From Phyllobates terribilis (lineage: Eukaryota), in contig NW_027362767.1 of NCBI RefSeq assembly GCF_046119375.1, positions 39,308,001 to 39,372,000 on the forward strand: a DNA stretch of 64,000 nt, in the 5' to 3' direction. The notes under the pieces are model-generated. The model did not search any database, was not told the DNA's origin, and saw nothing but the letters and a program-made list of their open reading frames with translations. A program made the position numbers and the translations under genes. Position 1 is the first letter of the stretch; every line of letters starts with the position of its first letter. Positions 1 to 64,000 of this stretch are shown one piece after another.

Positions 1-3000
1 GGGCAGTATTATAGTAGTTATAGTCTTGTACATAGGGGGCAGTATTATAGTAGTTATTCTTGTATATAGGGGGCAGTATTATAGTAGTTATAGTCTTGTA
101 CATAGGGGGCAGTATTATAGTAGTTATATTCTTGTACATAGGGGCAGTATTATAGTAGTTATATTTTTGTACATAGGGGCAGTATTATAGTAGTTATATT
201 CTTGTACATAGGAGCAGTATTATAGTAGTTATATTCTTGTACATAGGGGCAGTATTATAGTAGTTATATTCTTGTATATAGGGGCAGTATTATAGTAGTT
301 ATATTCTTGTACATAGGGAGCAGTATTATAGTAGTTATATTCTTGAACATAGGAGCAGTATTATAGTAGTTATATTCTTGTACATAGAGAGCAGTATTAT
401 AGTAGTCATATTCTTGTACATAGGGGGCAGTATTATAGTAGTTATATTCTTGTATATAGGGGGCAGTATTATAGTAGTTATATTCTTGTACATAGGGGGC
501 AGTACTATAGTAGTTATATTCTTGTACATAGGAGCAGTATTATAGTAGTTATATTCTTGTACATAGGAGCAGTATTATAGTAGTTATATTCTTGTACATA
601 GAGGGCAGTATTATAGTAGTTATATTCTTGTACATAGAGGGCAGTATTATAGTAGTTATATTCTTGTACGTAGGGGCAGTATTATAGTAGTTATATTCTT
701 GTACATAGGAGCAGTATTATAGTGGTTATATTCTTGTACATAGGAGCAGTATTATAGTAGTTATATTCTTGTACATAGGAAGCAGTATTATAGTAGTTAT
801 ATTCTTGTACATAGGGGGCAGTATTATAGTAGTTATATTCTTGTACATAGGGGACAGTATTATAGTAGTTATATTCTTGTACATAGGAGCAGTATTATAG
901 TAGTTATATTCTTGTGCATAGGAGCAGTATTATAGTAGTTATATTCTTGTACATAGGAGCAGTATTATAGTAGTTATATTCTTGTACATAGTGGACAGTA
1001 TTATAGTAGTTATATTCTTGTACATAGGATCAGTATTATAGTAGTTATATTCTTGTACATAGGGGGTAATATTATAGTAGTTATATTCTTCTACATGGGA
1101 GCAGTATTATGGCAGTTATATTCTTGTATATAGGGGGCAGTATTATAGTAGTTATAGTCTTGTACATAGGGGGCAGTATTATAGTAGTTATATTCTTGTA
1201 CATAGGGGCAGTATTATAGTAGTTATATTTTTGTACATAGGGGCAGTATTATAGTAGTTATATTCTTGTACATAGGAGCAGTATTATAGTAGTTATATTC
1301 TTGTACATAGTGGACAGTATTATAGTAGTTATATTCTTGTACATAGGATCAGTATTATAGTAGTTATATTCTTGTACATAGGGGGTAATATTATAGTAGT
1401 TATATTCTTCTACATGGGAGCAGTATTATGGCAGTTATATTCTTGTATATAGGGGGCAGTATTATAGTAGTTATAGTCTTGTACATAGGGGGCAGTATTA
1501 TAGTAGTTATATTCTTGTACATAGGGGCAGTATTATAGTAGTTATATTTTTGTACATAGGGGCAGTATTATAGTAGTTATATTCTTGTACATAGGAGCAG
1601 TATTATAGTAGTTATATTCTTGTACATAGTTGCAGTATTATAGTAGTTATATTCTTGTATATAGGGGGCAGTATTATAGTAGTTATAGTCTTGTACATAG
1701 GGGGCAGTATTATAGTAGTTATTCTTGTATATAGGGGGCAGTATTATAGTAGTTATAGTCTTGTACATAGGGGGCAGTATTATAGTAGTTATATTCTTGT
1801 ACATAGGGGCAGTATTATATTAGTTATATTTTTGTACATAGGGGCAGTATTATAGTAGTTATATTCTTGTACATAGGAGCAGTATTATAGTAGTTATATT
1901 CTTGTACATAGGGGCAGTATTATAGTAGTTATATTCTTGTATATAGGGGCAGTATTATAGTAGTTATATTCTTGTACATAGGGAGCAGTATTATAGTAGT
2001 TATATTCTTGAACATAGGAGCAGTATTATAGTAGTTATATTCTTGTACATAGAGAGCAGTATTATAGTAGTTATATTCTTGTATATAGGGGCAGTATTAT
2101 AGTAGTTATATTCTTGTACATAGGGAGCAGTATTATAGTAGTTATATTCTTGAACATAGGAGCAGTATTATAGTAGTTATATTCTTGTACATAGAGAGCA
2201 GTATTATAGTAGTCATATTCTTGTACATAGGGGGCAGTATTATAGTAGTTATATTCTTGTATATAGGGGCAGTATTATAGTAGTTATATTCTTGTACATA
2301 GGGGGCAGTATTATAGTAGTTATATTCTTGTACATAGGAGCAGTATTATAGTAGTTATATTCTTGTATATAGGGGGCAGTATTATAGTAGTTATATTCTT
2401 GTATATAGGGGGCAGTATTATAGTAGTTATATTCTTGTACATAGGGGGCAGTATTATAGTAGTTATATTCTTGTACATAGGAGCAGTATTATAGTAGTTA
2501 TATTCTTATACATAGGGTCAGTATTATAGTAGTTATATTCTTGTACATAGGAGCAGTATTATAGTAGTTATATTCTTGTACATAGAGCGCAGTATTATAG
2601 TAGTTATATTCTTGTACATAGAGGGCAGTATTATAGTAGTTATATTCTTGTACGTAGGGGCAGTATTATAGTAGTTATATTCTTGTACATAGGAGCAGTA
2701 TTATAGTGGTTATATTCTTGTACATAGGAGCAGTATTATAGTAGTTATATTCTTGTACATAGGAAGCAGTATTATAGTAGTTATATTCTTATACATAGGA
2801 AGCAGTATTATAGTAGTTATATTCTTGTACATAGGGGCAGTATTATAGTGGTTATATTCTTGTACATAGGAGCAGTATTATAGTAGTTATATTCTTGTAC
2901 ATAGGAGCAGTATTATAGTAGTTATATTCTTGTACATAGGGGGCAGTATTATAGTAGTTATATTCTTGTACATAGGGGACAGTATTATAGTAGTTATATT

Positions 3001-3421
3001 CTTGTACATAGGATCAGTATTATAGTAGTTATATTCTTGTACATAGGAGCAGTATTATGGTAGTTATATTCTTGTATATAGGAGCAGTATTATAGCAGTT
3101 ATATTCTTGTACATAGGGGGCAGTATTATAGTAGTTATATTCTTGTACATAGGGGACAGTATTATAGTAGTTATATTCTTGTACATAGGAGCAGTATTAT
3201 AGTAGTTATATTCTTGTGCATAGGAGCAGTATTATAGTAGTTATATTCTTGTACATAGGAGCAGTATTATAGTAGTTATATTCTTGTACATAGTGGACAG
3301 TATTATAGTAGTTATATTCTTGTACATAGGATCAGTATTATAGTAGTTATATTCTTGTACATAGGGGGTAATATTATAGTAGTTATATTCTTCTACATGG
3401 GAGCAGTATTATGGCAGTTAT
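1..3421 (+). repeat. 35-36 bp AT-rich satellite array (runs off the window start)
   Basis: Tandem unit GCAGTATTATAGTAGTTATATTCTTGTACATAGG(A/GG), repeated continuously to ~3421. Variation is concentrated in the G/A tract. Confidence 0.97.
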
Positions 3422-4314
3422 CTAAAAGGTTACTTGGAAAAGTCTATTTTGAAATGCTTTATGTGCATGGTATACCTAATTATATGAGTATTCCTGCCAC
3501 ACACACATTTATGTTAGTTGTAGGAGGAATTGCTATTTGAGCTTTTCTGGCCTAGGTCACCTCCTTGGAGGTGATTCTTACCTGCACTGTCTATAAAATG
3601 TTGTGGGTGTTAGTTCGGCCTCAGCTCTTTGTTATATCTGCCTGTTGCTGCACTGCATCATGTAGGAACAAAGCTGCAGCCTCAGACCTGCAGGATGGCA
3701 GCACGTTCTTTGCAAGTTGCTCGCCTACCCTTCGCACTATTCGGCGTTCCCCCGCATCCTGGGGCTTGTTCACACTTCCACAATGCACTCCTATCCAGGA
3801 GGTTGACCAGATGTCTATTTGTCCTAGTTCATGGCAGAGGGCAGCAGGAGCCCTGGTTTTGTCCCCTCCATGTTTGCTAAGATTTCTGCGCCTGTGTTGA
3901 AGGGAAGCTCTGTGCAGGATCCCAGGAGGCAGAGGGACCGCGCTGCTTTTCTAGAGGGGCCTCTGGGCTGTCTCCGGCGATCGCTCCCACTCTATATACA
4001 CCTTCTATCTGTATACTGTGTGTGCAGAACTGTATTTATCCACTCAGTGTTCATGCAGTTTTTACTGTAGAAACGTCCGGCGTCTATGATGCTATTTACA
4101 AAAAGAATTTATCTTTTTAACAATCCATTTCACATTGTGAGTCCCCTATAAAGGAGGAGGAGGAGGAACACCCCCTCATCACACGAAAATCACAGCTATT
4201 ACTAAAAATAGCAAGTGTTTGCTCAACCCATGTTTATAGCATATGCTCACATTTGATCACAATTGTACACTTTTATATACGGTAGATATAATCTACACAA
4301 AATGATTAGCAATC

Positions 4315-7300
4315 GATCCTGAGTTACCTCCTGTATTATACTCCAGAGCTGCACTCACTATTCTGTTGGTGCAGTCACTGTGTACATACATTACATTACT
4401 GATCCTGAGTTACATCCTGTATTATACTCCAGAGCTGCACTCACTATTCTGCTGGTGCAGTCACTGTGTACATACATTACATTACTGATCCTGAGTTACA
4501 TCCTGTATTATACTCCAGAGCTGCACTCACTATTCTGCTGGTGCAGTCACTGTGTACATACATTACATTTCTGATCCTGAGTTACATCCTGTATTATGCT
4601 CCAGAGCTGCACTCACTATTCTGCTGGTGCAGTCACTGTGTACATACATTACATTACTGATCCTGAGTTACATCCTGTATTATACCCCAGAGCTGCACTC
4701 ACTATTCTGCTGGTGCAGACACTGTGTACATACATTACATTACTGATCCTATACTGATCCTGAGTTACATCCTATATTATACTCCAGAGCTGCACTCACT
4801 ATTCTGCTGGTGCAGTCACTGTGTACATAAATTACATTACTGATCCTGTACTGATCCTGAGTTACATCCTGTATTATACTCCAGAGCTGCACTCCCTATT
4901 CTGCTGGTGCAGTCACTGTATACATACATTACATTACTGATCCTGAGTTACCTCCTGTATTATACTCCAGAGCTGAACTCACTATTCTGCTGGTGCAGTC
5001 ACTGTATACATACATTACATTACTGATCCTGAGTTACATCCTGTATTATACTACAGAGCTGCACTCACTATTTTGCTGGTGCAGTCACTATGTACATACA
5101 TTACATTACTGATCCTGAGTTACATTCTGTATTATACTCCAGAGCTGCACTCACTATTCTGCTGGTGCAGTACACAGTGACTGCACCAGCAGAATAGTGA
5201 GTGCAGCTCTGGAGTACAATACAGGATATAACTCAGGATCAGTAATGCAATGTTTGTACGCAGTGACTGCACCAGCAGAATAGTGAGTGCAGCTCTGGGC
5301 TATAATACAGGAGGTAACTCAGGATCAGTAATGTAATGTATGTACACAGTGACTACACCAGCAGTGAGTGCAGCTCTGGAGTATAATACAGAATGTAACT
5401 CAGGATCAGTAATGTCTGTACACAGTGACTACACCAGCAGAATAGTGAGTGCAGCTCTGGAGTATAATACAGTATATAATACAGGATGTAACTCATGATC
5501 AGTAATGTCTGTACACAGTGACTACAGCAGCACAATAGTGAGTGCAGCTCTGGGGTAGAATACCGGATGTAATTCAAGATCAGTAATGTAATGTATGTAC
5601 ACAGATAGTGCACCAGCAGAATAGTGAGTGCAGCTCTGGAGTATAATACGGGATATAACTCAGGATCAGTAATGTAATGTCTGTACACAGTGACTACACC
5701 AGCTGAATAGTGAGTGCAGCTCTGGAGTATAATACAGGATGTATCTCAGGATCAGTAATGTAATGTATGTACACAGTGACTGCACCAGCAGAATAGTGAG
5801 TGCAGCTCTGGAGTATAATACAGGATATAACTCAGGATCAGTAATGCAATGTTTGTACGCAGTGACTGCACCAGCAGAATAGTGAGTGCAGCTCTGGAAT
5901 ATAATACAGGATATAACTCCGGATCAGTAATGCAATGTTTGTACACAGTGACTGCACCAGCAGAATAGTGAGTGCAGCTCTGGGCTATAATACAGGAGGT
6001 AACTCAGGATCAGTAATGTAATGTATGTACACAGTGACTACACCAGCAGTGAGTGCAGCTCTGGAGTATAATACAGAATGTAACTCAGGATCAGTAATGT
6101 CTGTACACAGTGACTACACCAGCAGAATAGTGAGTGCAGCTCTGGAGTATAATACAGTATATAATACAGGATGTAACTCATGATCAGTAATGTCTGTACA
6201 CAGTGACTACAGCAGCAGAATAGTGAGTGCAGCTCTGGAGTATAATACAGGATGTAACTCAGGATCAGTAATGTAATGTCTGTACACAGTGACTACACCA
6301 GCAGAATAGTGAGTGCAGCTCTGGGGTATAATACAGGATGTAATTCAAGATCAGTAATGTAATGTATGTACACAGTGACTGCACCAGCAGAATAGTGAGT
6401 GCAGCTCTTGAGTATAATACAGGATGTAACTCAGGATCAGTAATGTAATGTATGTACACAGTGACTCCACCAGCAGAATAGTGAGTGCAGCTCTGGAGAA
6501 TAATACAGGATGTAACTCAGGATCAATACAGGATCCGTAATGTATGTACACAGTGACTGCACCAGCAGAATAGTGACTGTAGCTCTGGAGTATAATACAA
6601 GATATAACTCAGGATCAGTAATGTAATGTATGTACACAGTGACTGCACCAGCAGAATAGTGAGTGCAGCTCTGGAGTATAATACAGGATATAACTCAGGA
6701 TCAGTAATGTAATGTATGTACACAGTGACTGCACCAGCAGAATAGTGAGTGCAGCTCTGGGGTATAATACAGGAGGTAACTCAGGATCAATACAGGATCA
6801 GTAATGTATGTACACAGTGACTGCACCAGCAGAATAGTGACTGCAGCTCTGGAGTATAATACAGGATATAACTCAGGATCAGTAATGTAATGTATGTACA
6901 CAGTGACTGCACCAGCAGGATAGTGAGTGCAGCTCTGGAGTATAATACAGGATGTAACTCAGGATCAGTAATGTAATGTATGTACACAGTGACTGCACCA
7001 GCAGAATAGTGAGTGCAGCTCTGGAGTATAATACAGGATGTAACTCAGGATCAGTAATGTAATGTATGTACACAGTGACTGCACCAGCAGAATAGTGAGT
7101 GCTGCTCTGGAGTATAATACAGGATGTAACTCAGGATCAGTAATGTAATGTATGTACACAGTGACTCCACCAGCAGAATAGTGAGTGCAGCTCTGGAGAA
7201 TAATACAGGATGTAACTCAGGATCAATACAGGATCAGTAATGTATGTACACAGTGACTGCACCAGCAGAATAGTGACTGTAGCTCTGGAGTATAATACAG

Positions 7301-7915
7301 GATATAACTCAGGATCAGTAATGTAATGTATGTACACAGTGACTGCACCAGCAGAATAGTGAGTGCAGCTCTGGAGTATAATACAGGATATAACTCAGGA
7401 TCAGTAATGTAATGTATGTACACAGTGACTGCACCAGCAGAATAGTGAGTGCAGCTCTGGAGTATAATACAGGAGGTAACTCAGGATCAATACAGGATCA
7501 GTAATGTATGTACACAGTGACTGCACCAGCAGAATAGTGACTGCAGCTCTGGAGTATAATACAGGATATAACTCAGGATCAGTAATGTAATGTATGTACA
7601 CAGTGACTGCACCAGCAGAATAGTGAGTGCAGCTCTGGAGTATAATACAGGATGTAACTCAGGATCAGTAATGTAATGTATGTACACAGTGACTGCACCA
7701 GCAGAATAGTGAGTGCAGCTCTGGAGTATAATACAGGATGTAACTCAGGATCAGTAATGTAATGTATGTACACAGTGACTGCACCAGCAGAATAGTGAGT
7801 GCTGCTCTGGAGTATAATACAGGATGTAACTCAGGATCAGTAATGTAATGTATGTACACAGTGACTGCACCAGCAGAATAGTGAGTGCAGCTCTGGAGTA
7901 TAATACAGGAGGTAA
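4315..7915. repeat. 86-bp satellite array with an internal orientation flip at ~5171
   Basis: Unit GTAATGTAATGTATGTACACAGTGACTGCACCAGCAGAATAGTGAGTGCAGCTCTGGAGTATAATACAGGATGTAACTCAGGATCA (86 nt). About 10 units are reversed (4315-5171), then about 32 are forward (5172-7915). The 86-bp spacing of the repeated 64-aa pseudo-ORFs confirms the period. Confidence 0.96.
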
Positions 7916-10299
7916 TCACTATTCTTATTTTATTATCTACTAGACTATTCCATGAATTGCATTGCCCTGATATATCCTTATTTTACTAATTTCTATCATT
8001 CCAGGCTGTAGTATGCCCTCCTGCAGCTGCTGTGGGGTGAGAAGGTTTGCTGATTGCTCCTCTTGTATTAATACATATCCTTTAAGGATCGGATCCTATT
8101 TGTAGACCTGCCCATTAAGGAGCTCAACTGTAATTAGCCACATTCTCCTGCTGCATATAAAGTATGAAAAGGCTGAGTACAGAGAATGACTTAGTGTTTA
8201 GGGGGACACGCTTGTATTGGGGGCACAGCTCGGCGCCTGGTGTCTGGCGGACAGCAGATGATGGAAGGCACATTTAACACTTCAGAGCCCGTGAAGAGCA
8301 GCGCTCTCCTTCCAGGCGGCTGCTTGCTGCAGGCTGTGCGTCAGGGAAAAGGCCGGGCAGACCGCCGGGGGATATGTTCTCCCTCTCCACATATGAACAG
8401 GGCTTTAGACTAGACCTTGCAGGCCCTGCAGTGGGACATGCTACATCTTTACAGGGATGTATCCTCCCTTCTTTGTGTGATACAATGTTGCACTTCCCAT
8501 AACTGCCCTATTAAAGGGACGAGGCTGAAGTTGGTTTCTTATTCGTCCAGATTCTTATTCGGGGCTGAAGTTACAATCTTCAGCAATGTATATATAGATT
8601 TAGCTTTCAATGTTGTCTGAAAATCTGCACATGGCCTCCAGTTGGACTCCGGCAAATATTCTTAGTAGAAATCATTTGTACGGAGATCTGCTCGATGCTC
8701 CCCACTTCAGGAGCCAGCACATCCGCGCATTACATAACCCCTTGACTGCAACAGGCAGCATGTAATACCTCGTTTCTCCAGTGGTGGTGCTGCAGAAATA
8801 TTGGTTCATTCATGACCTCTGATCGCTGGGGGTCTGAGCAGTCAGAGACCGTCTTCAGCTCACGATAAGTGGTCCACTTTAGTAGAAATACATTTCCTAA
8901 GAGCATGCCCCTTTAATCATTGGCTCTGCACAATTGCAATCTATTGATTTCAAGTAATGACTTCGTTAGTAGGATGAAAGGTCCTTAAAATCAGGGATTA
9001 TGGCCTCTATGTTATCCGGGTGTCCTAAACCCATCCAGATTTTTTCCCCCTTGCAGGTTGTGCTTGCAGTTTAGGGGCCACTCTCCCGCATCTAAATTGG
9101 GGCAAACAGCGGGATCCTGCTATATTCCCCCATAGTATTTGCATTGCTTGTAGTGGGGAATATGGAGATGCCACATGCGTGGCGCCCGATATTACAGAAT
9201 AGCCAAGGGCCCCAAGCTCCTGATATAAAAGGAATATTCACCAACAATTAGAGGAGCTGGTCTGCTTCTTAGGAAGCCCACCGTATTAATATTTCAACAT
9301 CTTGGCCCTGAATGTACAGACACAGAGGCAATGGAAGGGATGGAGATGAGCGGTGGAAATCCAGCTCGTGTATGGCCTGACGATCCGAAACCTGGCCGAA
9401 CGAATCTGATTCCTCCTCCCCTCCTGATCTACATTGCTGCCCCTCAGATCAGTCCTTGGGCGACTCCCCGCGCTCTTGACACCGATCTGGATATATTCCT
9501 GGGGAATCTGAGGAGCAGCAATCCGCCTGGTGAATAATTTACTAGGGAGTGTATGGAAATCAGCAACCGACACATTAACCCCTTCCCTGCTACAGCGAGT
9601 CATAGACTCTCAGACCCGACCCACCCGATCCGATCAAGTCGCAGATCTACGTGACGGGGGCCCACATTTACTACTGATGTCACAGTCCAGGCAGCCAGAA
9701 GATACGTCATATTTATCACAGTGGCTCCGCGTGGCTAAACCAAGTGACAGCGTGGCGCCCGGGGGCCGTTATTTTGGCACAAAAGTTTAACAGATCTATC
9801 GAAAGTGGTTGCACCAGACTTTGTGCCAAGAGATGATACATTTTGTTTTTTTGTTTTTAATGAAGATGCCGATACGGCATTGAAACGCGTTGTGAATAAA
9901 AAACCTTAATATCACCATTGTTGAAGAATCAATTTACTCCAGCAGCGCAGCGCAGCCCACCTAACATACTTCATCCGACTGGATCCAAGAAATGATAGGG
10001 GCTGGTGTAACAGATCCATGAATGGAATGGTATGGGACGCAGATTATTCAAGCTGAGAAATCCTCGAGACCCCAATAATAATCCGCCATGAATAAAAATA
10101 TCCCTCACATTCCCATTAGCCATAATGAGCAGGTTACTTGCCATGGATGCATGTAGACTTGGTATAGGTCACAGTGAGAGAGAATTATCTGTCCTCTATG
10201 GACAAGGACATCCCCAAGCAACGGGATCGTCTGACGAATGAAAAAAAAAAATCAGATCCAGAAGAGAGTTTTCATACTTGACCCTATAAAGAGAGGAAC

Positions 10300-10468
10300 T
10301 GCTGGTGGACCCTGACATAAAAGGGCCCCTGTGCAAGAACAGTATATGGGCCCTTGGCAGCTCTTAAAAATGCTAAATTGCACCTGATTTGGAGGTAAAA
10401 GTGGGCCCCCTTACCTCTTGGGCCCCTGTGCGGTCGTATAGGTTGCACCAATGATATGTCCGCCCCTG
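10300..10468. mobile_element. Small hAT-type MITE (~170 bp)
   Basis: Ends TGCTGGTGGAC ... GTCCGCCCCTG are imperfect TIRs of the CAG(G/T)GGCGGAC type. The flanking 8-mers AGAGGAAC and AGAAGAAT match at 6/8, consistent with an aged 8-bp TSD. Confidence 0.6.
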
Positions 10469-10505
10469 AGAAGAATAGATAATCAGCTGGGAGATGAGCT
10501 GTGAT

Positions 10506-13500
10506 TAGTGTTGAGCGATACCTTCCGATATCAGGAAATATCGGATCGGATTGGATTGGGCCGATACTCAAAAAGTATCAGATATCGCCGATTCCGATAC
10601 CGGAAACCAATGCAAGTCAATGGGACAGAAATATCGGAATGAAAATAAACCCTTTCTTTCCTTGTAGGGTAATTCTACATGAAGGGAAAACAACTAACAA
10701 TAATGTAGAATGTATTGGGGGAGGTGGTTGCCCAAATCGATGGGAACAGTGCTCACAGTGAAATATGAAAAGCCGGCAATTCAGCAGCGGCATACACCGG
10801 TACCCGACAATTTAGAACAGAATGAATAGAGCACCAAACATAGATTAGATAGATAGAAACATGTCAGTCACATATATATGAAGTACAGGGACAGTGTTGA
10901 TCACTGTACTTGTCATTTAGTGTAAAGGATTTATTTAAAAAAAATAATAGTGTTTTCATGCACCGTCTCTTTAAAAAAGCCGTCCAGCAATTCAGCAGCG
11001 GCATACACCGGTACCCGACAATTTATAACAGAAAGAATAGAGCATCACACATAGATTAGATAGAAACATGTCAGTCACATATATAAGAAGTACAGTGATA
11101 GTGTTGATTACTGTACTTGTCATTTAGTGTTAAAATAAAGGATTTATAAAAAAAAAAAATTGGCGTGGGGCTCCCTGTAATTTTAGTCTCTAGCGGAGGT
11201 TAAGCAGACGGCTGGGGCAGATGTTTGAAGCCTGGGAAGGGGGTAATACCCACGGAGCTTCCAAGGCTACTAATATCAGACCCCAGCTGAATACCTAGCC
11301 TTTACTAGCTATTAAAATGGGGGACCCCCAAAAAAATGACTTGGGGTCCCCCCTATTTTAATAGCTAGCAAAGGCTAGGCAGACAGCTGGGGGCTGATAT
11401 TAATAGCCCAGGAAGGGTGCCATGAATATTGGCCCCCTACCAGGCTAGAAACACCGGCCGTCAGCCGCCCCAGAAATGGCGCATCCATAGGATGTGCCAA
11501 TTCTGGCACTTAGCCTCGCTCTTCCCACTGCCCTGTAGCGGTGGCAGGGGGTAATAGGGTTGGAGTTGATGTCAGCTTATAATGCCAGCTGACATCAAGC
11601 CCAGGTTAGTAATGAAGAGGCGTCTATAAGACACCCCATTACTAACCTCATAGTGAAAGTTAAAAAAAAACACAAACACCCAGAATAAAGTCCTTTAATT
11701 GAAATAAGCACACAATTCTTTATTGTTCTAAATTAAACCATACTTACCGTCACGCCCATTCCAGCTGAAGCCAACGATCTCCTGCAATAAAAGAAAAATA
11801 ATAAAGCAACATCATCCTTACCTTTCCATGGTTCCCACGACAGCTCCAGCTCTGCTACATTGAGATGACAGGCGGACCGCAGCAGAACGCTGCCATCCAG
11901 CTTGTCATCCCGCAGACACTGAGAAGCGCAGGCATGCTTGCGCTCCTCAGTGTCTGGCTGTGACGGCATCCAGATGAGCCGACAATGAACTCAGCTCACC
12001 TCATGCACGTCAGTGACAGCGTGGGAGAATTTTCCTGCGCATGCGGTGAGCGTGAGAGACTCAGCTCATCTGGATGCCGTCACAGGCAGACACTGAGGAG
12101 CGCAAGCATGCCTGCGCTTCTCAGTGTCTGCGGGATGACAGGCTGGATGGCAGCTTTCTGCTGTGGTCCAGCCTGTCATCTCGATGTAGCAGAGCTGGAG
12201 CTGTCCTGGGAACCATGGAAAGGTAAGGATGAGGTTGCTTTATTATTTTTCTTTTATTGCAGGAGATCGTTGGCTTCAGCTGGAATGGGTGTGATGGTGA
12301 GTATGGTTTAATTTAGAACAATAAAGAATTGTGTCTTTATTTCAATTAAAGGACTTTATTCTGGGTGTTGTGTTTTTTAAAAATACTTTACTAGAAATTC
12401 ATGGCGGTCATGTCTAATATTGGCGTGACCCCATGAATTTCGGGCTTAGGGTCAGCTGATAATACCAAGCTGGCCCTAACCCCTTTATTACCCAGTGAGC
12501 CACCGCACCAGGGCCCTGGATGAGTTGGGTACAGCGCCAGAAGATGGCGCTTCTATGAACGCACCATTTTCCGGGGTGGCTGCGGACTGCAATTTGCAGC
12601 GGGGGGGCCAGAAAGCTTGGGCCTCCCTGCGCTGCGGATTCCAGCCCCCAGCTGCCTAGTTGTACCTGGCTGGACACAAAAATATAGGGAAGCCCTTTTT
12701 TTCTTAATTATTTCATCCTATGGATGCGCCATTTCTGGGGCGGCTGACGGCTGGTGTTTCTAGCCTGGGAGGGGGCCAATATTCATGGCACCCTTCCTGG
12801 GCTATTAATATCAGCCCCCAGCTGTCTGCCTAGCCTTTGCTGGCTATTAAAATAGGGGGGACCCCACGTCATTTTTTTGGGGGTCCCCCATTTTAATAGC
12901 TAGTAAAGGCTAGGTATTCAGCTGGGGGCTGATATTAGTAGCCTGGGAAGCTCCGTGGGTATTACCCCCTTCCCAGGCTTCAAGCATCTGCCCCAGCCGT
13001 CTGCTTAACCTCCGCTAGAGACTAAAATTACGGGGAACCCCACGCCAATTTTTTTTTTAATAAATCCTTTATTTTAACACTAAATGACAAGTACAGCAAT
13101 CAACACTATCACTGTACTTCTTATATATGTGACTGACATGTTTCTATCTATCTAATCTATGTGTGATGCTCTATCTTTCTGTTCTAAATTGTCGGGTACC
13201 GCTGATGAATTGCCGGCCGGCTTTTTTAAAGAGTCGGTGCATGAAAACGCTATTATTTTTTTAAATAAATCCTTTACACTAAATGACAAGTACAGTAACC
13301 AACACTGTCACTGTACTTCTTATATATGTGACTGACATGTTTCTATCTATCTAAGCTATGTGTGATGCTCTATTCTTTTTGTTCTAAATTGTCAGGTACC
13401 GGTATTTGCCGCTGATGAATTGCCGGCTTTTCATGTTTCACTGTGAGCACTGTTCCCATCGATTTGGGCAACCACTGTAATGCCACAGCCACCATGGTTG

Positions 13501-13801
13501 TGGCATTAACGTCTTAAAAAAATATTGATTCCTGCTATTCCATTTAATTGTAATGTAAGGGAGATAATGTAATGTCAGCACTTGAGCAGGAGAATTCTCC
13601 CACGCTGGGATGGCATTCTGATGACAGGCTGGATCGCAGCTGAGCGCTGCCATCCAGCTTGTCATCCTTCAGAGACACTGCAGAGTGCAGGCATTATGGG
13701 AACTTCCGATTCCGGTATTCAATATTGTAAAAGTATCGGAACTCCGATACCGCGAATATCGGTCGATACCCGATATTTCAGTATCGGAATGCTCAACACT
13801 A
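10506..13801. mobile_element. Non-autonomous hAT-type DNA transposon, copy 1 (3296 bp), with a palindromic interior
   Basis: 11-bp TIRs TAGTGTTGAGC / GCTCAACACTA and a perfect 8-bp TSD GCTGTGAT (10498-10505, 13802-13809). Subterminal CCGATA/TATCGG motifs are clustered at both ends. No transposase ORF. The TAG start and 8-bp TSD are hAT hallmarks. Confidence 0.9.
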
Positions 13802-15039
13802 GCTGTGATGCATCCGACGCAGACACCTCCTCTCCTGATCTTTATTGTTGGTGCAAATAAAATATAAAGCTTTACATCCCTGCACAAAACATAAATTAAC
13901 CCCTGCTCGGCTGACTTTGGCTCCCTTGACTATACAGGTGGCATATTACAAACTACCTAAGAAAGAAACAAAAGACGGCATGTGTCGAGATTATGAGATT
14001 GATGAAATTATACATTATGATTTAAATAAAAATAAAAACTAAAAAGATGAACTGAAATATAAGTTGGTGTGCATGCAGCGTGTAAGCGCTGTTCACACTG
14101 GCCACTAAACAAAGTCCAGGATAAAAACAGAATAAGAAAATACTCTGCAGTAAATGAATAAACAGCAATAGTGCAGGAAAATAATATAGGGCTCTTAGTT
14201 AACATAATTTAGATTAAAAAAATGTAAAAGCGATCCTACCATGTCACAGTTAACTAAGCCCCCTATGGTATTTTCATGTACTATTTCTGTTTATTTATTT
14301 AATGTAGGGTATTTGCTTATTCTGTTTTTAACATAATTTAAAATAACAGGAAACATTTCCCTTTAAAAGAGGAGCTGAAGGGTTAATGTCTGTAGGAATA
14401 CTGTTGGGGGGTCCCCAAATATCCATTTCGGAGGGTTCTGCTGGCTGTGGCGTATTCGCTTCCAGGATGTCGATATCGGGGGTCACTTACTTCTTGTCGG
14501 GGGTCACTTACTTCTTGTCGGGCACAGGAGTTTTTTGTTTTCACTGCAGCATTGTCACTATGTTACAAAATCGTGTCCATTTGTTTCCTGGGGGATAAGC
14601 GGCGCCTGATACGAGTGCTCAGCGGCCAATTTGTCTGATTATTGAGGAGCTGGGAAAATACCTGGTGCCCAACAAATAATTACGTAATATTATATCCTGG
14701 CTTACAATCTTGTGTTCCAGAACTGCGTTTGCTGTCGGTGGCTGGCACTGGTTACATGGGCATTGGGCACACTTTGAATGGCACTGTGTTCCTGCCTGTG
14801 CTGCTTATAGGGGCACTTTTGATTGCACTATATTAAGCAGGCACTCATGGGCTGGCCCTGATTATAGAGGCTCCTCTGACTGTGCTGTCTTATCAGGATA
14901 CCCTCCATCTGAAACTGTCGGTAAGAGTAGTCTGCTGATTGCACTGTATTACCAGAACACTCTGACACTGCTCATTGGGACATTCTCTGTATAACACTGT
15001 TTATAGGGGCAGTCTTTTAACTGCACTGTTTATCCAAGC

Positions 15040-15930
15040 ACTCTCTTTCTTACACTGTATATGGAGGCACTCTGGCCAGAACTGTTTATAGGGTCACTCT
15101 TTCAATTGCACTCTATTTATGAGGGTATTCTTTGGCACTGTTTATGGAGACACTCTTTTATTGGAACCATTTATGGAGGCACTCTGTCTGGCACTGTTTA
15201 TGGAGGCACTCTCTGTCTGACACTGTTTATGAAGGCACTCTCTGTCTGACACTGTTTATGGAGGCACTCTTTGCCTTGCACTGTTTTTGGAGTCACTCTC
15301 TATCTGATCTTGTTTATGGTGTCACTCTTTGGTTGACACTGTTTACAGAGGCATTCTCTGCCTTGCTCTGTTCATGATGGCACTCTCTGTTTGACACTGT
15401 TTATGGAGGCACTCTTTAGCTCCCCCTGTTTATGGAGGCACTCTTTAGCTCCCCCTGTTTATGGAGGCACTCTTTAGCTCCCCCTGTTTATGGGGGCACT
15501 CTTTAGATCCCCCTGTTTATGGGGGCACTCTTTGGCTCCCCCTGTTTATGGGAGCACTCTCTGGCTCCTCCTGTTTATGGAGGCACTCTCTGGCTCCCCC
15601 TGTTTATGGGGGCACTCTCTGGCTCTCCCATTTATGGGGGCACTCTCTGGCTCCCCCTGTTTATAGGGGCACTCTCTGGCTCCCCCTGTTTATAGGGGCA
15701 CTTTCTGGCTCCCCCTCTTTATGGAGGCACTCTCTGGCTACCCCTGTTTATAGGGGCACTCTCTGGCTCCCCCTGTTTATGGGGGCACTCTCTGGCTCCC
15801 CCTGTTTATGGGGGCACTCTCTGGCTCCCCCTGTTTATGGGGGCACTCTCTGGCTCCCCCTGTTTATGGGGGCACTTTCTGGCTCCCCCTGTTTATGGGG
15901 GCACTCTCTGGCTCCCCCTGTTTATGGGGG
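15040..15930 (+). repeat. 29-bp minisatellite, left sub-array (CTGTTTATGGGGGCACTCTCTGGCTCCCC variant)
   Basis: Degenerate units from about 14750-15040 become progressively more regular toward 15930. Confidence 0.9.
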
Positions 15931-15935
15931 TTATA

Positions 15936-16194
15936 GGAAGTTTCGCCCCCAGGTACATTTCACCCCCATCAGTTAGCCCTCAGGTACATTTCGCCCCCGC
16001 ACATTTCACCCCTATCATTTCGCCCCCAGAAAGATTCGCCCCCGCACATTTCGCCCCCGGACCGGGGCGAACTGGGGGCGATATGTGTGGGGGTGAAATG
16101 TGCGGGGGCAAAACATCCTGGGGGCCAAATGCTGGGGACAAAATGTGCTGGGGTGAAATGTACCCGGGGGCGAACTGCTGGGGACAAAACATCC
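15936..16194. mobile_element. ~260-bp palindromic MITE-like insert built from TTCGCCCC/GGGGCGAA motifs
   Basis: The left half has repeated (T)TTC(G/A)CCCC motifs and the right half their reverse complements, centred near 16057. Ends GGAAGTTTCGCCCC / GGGGACAAAACATCC are imperfect inverted repeats. No convincing TSD; superfamily unassigned. Confidence 0.6.
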
Positions 16195-16251
16195 AATTCT
16201 CATTTATGGGAGCAGTCTCTGACTCACCCTGTTTCACTCTCTGGGTGACAC

Positions 16252-16382
16252 ATTATTATTATTATTATTATTTCCTTATTTATATAGCACCATTGATTCC
16301 ATGGGTCTACAAATGAGGAGGGGTTACATACATTTACATTAAATGAACTAACAGTGACAGACTGGTACAGGGGGAAGAGGGA
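16252..16382 (-). mobile_element. 3' tail fragment of a CR1/L2-type LINE or related SINE
   Basis: (ATT)n microsatellite followed by TTTATATAGCACCATTGATTCCATGG..., i.e. a minus-strand element ending in a (TAA)n tail, the typical L2/CR1-derived 3' end. Assignment is by recognition of the motif only. Confidence 0.55.
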
Positions 16383-16384
16383 CA

Positions 16385-18990
16385 CTATTTATGGAGGCAC
16401 TCTATGGCTGTCCCTGTTTCTGGACGCACTCTTTGACTGGCACTTTTTATGGAAGCACTCTCTGGCTGACACTGTTTATGGAGGCACTCTATGGCTGTCC
16501 CTGTTTCTGGAGGCACTCTATGGCTGACCTGGTTTATGGAAACACTCTATGGCTGACCCTGTTTATGAAGGCACTCTGGCTGACACTGTTTATGAAGGCA
16601 CTCTGGCTGACACTGTTTATGGAGGCACTCTATGGCTGACCCTGTTTATGAAGGCACTCTATGGCTGACACTGTTTATGGAGGCTCTGTGTGTCTGACCC
16701 TGTTTATGGAGGCACTCTGGCTGACCCTGTTTATGGAGGCACTCTGGCTGACCCTGTTTATGGAGGCACTCTGGCTGACCCTGTTTATGGAGGCACTCTA
16801 TGGCTGACACTGTTTATGGAGGCTCTGTGTGTCTGACCCTGTTTATTGAGGCACTCTATGGCTGACCCTGTTTATGGAGGCACTCTGGCTGACACTGTTT
16901 ATGGAGGCACTCTATGCCTGACACTGTTTATGGAGGCAATCTATGGCTGACCCTGTTTATGGAGGCATTCTATGGCTGACCCTGTTTATGGAGGCATTCT
17001 ATGGCTGACCCTGTTTATGGAGGCACTCTATGGCTGACACTGTTTATGGAGGCACTCTATGGCTGACTCTGTTTATGGAGGCACTCTATGGCTGACACTG
17101 TTTATGGAGGCACTCTATGGCTGACTCTGTTTATGGAGGCACTCTATGGCTGACACTGTTTATGGAGGCACTCTATGGCTGACCCTGTTTATGGAGGTAC
17201 TCTATGGCTGACCCTGTTTATGGAGGCACTCTATGGCTGACAATATTTCTGGAGGCTCTGCGTGTCTGACTCTGTTTATGGAGGCACTCTGGCTGACACT
17301 GTTTATGGAGGCACTCTATGGCTGACCCTGTTTATGGAGGCACTCTATGGCTGACAATATTTCTGGAGGCTCTGTGTGTCTGACTCTGTTTATGGAGGCA
17401 CTCTGGCTGACACTGTTTATGGAGGCACTCTATGGCTGACCCTGTTTATGGAGGCACTCTATGGCTGACCCTGTTTATGGAGGCACTCTATGGCTGATAC
17501 TGTTTATGGAGGCACTCTAGCTGACCCTGTTTATGGAGACACTCTATGGCTGACCCTGTTTATGGAGGCACTCTATGGCTGACCCTGTTTATGGAGGCAC
17601 TCTATGGCTGACCCTGTTTTTGGAGGCACTCTATGGCTGACCCTGTTTATGGAGGCACTCTATGGCTGACCCTGTTTATGGAGACACTCTTTGGCTGACC
17701 CTGTTTATGGAGGCACTCTATGGCTGACCCTGTTTATGGAGGCACTCTATGGCTGACCCTGTTTATGGAGGCACTCTATGGCTGACCCTGTTTATGGAGA
17801 CACTCTATGGCTGACCCTGTTTATGGAGGCACTCTATGGCTGACACTGTTTATGGAGGCACTCTATGGCTGACTCTGTTTATGGAGGCACTCTATGGCTG
17901 ACCCTGTTTATGGAGGCACTCTATGGCTGACCCTATTTATGGAGGCACTCTATGGCTGACCCTGTTTATGGAGGCACTCTATGGCTGACAATATTTCTGG
18001 AGGCTCTGTGTGTCTGACTCTGTTTATGGAGGCACTCTGGCTGACACTGTTTATGGAGGCACTCTGGCTGACACTGTTTATGGAGGCACTCTGGCTGACA
18101 CTGTTTATGGAGGCACTCTATGGCTGACACTGTTTATGGAGGCACTCTATGGCTGACACTGTTTATGGAGGCACTCTATGGCTGACCCTGTTTATGGAGG
18201 TACTCTATGGCTGACCCTGTTTATGGAGGCACTCTATGGCTGACTCTGTTTATGGAGGCACTCTATGACTGACACTGTTTATGGAGGCACTCTAGCTGAC
18301 CCTGTTTATGGAGACACTCTATGGCTGACCCTGTTTATGGAGGCACTCTATGGCTGACCCTGTTTATGGAGGCACTCTATGGCTGACCCTGTTTTTGGAG
18401 GCACTCTATGGCTGACCCTGTTTATGGAGTCACTCTATGGCTGACCCTGTTTATGGAGACACTCTTTGGCTGACCCTGTTTATGGAGGCACTCTATGGCT
18501 GACCCTGTTTATGGAGGCACTCTATGGCTGACCCTGTTTATGGAGGCACTATATGGCTGACCCTGTTTATGGAGGCACTCTATGGCTGACCCTGTTTATG
18601 GAGGCACTCTATGGCTGACCCTGTTTATGGAGGCACTCTATGGCTGACCCTGTTTATGGAGGCATTCTATGGCTGACCCTGTTTATGGAGGCACTCTATG
18701 GCTGACCCTGTTTATGGAGGCACTCTATGGCTGACCCTGTTTATGGAGGCACTCTATGGCTGACTCTGTTTATGGAGGCACTCTATGGCTGACACTGTTT
18801 ATGGAGGCACTCTATGGCTGACCCTATTTATGGAGGCACTCTATGGCTGACCCTGTTTATGGAGGCACTCTATGGCTGACCCTGTTTATGGAGGCACTCT
18901 ATGGCTGACCCTGTTTATGGAGGCACTCTATGGCTGACCCTGTTTATGGAGGCACTCTATGGCTGACCCTGTTTATGGAGGCACTCTTTG
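16385..18990 (+). repeat. 29-bp minisatellite, right sub-array (CTGTTTATGGAGGCACTCTATGGCTGACC; 27-bp variants)
   Basis: About 90 tandem units, highly homogeneous toward the right end. Confidence 0.95.
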
Positions 18991-20528
18991 TCTGCACTGT
19001 TTTGATTGCACTTTCTTATAAGGAAACTCATTGGCTGCACCTTCTCTTGGGTGGGGATTTAGAGCGATTTTTGTGCTCATTTAGGATTTATGGGGGGGCT
19101 TTTACACTATTCTGACTTTATTTAAAGGGATATTTCCAGTATGTGGGGTTAGCCTTTATGTGTGATGAGTGTGTCCCCTATTTCTAAAATCTAAACGTTT
19201 AGTAATTTTGTCTTTGGTGCTTTGAATGGCTGGATCTGTATGCTCACTATGGGATGACAGCATAGAGGCAGCACCTGTGACTACCAGGGGGCCCGGAGAG
19301 GGTTATGGGGGGCCAGATAAGGTTGGCTTCATCCCTCCGCTTTATGGGCTCAAACTCTGCGCAGGAAACAAACAAGGGAGAAGGAACTGCCCACGGGTCA
19401 TGCTGCCCTTCTCCTCTATAGGGGGTGGGAATGGGGGAGGTAAATGGCAGGGTGCGGCGGGGTGACCCTTTCATCGCTATGGGGCCCACTCTCCCCTACC
19501 CTCAGTGTGACTGTCTCCGATCAGGGGTAATAAGGGGTTAAATTCTGGCAGTATGACAGCAGTGAGGATCTACATGGCTTCCTGTGTGCAGCAGATGAAA
19601 TATGATCTTGAGTGTAGGGTGGATATATAGGGAGACATGGAGCGAGTTCTGTTACTGCCGTATACTGCTATATACACTGGACTATAAAATGGCGCGGGGG
19701 CTTCAGAAAATACACCCCTCGAAATAAGCAACATTGTACTGCCCTAAAATATCGATTGTGCCCCACCCCCAAAATTCCCTTAAAATAATCCTATGTTCCT
19801 GCAAGTAATGAATGATGGGTGACTGACAACCATATGTGCAATTATAGTGCCAGGAAAAGTTGTCAGCCAGCTCTCCGGAGATCCTGAATGGCAGATCTCC
19901 CCATTCTCTCTCTTCAATTGCTCCTAGTAGGTTTTGCAGCTCATGAACCAGGAAGCTCAGGATGAACAGCCCTTTAAGCCCCCACCCCTGCTACATTAAT
20001 TAATTAACGACCTTCATTTCGATCTCGAGCCATGGCGACTAATGGTTGAACGTTTTGTGGATGAAACTGTGGGAGAACTCTGGAGTAAAAAGCCAATTGC
20101 ATTAAGCTTGTGATCATTATGGAAAAAAACCCTTATAGGACCCCCACGTTTTGCATTATTGGGGGGAGATACAAAGAGGGGTAGGAGATGAGGGGCGAGG
20201 TAGGGTGTCAGCCCAGTGGGGGCGCTGCACAGGGAGGAGCACTACAGTAACCGCACTGCCCTGTCCGCCATAATCACAGGGTGAGCAGATCAGTCACTGG
20301 AAACAAGACCCATATTGTTACTGAGCAGCTGCCATGCAGGGTGCTGTCACGTGTGCCCAGGTTTTCCTCTGCAGCCGACTGCCAGCACTGGAGAGAATTC
20401 TGCTTATTCTTCATAGATCCGCAGCTGCCGGATGTCCAGAGACGGAGACAGGATTCAAGGAATTGCCCCTGGGAATGGCGTCATAGTGTCCTAAATAAGC
20501 ACAGCGGGCGTCATTCCGTATGTGATTT

Positions 20529-23500
20529 CACCAGCAGAATAGTGAGGGCAGCTCTGGAGTATAATACAGGATATAACTCAGGATCAGTAATGTAATGTAT
20601 GTACACAGTGACTGCACCAGCAGAATAGTGAGTGCAGCTCTGGAGTATAATACAGAAGGTAACTCAGGATCAGTAATGTAATGTATGTACACAGTGACTG
20701 CACCAGCAGAATAGTGAGTGCAGCTCTGGAGTATAATACAGGATGTAACTCAGGATCAGTAATGTAATGTATGTACACAGTGACTGCCCCAGCAGAATAG
20801 TGAGTGCAGCTCTGGAGTATAATACAGGCTGTAACTGACGATCAGTAATGTAATGTATGTACACAGTGACTGCACCAGCAGAATAGTGAGTGCAGCTCTG
20901 GGGTATAATACAGGATGTAACTCAGGATCAGTAATGTAATGTATGTACACAGTGACTGCCCCAGCAGAATAGTGAGTGCAGCTCTGGAGTATAATACAGG
21001 CTGTAACTGACGATCAGTAATGTAATGTATGTACACAGTGACTGCACCAGCAGAATAGTGAGTGCAGCTCTGGGGTATAATACAGGATGTAACTCAGGAT
21101 CAGTAATGTAATGTATGTACACAGTGCCTGCAGCAGCAGAATAGTGAGTGCAGCTCTGGAGTATAATACAGGATGTAACTCAGGATCAGTACAGGATCAG
21201 TAATGTAATGTATGTACACAGTGCCTGCAGCAGCAGAATAGTGAGTGCAGCTCTGGGGTATAATATAGGATGAAACTCAGGATCAGTAATGTAATGTATG
21301 TACACAGTGACTGCACCAGCAGAATAGTGAGTGCAGCTCTGGAGTATAATACAGGAGGTAACTTAGGATCAGTAATGTAATGTATGTACACAGTGACTGC
21401 ACCAGCAGAATAGTGAGTGCAGCTCTGGAGTATAATACAGGAGGTAACTCAGGATCAGTAATGTAATGTATGTACACAGTGACTGCACCAGCAGAATAGT
21501 GAGTGCAGCTCTGGAGTATAATACAGGAGGTAACTTAGGATCAGTAATGTAATGTATGTACACAGTGACTGCACCAGCAGAATAGTGAGTGCAGCTCTGG
21601 AGTATAATACAGGAGGTAACTCAGGATCAGTAATGTAATGTATGTACACAGTGACTGCACCAGCAGAATAGTGAGTGCAGCTCTGGAGTATAATACAGGA
21701 TGTAACTCAGGATCAGTACAGGATCAGTAATGTAATGTATGTACACAGTGACTGCACCAGCAGAAGAGTGAGTGCAGCTCTGGAGTATAATACAGGATGT
21801 AACTCATGATCAGTACAGGATCAGTAATGTAATGTATATACACAGTGACTGCACCAGCAGAATAGTGAGTGCAGCTCTGGAGGATAATACAGGATGTAAC
21901 TCAGGATCAGTAATGTAATGTATGTACACAGTGACTGCACAGCAGAAGAGTGAATGCAGCTCTGGAGTATAATACAGGATGTAACTCAGGATCAGTAATA
22001 TGTATGTACACAGTGACTGCAACAGCAGAATAGTGAGTGTTGCTCTGGAGGATAATACAGGATGTAACTCAGGATCAGTAATATAATGTATGTACACAGT
22101 GACTGCAACAGCAGAATAGTGAGTGCAGCTCTGGAGTATAATACAGGAGGTAACTCCGGATCAGTAATGTAATGTATGTACACAGTGACTGCACCAGCAG
22201 AATAGTGAGTGCAGCTCTGGAGGATAATACAGGATGTAACTCAGGATCAGTACAGGATCAGTAATGTAATGTATGTACACAGTGACTGCACCAGCAGAAT
22301 AGTGAGTGCAGCTCTGGGGTATAATACAGGATGTAACTTAGGATCAGTAATGTAATGTATGTACACAGTGCCTGCAGCAGCAGAATAGTGAGTGCAGCTC
22401 TGGAGTATAATACAGGATGTAACTCAGGATCAGTACAGGATCAGTAATGTAATGTATGTACACAGTGCCTGCAGCAGCAGAATAGTGAGTGCAGCTCTGG
22501 GATATAATATAGGATGAAACTCAGGATCAGTAATGTAATGTATGTACACAGTGACTGCACCAGCAGAATAGTGAGTGCAGCTCTGGAGTATAATACAGGA
22601 TGTAACTCAGGATCAGTAATGTAATGTATGTACACAGTGACTGCACCAGCAGAATAGTGAGTGCAGCTCTGGAGTATAATACAGGATGTAACTCAGGATC
22701 AGTAATGTAATGTATGTACACAGTGACTACACCAGCAGAATAGTGAGTGCAGCTCTGGAGTATAATACAGGAGGTAACTCCGGATCAGTAATGTAATGTA
22801 TGTACACAGTGACTGCACCAGCAGAATAGTGAGTGCAGCTCTGGAGGATAATACAGGATGTAACTCAGGATCAGTACAGGATCAGTAATGTAATGTATGT
22901 ACACAGTGACTGCACCAGCAGAATAGTGAGTGCAGCTCTGGAGTATAATACAGGAGGTAACTCAGGATCAGTAATGTAATGTATGTACACAGTGACTACA
23001 CCAGCAGAATAGTGAGTGCAGCTCTGGAGTATAATACAGGAGGTAACTCCGGATCAGTAATGTAATGTATGTACACAGTGACTGCACCAGCAGAATAGTG
23101 AGTGCAGCTCTGGAGGATAATACAGGATGTAACTCAGGATCAGTACAGGATCAGTAATGTAATGTATGTACACAGTGACTGCACCAGCAGAATAGTGAGT
23201 GCAGCTCTGGGGTATAATACAGGATGTAACTTAGGATCAGTAATGTAATGTATGTACACAGTGCCTGCAGCAGCAGAATAGTGAGTGCAGCTCTGGAGTA
23301 TAATACAGGATGTAACTCAGGATCAGTACAGGATCAGTAATGTAATGTATGTACACAGTGCCTGCAGCAGCAGAATAGTGAGTGCAGCTCTGGGATATAA
23401 TATAGGATGAAACTCAGGATCAGTAATGTAATGTATGTACACAGTGACTGCACCAGCAGAATAGTGAGTGCAGCTCTGGAGTATAATACAGGATGTAACT

Positions 23501-26500
23501 CAGGATCAGTAATGTAATGTATGTACACAGTGACTGCACCAGCAGAATAGTGAGTGCAGCTCTGGAGTATAATACAGGATGTAACTCAGGATCAGTAATG
23601 TAATGTATGTACACAGTGACTGCACCAGCAGAATAGTGAGTGCAGCTCTGGAGTATAATACAGGATGTAACTCAGGATCAGTACAGGATCAGTAATGTAA
23701 TGTATGTACACAGTGACTGCACCAGCAGAAGAGTGAGTGCAGCTCTGGAGTATAATACAGGATGTAACTCATGATCAGTACAGGATCAGTAATGTAATGT
23801 ATATACACAGTGACTGCACCAGCAGAATAGTGAGTGCAGCTCTGGAGGATAATACAGGATGTAACTCAGGATCAGTAATGTAATGTATGTACACAGTGAC
23901 TGCACAGCAGAAGAGTGAGTGCAGCTCTGGAGTATAATACAGGATGTAACTCAGGATCAGTAATATGTATGTACACAGTGACTGCAACAGCAGAATAGTG
24001 AGTGTTGCTCTGGAGGATAATACAGGATGTAACTCAGGATCAGTAATATAATGTATGTACACAGTGACTGCAACAGCAGAATAGTGAGTGCAGCTCTGGA
24101 GTATAATACAGGAGGTAACTCAGGATCAGTAATGTAATGTATGTACACAGTGACTGCACCAGCAGAATAGTGAGTGCAGCTCTGGAGGATAATACAGGAT
24201 GTAACTCAGGATCAGTACAGGATCAGTAATGTAATGTATGTACACAGTGACTGCACCAGCAGAATAGTGAGTGCAGCTCTGGGGTATAATACAGGATGTA
24301 ACTTAGGATCAGTAATGTAATGTATGTACACAGTGCCTGCAGCAGCAGAATAGTGAGTGCAGCTCTGGAGTATAATACAGGATGTAACTCAGGATCAGTA
24401 CAGGATCAGTAATGTAATGTATGTACACAGTGCCTGCAGCAGCAGAATAGTGAGTGCAGCTCTGGGATATAATATAGGATGAAACTCAGGATCAGTAATG
24501 TAATGTATGTACACAGTGACTGCACCAGCAGAATAGTGAGTGCAGCTCTGGAGTATAATACAGGATGTAACTCAGGATCAGTAATGTAATGTATGTACAC
24601 AGTGACTGCACCAGCAGAATAGTGAGTGCAGCTCTGGAGTATAATACAGGATGTAACTCAGGATCAGTAATGTAATGTATGTACACAGTGACTGCACCAG
24701 CAGAATAGTGAGTGCAGCTCTGGAGTATAATACAGGATGTAACTCAGGATCAGTACAGGATCAGTAATGTAATGTATGTACACAGTGACTGCACCAGCAG
24801 AAGAGTGAGTGCAGCTCTGGAGTATAATACAGGATGTAACTCATGATCAGTACAGGATCAGTAATGTAATGTATATACACAGTGACTGCACCAGCAGAAT
24901 AGTGAGTGCAGCTCTGGAGGATAATACAGGATGTAACTCAGGATCAGTAATGTAATGTATGTACACAGTGACTGCACAGCAGAAGAGTGAGTGCAGCTCT
25001 GGAGTATAATACAGGATGTAACTCAGGATCAGTAATATGTATGTACACAGTGACTGCAACAGCAGAATAGTGAGTGTTGCTCTGGAGGATAATACAGGAT
25101 GTAACTCAGGATCAGTAATATAATGTATGTACACAGTGACTGCAACAGCAGAATAGTGAGTGCAGCTCTGGAGTATAATACAGGAGGTAACTCAGGATCA
25201 GTAATGTAATGTATGTACACAGTGACTGCACCAGCAGAATAGTGAGTGCAGCTCTGGAGGATAATACAGGATGTAACTCAGGATCAGTACAGGATCAGTA
25301 ATGTAATGTATGTACACAGTGACTGCACCAGCAGAATAGTGAGTGCAGCTCTGGGGTATAATACAGGATGTAACTCAGGATCAGTAATGTAATGTATGTA
25401 CACAGTGCCTGCAGCAGCAGAATAGTGAGTGCAGCTCTGGAGTATAATACAGGATGTAACTCAGGATCAGTACAGGATCAGTAATGTAATGTATGTACAC
25501 AGTGCCTGCAGCAGCAGAATAGTGAGTGCAGCTCTGGGATATAATATAGGATGAAACTCAGGATCAGTAATGTAATGTATGTACACAGTGACTGCACCAG
25601 CAGAATAGTGAGTGCAGCTCTGGAGTATAATACAGGAGGTAACTCAGGATCAGTAATGTAATGTATGTACACAGTGACTGCACCAGCAGAATAGTGAGTG
25701 CAGCTCTGGAGTATAATACAGGATGTAACTCAGGATCAGTAATGTAATGTATGTACACAGTGACTGCACCAGCAGAATAGTGAGTGCAGCTCTGGAGTAT
25801 AATACAGGATGTAACTCAGGATCAGTACAGGATCAGTAATGTAATGTATGTACACAGTGACTGCACCAGCAGAAGAGTGAGTGCAGCTCTGGAGTATAAT
25901 ACAGGATGTAACTCATGATCAGTACAGGATCAGTAATGTAATGTATATACACAGTGACTGCACCAGCAGAATAGTGAGTGCAGCTCTGGAGGATAATACA
26001 GGATGTAACTCAGGATCAGTAATGTAATGTATGTACACAGTGACTGCACAGCAGAAGAGTGAGTGCAGCTCTGGAGTATAATACAGGATGTAACTCAGGA
26101 TCAGTAATATGTATGTACACAGTGACTGCAACAGCAGAATAGTGAGTGTTGCTCTGGAGGATAATACAGGATGTAACTCAGGATCAGTAATATAATGTAT
26201 GTACACAGTGACTGCAACAGCAGAATAGTGAGTGCAGCTCTGGAGTATAATACAGGAGGTAACTCAGGATCAGTAATGTAATGTATGTACACAGTGACTG
26301 CACCAGCAGAATAGTGAGTGCAGCTCTGGAGGATAATACAGGATGTAACTCAGGATCAGTACAGGATCAGTAATGTAATGTATGTACACAGTGACTGCAC
26401 CAGCAGACTAGTGATTGCAGCTCTGGAGGATAATACAGGATGTAACTCAGGATCAGTAATGTAATATATGTACACAGTGACTGCACCAGCAGAATAGTGA

Positions 26501-26620
26501 GTGCAGCACTGGAGTATAATACAGGATGTAACTCAGGATCAGTACAGGATCAGTAATGTAATGTATGTACATAGTGACTGCACCAGCAGAATAGTGAGTG
26601 CAGCTCTGGAGGATAATACA
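20529..26620 (+). repeat. 86-bp satellite array with a 1072-bp higher-order repeat
   Basis: Same unit as 4315-7915. Diagnostic variants recur at exactly 1072 bp (track ORF starts 23775/24847/25919 and 23334/24406/25478). An 11-bp TACAGGATCAG insertion marks some monomers. Confidence 0.96.
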
Positions 26621-28614
26621 TAATAAGCAAAGTAATGTACAGTATACACACTGACAACTTTATTATGTAGAATGATTCTTGGAGTCGTGTTTCCTCGGTG
26701 CTTCGGCCTCTGTTTAGCAGTGAGTGCAACTGTTTTTAACCATTTCATAGCTGGAGGAAGGAAAAAATGTTTTTATTGCATCGTCTGATAGTTTGCTACT
26801 CAGATAATGGAGGATAAAATCATAGCAGCGTGCCCGGACCAGATGGCCATGTAAATTTCACCAGCAAGAATCCAGGCTGTGTTCAGTCTGTAGCATGAAG
26901 TGACTAAGCCTAGACAACAGGAAACATGCGCCCCAACCACCTGCCGGTGATAAGATACAAAGGCTGCAGAACGCAGGGAGGGTCAGGTCGGGGTTCACAC
27001 CTGCACACGCAGGTGACTGTGACTCCGCAAGCAAGTCAGTGGGTCCTAATAGGAAGGTATAGGTGCGAGTGATGGGAGAGGGGGCAGGGGACTGATTGGA
27101 TCTTTCAGCTCAGGTTTTTGCATTACAAGCAGAATCTTCTTGCTGCAATCTGGTGGCTGAATTGCATAAATTAGCAAATCACCGACCATAAAAAAAACCC
27201 TTGGTTATTTTAGGCCTGCTCTGCTCAGAATTGTGCGCTATATTGACGTCTTGATTAAACAGTAATCTGCAAGGTGGCTGAGTACTTTCCAGCAGGTCAC
27301 ATGCTTCATGTTCTACATCATCTGCTAGACTGATAGGGTTAATTAAAGGAACAGGACTGGAGTTTCTGCAACCATATCAGTTATTAACCCTGAACTGGTG
27401 ATGTGGGGTTTCCTATACCCCAGTGTTTAGAAATCTCTTATTTTTACAGAAAAGATCACGTTTGTTTTAATCGCTTTCTTATTGGCGATTGATTACACAT
27501 GAGTATAACAAATTTTTGACACCCACAAATGGATGGAAGCTAGTGAGACACGTATCCTCATAGCAGCATTTTTCAATGAATGGCAGCCGAACAAAAATCC
27601 CCTGGGGTGTGGCAAATCCCACCTCACCAGTTGAGGGTTAAAAAAAAATAAAAACCTCTTCAAACTTTTCCAGCCGTTTTGAGCACTCGGCTCCCATGCA
27701 AACTGATGTAGCTGGTGTTCTGTGGCTAGTAACTACAAACAAACCCTACCTATGGTCAGTCCCTGCTGCGTCATATCTCCTCCTGAGAGATCTTTGGCCA
27801 GTACAGGTCCGTGTTATCGACATACAGCAGGTATTTGAGCTGCATTTTCTTACAGAAATCTTGGCAAGGACATTTCAAGCATATAGGCCAGACTATAGAA
27901 AGAAGGGAACCCTCTGAGCTCTGAACTTGCAGGTGCACAAGCAGCATGTCAGAGAAAGCAAATCTTAAAGGCATCAATACGGAAAGCAGCTACTTAATTG
28001 TACATCCCAATCTTCGGCTGTGGTCACTAAGGAGTGGCGCACTGCAAAAAAGGTTCAGAACTTTAGAGGGTTCAAGGGAAACACCTAAACCTAAGCATTG
28101 AGGCTTGAAGGAGCTCTAAAGCCCCTCGGTCACATAAGAAGACACCCGTATTATAAGTGGCACATGGTAGGTGGGGGCCCTGTTATTTTCTTTGGGGCAT
28201 AAGCCCTTACGGTTGGGCTCCTGGGAAGTACTACAATGAATACTGGGGATGTAGAGAGGCTTGTTTTGATTACACAAGGTGGAGAACATGGCTGAGAAAG
28301 GTATATGGAGTTGTTCAAATTTTGGGCTCCTCATAAGAGGAGCTCTGCCCCAAAGTAGTTCTTACTCTTCAGGACAGAAGTCTCTTACATGGACAAACCC
28401 CTTTAAATGGTACCATGCTCACGATCTCTACCTACATAAAGTCAGAAACGCCAGTCTTGTCATCAAAGGGTTAAATAGACCTGGTTGCTTTTCTCCAAGG
28501 GACACTTGACAAAAAACACTAATACTGCAGGTGATCTGCTCACGGGAAAAAAATGTGATTACTCAGGTTCCTTCTGTTTATAATTACATTTGTTGTGACA
28601 AATATGTAAAAAAG

Positions 28615-29393
28615 GGATAAGGAAAGGGGTTAAATACTTTTGCAAATGCACGTCAGCTTATAAATTACTATTCTTTTTTTTCTACCGGAAATTTCTGCAT
28701 GCATAACCATGACAGTGGAATAGGGGGACACAAGTATGCAAGCAAGAACATGGAGAGAAGGGAGCCCACTGAGCTCTGAACCTGCAGGTGCACAAGCAGC
28801 ATCGTAAAAGAAGCAACATGGAAAGTAGCCAATGATATAGTGCAATTGAATGTCTCAAATGTGAGCTGAGATCACCAAGAAGTGGGGGACTACTTTGAAT
28901 AATGTGGATGTTTGGGGGTGAGGGGTGTGTATCTACTAAGAAAATGGCAGTATCTGCTGCTCTGCTTGTGAAGAGGTGAGTTCTGTGACATCTTCGGAAA
29001 TTAGGATGACTTCTGACTATTGGAGAAGTGAACAAGGACTGTTGTAGTAACTGAGGAAGAAGTGGAACTATTGGGGATGATAAGGGATACAGACAAGGGT
29101 TAAATACTTTTTGTAAATGTAGGTCAGGTTATAAATTCCTGAGCTTTCTTTTACACCCAGAAAACTGAGCAAGCAAGGAGACGCAAGCTAGAACATGGAG
29201 AGAAGGGAGCCTACTGAACTCTGAACTTGCAGGTGCACAAGCAGCATCTTAAAAGAAGCATCATAGTAAGTAGTTAAGGATAGTGCATTGAGCTACGATT
29301 GCTAAGAAGTGGGGGATCGCTTTTGACTACTGGGAATGTTTGGGTGGGCTTCTGTATTTACCAGCAAAATGACAGTGCTTGCTACTTTTTAAC
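28615..29393 (+). repeat. Diverged ~470-bp tandem duplication, with a third partial copy near 27900-27990
   Basis: AGGGTTAAATACTTTT... occurs at ~28624 and ~29095. AGAACATGGAGAGAAGGGAGCC..CTGAACYTGCAGGTGCACAAGCAGCAT occurs at ~28745 and ~29189, and the CTGAACTTGCAGGTGCACAAGCAGCAT core also at ~27922. Confidence 0.75.
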
Positions 29394-29474
29394 TACAGGT
29401 GCATCTCACTAAATTAGAATATCATCAAAAAGTTAATTTTTTTCAGTTCTTCAATACAAAAAGTGAAACTCATA

Positions 29475-31098
29475 CAGTTAGGTCCATATATATTTGGACA
29501 GAGACAACATTTTTTCTAAGTTTGGTTCTAGACATTACCACAATGAATTAAAAAAAAAACAATTCAGATGCAGTTGAAGTTCAGACTTTCAGCTTTCATT
29601 TGAGGGTATCCACATTAAAATTGGATGAAGGGTTTAGGAGTTTCAGCTCCTTAACATGTGCCACTCTGTTTTTAAAGGGAACAAAAGTAATTGGACAATT
29701 GACTCCAAGGCTATTTCATGGACAGGTGTGGGCAACCCCTTCGTTATGTCATTCTCAATTAAGCAGATATAAGTCCTGGAGTTGATTTGAGGTGTGGTGC
29801 TTGCATTTGGAAGGTTTTGCTGTGAAGTAAACGTGGTCAAAGGAGCTCTCCATGCAGGTGAAACAAGCCATCCTTAAGCTGCAAAAACAGAAAAAACCCA
29901 TCCGAGAAATTGCTACAATATTAGGAGTGGCAAAATCTACAGTTTGGTACATCCTGAGAAAGAAAGAAAGCACTGGTGAACTCATCAATGCAAAAAGACC
30001 TGGGCGCCCACGGAAGACAACAGTGGTGGATGATCGCAGAATAATCTCCATGGTGAATAGAAACCCCTTCACAACAGCTAACCAAGTGAACAACACTCTC
30101 CAGGAGGTAGGCGTATCAATATCCAAATCTACCATAAAGAGATGACTGCATGAAAGTAAATACAGAGGGTTCACTGCACGGTGCAAGCCACTCATAAGCA
30201 TCAATAATAAAAAGGCTAGACTGGACTTTGCTAAAGTTCTGGAAGAACATTCTGTGGACAGATGAAACCAAGATCAACCTCTACCAGAATGATGGAAAGA
30301 GAAAAGTATGGCGAAGGCGTGGTACAGCTCATGATCCAAAGCATACCACATCATCTGTAAAACACGGCGGAGGCAGTGTGATGGCTTGGGCATGCATGGC
30401 TGCCAGTGGCACTGGGTCACTAGTGTTTATTGATGATGTGACACAGGACAGAAGTAGCCGAATGAATTCTGATGTATTCAGAGCCATACTGTGTGCTCAG
30501 ATCCAGCCAAATGCAGCCAAACTGATTGGTCGTCGTTTCATACTACAGATGGACAATGACCCAAAACATAAAGCCAAAGCAACCCAGGAGTTTATTAAAG
30601 CAAAGAAGTGGAATATTCTTGAATGGCCAAGTCAGTCACCTGATCTCAACCCAATTGAGCATGGATTTCACTTGTTAAAGACTAAACTTCAGACAGAAAG
30701 ACCCACAAACAAACAGCAACTGAAAACCACCACAGTGAAGGCCTGGCAGAGCATCAAAAAGGAGGAAACACAGCGTCTGGTGATGTCCATGAGTTCAAGA
30801 CTTCAGGCAGTCATTGCCAACAAAGGGTTTTCAACCAAGTACTAGAAATGAACATTTTATTTACAATTATTTAATCTGTCCAATTACTTCTGGTCCCTTT
30901 AAAAACAGGGTGGCACATGTTAAGGAGCTGAAACTCCTAAACCCTTCATCCAATTTTAATGTGGATACCCTCAAATGAAAGCTGAAAGTCTGAACTTCAA
31001 CTGCATCTGAATTGTTTTGTTTAAAATTCATTGTGGTAATGTCTAGAGCCAAAATTAGAAAAATGTTGTCTCTGTCCAAATATATATGGACCTAACTG
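29475..31098 (+). mobile_element. Full-length Tc1-like (DD34E) transposon, 1624 bp, inactive
   Basis: TA TSD (29473-74, 31099-100) and ~220-bp TIRs CAGTTAGGTCCATATATATTTGGACA... with several mismatches between the arms. Contains transposase remnants. Confidence 0.95.
29831..30845 (+). pseudogene. Tc1 transposase pseudogene (DD34E)
   Basis: HTH region followed by the GRPRK AT-hook-like motif, then WTDETK, KHGGGSVM, DNDPKH and SPDLNPIE, with 34 residues between D and E. Defects: the likely start reads ACG (29831), a TGA at 30143-45, and a deletion/frameshift at ~30235 where the usual linker before FWKNIL is missing. Confidence 0.93.
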
Positions 31099-31899
31099 TA
31101 TATTATATAGAGTCATTACACACAGAGTGATCTATTTCAAGTGTTTATTTCTGGTAATGTTGATGATTATGGCTTACAGCCAATGAAAACACAAAAGTCA
31201 TTATCTCAGTAAATTAAAAATAATTAACAAAAACACCTGCAAAGGCTTCCGATGCGTTTAAAAAGGTCCCTTAGTCTGTTCCCGAAGAGAAGGAATCAGA
31301 TAGAAATCTCGGTGTCTGAGCTCAGGTTTCATCTGTAGTAATAATCTTGCGGAGGTTTTCGTAGCCGCGCTTCATACATTATATATGAATATGCACCTTT
31401 ATCAGCTTTGGGTCATCACTGCTGCATAAAAGATTTTTCTTTTTTTGGTCAGTGCATCCATGGATCTCAAACTAAATTCAAATGATAAGATAATTGTCGC
31501 ATTATTTCTGCCCGTGGAAAGTTCTATGAAATGAAAAAAAGACTTAACCCTTTACGTCTGTGTGCCCCGACAGAGGAAACCCAATATAAATGTGACACAT
31601 AAGTTACCAGCCAGAAATGACAGATCCGATGAGGACTGAACAGAACGTAAGATCTCTGCAGCTGTTTGTGAACGGAGAATCTTCTCTGTGGAAATGTTAG
31701 AAATCTGCAGAAACTAAGCTTAGGAAAATATCTTTATGTACCTGTCTACACAGACACTCCGCTAGTCCAGAGAAAGAAAATGGAGGGGTTCTACTTTATT
31801 CTCCCATATCACTAACAGAAAGCGGCACTTAAGTTCCACAAAACCCCATCAGGGTCCCCGCCACAATTACAACAACAACAACAAAAAAAATCTGTTTAT

Positions 31900-32231
31900 A
31901 TATCATCTGTTTCCATCACTATCTCTCTAGGTCTCATATCTATTCATATGTCTTTCTATCACATCACTAAATATCCATTTATCTGTGTCCAACTATCACA
32001 TCTATTTATCTCCTACTTATCTACTTAATCCCCTATATATCCTTTTATCCATCACATATCTTTTGTAACTATCCATGTCATATCTATTTATTTGTCTATC
32101 ATCTATTACTTTTTTATATCTAGCTCATATTTATCTCTCTATCTAATTATATATCTTCTATTTCATGCATCTATCTTTCTATTCTATCTCCAGTCTGTCT
32201 ATTTATCGTCTAGCACATATTTCTATCTATC
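31900..32231 (+). repeat. Degenerate (TATC)n/(ATCT)n low-complexity tract
   Basis: Dense, interrupted TATC/CTAT motifs. Confidence 0.75.
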
Positions 32232-33200
32232 TAATAAGAAAAAAATGGAGGCAGCACACCAATTGGAAAAGTGAAAGAAGTGCTACTTAGTAGCCTATAA
32301 TGGAGACATTTCGGTTCTGTAACGCTATTGCCGGAGCTCCTGCATGGTTCCCCTTCCCCCCTCCATGCAGGGACGCCGGCACACTCACCGCCCTCGGCGT
32401 GGTCCCCGGCATGTTCCCTGCTTCCTTTTGTTGTGTGTGCTGAACTTCCCGGCGGCGCACCCCCCCCGCTCTTAAAGGGGTAGCGTGTACACATAGTAAC
32501 TTGCCCTGGCCAATGGTTGTAAGGCATTTAGTGTAAAAGGCACCCCCCCCTACTAGGAAGTGCCAAAGAAACATAGAATCATTAGGTAGTGTGGTAGCCT
32601 ACTAGTGAGCTGTGAGGTCCCCTGGTCCTGGTGTGGCCAGTGTTCTGAACCCGTAGTCTCTGGTCCTTGTGTGGACAGTCCTGAACCTGTAGTCCCTGGT
32701 CCTAGCGCGGCCAATCCTGAACCTCATCCCCTGTTCTGTGTGCAGCCAGTACCTGAATCAGTATCAGAGACCCATATGTCTGAACGTGTGCCTATCTGAG
32801 TATTCCATGGATCTGGACAGTCAATAACCATTCTGCAGAGGATCCAGAACCTATTAGTCTGAACGGAGCTCAAGTCCTATCCGTGTCTGCGTACTTGACC
32901 CCTGGGGTCAGCAGCTGCAGTACCGGGGACTGCCGAGGAGTGGTACCTGGTGGCTACCTGCAGCTCAATCCTGACTCCACCATCAGGAGCTCCAGTGAAC
33001 ACCTGGTAGCCGCTTAGCTACGCCCCTCCTAGGTAAGCCCGGCCCGTGGCACAGTGGGTCCGTTAACCACGTGCACCACCTGCGTATGTAACAGATTCTA
33101 AGTCTGAATCGTTCTCACTTAGAACCGAAATGTCGCCAATCTGGACTATTTAACACTTTTTTCACTTTTCCAATTGGTGTGCTGCCTCCATTTTTTATTA
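32232..33200. mobile_element. Short inverted-repeat element (~190 bp without its insert), possibly Penelope-like, interrupted by a solo LTR
   Basis: Arms AAAAAATGGAGGCAGCACACCAATTGGAAAAGTGAAA...GACATTTCGGTTC and GAACCGAAATGTC...TTTCACTTTTCCAATTGGTGTGCTGCCTCCATTTTTT are reverse complements. The Penelope assignment is a tentative inference. Confidence 0.65.
32318..33093. mobile_element. Solo LTR (776 bp)
   Basis: TGTAACG ... TGTAACA termini (TG..CA) with 5-bp flanks GGTTC / GATTC (one mismatch). Removing it restores the host palindrome TTTCGGTTCTAAGT...CTTAGAACCGAAA. Confidence 0.8.
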
Positions 33201-33243
33201 TATTGACTGCTTGGTCTGTACCTGGGAGGCTAGGCACCCTGAT

Positions 33244-33673
33244 NNNNNNNNNNNNNNNNNNNNNNNNNNNNNNNNNNNNNNNNNNNNNNNNNNNNNNNNN
33301 NNNNNNNNNNNNNNNNNNNNNNNNNNNNNNNNNNNNNNNNNNNNNNNNNNNNNNNNNNNNNNNNNNNNNNNNNNNNNNNNNNNNNNNNNNNNNNNNNNNN
33401 NNNNNNNNNNNNNNNNNNNNNNNNNNNNNNNNNNNNNNNNNNNNNNNNNNNNNNNNNNNNNNNNNNNNNNNNNNNNNNNNNNNNNNNNNNNNNNNNNNNN
33501 NNNNNNNNNNNNNNNNNNNNNNNNNNNNNNNNNNNNNNNNNNNNNNNNNNNNNNNNNNNNNNNNNNNNNNNNNNNNNNNNNNNNNNNNNNNNNNNNNNNN
33601 NNNNNNNNNNNNNNNNNNNNNNNNNNNNNNNNNNNNNNNNNNNNNNNNNNNNNNNNNNNNNNNNNNNNNNNNN
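33244..33673. other. Assembly gap (430 N)
   Basis: Run of N. The ORFs at 33179/33211 are artefacts of it. Confidence 1.
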
Positions 33674-34479
33674 CCTATATACTCTTCTGTTCCAGTTCTT
33701 GGATTCTGCTATAGTCTTTAGAGAAGTAGAATGGAAATATAAGTAATTATTCTCCAGAAACTTGACAGGAAGAAGATAAGAAATCTCAGAGAGAAAATGT
33801 CGGCACTTGTGTTATTAGCGGGTGAATGTGGTATCTATGGTGACGCGGCGGCATCATTACGGTGTATGATATCTGCATTATGTGGCACGCGGCCTGCGTA
33901 CAGACCTCGCATCGCGGGTGTAGTGAATGGTTTGAGCCCCTTTGTCTCTGAATGTCACTCCCATCATCCCTCGGATGCAGCCCGCTGAGCTTTCTTCTGT
34001 GACGACTGTCGCCCCCTGATGCTGCCAGGAGGAGTGGGGGAGGGATGTGACAACTACTCTCAGCATACTTTCCATCATGTTTGACATGACTTTCTCTTTT
34101 AATACCAGTGCATCCAATCTTCTATTTTCTCCATATATCTTTATAGGGGCTCCAAAAATAAATAAAAATTTTTTGTCAACCTGCGGCCACCACAAGAGGG
34201 AGCTCCATGGCTTGCTGCTCACCCCAGGGGCTGCTGGTCGGGGCTTATCAATGCATACCGTTGTGCTCTCAGCCCTGGATCTCCACTGGTTCATCCGTAC
34301 ACAATGGCATCAACCTCTACTCGTGGCACCAGGCGCTTTCAATCAAGGAAAGCGGGTGCAAAAACTAATTATTTGTTGACCAGATCACGATTTATAGTAT
34401 GTGCAGCTGCACAAGGGCCCTGTAGGCAATAGGGCCCGTCACTAAGGGCTAGGCTAAACATTTCCAGGATTTGAAATCT

Positions 34480-35575
34480 TGGCTCCTGCATAGGGGCCCC
34501 CAGCTGCCCCCTGTATGTGCGATTACTTATAGGAACTTACATTGCTCTGGTGCAAGGGCACCAGATGCCCCTTATATGTGATATTATGGGCCTTTACATT
34601 GCTTTTAAGCAGGAGCCCTCAGCTGCCCCATGTATGTGATATTACAGGCTCTTACACTGCTCTTGTACTGGGGCCACCAGATGCCCCTGTATGTGATGAT
34701 ATGGGATCTTCTTGTACTGGGTCCCCCAGCTGCACCTGTATGTGATATTCTGGGCTCTTATTGTACTGGGGCCCCCAGCTGCCCCTGTATGCGATATTAT
34801 GGGCTCTTCTTCTTGTACTGGGGCCCCCAGTTGCCCCTGTATGTGTTATTATGGGCCCTTCTTGTACTGGGGCCCCTAGCTGCCCTCTGTATGTGATATT
34901 ATGGTTCCTTCTTGTACTGGGGCCCCCAGCTGCCCTCTGTATGTGATATTATAGGTCCTTATTGTACTAGGCCCCCCTATATGTTATATTATGGGCCCTT
35001 ACACTGCTCTTGTGCAGCTGCCCCCTGTATGTAATATTAAGGCCCCTTATCCAGCTCTTGTACAAGGACCCTCAGCTACATCTGTATGTGATATTATGGG
35101 CCCTTCTTGTACTGAGTTCCCCAGCTGCCCCTGTATGTGATATTATGACCCTTCTTGTACTTGGGCCCCCAGCTGCCCTCTGTATGTGATATTATGGGCT
35201 CTTCTTGTACTGGGTCCCCCAGCTGCACCTGTATGTGATATTATGCGTCCTTCTTGTACTGGGGCCCCCATCTGCCCCTATATATGATATTATGGGCGGT
35301 TTTTGTACTAGGGCCCCCAGCTGCCCCTGTATGTGATATTATGAGCCGTTCTTGTACTGGGGCCCCCAGCTGCCCTCTGTATGTGACATTATGGGCCCTT
35401 ATTGTACTCGGGCCCCCAGCTGCCCCCTGTATGTGATATTATGGGCCCTTCTTGTACTAGGGCCCTCACCTGCCCCAGTATGTGATATTATGGGCCCTTC
35501 TTGTACTGGGGCCCCAAGCTGCCCCCTTTATGTGACATTATGGGCCCTTGTACTGTGGCCCCCAGCTGCCCCCTA
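34480..35575 (+). repeat. ~49-bp GC-rich minisatellite
   Basis: Unit approximately TTCTTGTACTGGGGCCCCCAGCTGCCCCTGTATGTGATATTATGGGCCC; about 20 variable copies. Confidence 0.9.
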
Positions 35576-36424
35576 TATCTGCTTGTGCCCATACACACTT
35601 TGCAGGGATTCTATATGATACATATGGACACATTGTATTTCTATCTTGGATACATTTTCCCTTCGGGAGAGTTGAGTTTTTGTTGTTTTGCACCATCCAT
35701 CGTGCCAAGATAAGCAGCCGGGGAACCTGGAAGAGGCCGAGACGTTGCTGTCTGTAGGAGGGATGGTTCTGTAGATGGAGCAGATCCTGGAAGCGGAGGT
35801 TGTGCCTGTCAGAGCAGAAACTACAGGCACAACTGCTGCCGACACCGGGCGCCCGCAGGGAGAAGGAGCTGTGGGGTGAGCAGTCCCCAGTGCATAAAGG
35901 GCCCGTCTGGAATGTCAGCCGCCAATTAGAGGTTACACCAAGGATTCCAGTCTGGCCACATGAAATCCCCGGGCTGCCGCTTCCTTATTCCCTATTAATT
36001 CAGGCTCCTGATGCGCCAGGAACAGCGGAATTAGTGGGAATAGTTTCCTATCATTGTTCACTATTTACAGTCTAAGAGGAAACTGCGGAGGCTACAGTCC
36101 ATGTCCAGCGATTGTCCGACATGTCCCCTACATTGAATAATACCCGAGAGGACCTCCTGTGCCCCACTACTGATAAACAGGGTAAGCATGCTGAGAGCAC
36201 TGGGGTCCCAGAGGGCAGAGATGACCTCTGAGTATAACGCAAAGGGGGTCCTTGCGGAACAGTAGCCTGGATTCTGGATCATAAAGTCTTTCTCCTGTTT
36301 ACTATCTCCCCCTGCTGAGTAATGCACTTACTATGTACCACCAAGAAGAGTGGGGGAAGGGAAACTCCAATACTACCCCCTGTGGGGAAGAACATTCTTA
36401 GTATATCACTATCTGCCATGCACA

Positions 36425-39400
36425 CGAGTATAACTACTATAATACTGCCCCCTATGTACAAGAATTTAACTACTATAATACTGCCCCTATGTACAAGAAT
36501 ATAACTACTATAATACTGCTCCTATGTACAAGAATATAACTGCTATAATACTGCCTCTATGTACAAGAATATAACTACTATAATACTGCTCCCTATGTAC
36601 AAGAATATAACTACTATAATACTGACCCCTATGTACAAGAATATAACTACTATAATACTGACCCCTATGTACAAGAATATAACTACTATAATACTGCTCC
36701 TATGTACAAGAATATAACTACTATAATACTGCCCCTATGTACAAGAAACTACAATAATACTACCCCTATGTACAAGAATATAACTACTATAATACTGCCC
36801 CAATGTACAAGAATATAACCACTGTAATACTGCCCCCTATGTGCAAGAATATAACTACTATAATACTGCCCCTATGTACAAGAATATAATTACTATAATA
36901 CTGTCCCCTATGTACAAGAATATAACTACTATAATACTGCTCCTATGTACAAGAATATAACTACTATAATACTGCCCCTATGTACAAGAATATAACTACA
37001 ATAATACTGCTCCTGTGTACAAGAATATAACTACTATAATACTGCCCCTATGTACAAGAATATAACTACTATAATACTGCTCCTGTGTACAAGAATATAA
37101 CTACTATAATACTGCTCCTGTGTACAAGAATATAACTACTATAATACTGCTCCTATGTACAAGAATATAACTACTATAATACTGCCCCCTATGTACAAGA
37201 ATATAACTACTATAATACTGCTCCTATGTACAAGAATATAACTACTATAATACTGCTCCCTATATACAACAATATAACTACTATAATACTGTTCATATGT
37301 ACAAGAATATAACTACTATAATACTGCCCCTGTGTACAAGAATATAACAACTATAATACTGCTCCTATGTACAAGAATATAACTACTATAATACTGCTCC
37401 TATGTACAAGAATATAACTATTATAATACTGCCCCCTATGTACAAGAATATAACTACTATAATACTGCTCCCTATGTACAAGAATATAGCTACTATAATA
37501 CTGCTCCTATGTAAAAGAATATAACTACTATAATACTGCTCCTATGTACAAGAATATAACTACTATAATACTGTTCCCTATGTACAAGAATATAACTACT
37601 ATAATACTGCTCCTATGTACAAGAATATAACTACTATAATACTGCTCTTATGTACAAGAATATAACTACTATAATACTGCCCCTATATACAAGAATATAA
37701 CTACTATAATACTGCCCCTATGTACAAGAATATAACTACTATAATACTGCTCCTATGTACAAGAATATAACTACTATAATACTGCCCCTATATACAAGAA
37801 TATAACTACTATAATACTGCTCCTATGTACAAGAATATAACTACTATAATACTGCTCCTATGTACAAGAATATAACTACTATAATACTACTCCTATGTAC
37901 AAGAATATAACTACTATAATACTGCTCTTATGTACAAGAATATAACTACTATAATACTGCCCCCTATGTACAAGAATATAACTACTATAATACTGCCCCC
38001 TATGTACAAGAATATAACTACTATAATACTGCTCCTATGTACAAGAATATAACTACTATAATACTGCTCTTATGTACAAGAATATAACTACTATAATACT
38101 GCCCCTATATACAAGGATATAACTACTATAATACTGCTCCTATATACAAGAATATAGCTACTATAATACTGCTCCTATGTACAAGAATATAACTACTATA
38201 ATACTGCTCCTATGTACAAGAATATAACTACTATAATACTGCCCCCTATGTACAAGAATATAACTACTATAATACTGCCCCAATGTACAAGAATATAACT
38301 ACTATAATACTGCTCCTATGTAAAAGAATATAACTACTATAATACTGCTCCTATGTACAAGAATATAACTACTATAATACTGTTCCCTATGTACAAGAAT
38401 ATAACTACTATAATACTGCTCTTATGTACAAGAATATAACTACTATAATACTGCCCCTATATACAAGAATATAACTACTATAATACTGCCCCTATGTACA
38501 AGAATATAACTACTATAATACTGCTCCTATGTACAAGAATATAACTACTATAATACTGCCCCTATATACAAGAATATAACTACTATAATACTGCTCCTAT
38601 GTACAAGAATATAACTACTATAATACTGCTCCTATGTACAAGAATATAACTACTATAATACTACTCCTATGTACAAGAATATAACTACTATAATACTGCT
38701 CTTATGTACAAGAATATAACTACTATAATACTGCCCCCTATGTACAAGAATATAACTACTATAATACTGCCCCCTATGTACAAGAATATAACTACTATAA
38801 TACTGCTCCTATGTACAAGAATATAACTACTATAATACTGCTCTTATGTACAAGATTATAACTACTATAATACTGCCCCTATATACAAGGATATAACTAC
38901 TATAATACTGCTCCTATATACAAGAATATAGCTACTATAATACTGCTCCTATGTACAAGAATATAACTACTATAATACTGCCCCTATGTACAAGAATATA
39001 ACTACTATAATACTGCCCCCTATGTACAAGAATATAACTACTATAATACTGCCCCCTATGTACAAGAATATAACTACTATAATACTGCCCCAATGTACAA
39101 GAATATAACTACTATAATACTGCCCCCTATGTACAAGAATATAACTACTATAATACTGCTCCTATGTACAAGAATATAACTACTATAATACTGCTCTTAT
39201 GTACAAGAATATAGCTACTATAATACTGCCCCCTATGTACAAGAATATAACTACTATAATACTGTTCCTATGTACAAGAATATAACTACTATAACACTGC
39301 CCCTTTGTACAAGAATATAACTACTATAATACTGTTCCTATGTACACGGATATAACTACTATAATACTGCTCTTATGTACAAGAATATAACTACTATAAT

Positions 39401-39635
39401 ACTGCTCCTCTGTATAAGAATATAACTACTATAATATTGCTCCTCTCTACAAGAATATAACTACTATAATACTGCTCCTATATACAAGAATATAACTACT
39501 ATAATACTACCTCCTATGTACAAGAATATAACTACTATAATACTGCCCCCTATGTACAAGAATATAACTACTATAATACTGCTCCCTATGTACATGAATA
39601 TTATAGTAGTTATATTCTTATACGTGGGAGTAGAA
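36425..39635 (-). repeat. 35-bp satellite array in reverse orientation, ending in one inverted unit
   Basis: Unit CTATGTACAAGAATATAACTACTATAATACTGC(T/C)C is the reverse complement of the 1-3421 unit. One forward unit lies at ~39600-39635. Confidence 0.96.
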
Positions 39636-40649
39636 TTACAGTATTATCTCCTGCCCCCATGTACAGCAGATTTGTGGTGCAGTATTTTCCTACTAGTTGA
39701 CAGCAAGCAAACATCCTGAAATAGGTGAAGGACTGCAGGATGTTGGTCAGATGGTTGCAGTGATCTGTGCTGACATCTTTTATCAGAGCCGCCATCCTGC
39801 AGTTTTTCCTGACTGCGGACAGTCTGAATATTCCCTATAACATGTCTCGCCGCTGGAGGTTCTTTGCTCTCATGGATGAATAGATCTTTTCACCAGGACA
39901 CGAGGCCTCGGATGACTTGCGTATTTATTGTCTACCTTGCAGCTCTGGGAGAGGACAAGCAAAAGTTGCTAATTATATTTCATCCTATGTAACATTTCTC
40001 AGGGATTTGAAGAGTTAACTTCTTGGTTGAAAAAAAGTGATCTGACACACCCCCTGATATTACACCCACCTGGTGAAAACTGCCCTGCCCTTACCTCTCC
40101 ATTATACAGGAAAGACAGGTTATCTGCTGACTGCGGCATTCAGATGAAGAGCGCCGCCTAGAGGCCGCAAGTACACAGGGCAAGTGCTATCTGCGTCCCA
40201 TGGGTTTGTTCATGGAGGGGCTAGGACAGCACTATGGCTGTGAATTGGGGTCCTTTATCATCCGCTGTCTCAAAAGTTTGGGCAAGAAATATTTTTTTTC
40301 TATACGTTAGTGTAGCTGCTGATCCCGGGGGTCCCAGCTCTTTGTGTATTAGATCATGGACATTATAGGGGGTCCCCTGCTCTTCACATAATCACCTATT
40401 TATTTGAATGGACACCTGGATATTAATAATGGGGATCCTTAAAGTCTAGAAGTTTGGACTATTTCTTTAATTACACTTGTCATTTCACCCAAGAGCAACG
40501 CAGAGTAATGACCCTGCTGTACACATCACCTACAAGATAAAACGGCTCCACTCTTTTTGAAGAGGTGTTTTTTCTTCTTCGGGATTCTGTCAGTACTGTA
40601 GGTGCTGGAAATCACTTTCCCTCACTTTCCAGCATGAATTCAAAATAGA

Positions 40650-42610
40650 CCCGCCTCTACTTCCTGTAGAAAGACACAGACACGCCTCCACTTCCTGTAG
40701 AAAGACACAGACACGCCTCCACTTCCTGTAGAAAGACACAGGCACGCCTCCACTTCCTATAAAGATATGGACATGCCCCCCCACTCCCTGTAGAGTCATA
40801 GACCCGCCCACACTTCCCCAAGAGACATGAACACGCCCCCACTTCCTGTAGAGACATACACATGCCTCCATTTCCTGTAGCGATACATTGATAAGCTTTC
40901 ACTTCCTGTAGCACGATATGGACATGCCTCCACTTCCTGTTGCGATACATAGAAATGCCCCACTTCCTGTATGGAGATATCGACCCACCCCCACTTCCTG
41001 TAGAGAGACAAACACCAGCCTCAGCCTCCTTTAGAGACACAGACCCGCCTCCACTTCCTGCAGGAAGACATAGACCTGCCCCCACTTCCGGTAGAGACAT
41101 TGACATACCTCCACTTTTTGTAGAGCCACAATGACCCGTCCCCCACTTCCTGTAGAGACAATGACCCACCCCCACTTCCTGTAGAGAAAATGCCCCCCCC
41201 ACTTCCTGTAGTGACAAAGACCCACCCTCACTTCCTGCAAAGCGAGAATAACACCCCCCACTTTCTGTAGAGCAACATTAACACGCCCCTCACTTTCTGT
41301 AGAGCGACAATGACCCGTCCCTCACTTCCTGTAGAGACAAAGACATGCCCCCCACTTTCTGTAGAGCGACAATGACCCATCCCCCACTTCCTGTAGAGAC
41401 AATGACCTGTCCCGCACTTCCTGTAGAAACAATGACCCGCCCCCACTTTCTGTAGAGACAATGACTCGTCTTTCACTTCCTGTAGAGAAAATGACCCGTC
41501 CTGCACTTCCTGTAGAGACAATGACCCGTCCCGCACTTTCTGTAGAGACAATGACCCGTCCCCCACTTTCTGTAGAGACAATGACCCGTCCCCCACTTTC
41601 TGTAGAGACAATGACCCGTCCCCCACTTCCTGTAGAGACAATGACCCGCCCCCCACTTCCTGTAGAGACAATGACCCGCCCCCCACTTCCTGTAGAGACA
41701 ATGACCTGTCCCGCACTTCCTGTAGAGACAATGACCCGCCCCCACTTTCTGTAGAGACAATGACCTGTCCCGCACTTCCTGTAGAGACAATGACCCGCCC
41801 CCACTTTCTGTAGAGACAATGACCCGCCCCCACTTTCTGTAGAGACAATGCCCGCCCCCACTTTCTGTAGAGACAATGCCCGCCCCCACTTTCTGTAGAG
41901 ACAATGACCTGTCCCGCACTTCCTGTAGAGACAATGACCCGCCCCCACTTTCTGTAGAGACAATGACTCGTCTTTCACTTCCTGTAGAGAAAATGACCTG
42001 TCCTGCACTTCCTGTAGAGACAATGACCCGTCCCGCACTTCCTATAGAGACAATGATCCATCCCGCACTTCCTGTAGAGACAATGACCCGTCCCGCACGT
42101 CCTGTAGAGACAATGACCCGCCCCCACTTTCTGTAGAGACAATGACTCGTCTTTCACTTCCTGTAGAGAAAATGACCCGTCCTGCACTTCCTGTAGAGAC
42201 AATGACCCATCCCGCACTTCCTGTAGAGACAATGACCCGTCCCGCACGTCCTGCAGAGACAATGACCCGCCCCCACTTCCTGTAGAGAAAGTGACCCGCC
42301 CCCACTTCCTGTAGAGACAATGACCCGTCCCGCACTTCCTGTAGAGACAATGACCCGTCCCGCACTTCCTGTAGAGACAATGACCCGTCCCGCACTTCCT
42401 GTAGAGACAATGACCCGTCCCGCACTTCCTGTAGAGACAATGACCCGTCCCGCACTTCCTGTAGAGACAATGACCCGTCCCGCACTTCCTGTAGAGACAA
42501 TGACCCGTCCCGCACTCCCTGTAGAGACAATGACCCGTCCCGCACTTCCTGTAGAGACAATGACCCGTCCCGCACGTCCTGCAGAGACAATGACCCACCC
42601 TCACCTCCTG
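40650..42610 (+). repeat. 30-bp minisatellite (CACTTCCTGTAGAGACAATGACCCGTCCCG)
   Basis: Degenerate at 40650-41300 and near-perfect at 42300-42590. It explains the overlapping SLQEV/LYRK/MTRPALPVET pseudo-ORFs. Confidence 0.94.
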
Positions 42611-45457
42611 TGATCCTTCTCTGCTGCCATTGACGGATTACACTTGACCACACTCTAGACACAAAGTTACATAGAAGGAAAACATATTTCTTGGCTCTGA
42701 TTTCCCAGAATGAACGAGCTAGTTTAGGTAAAATAAGGATTTTGCAAATCTGTAGGGCATCGCCATCATGACCCCAAGATTACAGCGACCATTTAAAGCC
42801 TGAGCCTTTCCTTATGAGCCCCCATTCTGCCTTATAGCGTCTTCCTGTGCCGGTTTCTGCAGTCCCGTTCTTGGATCTTAGGGTTCACTCTTTGTGGTCT
42901 TATATCGACATCTATGCAGCATTACTCTTTAGAGGTGGAGAGCTAGTCCTGGAAATGCTCACATAGACCCCCCCCCCCCCCCTATAAAAATCAGCAGCCG
43001 CCAAAGAAGGGGCCACTTATCTGATAACTACAGAAAATGATGAAACTTCTCCTGCAGCGCCTGGAGATAAGCAACTGTAAAAATCTGAAAACTGCTTCAA
43101 TCTGCCCCCTAGAGGCACAAACCTGCATCGCACTTCCATAATGTGACCCAGTTACTGGGAAAAAGGAGACAGAGGCAGGTGATTTATAAGGCGGTTCTCC
43201 TACAATGTGACTGCTGTGACAGATGGAAACTCGTTCATGTAGTAGCATTGTTCACCTCAAAAGTGTTCACACTAAAGGGATGCACTATTCAGAGAACCTC
43301 ACCTAAGGCGGCACTGTTACGTTACAGGATGAGGCATCCCAAATATCCCTATATTACACTTACTGTCATCCAGGCTTCCTTGTAGTTCAAACCTATAAAG
43401 TGCTATGTAATGTGTTAAACGGTCCCCCATGCTTTACCCTGCAGCTTTTCTTATTTAGATTTTCATGGTAAAATGTGCAGAATGATAGACATATGTTTCC
43501 CTGCTGGTGTTATCTGCCTGTGTATGGCCACCCTCAGGGTAATCAGATAATGCCCTGGCCTCCCTCCCTTTCTTCCTCTGCATGCCTTCTGTCTGAAATC
43601 TGACTCCTTCTCTGCTGCAGCAGATGCTTCCTTCCTGCTGTGTCAGCCTCTTTATTCTGCCACTCCTTCCTGCTGATAGTCTCCTTCCATCTCAACCTTC
43701 CACCTGTTGCCTTCTGTGGCACAGTAATGAGCCCTGGGGCTAGTGATGCCTCCGACTACGGGTCCAAGATCAGTATAGGAGAAAGTTCTGAACTTCCTAA
43801 TATATTTTGCACTTCCATTCCTCACCATTTGTAATATCTCTGCTTGCTGTCAGTGAATCATGATTTTTTTTATTGACACCCAAAGGCTAAAAAACCTTTA
43901 TGTTTCTCATAGCAGAAGAGTTACTTTATATCCAGTCTAGAAAATCCGTGGTATCCAGTCTAGACGAGAAGTACCGCAATCTGGCGCGCCATTTTTACTG
44001 TCAAGACCCTGAAAAAAAAACGGACGAACCTCTGTAAAGTCAATGGTGAGATCCATCAAGATCTATTTGTATCTGTAAGCCGGCAGTGATACACTGTAAC
44101 AAACCTTCAGGCCAGGAGAAAGGTTCAGGATAGATCTGACCAGATACAATTGTAGCAGTGAGATCCATTAGGTCTGTACAGATTGTCAGCCTCTCAATTC
44201 ACTGACAGCAAGCAGAGATTCTGAAAACCGATCTAGTTATCTAGAATAAAACTGCTTGAAATGTTGCAAAATTTTGGGCAGCTCATATTTTTTACTTTTT
44301 TACGCCAGTTCAGAAAAACTTTTTGAAAAGCCCTAGCACGCCCGACAAATTCATTATAATGGTCCGAATTAGGACAGAAATAGAAGCGGTTTTGGCAGAT
44401 TTTACTCCAGCAGAACGCCAGTCGTAAGGAATCGGATCCTTATTGTTTTGTTGCGCAGCGTAACCTGTAAGAACAGAGACTCGCATGTCCCGTGGTCGCG
44501 CGTGTGTGGACGTGGCGGCGTCACAGACGATCGCTTGGCCTGGATGTGATGCAGTAATGCAGCGTTTGCTCCCCCATTGCTGATCTCATTACAATCCGCT
44601 CGCTCGCAGCCAAGAGCGAGAGCAGCCACATAAGCTGAACGAGCTCATAGGACGGAGCCGGATCTCCTGTATCCATAGAAATCCACATCCGCGTATAAAA
44701 ACCCTCCTGATATATAATGATTGGTAACCCAGATCGGAGCTGTCAGTAAAACGGCAGAAGACTGATAGCCTAGAGCTCTGCTCAGCCTGAGCCTCCTATT
44801 TCATGAGTACAATTATAGAGCTGCAGTGAAGACTGACAGCCAGAGCAATAAGAGGGAATAAGTAGGATGCAATTCTGCATAGCTGTTCTAATATTGGGAT
44901 CCCGGCACCAAAATTTCCCTTGATGTTGTCTCTTGTATACCAGAATGTTTCCATTCACTGACAGCAAGCAGAGATCCTGAACCTGGTACTAGATTGAAAC
45001 AAAAAGTAGTGAATATTAAAAATGTATATCTTTGTTCATCCTGAGCCTCCTGGTTCACAGGTTGTTACTTCACAGCCTCTGCCGCCCTTATGGTGGAGCA
45101 GATGAGAGCGTAGAACCGTTAGATTCCAAAATTTTCCGGAATGCGCTGTAACTTTTTAGGGTCACCAGAGGTCACCGCTCATTTCCCATTATCCGCCCCA
45201 TTGCATCTGGAGTGCGGAGCTCGGGATCATTATAAAAGTCGCCTTCGCCATGGCGAACAGTCTGTGTCAGTATACTAAAAAAAGCCATCACGCCTCGCCA
45301 TTTCCATGGTTACCAGCGCCGCTTCCTGCCATTTCTTCGTAAGATTAAATAACAGGCAATTAAGGCGCGGATCAATTTAGACGGCTCCCTGGACGCGTTT
45401 TGGATATTTTTATCTGGAATTCCTTGGAGTCAATGAGAGACACAAACCCAGATTTAA

Positions 45458-45814
45458 AGGGAACCTGTCGCAGTCTGATCTGCCGGCGGGATGCTATAGA
45501 GCGGGAGGAGACAATCGGATCGATGTACATTATTATGGCAAAAGATTCAGTATTACCTGCATTTTATTCATTCAAATCCCTGCTGCCTGTATGTATAGGA
45601 GTCCAGTGGGCGGTCCTACTGAGTGATTGACAGTCTCTCCTGTATGATTCTGCATGCAGAGATCTCTAGTAGGACCGCCCACTGGACTCATGAATAAAAT
45701 GCAAGTTATACTGAATCTTTTCCAACAAACCTGTACATCATTCTGCTCAGCGTCTCCTCCTCTGTACCCTGCTGTCCACAGATCACACAGCATCTACAAT
45801 GTGACAGGATCCCT
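45458..45814. mobile_element. T2/Kolobok-type MITE (~357 bp)
   Basis: TTAA|AGGGAACCTGTC ... GACAGGATCCCT|TAA termini (TTAA-AGGRR pattern). Internal inverted repeat GAGTCCAGTGGGCGGTCCTACT / AGTAGGACCGCCCACTGGACTC. Confidence 0.8.
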
Positions 45815-45990
45815 TAAGGTATAAATACTTCCCAATTACACCCCATACCACCTTAAAAATAAGGCCAAACTCTGTCATCTTGTGCTCCGGTATTTTTATT
45901 CTAAAGTAAATGCTAAAACCCATATGAAGTAGCATGTGATCCACCTACAGTCTCCAGAGTCTATCCATCCCTCATACTTTACACTGCAGC

Positions 45991-47259
45991 CAGGGGCATA
46001 ACGATCGCAGTCGCAGAGGGTGCAACCCAACCAGGCTTGTGCGGGAGGGGAACCAGCCGACGCATATTTCACTTGGATGTGCATCCGAGGACATCCGAGG
46101 TCCCTGCACTGCAATACACGCTGCCAGCCAATCAGACGCCGGCTGCTGACGTCGGCTTGCAAGTCACTAGCGGCACATGGCAGTGATGGCATGCGCTGCC
46201 CATTACTTGCACGCTGAAGTCAGCTGCCGGCTTCTGCGTCAGCAACAGAAGAGGACGCCGCATGTCATAAGCAGCAGAACAGGGGACATATATACCAGGA
46301 TGGGGGACGTATATACCAGGATGGGGGACATATATACCAGGATGGGGGACATATATACCAGGATGGGGGATATATATACCAGGATGGGGGATATATATAC
46401 CAGGATGGGGGACGTGTATACCAGGATGGGGGACGTGTATACCAGGATGGGGGACGTGTATACCAGGATGGGGGACGTATATTCCAGGATGGGAGACGTA
46501 TATACCAGCATGGGGGACGTATATACCAGGATGGGGGACGTATATACCAGGATGGGGGACGTATATACCAGGATGGGGGATGTATATTCCAGGATGGGGG
46601 ATGTATATTCCAGGATGAGGGATGTATATTGCAGGATGAGGGACGTATATTCCAGGATGGGGGACGTATATTCCAGGATGGGAGACGTGTATATACCTGG
46701 ATGGGGGATGTATATACCAGGATGGGGGATGTATATACCAGGATGGGGGACGTATATACCAGGGTGGGGGATGTATATACCAGGGTGGGGGATGTATATA
46801 CCAGGATGGGGGACGTATATACCAGGATGGGGGACGTATATACCAGGATGGGGGACGTGTATACCAGGATGGGGGACGTGTATACCAGGATGGGGGACGT
46901 GTATACCAGGATGGGGGACGTATATTCCAGGATGGGGGACGTATATTCCAGGATGGGAGACGTATATTCCAGGATGGGAGACGTGTATATACCAGGATGT
47001 GGGATGTATATACCAGGATGGGGGACGTATATACCAGGATGGGGGACTATATACCAGGATGGGAGACGTATATACCAGGATGGGGCACATGTATACCAGG
47101 ATGGCGTACATTAGTACAGGATGGGGGAGTGGAGGCAACACGTAGGTCTTTATAGGATTTAGAACGCTACAGGGGCCCATATATCTGACCAACATGGGGT
47201 GGATGGGGGGCAGGTAAACATTTTGCAGCGGGGCTCATCAGATTCTCGTTATGCCACTG
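45991..47259. mobile_element. hAT-type MITE carrying an internal 21-bp minisatellite
   Basis: 14-bp TIRs CAGGGGCATAACGA / TCGTTATGCCACTG (one mismatch). The flanking 8-mers ACTGCAGC and CCTACAGT match at 5/8, so the TSD is aged. Confidence 0.7.
46281..47105 (+). repeat. 21-bp G-rich minisatellite (TATACCAGGATGGGGGACGTA)
   Basis: About 39 tandem copies. A period of 21 gives long stop-free frames (MGDVYTR / YIPGWGT repeats). Confidence 0.95.
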
Positions 47260-47998
47260 CCTACAGTCCTACTCTATTAGGTCACAGCGATGCTCAGAGA
47301 CCCCAGTTTTGCTGCATTGTCTTACTGGAGTCTGAAATCCTCCTCGTGACTCATCAGAGGCTTGTACTGCTGCCCTGTCTCTCTACCATGCTTTACACTG
47401 CAGCTCCTCTTTCTCAGATCGGCAGTTCTGTATAAGCACAAGGTCAGTTTGGAGTCAGTGCGTGTGAGATTATTTATAGTGCGCTTAGAATTATTAACTG
47501 CACGTACTGTACCACAATGGCTGACACAACGGTTATCTCGGCAGGAAGTGTTGCAGCCCAGAGCCTGGTTTTCCTCCAATGTATCAGTCACGCAATGGAG
47601 GCAACTTTTGCACAATCTGAAGCTATCTGGCAGCAGTAAAAAAAAATAATCCGGTCTGAAATACAATAGATTTTATGGGAAGGCCTCATAACAGTGGTGT
47701 CTATAGATGTAGGGTAGGAGACCCCTGAACGATGAGGATTCTGTACCCCGAGAATACAGAGAACGTCCCCGGATGAGTGACTCATCCTGGAGAGAACAGA
47801 AGCTTCTGCCTTGTGTCCATCATTTGCTCCTCCGCTTCTTTTGCTGCAGCAGAATAACCTAAGGTGAACCTCACGTCACCGTCACACCACGAGGACCAGC
47901 CCACTACGGGGTCCTCCACGTAAAGACCACCGCATCTCCGGCATAATTATAATCTCCATTCAAGTATATGTGTGTGTGTGTATATATATATATAATTA

Positions 47999-49627
47999 CA
48001 GTACAGACCAAAAGTTTGGACACACCTTCTCATTTAAAGATTTTTCTGTATTTTCATGACTATGAAAATTGTACATTCACACTGAAGGCATCAAAACTAT
48101 GAATTAACACATGTGGAATTATATACTTAACAAAAAAGTGTGAAACAACTGAAAATATGTCTTATATTCTAGGTTCTTCAAAGTAGCCACCTTTTGCTTT
48201 GATGACTGCTTTGCACACTCTTGGCATTCTCTTGATGAGCTTCAAGAGGTAGTCACCGGAAATGGTTTTCACTTCACAGGTGTGCCCTGTCAGGTTTAAT
48301 AAGTGGGATTTCTTGCCTTATAAATGGGGTTGGGACCATCAGTTGTGTTGTGCAGAAGTCAGGGGGATACACAGCTGATAGTCCTACTGAATAGATTGTT
48401 AGAATTTGTATTATGGCAAGAAAAAAGCAGCTAAGTAAAGAAAAACGAGTGGCCATCATTACTTTAAAAAATGAAGGTCAGTCAGTGCGAAAAATTGGGA
48501 AAACTTTGAAAGTGTCCCCAAGTGCAGTTGCAAAAACCATCAAACGCTACAAAGAAACTGGCTCACATGAGGACCGCCCCAGGAAAGGAAGACCAAGAGT
48601 CACCTCTGCTTCTGAGGATAAGTTTATCCGAGTCACCAGCCTCAGAAATCGCAGGTTAACAGTAGCTCAGATTAGAGACCAGGTCAATGCCACACAGAGT
48701 TCTAGCAGCAGACACATCTCTACAACAACTGTTAAGAGGAGACTTTGTGCAGCAGGCCTTCATGGTAAAATAGCTGCTAGGAAACCACTGCTAAGGACAG
48801 GCAACAAGCAGAAGAGACTTGTTTGGGCTAAAGAACACAAGGAATGGACATTAGACCAGTGGAAATCTGTGCTTTGCTCTGATGAGTCCAAATTTGAGAT
48901 CTTTGGTTCCAACCACCGTGTCTTTGTGCGACGCAGAAAAGGTGAACGGATGGACTCTACATGCCTGATTCCCACCGTGAAGCATGGAGGAGAAGGTGTG
49001 ATGGTGTGGGGGTGATTTGCTGGTGACACTGTTGGGCATTTATTCAAAATTGAAGGCATACTGAACCAGCATGGCTACCACAGCATCTTGCAGCGGCATG
49101 CTATTCCATCCGATTTGCGTTTAGTTGAACCATCATTTATTTTTCAACGGGACAATGACCCCAAACACACCTCCAGGCTGTGTAAGGGCTATTTGACCAA
49201 GAAGGAGAGTGATGGGGGGCTACGCCAGATGACCTGGCCTCCACAGTCACCAGACCTGAACCCAATCGAGATGGTTTGGGGTGAGCTGGACCGCAGAGTG
49301 AAGGCAAAAGGGCCAACAAGTGCTAAGCATCTCTGGGAACTCCTTCAAGATTGTTGGAAGACCATTTCCGGTGACTACGTCTTGAAGCTCATCAAGAGAA
49401 GCCAAGAGTGTGCAAAGCTGTCATCAAAGCAAAAGGTGGCTACTTTGAAGAACCTAGAACATAAGACATATTTTAAATTGTTTCACACTTTTTTGTTAAG
49501 TATATAATTCCACATGTGGTAATTCATAGTTTTGATGCCTTCAGTGTGAATGTACAATTTTCATAGTCATGAAAATACAGAAAAATCTTTAAATGAGAAG
49601 GTGTGTCCAAACTTTTGGTCTGTACTG
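47999..49627 (+). mobile_element. Full-length Tc1/mariner DD38E (Intruder-type) transposon, 1629 bp, inactive
   Basis: TA TSD (47997-98, 49628-29). TIRs CAGTACAGACCAAAAGTTTGGACAC... extend about 268 bp (to ~48266 and from ~49361). Confidence 0.95.
48413..49464 (+). pseudogene. DD38E transposase pseudogene
   Basis: MARKKQLSKEKR...GRPR...CSDESK...KHGG..VMVWG*FAG...DNDPKH...SPDLNPIE, with 38 codons between GAC and GAG. Defects: in-frame TGA at 49013-15 (both track ORFs are in the same frame) and an apparent 1-bp deletion near 49400. The inferred original stop is TAA at 49462-64. Confidence 0.92.
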
Positions 49628-49639
49628 TATATGTGTGTG

Positions 49640-49700
<61 letters not shown>

Positions 49701-49729
49701 ATGTATGTGTATATATAGTGCTATATATA
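49628..49729. repeat. (TA)n/(TG)n compound microsatellite between two Tc1 elements
   Basis: Directly visible. It continues the TG/TA tract at 47965-47998. Confidence 0.95.
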
Positions 49730-50160
49730 CAGTGCATTGTGAAAGTATTTGGCCCCCTTGAACTTTTCTACCTTTTGCCACATTTCTGGCTTCAAACATA
49801 AAGATATAAAATTCTAATTTTTTGGGGAAGAATCAACAACAAATGGGACACAATCGTGAAGTGGAACGAAATTTATTGGATATTTTAAACTTTTTAAAAA
49901 AAAATCAAAACTGAAAAGTGGGGCGTGCAATATTATTCAGCCCCTTTACTTTCAGTGCAAAAGTTCAGTGAGGATCTCTGAATGATCCAATGTTGTCCTA
50001 AATGACTGGTAATGATACATAGAATCAACCTGTGTGTAATCAAGTCTCTGTATAAATGCACCTGCTCTGTGATCGTCTCAGGGGTCTCTGCTCTGTGATA
50101 GTCTCAGGGGTCTCTGCTCTGTGATAGTCTCAGGGTTCTGTTTCAAGTGCAGAGAACATC

Positions 50161-51735
50161 ATGAAGACCAAGGAACACACCAGGCAGGTCCGAGATACTG
50201 TTGTGGCGAAGTTCAAAGCTGAATTTGTTTTACAATAATTTTTTTTATTTTGAAAAAACAAACACTTAACAGGGAATGCAACGTTTACACTAGTTGAGTA
50301 TACGTAAATGATTAAAAGGTTAAACGGAAGAAGGTGGAAGGGGACTGGGAAGGAATAGGGAAGGAATGGGAAAGAATGGGGAAGGATGGGAACACTCAAT
50401 AGAGTGAACAAGGAAAATGGGAAGAATTGAGTCGTCAAATGGTAGGGTATTTTAAGTATAAAGTATAGAGGATAAACCAGAATCAATAGTTATCTGAATC
50501 AACCTAAGTTAATAACAATAGTGATAATTACAACATCTTTTTGACTAGAGATCGTACACACTAGGTAAATGTTAGAACTACATGCATCTTATGGTTATCA
50601 ATCCTATGGAGTACAGGGAAACTTAGTGGTCCAAATATCCCATTTCATTGAAAATCTATGTAAGTTATTGTTGATAATTGCGAATCTATGTTCGTAAACT
50701 TTGTGATGATTCATTTTGTCAACCAGCTCCTCCACCGCGGGGACAAGCGGACCCCTCCAATTAAAAGCCCAAAGCTGAATTTGGATACAAAAAGATTTCC
50801 CAAGTTTTAAACATCTCAAGGAGCACTGTGCAAGCGATCATATTGAAATGGACGGAGTATCAGACCACTGCAAATCTCCCAAGACCCGGCCGTCCCTCTA
50901 AACTTTCATCTCGAACAAGAAGAAGACTGATCAGAGATGCAGCCAAAAGGCCCATGATCACTCTGGATGAACTGCAGAGATCTACAGCTGAGGTGGGAGA
51001 GTCTGTCCATAGGACAACAATCAGTCGTACACTGCACAAATCTGGCCTTAATGGAAGAGTGGCAAGAAGAAAGCGATTTCTCAAAGATATCCATAAAAAG
51101 TCTTGTTTGAAGTTTGCCACCAGCCACCTGGGAGACACACCAAACATGTGGAATAAGGTGCTCTGGTCAGATGAAACCAAAATCAAACTTTTTGCCACAA
51201 TGCAAAACGATATGTTTGGCGTAAAAGCAACACAACTCATCACCCTCAAAACACCATCGCCACTGTCAAACATGGTGGTGGCAGCATCATGGTTTGGGCC
51301 TGCTTTCCTTCAGCAGGGACAGGTAAGATGGTTAAAATTGATGGGAAGATGGACGGAGTCAAATACAGGACCATTCTGGAAGAAAACCTGTTGGAGTCTG
51401 CAAAAGACCTGAGACTGGGACGGAGATTTATCTTCCAACAAGACAATGATCCCAAACATAAAGCAAAATCTACAATGGAATGGTTCAAAAATAAACGTAT
51501 CCAGGTGTTAGAATGGCCAAGTCAAAGTCCAGACCTGAATCCAATCGAGAATCTGTGGAAAGAGCTGAAAACTGCTGTTCACAAACGCCCTCCATCCAAC
51601 CTCAATGAGCTCGAGCTGTTTTGCAAGGAAGAATGGGCAAGAATTTCAGCCTCTCGATGTGCAAAACTGATAGAGACATACCCCAAGCGACTTGCAGCTG
51701 TAATCGCAGCAAAAGGTGGCGCTACAAAGTATTAA
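50161..51735 (+). pseudogene. Passport-like transposase pseudogene
   Basis: ATG at 50161. The frame is broken by the insertion after KFKAEF and resumes in frame as GYKKISQ. Frameshift near 51195; WSDETK, DNDPKH-34-E and stop TAA at 51733-35. Confidence 0.92.
50228..50769 (-). mobile_element. 5'-truncated L1-clade retrotransposon (542 bp) with a 14-bp TSD
   Basis: TSD CAAAGCTGAATTTG at 50214-27 and 50770-83. The minus-strand peptide AFNWRGPLVPAVEELVDKMNHHKVYEHRFAIINNNLHRFSMKWDIW resembles an L1 ORF2 C-terminus. It is followed by a 3' UTR and an A-rich tail with AATAAA. Confidence 0.82.
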
Positions 51736-51989
51736 CTCAAGGGGGTCGAATAATATTGCACGCCCCACTTTTCAGTTTTTATTTTTTTAAAAAGTTTAAA
51801 ATATCCAATAAATTTCGTTCCACTTCACGATTGTGTCCCATTTGTTGTTGATTCTTCCCCAAAAAATTAGAATTTTATATCTTTATGTTTGAAGCCAGAA
51901 ATGTGGCAAAAGGTAGAAAAGTTCAAGGGGGCCAAATACTTTCACAATGCACTGTATGTATTCATGAAAAAAATCTGAAGGGCCAGTTT

Positions 51990-54505
51990 TACAGAAATTC
52001 ATGTAGTAAAAATCCCTAGTGGTCTAAGGTAAAGAGTTAATAGTAATGTCCCTTGTTGAGCGCTCCCTGATGGCCTAAGGTAGAGCAATATTTCATTGTA
52101 AGTTCACTAGTGATCTAAATACAAAGAGTTGATTGTATGTTCCCTGGTGGTCTAGAGTAAAGAAATTGTTAATTGTAACTTCCCTGGTGGTCTAGGGTAG
52201 AGACATAGACCACCATGCACCTTATATTACACTATTTCTTTACCCTAGACCACCATGTACCTTATAATACACTATTTCTTTACCCTAGACCACCAGGGAG
52301 CTTATAATTAACTCTTTCTCTAGCTCCGACCACCAGAGAACTTACAACAAATGATTGTTTTACCCTATACCACTTCTAATACTTACAATGAACTAGTTTT
52401 CTCTGGAGACCACTAGGAAACTTACAGTTAACTATTTATCTACCCTAGACCATCAAAGATCTTACAAGAAAACTATTGTTCTACCCCAGGCCATCAGAGA
52501 GGTCCCCACAAAGAAAATTACTATTAACTCTTTCCTACCCTTAGACCACCATGTACCGTATAATAAACGAAGGTAAATAAAGAGTTAATAGTAATGTTCT
52601 TTGTGGAGAGCTCCCTGATGGCCTAGAGTAGAACAATAGTTATTTGTAAGATCACTGATGGTCTAGGGTAGAGAAATAATTACCCATACATTCCCTAATG
52701 GTCTAGGTAGAAAGAGTTAATTGTTTGTTCCCTGATGGTCTAGAGTTGAGAAAGACTTGAGAGTAGGTTCCTTTTTGGGTGGTCAAAAGTATAAAGATAG
52801 TTCATTTTAAGCTTCCTGGTGGTCTAGGGTAAAGAAATAGTTAAGTGTACGTTCACGGATGCTCTAGGGTAGAGAAATAGTTAACGGCATGTTCCCTAGT
52901 TGTCTAGGTAGAAATAGTTAATTATATGTTCCCTGACGGTCTAGGGTAGAAAAAAATAGTTAACATTAAGGACCTTAGTAGTCTAAGGTAAGGAAAGAGT
53001 TAATAGTATGTTCCATCCCACTAAAGAACGTATAGTTAACTCTTTCTCTACCGTAGACCATCAGTGAACTTACAATGAACTATTGTACTACCCTAGGCCC
53101 TCAGGGACCGCTCTACAAAGAAAATTACTATTAACTCTTTCCTTAGTTTATTATAAGGCGCCTGGTGGTCTAAGGTAAGGAAAGAGTTAATAGTATGTTC
53201 CATCATGAATAGTTCCCTGATGGCCTAGGGTAGCACAATAGTTCTGTGTAAGTTCTTTGCTGGTCTATGGTAGAGAAATAGTTAACTGTAAGTTTCCCAG
53301 TGGTCTAGAGAGAAACAGAGTTCATTGTAAGTGGTATAGGGTAAATCAGTAGTTTGTTGTAAGTTTTCTGATGGTCTGGGCTAGAGAAAAAGTTAATTGT
53401 AAGCTCCCTGGTGGTCTAGGGTAGAGACAAAGTTAATTGTAAGCTCCCAGGTGGTGTAGGGTAGAGAAATATGCTCCTCAACATTAAAATTGCAAAACCA
53501 AGAAGGAAAAGTTGTGGAGTTATGGAAAACACAGGATTGTTAGACATGTTAATTATATGCACATGGTGAAAAAATGGAAACAAAACTTTCAAAACATCTC
53601 GATTTATTCAGTCTGGAGCCTAAGTCCCCTGTGCAGAAATCCCGACTTGGCTGCTATCAGTGATTGCATAAATGGTTGTCTGAGGAATGTTCTGCAGCGC
53701 TGAAAGGTAGAGAAATAGTTAATTGCAAGTTTCCTTGGTAGTTTAGGGTAGATAAATAGTTAACTTGAAGTTATTGTTGTTAACTGTACGTTTCCTGGTG
53801 GCCTAGGGAAATGCTTCTGAAAGTGTGAGGCTGGAATCCCAGTGAATCTCCAACCATATGAGGTACCAGTTAGAAAAGTTTGTGAAGTCCTTCCTTAGGG
53901 TACACAAAGAGTTAATTGTAAGTTAACTGGTGGTCAAGGATAGAGAAACATCAATTGTAGGCTCCATAGTGGTTTAAAGCAAATAAAAAGTTAACTGTAG
54001 GTTCCCTGATAGTCTAGAGGGAGAGATACAGATAACTAAGTTTTTCTGGTGTGGAGGATTAAGTTCCCTGGTAATCTAGGGTTGAGATAAAGTTAGTTGT
54101 AAGTTTTTGTTGGGTAGAGAAAAAAGTTAATTGTAAGATCCCTGGTGGTATAGGCTACTTACATAGTTCATTGTAAATGCCCTGGTAGTTTAAAGTAGAG
54201 AAACAGATAACTCTAAGCCCCCTAATAGTATATGGTAAAGAAAAAGTTAATTTCAATTTCCCTGGTGGTCTAGAGTTGAGTAAGAGTTAATTGTAAATTC
54301 CCTGGTGGTCTAGGGTTCCATAGTCATCTAAAGGTGGCTATATACATTAGTGGCTTACTACCTAATCCCCATTGAGAAGACATGCATGAGGCCGATCTCG
54401 CTGTGTATAGGGAAAGGTCAGGAGGGAGAGCTGTAGACTTAAGCTATATGGCTACGTTAAGGGAGAAAAGGGTAACTTTACGTTCCCTGGTGGTCTAGAG
54501 TATGG
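51990..54505. repeat. Degenerate ~41-bp tandem repeat with inverted blocks
   Basis: Unit approximately CCCTGGTGGTCTAGGGTAGAGAAATAGTTAATTGTAAGTT. Reverse-orientation blocks lie at ~52200-52565 and ~53030-53140, and a unique island at ~53475-53700. Confidence 0.85.
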
Positions 54506-55408
54506 ATGGGATCAATGGTGATTCAAAGTGGTTCTGTTCACTGAAAGCAAGCCGGGATCTCTACAATAGTGAAGTATATTGGCTTTATAGACCCCCTTGG
54601 TGCAGGGCTCAGTCATTGCATGTGACAGTCCCTGGAGATGGCTCTTGAGGCGGCGATCACTCATCATCCACAGCAGCCATGTGAGCTGACACAATGAGCT
54701 GATTCTGCACTGCAGAGCATCTCCCTCAATGAGGCGCAGACATTGCAGCTCGTGCTCACTGAGTCAATCATTGCATCAGCTGCAATACTGCCCTGCACAG
54801 GACACAAATCTCCTCGCACAGGAGGCGTCCCCCCGAGAAACCGTCTCCGGGGGCTCCGCGTGATGAAATAAAAGTCGATTTCTCCAGAAACCACACGATG
54901 GAGGCGATGCTTCAGTTTAACCCTCTATTAAACGCTCTTAAAGGGCCCTTAGTTTATAAAAAAAAAATCATTGGCGTAACCACCAACGTCTCTAGACCCC
55001 TGAATGGCAAATGAGCACAGACAGGCAGTAACATATGTCCCGGCGATCGATATCACTGCATAATTAAACACATAGGGGAGTTAGGGGTTAATTTCCAGAA
55101 TTCTTACAGATGAGAATGTAAGACATGCTGAGAGTTGTAGTTTCACAAAATCTGGGGTCACAGTATACAGATCAGTCACTTGGATAATAAAGAGTTAACA
55201 CCACGACTCCTATTAACCTACACCTAGCACTGTAGTGAAGACACATCAATGCCCCCCCTGAGGCACAGGCGGCTACTTCACTAGTGGTCTCACTGTTACC
55301 ATAGAGATGAAATCCATAAGAATGTCACCACCACCAAAAACCATTCAACAGGAAGAGAAATAACATACAGACCCCAAAAGAAACAAAATATAAAAGATTA
55401 CAAAATAA

Positions 55409-58400
55409 TAGTGTTGAGCGATACCTTCCGATATCAGGAAATATCGTATCGGATTGGATCGGGCCGATACCCAAAAAGTATCGGATATCGCCGATTCCGA
55501 TACCGGAAACCAATGCAAGTCAATGGGACACAAATATCGGAATGAAAATAAACCCTTTCTTTCCTTGTAGGTTAATTCTACATGAAGTAAAACAACTAAG
55601 AATAATGTAGAATGACATGAAAAGCCGGCAATTCATCAGCGGCATTCACCGGTACCCGACAATTTACAACAGAAAGAATAGAGCTTCACACATAGATTAG
55701 ATAGATAGAAACATGTCAGTCACATATATATGAAGTACAGTGACAGTGTTGCTTACTGTACTTGTCATTTAGTGTAAAGGATTTATTAAAAAAAATATTA
55801 GTGTTTTCATGCACCGTCTCTTTAAAAAAGCCGGCCGGCAATTCAGCATCTGTACCCGACAATTTATAACAGACAGAATAGAGCTTCACACATAGATTAG
55901 ATAGATAGAAACATGTCAGTCACATATATATGAAGTACAGTGACAGTGTTGCTTACAGAACTTGTCATTTAGTGTAAAGGATTTATTTAAAAAAATAATA
56001 GTGTTTTCATGCACCGTCTCTTTAAGAAAGCCGGCCGGCAATTCAGCATCTGTACCCGACAATTTAGAATAGAAGGAATAGAGAATCACACATAGATTAG
56101 ATAGATAGAAACATGTCAGTCACATATATATGAAGTACAGTGACAGTGTTGATTACTGTACTTGTCATTTAGTGTTAAAATAAAGGATTTATTTAAAAAA
56201 AAATTGGCGTGGGGTTCCCCTTAATTTTAGGCTCTAGCGGAGGTTAAGCAGACAGCTGGGGCAAATGTTTGAAGCCTGGGAAGGGGGTAATACCCACGGA
56301 GCTTCCCAGGCTACTAATATCAGCCCCCAGCTGAATACCTAGCCTTTACTAGCTATTAAAATGGGGGACCCCCCAAAAAAAATGACGTGGGGTCCCCCCT
56401 AATTTAATAGCTAGCACAGGCTAGGCAGACAGCTGGGGGCTGATATTAATAGCCCAGGAAGGGTGCCATGAATATTGGCCCCCTCCCAGGCTAGAAACAC
56501 CAGCCGTCAGCCGCCCCAGAAATGGCGCATCCATAGGATGCGCCAATTCTGGCACTTAGCCTCGCTCTTCCACGCTGCCCTGGTGCGGTGGCAGGGGGTA
56601 ATAGGGTTGGGGTTGATGTCAGCTTATAATGCCAGCTGACATCAAGCCCAGGTTAGTAATGGAGAGGCGTCTATAAGACACCCCCATTACTAACCCCATA
56701 GTCAAAGTTAAAAGAAAACACAAACACCCAGAGTAAAGTCCTTTAATTGAAATAAAGACACAATTCTTTATTGTTCTAAATTAAACCATACTTACCATCA
56801 CGCCCATTCCAGCTGAAGCCAACGATCTCCTGCAATAAAAGAAAAATAATAAAGCAACCTCATCCTTACCTTTCGATGGTTCCCAGGACAGCTCCAGCTC
56901 TGCTACATCGAGATGACAGGCTGGACCGCAGCAGAAAGCTGCCATCCAGCCTGTCATCCCGCAGACACTGAGAAGCGCAGGCATGCTTGCGCTCCTCAGT
57001 GTCTCTCTGTGACGTCATCCAGATGAGCCGAGTTCATGTCCAATGAACTCAGCTCACCTCATGCACGTCACTGACAGCGTGGGAAAATTCTCCTGCACTC
57101 AGCGCTTCAGCGTGAGAATTCTCCCACGCTGTCAGTGACATACATGAGGTGAGGTCATGTCCAATGAACTCAGCTCACCTCATGCACGTCACTGACAGCG
57201 TGGGAAAATTCTCACGCTGAAGTGCTGAGTGCAGGAGAATTTTCCCACGCTGTCAGTGACGTACATGAAGTGAGCGGAGTTCATTGGACATGACCTCGGC
57301 TCATCTGGATGCCGTCACAGCCAGACACTGAGGAGTGGAAGTATGCCTGCGCTTCTCAGTGTCTGCGGGATGACAGGATGGATGGCAGCGTTCTGCTGCG
57401 GTCCAGCCTGTCATCTCGATGTAGCAGAGCTGAAGCTGTCGTGGGAGCCATGGAAAGGTAAGGATGAGGTTGCTTTATTATTTTACTTTTATTGCAGGAG
57501 ATCGTTGGCTTCAGCTGGAATGGGCGGGGTGGTAAGTATGGTTTAATTTAGAACAATAAAGAATTGTGTGTTTATTTCAATTAAAGGACTTTTTTCTTGG
57601 TGTTTGTGTTTTTTTAAATACTTTACTAGAAATTCATGGTGGTCATGTCTAATATTGGCGTGACCCCATGAATTTTGGGCTTAGGGCCAGCTGATAATGC
57701 CAAGCTGGCCTTAACCCCTTTATTACCCAGTGAGCCACCGCACCAGGGACCTGGATGAGTTGGGTACAGCGCCAGAAGATGGCGCTTCTATGAACGCGCC
57801 ATTTTCTGGGGCGGCTGCGGACTGCAATTTGCAGCGGGGGTGGCCCAGAAAGCTTGGGTCTCCCTGCGCTGCGGATTCCAGCCCCCAGCTGCCTAGTTGT
57901 ATCTGGCTGGGCACAAAAATAGGGCGAAGCCCCACGCATTTTTTTTTTAAATTATTTCATGAAATTCATGGAATAATTAAGAAAAAAAGGGCTTCCCTAT
58001 ATTGTTGTGTCCAACCAGGTACAAATAGGCAGCTGGTGGTTGGGGGCAGCCCATTCCTGCCTGCTGTACCTGGCTGGACACAAATATAGGGCGAAGCCCC
58101 ACGTCAATTTTTTTTTAATTATTTCATGAAATAATTTTTTTAAAAAAGGGCTTCCCTATATTGTTGTGTCCGGCCAGGTACAAATAGGCAGCTGGTGGTT
58201 GGGGGCAGCCTGTTCCTGCCTGCTGTACCTGGCTGGACACAAATATAGGGCGAAGCCCAACGTCAATTTTTTTTAAAATAAGTCCTTTATTTTAACACTA
58301 AATGACATTTGAGGAGTTAATAAAGATGCAGTCCCTAAATTATTATTTATTTTTTAATTAATTTTTCCCAACACTTTTGACGTGGGCTTCGCCATATTTT

Positions 58401-61400
58401 TGTATGCCAGCCAGGTACAGCATCCAGCTTCTATGAACGCGCCATTTTCCGGGGTGGCTGCGGACTGCAATTTTCAGCGGGGGGAGAGAGGGGGGCAGAA
58501 AGCTTGGGCCTCCCTGCGCTGCAGATTCCAGCCCCCAGCTGCCTAGTTGTACCTGGCTGGACACAAAAATAGGGCGAAGCCCCACGTCTTTTTTTTTTTA
58601 AATTATTTCATGAAATAATTTAAAAAAAAAGGGCTTCCCTATATTGTTGTGTCCGGCCAGGTACAAATAGGCAGCTGGTGGTTGGGGGCAGCCCGTTCCT
58701 GCCTGCTGTACCTGGCTGGACACAAATATAGTGCGAAGCCCCACGTCAATTTTTTTTAAATCATTTCAGGAAATTCATGAAATAATTTAAAAAAATTGAT
58801 GTGGGGCTTCGCCCTATATTTGTGTCCAGTCAGGTACAGCAGGCAGGAACGGGCTGCCCCCAACCACCAGCTGCCTATTTGTACCTGGTTGGACACAACA
58901 ATATAGGGAAGCCCTTTTTTTCTTAATTATTTCATGAATTTCATGAATTTAAAAAAAAAAAACGTGGAGCTTCGCCCTATTTTTGTGTCCAGCCAGGTAC
59001 AACTAGGCAGCTGGGGGCTGGAATCTGCAGCGCAGGGAGGCCCAAGCTTTCTGGGCCCCACCCGCTGCAAATTGCAGTCCGCAGCCGCCCCGGAAAATGG
59101 CGCGTTCATAGAAGCGCCATCTTCTGGCGCTGTACCCAACTCATCCAGGGCCCTGATGCGGTGGCTCACTGGGTAATAAAGGGGTTAAGGCCAGCTTGGC
59201 ATTATCAGCTGGCCCTAAGCCCGAAATTCATGGGGTCACGCCAATATTAGACATGACCACCATGAATTTCTAGTAAAGTATTTAAAAAAAACACAAACAC
59301 CCTGAAAAAAGTCCTTTAATTGAAATAAACACACAATTCTTTATTGTTCTAAATTAAACCATACTTACCATCACGCCCATTCCAGCTGAAGCCAACGATC
59401 TCCTGCAATAAAAGAAAAATAATAAAGCAACCTCATCCTTACCTTTCCATGGCTCCCACGACGGCTCCAGCTCTGCTACATCGAGATGACAGGCTGGACC
59501 GCAGCAGAACGCTGCCATCCAGCCTGTCATCCCGCAGACACTGAGAAGCGCAGGCATACTTCCACTCCTCAGTGTCTGGCTGTGACGGCATCCAGATGAG
59601 CCGACAATGAACTCGGCTCACCTCATGTACGTCACTGACAGCGTGGGAGAATTCTCCTGCACTCAGCGCTTCAGCGTGAGAATTTTCCCACGCTGTCAGT
59701 GACGTGCATGAGGTGAGGTCATGTCCAATGAACTCGGCGCACCTCATGCACGTCACTGACAGCGTGGGAGAATTCTCACGCTGAAGCGCTGAGTGCAGGA
59801 GAATTTTCCCACGCTGTCAGTGACGTGCATGAGGTGAGCTGAGTTCATTGGACATGACCTCGGCTCATCTGGATGACGTCACAGAGAGACACTGAGGAGC
59901 GCAAGCATGCCTGCGCTTCTCAGTGTCCGCGGGATGACAGGCTGGATGGCAGCGTTCTGCTGCGGTCCAGCCTGTCATCTCGATGTAGCAGAGCTGAAGC
60001 TGTCCTGGGAACCATGGAAAGGTAAGGATGAGGTTGCTTTATTATTTTACTTTTATTGCAGGAGATCGTTGGCTTCAGCTGGAATGGGCGTGGCGGTAAG
60101 TATGGTTTAATTTAGAACAATAAAGAATTGTGTCTTTATTTCAATTAAAGGACTTTTTTCTGGGTGTTTGTGTTTTTTTTAAATACTTTACTAGAAATTC
60201 ATGGCGGTCATGTCTAATATTGGCGTGATCCCATGAATTTCGGGCTTAGGGCCAGCTGATAATGCCAAGCTGGCCTTAACCCATTTATTACCCAGTGAGC
60301 CACCGCACCAGGGCCCTGGATGAGTTGGGTACAGCGCCAGAAGATGGCGCTTCTATGAACGCGCCATTTTCCGGGGCGGCTGCGGACTGCAATTTGCAGC
60401 GGGTGGGGCCCAGAAAGCTTGGGTCTCCCTGCGCTGCAGATTCCAGCCCCCAGCTGCCTAGTTGTACCTGGCTGGACACAAAAATAGGGCGAAGCCCCAC
60501 ATAATTTTTTTTTAATTATTTCATGAATTTCCTGAAATAATTAAAAAAAAATTGACGTGGGGCTTCACACTATATTTGTGTCCAGTCAGGTACAGCAGGC
60601 AGGAACGGGCTGCCCCCAACCACCAGCTGCCTATTTGTACCTAGCCGAACACAACAATATAGGGAAGCCCTTTTTTTCTTAATTATTCCATGAATTTCAT
60701 GAAATAATTAAAAAAAAAAAACGTGGAGCTTCTCCCTATTTTTGTGTCCAGCCAGGTACAACTAGGCAGCTGGGGGATGGAATCTGCAGCGCAGGGAGGC
60801 CCAAGCTTTCTGCCCTCCCCCCCCGCTGAAAATTGCAGTCCGCGGCCGCCCCGGAAAATGGCGCGTTCATAGAAGCTGGATGATGTACCTGGCTGGCATA
60901 CAAAAATATGGCGATGCCCACGTCAAAAGTTTTGGGAAAAATTTATTAAAAAATAAATAACAATTTAGGGACTGCATCTTTATTAAGTCCTCAAATGTCA
61001 TTTAGTGTTAAAATAAAGGATTTATTTAAAAAAAAAATGGCGTGGGATCCCCCATAATTTTAGTCTCTAGCGGAGGTTAAGCAGACGGCTGGGGCAGATG
61101 TTTGAAGCCTGGGAAGTGGGTAAAACCCACGGAGCTTCCCAGGCTACTAATATCAGCCCCCAGCTGAATACCTAGCCTTTACTAGCTATTAAAATGGGGG
61201 ACCCCCCCCAAAAAAATGACGTGGGGTCCCCTCTATTTTAATAGCTAGCAAAGGCTAGGCAGACAGCTGGGGGCTGATATTAATAGCTCAGGAAGGGTGC
61301 CATGAATATTGGCCCCCTCCCAGGCTAGAAACACCAGCCGTCAGCCGCCCCAGAAATGGCGCATCCATAGGATGCGCCAATTCTGGCACTTAGCCTCGCT

Positions 61401-63092
61401 CTTCCACGCTGCCCTGGTGCGGTGGCAGGGGGTAATAGTGGTGGGGTTCATGTCAGCGCCAGCTGCCATGAAGCCCAGGTTAGTAATGATGGCCGTCTAT
61501 ATGACACCCCCATTACTAACCTACAAAGTGTTAAAAAGAAAAAACACACTACACCCAGAAAAAAATAATTTATTTGAAATAAAACACCATTTTATTTAAT
61601 TCTTAGTTTACTAAAAAAAAAATAGTTACCTGTCCACGTTCCTGCGCTGATCTCCCATGCACAGCTGTCACATCTGGAGATGGTGACAGCTGTGCATGGC
61701 TGCTGTAAGCTCACGCTGCCGGGAACACGTCCGCTCCCGGCAGCGGGAGCCACTGACTGAGGTCACCGGAGTGCATTCAGGCAGCGCAGCTCCGGAGACC
61801 TCCTTTACGGCAGTGCTGTACCGTGGGAATTTCTCACGATACAGCAGTGCCGTAAAGGAGCTAACTGGAGCAGCGCTGCCTGAACTCCGGTGAACCCTTA
61901 CGGCCCCGTCATTCTAGCGGCGGCAGCGGTTCAGAGCGGTCACATTCTATGTGGCTGCTCTGAACTGGAGATCTTCGTGGGACACTCGTGGACTACTACA
62001 GAGGGGTAAGGATAAGGTTGTGGTTTATTATTTTATATTTTATTACAGGAGATCGATGGCTTCGGGGAATTAGGTGTCTTGGTGAGTATAGGTGTAGTTT
62101 TTTATTTTTTACTTTATTTTAGGTGGCGATCGGCGGGGACAGGTAATGTATGAACTAATTTCTTTTAGGTAACCACTGGCCACCAATGACATGTATTTAA
62201 CATTTATTGGGGACACAGTAGGGCAATTTAAATAGCAGGATCAGGCTGATGGGAACTACTGCTCCCATCGAGCTGATCCTGCTGGCAGGAGTGGACGGGG
62301 GACAGACATAGGCCGATGGGAGTAGTAGTGTCACATCGGCCTATGTCTGCCCGCACACACACCCGCACACACACCCGCACACACACACCCCGCACACACA
62401 CCCGCACACACACCCCGCACACACACCCCGCACACACACACACCCCGCACACACTAATCATGACGGGTCCGGGAGGTGAGGCTGACCTGTGCGGCCGTGG
62501 GAAAGTTGATGTGAGTTCATGCAGTCAAGCATGAACTCACATGAACCCTCTGAGGGCACCGCGGCTACTTCAAATGAACAGCTGATCGGCATCACCTGAT
62601 ACCTCAGCTGTTCATTTGAAATAACCGGCGGGAAAGCGCAGCACAGAACGGGAAAGCCGGCGGTGAAGTCTTTTCACTGCCGGCTTCCCCGCCCGGGTCC
62701 TTCGCTCCTTGGTGCTGCGCTCCCCGCCCGGTCCTAATTTACGATCGGGATGGGAGGTGGCGAGGGGAGCGGAGGATCGGGGTGGGAGGCTGCGGGGAAG
62801 CAGTATGGGGCTGCGTGATTGTTTAAAAGCCGGCGGCTTTTTACCGCGCCGGCTTTTAAACAATCAGGAGAATTCTCCCACGCTGGGATGGCATTCTGAT
62901 GACAAGCTGGATCGCAGCTGAGCGCTGCCATCCAGCTTGTCATCCTTCAGAGACACTGCAGAGCGCAGGCATTATGGGAACTTCCGATTCCGGTATTCGA
63001 TATTATAAAAGTATCGGAATTAAGTATCGGAATTCCGATACAGTGAATATCGGCCGATACCCGATATTTCAGTATCGGAATGCTCAACACTA
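55409..63092. mobile_element. Non-autonomous hAT-type DNA transposon, copy 2 (7684 bp), with a nested-palindrome interior
   Basis: Same 11-bp TIRs and about 200 bp of each end shared with 10506-13801. Perfect 8-bp TSD CAAAATAA (55401-08, 63093-100). No transposase ORF. Confidence 0.9.
62351..62452 (+). repeat. CCCG(CA)n compound microsatellite inside hAT copy 2
   Basis: Repeated CCCGCACACAC(AC) units. Confidence 0.9.
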
Positions 63093-63184
63093 CAAAATAA
63101 TAATCTGTATAATAAACAAGAGAGATGATACAAAGTAACAAACCTCAGACATCCAACACATCCCTCATTCACCTACATACAAGT

Positions 63185-64000
63185 GTTATAGTAGTTATAT
63201 TCTTGTACAGAGGAGCAGTATTATAGTAGTTATATTCTTGTACATAGGGGCAGTATTATAGTAGTTATATTCTTGTACATAGGAGCAGTATTATAGTAGT
63301 TATATTCTTGTATATAGGAGCAGTATTATAGTAGTTATATTCTTGTACATAGGGGCAGTATTATAGTAGTTATATTCTTGTACATAGGAGCAGTATTATA
63401 GTAGTTATATTCTTGTATATAGGAGCAGTATTATAGTAGTTATATTCTTGTACATAGGGGGCAGTATTATAGTAGTTATATTCTTGTATATAGGAGCAGT
63501 ATTATAGTAGTTATATTCTTGTACAGAGGAGCAGTATTATAGTAGTTATATTCTTGTATATAGGAGCAGTATTATAGTAGTTATATTCTTGTACATAGGG
63601 GGCAGTATTATAGTAGTTATATTCTTGTACATAGGAGCAATATTATAGTAGTTATATTCTTGTACATAGGAGCAGTATTATAGTAGTTATATTCTTGTAT
63701 ATAGGAGCAGTATTATAGTAGTTATATTCTTGTACAGAGGAGCAGTATTATAGTAGTTATATTCTTGTATATAGGAGCAGTATTATAGTAGTTATATTCT
63801 TGTAGAGAGGAGCAATATTATGGTAGTTATATTCTTGTACAGAGGAGCAGTATTATAGTAGTTATATTCTTGTACATAGGAGCAGTATTATAGTAGTTAT
63901 ATTCTTGTATATATGAGCAGTATTATAGTAGTTATATTCTTGTACATAGGAGCAATATTATAGTAGTTATATTCTTGTACATAAGGGGCAGTATTATAGT
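63185..64000 (+). repeat. 35-bp satellite array (runs off the window end)
   Basis: Same unit and orientation as 1-3421. Confidence 0.97.

What the first reader, a model, noticed from the sequence alone, without database searches (positions are those of the whole stretch)
55409..63092. Foldback-like hAT family, copy 2: same ends, 2.3x longer, interior re-assembled from the same modules
Seen: the ends match copy 1 and there is a different perfect 8-bp TSD. The interior has three 200-bp tandem units; a palindrome centred ~57170; a ~2.8-kb imperfect palindrome (~58270-61030, centre ~59730) with sub-palindromes centred ~58770 and ~60530; a second direct copy of the 56205-56700 block at ~61035; and a ~1.3-kb segment (61560-62860) absent from copy 1. 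Motifs from the right end (GAGAATTCTCCCACGCTG, GATGACARGCTGGAT...ATCCAGCYTGTCATC) are reused in the internal modules. Inference: a transposon family whose members diversify by iterative fold-back/template-switch duplication of their own parts while keeping mobilisable ends, analogous to Foldback elements but with hAT termini. This is the best candidate here for an undescribed system.
Basis: partly seen in the sequence, partly recalled or inferred. Interest (0 to 1): 0.7.

Follow-up and report, generated by a model that had tools for sequence, protein, structure and literature searches.

The report
Frog hAT transposon packed with palindromes
This is a real but protein-less cut-and-paste (hAT-type) jumping gene of a frog genome whose 7.2-kb inside is built from forward and backward copies of its own hairpin-forming pieces; it is a striking variant of known transposon behaviour, not a new kind of system.

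Summary
Window 55409-63092 (7684 bp) and 10506-13801 (3296 bp) share the same 11-bp inverted ends (TAGTGTTGAGC). Their roughly 210-bp end regions are 96% identical and rich in TATCGG. Each copy has its own perfect 8-bp target duplication. Neither copy encodes a protein.

The tandem units, the palindromes, the second direct block and the extra 1.3-kb segment are all present, with small corrections to coordinates. No internal ends or internal target duplications exist, so nested insertion of same-family elements is excluded.

Repeat identities fall into tiers: about 75%, 80-88% and 93-97%. This argues for several rounds of duplication. Three rearrangement junctions lie in 3-24 nt of shared sequence, and one carries 7 nt of filler. 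That pattern fits repair or replication errors better than transposase action.

A simple iterative fold-back model is incomplete. The arms are chimeras of diverged subfamilies, and much of the pattern equals tandem duplication of palindromic units.

Only short contigs were available as read data. They show that every module is multi-copy in several individuals, but they cannot validate the long-range order at this locus.

The closest known cases are maize Ds elements, the Galileo transposon and the internal repeats of Tol2. The scan has noted nested-palindrome hAT elements at many other places in this genome. I rate it a new variant of a known kind, of moderate interest.

The parts
55401..55408 (.). 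left target-site duplication CAAAATAA of copy 2
   Evidence: read directly; identical to 63093-63100
55409..55623 (+). left end L: 11-bp terminal inverted repeat TAGTGTTGAGC (55409-55419) plus a subterminal region with 6 TATCGG/CCGATA hexamers
   Evidence: 95.7% identical to copy 1 at 10506-10714
55624..56205 (+). three tandem T units of about 200 bp
   Evidence: TRF: period 200, 2.6 copies, 95%; unit identities 93-95%
56205..56375 (.). U hairpin: two half-units of about 85 bp in opposite orientation, homologous to the start of the M arm
   Evidence: self-BLAST 56197-56285 vs 56375-56463 at 76%, and 56266-56499 palindromic at 76%; arms I9
56375..57946 (.). palindrome Qa, 1.57 kb, centre about 57163. 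The left outer arm is M-type and the right outer arm is N-type. The inner arms carry a chain of short hairpins and an intron-like piece. The centre is a 121-bp unit present 2.1 times.
   Evidence: inner arms 93.4%, outer arms 67-75%
57947..58262 (.). W array: units of 159-167 bp, each a GC-rich hairpin plus an AT-rich hairpin
   Evidence: TRF: 57889-58279, period 159, 2.4 copies, 88%
58263..61040 (.). 2.8-kb imperfect palindrome, centre about 59730. It contains palindrome Qb (58949-60515, both arms N-type). Junction J1 lies at its left edge (58258-58268). Junction J2 (58427) is mirrored at about 60877. The left arm has one more W unit than the right.
   Evidence: fold z = -69 for 59270-60190
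60996..61596 (+). second direct copy of the block 56163-56772 (end of T, then U, then M arm). It is 96.5% identical up to 61374 and about 82% beyond.
61597..62864 (+). segment X, missing from copy 1: a chain of at least 10 short hairpins, a CA-rich microsatellite (62350-62454), and one 96-bp paralogue of the intron-like piece (62005-62100)
   Evidence: multi-copy in other individuals' contigs
62865..63092 (+). right end R. It holds GAGAATTCTCCCACGCTG, the GATGACARGCTGGAT hairpin and a CAGAGACACTG piece (paralogues of the Q inner arm), then 7 TATCGG hexamers and the 11-bp inverted repeat (63082-63092).
   Evidence: 96.3% identical to copy 1 at 13587-13801
63093..63100 (.). right target-site duplication CAAAATAA of copy 2
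   Evidence: contigs of three runs match from 63091 rightwards and break there, as an empty site would
10506..13801 (+). copy 1 of the same family (3296 bp), with target duplication GCTGTGAT at 10498-10505 and 13802-13809. Outer palindrome 10724-11494 / 12714-13475 (94%); inner palindrome 11665-12378 (90%), with a central deletion relative to the Q centres of copy 2.

Best explanation
Copy 2 is a non-autonomous, non-coding member of a high-copy hAT-type cut-and-paste transposon family of a frog genome. It is presumably moved in trans by a transposase that recognises the 11-bp inverted ends and the TATCGG hexamers packed into the roughly 135 bp next to each end.

Its cargo is not foreign DNA. 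It is a mosaic of a small vocabulary of hairpin-forming modules that are paralogues of one another and of the element's own right subterminal region. The modules are a half-unit of about 85 bp (forms U, M, N and W), a chain of short hairpins with an intron-like piece (the inner arms), and a 200-bp unit (T).

The mosaic grew in several rounds by four processes:
1. Inverted duplication centred on pre-existing short hairpins.
2. Tandem duplication of units that are themselves palindromes.
3. Exchange between diverged subfamilies.
4. Deletions at palindrome centres.

The most likely setting is error-prone, template-switching repair of the double-strand gap left by excision, or replication stalling at the hairpins. 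The ends stayed intact, so rearranged forms remained mobile.

What is shown: the ends, the target duplications, the module relationships, the identity tiers, the junction positions, the absence of internal ends, and the multi-copy status of all modules.

What is inferred: the repair or replication process, the order of events, trans-mobilisation, and whether the private rearrangements of copy 2 arose before or after its insertion.
For: Ends and mobility:
- Both copies have identical 11-bp ends and different perfect 8-bp target duplications.
- The end regions are 95.7% and 96.3% identical between copies.
- 23 of the window's 26 TATCGG sites lie in the four subterminal zones.
- No ORF reaches 120 aa in copy 2, and no hAT transposase is present in the window.

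Origin of the cargo:
- The interior modules hit only the two copies within the 64-kb window.
- Right-end motifs recur 10 to 14 times inside.
- R at 62898-62972 is 82-84% identical to the inner arms.

Several rounds of duplication:
- Half-units are about 75% identical.
- W units and the 121-bp centre are 80-88% identical.
- Inner arms, N arms and UM blocks are 93-97.6% identical.

Junctions:
- J1 is a switch inside a roughly 24-nt homeologous tract, CCCACGYCAA followed by a T-run.
- J2 has 8 nt of homology (GGTACAGC) plus 7 nt of filler, and is present on both arms.
- The copy 1 junction at 12714 shares CAT.

Palindrome geometry: the palindromes have asymmetric spacers of 12-26 nt that coincide with loops of short hairpins.

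Reads:
- Contigs of three DNA runs from two studies cover every part of 57300-63299 as multi-copy sequence.
- One 82-nt contig bridges J2.
- One joint (59660 to 62864, with a 13-nt loop) shows a simpler family form in which the arm runs straight into R.
- Other copies end exactly at 63092.

Literature: Ds and Galileo show the same kind of behaviour (PMC3260210, PMC4168063).
Against: - Only two copies could be compared, so the event order is unresolved. Informative sites among the N arms conflict 5/2/7.
- No transposase partner was seen, so the hAT assignment rests on the ends and target duplications alone.
- Only k-mer contigs of about 80-400 nt were available, so the long-range order of copy 2 is not validated by single molecules.
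- The oldest hairpin unit is flanked by A-runs and T-runs that create TTAA on both sides. An ancient insertion of a TTAA-targeting miniature element, as for Angel in Tol2, cannot be excluded for that layer.
- The window is very rich in satellites, so some private duplications of copy 2 may be local, post-insertion events rather than a family property.
Confidence: 0.72

Rival explanations
1. Nested insertions. The interior was built by independent miniature inverted-repeat elements inserting into a simple hAT element and into each other, in the way the Angel element gave Tol2 its internal inverted repeats.
For: The Tol2 precedent: 302/303-bp internal inverted repeats flanked by TTAA, absent from the lamprey relative (10.64898/2026.01.12.699174). 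The W hairpins lie between A-runs and T-runs that form TTAA on both sides.
Against: - There are no internal copies of the family's ends.
- The flanks of Q and of the W hairpins are mirror images (an A-run against a T-run), not direct repeats.
- The modules are paralogues of the element's own right end.
- No module occurs outside the two copies in about 53 kb of other sequence in the window.
- The rearrangement junctions lie in shared homology or carry filler, not target duplications.
Confidence: 0.1
2. Local post-insertion rearrangement. A simpler element, like copy 1 or smaller, inserted here and was then expanded in place by replication slippage and fold-back in a satellite-rich, rearrangement-prone region. 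On this view the 7.7-kb form never transposed.
For: - The window is full of satellite arrays, and copy 2 sits 90 bp from a 35-bp satellite.
- The three N arms of copy 2 are closer to each other (95.6-96.6%) than to the arm of copy 1 (93-94%), with only 4-10 private changes each.
- Most other copies continue canonically at 60996 and 58427, as shown by loose ends in three runs.
Against: - The Q palindrome, the T array and the UM blocks are shared by both insertions, so they predate them.
- Segment X is multi-copy in other individuals.
- A contig bridging J2 exists in another individual's run.
- The scan's unchecked notes list elements of about 5.5 to 7.9 kb, described as hAT-ended nested palindromes, at other loci.
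Confidence: 0.13
3. Assembly or long-read fold-back artefact. The palindromes are chimeric reads or mis-joined repeats.
For: Fold-back artefacts are known in long-read data (PMC12870357, listed). The long-range order of copy 2 could not be checked on raw reads.
Against: - The arms differ by 3-12%, have asymmetric spacers of 12-26 nt and carry unequal numbers of W units. An artefact would give identical arms.
- The same architecture occurs at two loci of the window.
- All parts are present in contigs from several individuals of two studies.
- There are no N runs in the element.
Confidence: 0.05

Closest known systems
Maize Ds elements (Ds2 and Ds-like classes) of the Ac/Ds hAT family
   Same: 11-bp terminal inverted repeats. 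8-bp target duplications. Subterminal regions of about 200 bp packed with a hexamer (AAACGG there, TATCGG here). No transposase. Interiors that vary greatly among copies and are attributed to faulty repair with filler DNA (PMC3260210).
   Different: Ds filler is mostly unrelated or gene-derived DNA. Here the filler is the element's own hairpin modules, copied forwards and backwards into kilobase palindromes. The autonomous partner has not been identified here.
Galileo (with Kepler and Newton), foldback-like members of the P superfamily in Drosophila
   Same: A cut-and-paste family whose non-autonomous copies can be almost nothing but long inverted arms, for example a 9-kb copy with arms of 4.2 and 4.7 kb. 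It shows 'dynamic restructuring' by expansion of tandem repeats and recruitment of internal sequence into the arms. This is explained by abortive repair, slippage, template switching and ectopic exchange (PMC4168063).
   Different: In Galileo the long arms are the terminal inverted repeats themselves and reach the ends. Here the terminal repeats are 11 bp, the L and R regions are unlike each other beyond that, and the palindromes are internal cargo, nested at several scales. The superfamily also differs (P against hAT-type ends).
Tol2 internal inverted repeats
   Same: A vertebrate hAT element carrying an internal palindrome (302/303-bp arms) that forms hairpins in PCR.
   Different: The Tol2 repeats are a single pair, ascribed to insertion of the Angel miniature element with TTAA duplications. 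That preprint calls them unique among hAT elements. Here there are many nested palindromes without insertion signatures.
Drosophila Foldback (FB) elements
   Same: Fold-back DNA as the bulk of a mobile element, with arms that contain internal repeats and vary in length among copies (my own knowledge, not tested here).
   Different: FB arms run to the termini, are made of short tandem repeats, and give 9-bp duplications (my own knowledge). Here the ends are short and hAT-like, and the duplications are 8 bp.

Membership tests
hAT superfamily (non-autonomous member) | 8-bp target-site duplication | tested here: met
   Perfect 8/8 in both copies, with different sequences: CAAAATAA and GCTGTGAT.
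hAT superfamily (non-autonomous member) | short terminal inverted repeats (about 10-25 bp) beginning YARNG | tested here: met
   The 11-bp TAGTGTTGAGC is present at all four ends and nowhere else in the window. TAGTG fits YARNG; that consensus comes from my own knowledge.
hAT superfamily (non-autonomous member) | subterminal clusters of a short transposase-binding motif | tested here: met
   5 to 7 TATCGG/CCGATA sites lie within about 135 bp of each end, accounting for 23 of 26 window hits. Binding itself was not tested.
hAT superfamily (non-autonomous member) | mobilising transposase with a BED finger and a hAT dimerisation domain | not testable with these tools
   No such ORF is present in the element or the window. 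A scan note (s1-196816) claims a transposase-bearing partner elsewhere; this is unchecked.
hAT superfamily (non-autonomous member) | weak target consensus nTnnnnAn | tested here: inconclusive
   Each duplication fits one of the two fixed positions on either strand. Two sites are too few to judge.
Foldback (FB) elements | long inverted arms that reach the element's termini | tested here: not met
   L and R align only over the 11-bp ends and scattered hexamers. The palindromes start more than 200 bp inside the element.
Foldback (FB) elements | 9-bp target-site duplication | tested here: not met
   The duplications are 8 bp in both copies.
Composite or double element (double-Ds type) | extra internal copies of the transposon ends | tested here: not met
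   No internal match to the 11-mer, even allowing one mismatch.
Rfam microRNA families | score at or above the family's gathering threshold | tested here: not met
   54 hits to many unrelated miRNA models on both strands, all far below threshold. The best was 79.9 bits against a threshold of 200. These are generic matches to hairpin shape.

The most novel reading that the evidence does not exclude
The family may be intrinsically palindrome-generating. Its right-end leader is a chain of short hairpins, and these could act as fold-back priming sites each time the excision gap is repaired, so that transposition itself would drive growth of the cargo. The resulting kilobase palindromes cover what looks like the 5' leader of the parent transposase gene. 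If transcribed, they would yield double-stranded RNA against that leader. That would be a self-made brake comparable to the maize Mu killer locus.
Probability: 0.1. Interest if true: 0.65.

Novelty: new variant of a known kind. Interest (0 to 1): 0.35.

Why it matters
Long, closely spaced inverted repeats are normally unstable in vertebrate genomes. This family appears to carry, reshuffle and spread kilobase palindromes in very high copy number within a giant frog genome. That gives a natural series of variants for three questions: how palindromes arise at short hairpins, how they are tolerated or trimmed (copy 1 shows a central deletion), and how non-autonomous transposons diversify while keeping working ends. 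It also matters practically, because such elements are traps for assembly, read mapping and repeat annotation. It does not reveal a new transposition mechanism.

Tried and rejected
- Nested same-family insertion (double-Ds type): rejected, because there are no internal ends.
- A clean order of duplication from an arm phylogeny: failed. The UM blocks are star-like at 95.5-97.6%, and the N-arm informative sites conflict 5/2/7.
- Segment X as a diverged full palindrome: rejected. Its left edge aligned against the reverse complement of the intron-like region scores no better than shuffles (26, against a shuffle maximum of 31).
- Known RNA families: only sub-threshold, shape-only miRNA hits.
- An autonomous partner in the window: none. 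Only Tc1/mariner remnants were found.
- More copies from public collections: a metagenome scan with the 27-nt left end was blank. No eukaryotic genome collection is on hand. The scan's sequence look-up was blank.
- Validation on raw reads: not possible, because all 24 runs are kept as short k-mer contigs. Their depths are not copy numbers and were not used to rank modules.
- A run guessed to be RNA (X10) lays relatively more contigs on the inner arms and on 61900-62300 than the DNA runs do. Its RNA status is only a guess, so expression is not claimed.
- Literature search for hAT elements with nested kilobase palindromes in frogs or Xenopus: nothing specific found.
Full report
**Observation**

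The stretch 55409-63092 begins TAGTGTTGAGC and ends GCTCAACACTA. It is flanked by CAAAATAA on both sides, at 55401-55408 and 63093-63100. A second element at 10506-13801 has the same ends and is flanked by GCTGTGAT at 10498-10505 and 13802-13809. The 11-mer, even with one mismatch allowed, occurs only at these four ends in the 64-kb window.

The roughly 210-bp end regions of the two copies are 95.7% (left) and 96.3% (right) identical. The hexamer TATCGG/CCGATA occurs 26 times in the window. Of these, 23 lie within about 135 bp of the four ends, while shuffles give 13 +/- 3.7 for the whole window. Copy 2 has no ORF of 120 aa or more. The window contains Tc1/mariner remnants but no hAT transposase.

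- The 200-bp array, 2.6 copies at 95%.
- The palindrome centred at 57163.
- The 2.8-kb palindrome, about 58262 to 61040, centred near 59730.
- Sub-palindromes, with several rather than one on the right side.
- The second direct copy of 56163-56772 at 60996-61596, 91%.
- A segment of about 1.3 kb that copy 1 lacks, apart from two short paralogous stretches.
- The reuse of right-end motifs inside the element.

As single-stranded DNA, 59270-60190 folds at -534.7 kcal/mol, against -121.7 +/- 6 for shuffles.

**Anatomy of copy 2**

Reading left to right:
- L, 55409-55623.
- Three T units, to 56205.
- U hairpin, to 56375.
- Palindrome Qa, 56375-57946.
- W array, to about 58262.
- The large palindrome, 58263-61040, holding palindrome Qb at 58949-60515.
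- A second block of T-end, U and M, 60996-61596.
- Segment X, 61597-62864.
- R, 62865-63092.

Copy 1 is itself a palindrome. Its outer arms are 10724-11494 and 12714-13475 (94%), and its inner arms span 11665-12378 (90%). Its centre lacks roughly 200 bp that the Q centres of copy 2 have.

The modules are related to each other:
- U, M, N and W all derive from a half-unit of about 85 bp that starts ACGTGGGG and alternates in orientation.
- The inner arms are a chain of short hairpins followed by an intron-like piece.
- The first 110 bp of R are an 82-84% paralogue of that chain.

No interior module hits anything else in the window.

**What the interior is not**

There are no internal copies of the ends, so this is not one element inserted into another. 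The flanks of Q and of the W hairpins are mirror images (an A-run against a T-run), not direct repeats.

The three rearrangement junctions I could define lie in shared sequence:
- J1, at 58258-58268, is a switch inside a roughly 24-nt homeologous tract, CCCACGYCAA followed by a T-run.
- J2, at 58427, has 8 nt of homology (GGTACAGC) and 7 nt of filler. It is present on both arms of the large palindrome, so it predates that palindrome.
- The copy 1 junction at 12714 shares CAT.

This is the signature of repair or replication errors, not of a transposase.

An assembly or fold-back read artefact is unlikely. The arms differ by 3-12%, have asymmetric spacers of 12-26 nt, and the two arms of the large palindrome differ by one W unit.

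**History**

Identities fall into tiers:
- Half-units, about 75%.
- The outer arms of Qa (M against N), 67-75%.
- W units and the 121-bp centre, 80-88%.
- Inner arms, the four N arms and the four UM blocks, 93-97.6%.

But a plain series of fold-backs does not fit everything:
- Qa is 93% symmetric inside and only 67-75% outside, so its arms come from different subfamilies.
- The second UM block is 96.5% identical to the first up to 61374 and about 82% beyond, grading into X.
- Informative sites among the N arms support all three groupings, 5/2/7.
- An alternating array is also what a tandem duplication of a palindromic unit produces.

I read the cargo as the product of inverted duplication at short hairpins, tandem duplication, exchange between family members, and central deletion.

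**Reads**

All public runs that hold the stretch are kept as short k-mer contigs. Laid on 57300-63299, three DNA runs from two studies cover every bin with tens of thousands of contigs, so all modules, X included, are multi-copy in several individuals.

Useful details:
- Contigs of three runs match 63091-63209/10 perfectly and break exactly at 63091. An unoccupied site would do this, because the left flank ends in TA before the duplication.
- Other contigs end at 63092 and continue into different flanks. These are other insertions of the family.
- An 82-nt contig bridges J2.
- At 60996 and 58427 most other copies continue canonically.
- One joint links 59660 to 62864 through a 13-nt loop that resembles the central loop of copy 1. 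This points to a simpler family form in which the arm runs directly into R, so that the first 18 nt of R are the right stem of the central hairpin.

The long-range order of copy 2 could not be validated. Depths were not used as copy numbers.

**Mechanism**

Shown: a non-coding element with conserved ends that inserted at least twice, and a cargo made of its own modules with repair-type junctions.

Inferred: mobilisation in trans by a hAT transposase binding the ends and the TATCGG clusters, and diversification during template-switching repair of excision gaps or replication stalling at hairpins. Whether the private junctions of copy 2 arose before or after insertion is open.

**Comparison**

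- The architecture of the ends matches maize Ds elements: 11-bp ends, hexamer-rich subterminal regions of about 200 bp, and variable filler (PMC3260210).
- The structural dynamism matches Galileo of the P superfamily, where copies can consist of two arms of more than 4 kb, and where repeat expansion and recruitment of internal sequence into the arms are ascribed to abortive repair, slippage, template switching and ectopic exchange (PMC4168063).
- Tol2 is a vertebrate hAT element with internal inverted repeats, ascribed to an inserted Angel element.
- This element is not a Foldback element: its arms do not reach the ends, and its duplications are 8 bp.
- The poison-frog genome papers I could search report hAT abundance but describe nothing like this family.
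- I found no paper on nested kilobase palindromes as hAT cargo.

**Earlier notes of this scan**

By their titles and summaries, several earlier notes describe hAT-ended nested-palindrome elements of about 5.5 to 7.9 kb at other loci of this genome, which the notes call a poison-frog-type genome. They reach the same verdict. I could not see those sequences, so they are leads, not support. Copy 1 of this window was checked here.

**Verdict**

This is a new variant of a known kind, of moderate interest.

Noticed in passing
window 1-3421, 36418-39601, 63182-64000: A 35-bp satellite (with higher-order periods of 71 and 177 bp) forms three arrays, the middle one in reverse orientation. Copy 2 of the hAT element sits only 90 bp from the third array, and contig depth there is 10-20 times that of the element.
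   Followed up: partly
window 4315-7915 and 20522-26620: An 86-bp satellite. At about 5170-5179 the array switches to the reverse-complement orientation, giving an inversion junction inside a satellite.
   Followed up: no
window 15194-19002, 34661-35572, 40648-42611, 46282-47128: Further satellites of 29, 49, 30 and 21 bp. The long ORFs over them give only spurious repeat-type Pfam hits, for example TPR on 46177-47145.
   Followed up: partly
window 30228-30845, 48413-49015, 50828-51735: Tc1/mariner transposase remnants (DDE_3, HTH_Tnp_Tc3_2). No hAT transposase is present anywhere in the window.
   Followed up: partly
window 62001-62175; paralogues at about 57457-57549 and 60021-60113 (+), 56778-56870 and 59351-59443 (-), 11730-11840 (-), 12222-12314 (+): The 'micro-intron chain' that the scan noted separately is a module of this transposon family, present in every Q arm, half of the time in antisense. 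The first GT...AG interval is only about 40 nt, very short for a vertebrate intron. In the Q arms it is preceded by a Kozak-like CCATGG. It may be a relic of the parent transposase gene's 5' leader.
   Followed up: partly
window 57300-63299, run X10: In a run guessed to be RNA, contigs lie relatively more on the inner arms and centre (59300-60100) and on 61900-62300 than on the N/W parts, by a larger factor than in the DNA runs. Its RNA status is unverified, so this is only a lead for expression.
   Followed up: no
window 33244-33673: A run of 430 N (assembly gap or mask).
   Followed up: no
window 10715-10770 and 13437-13586: Copy 1 carries about 50 bp after its left end, mirrored at 13437-13475, and about 110 bp of unique sequence before its right end. 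Copy 2 lacks both.
   Followed up: no
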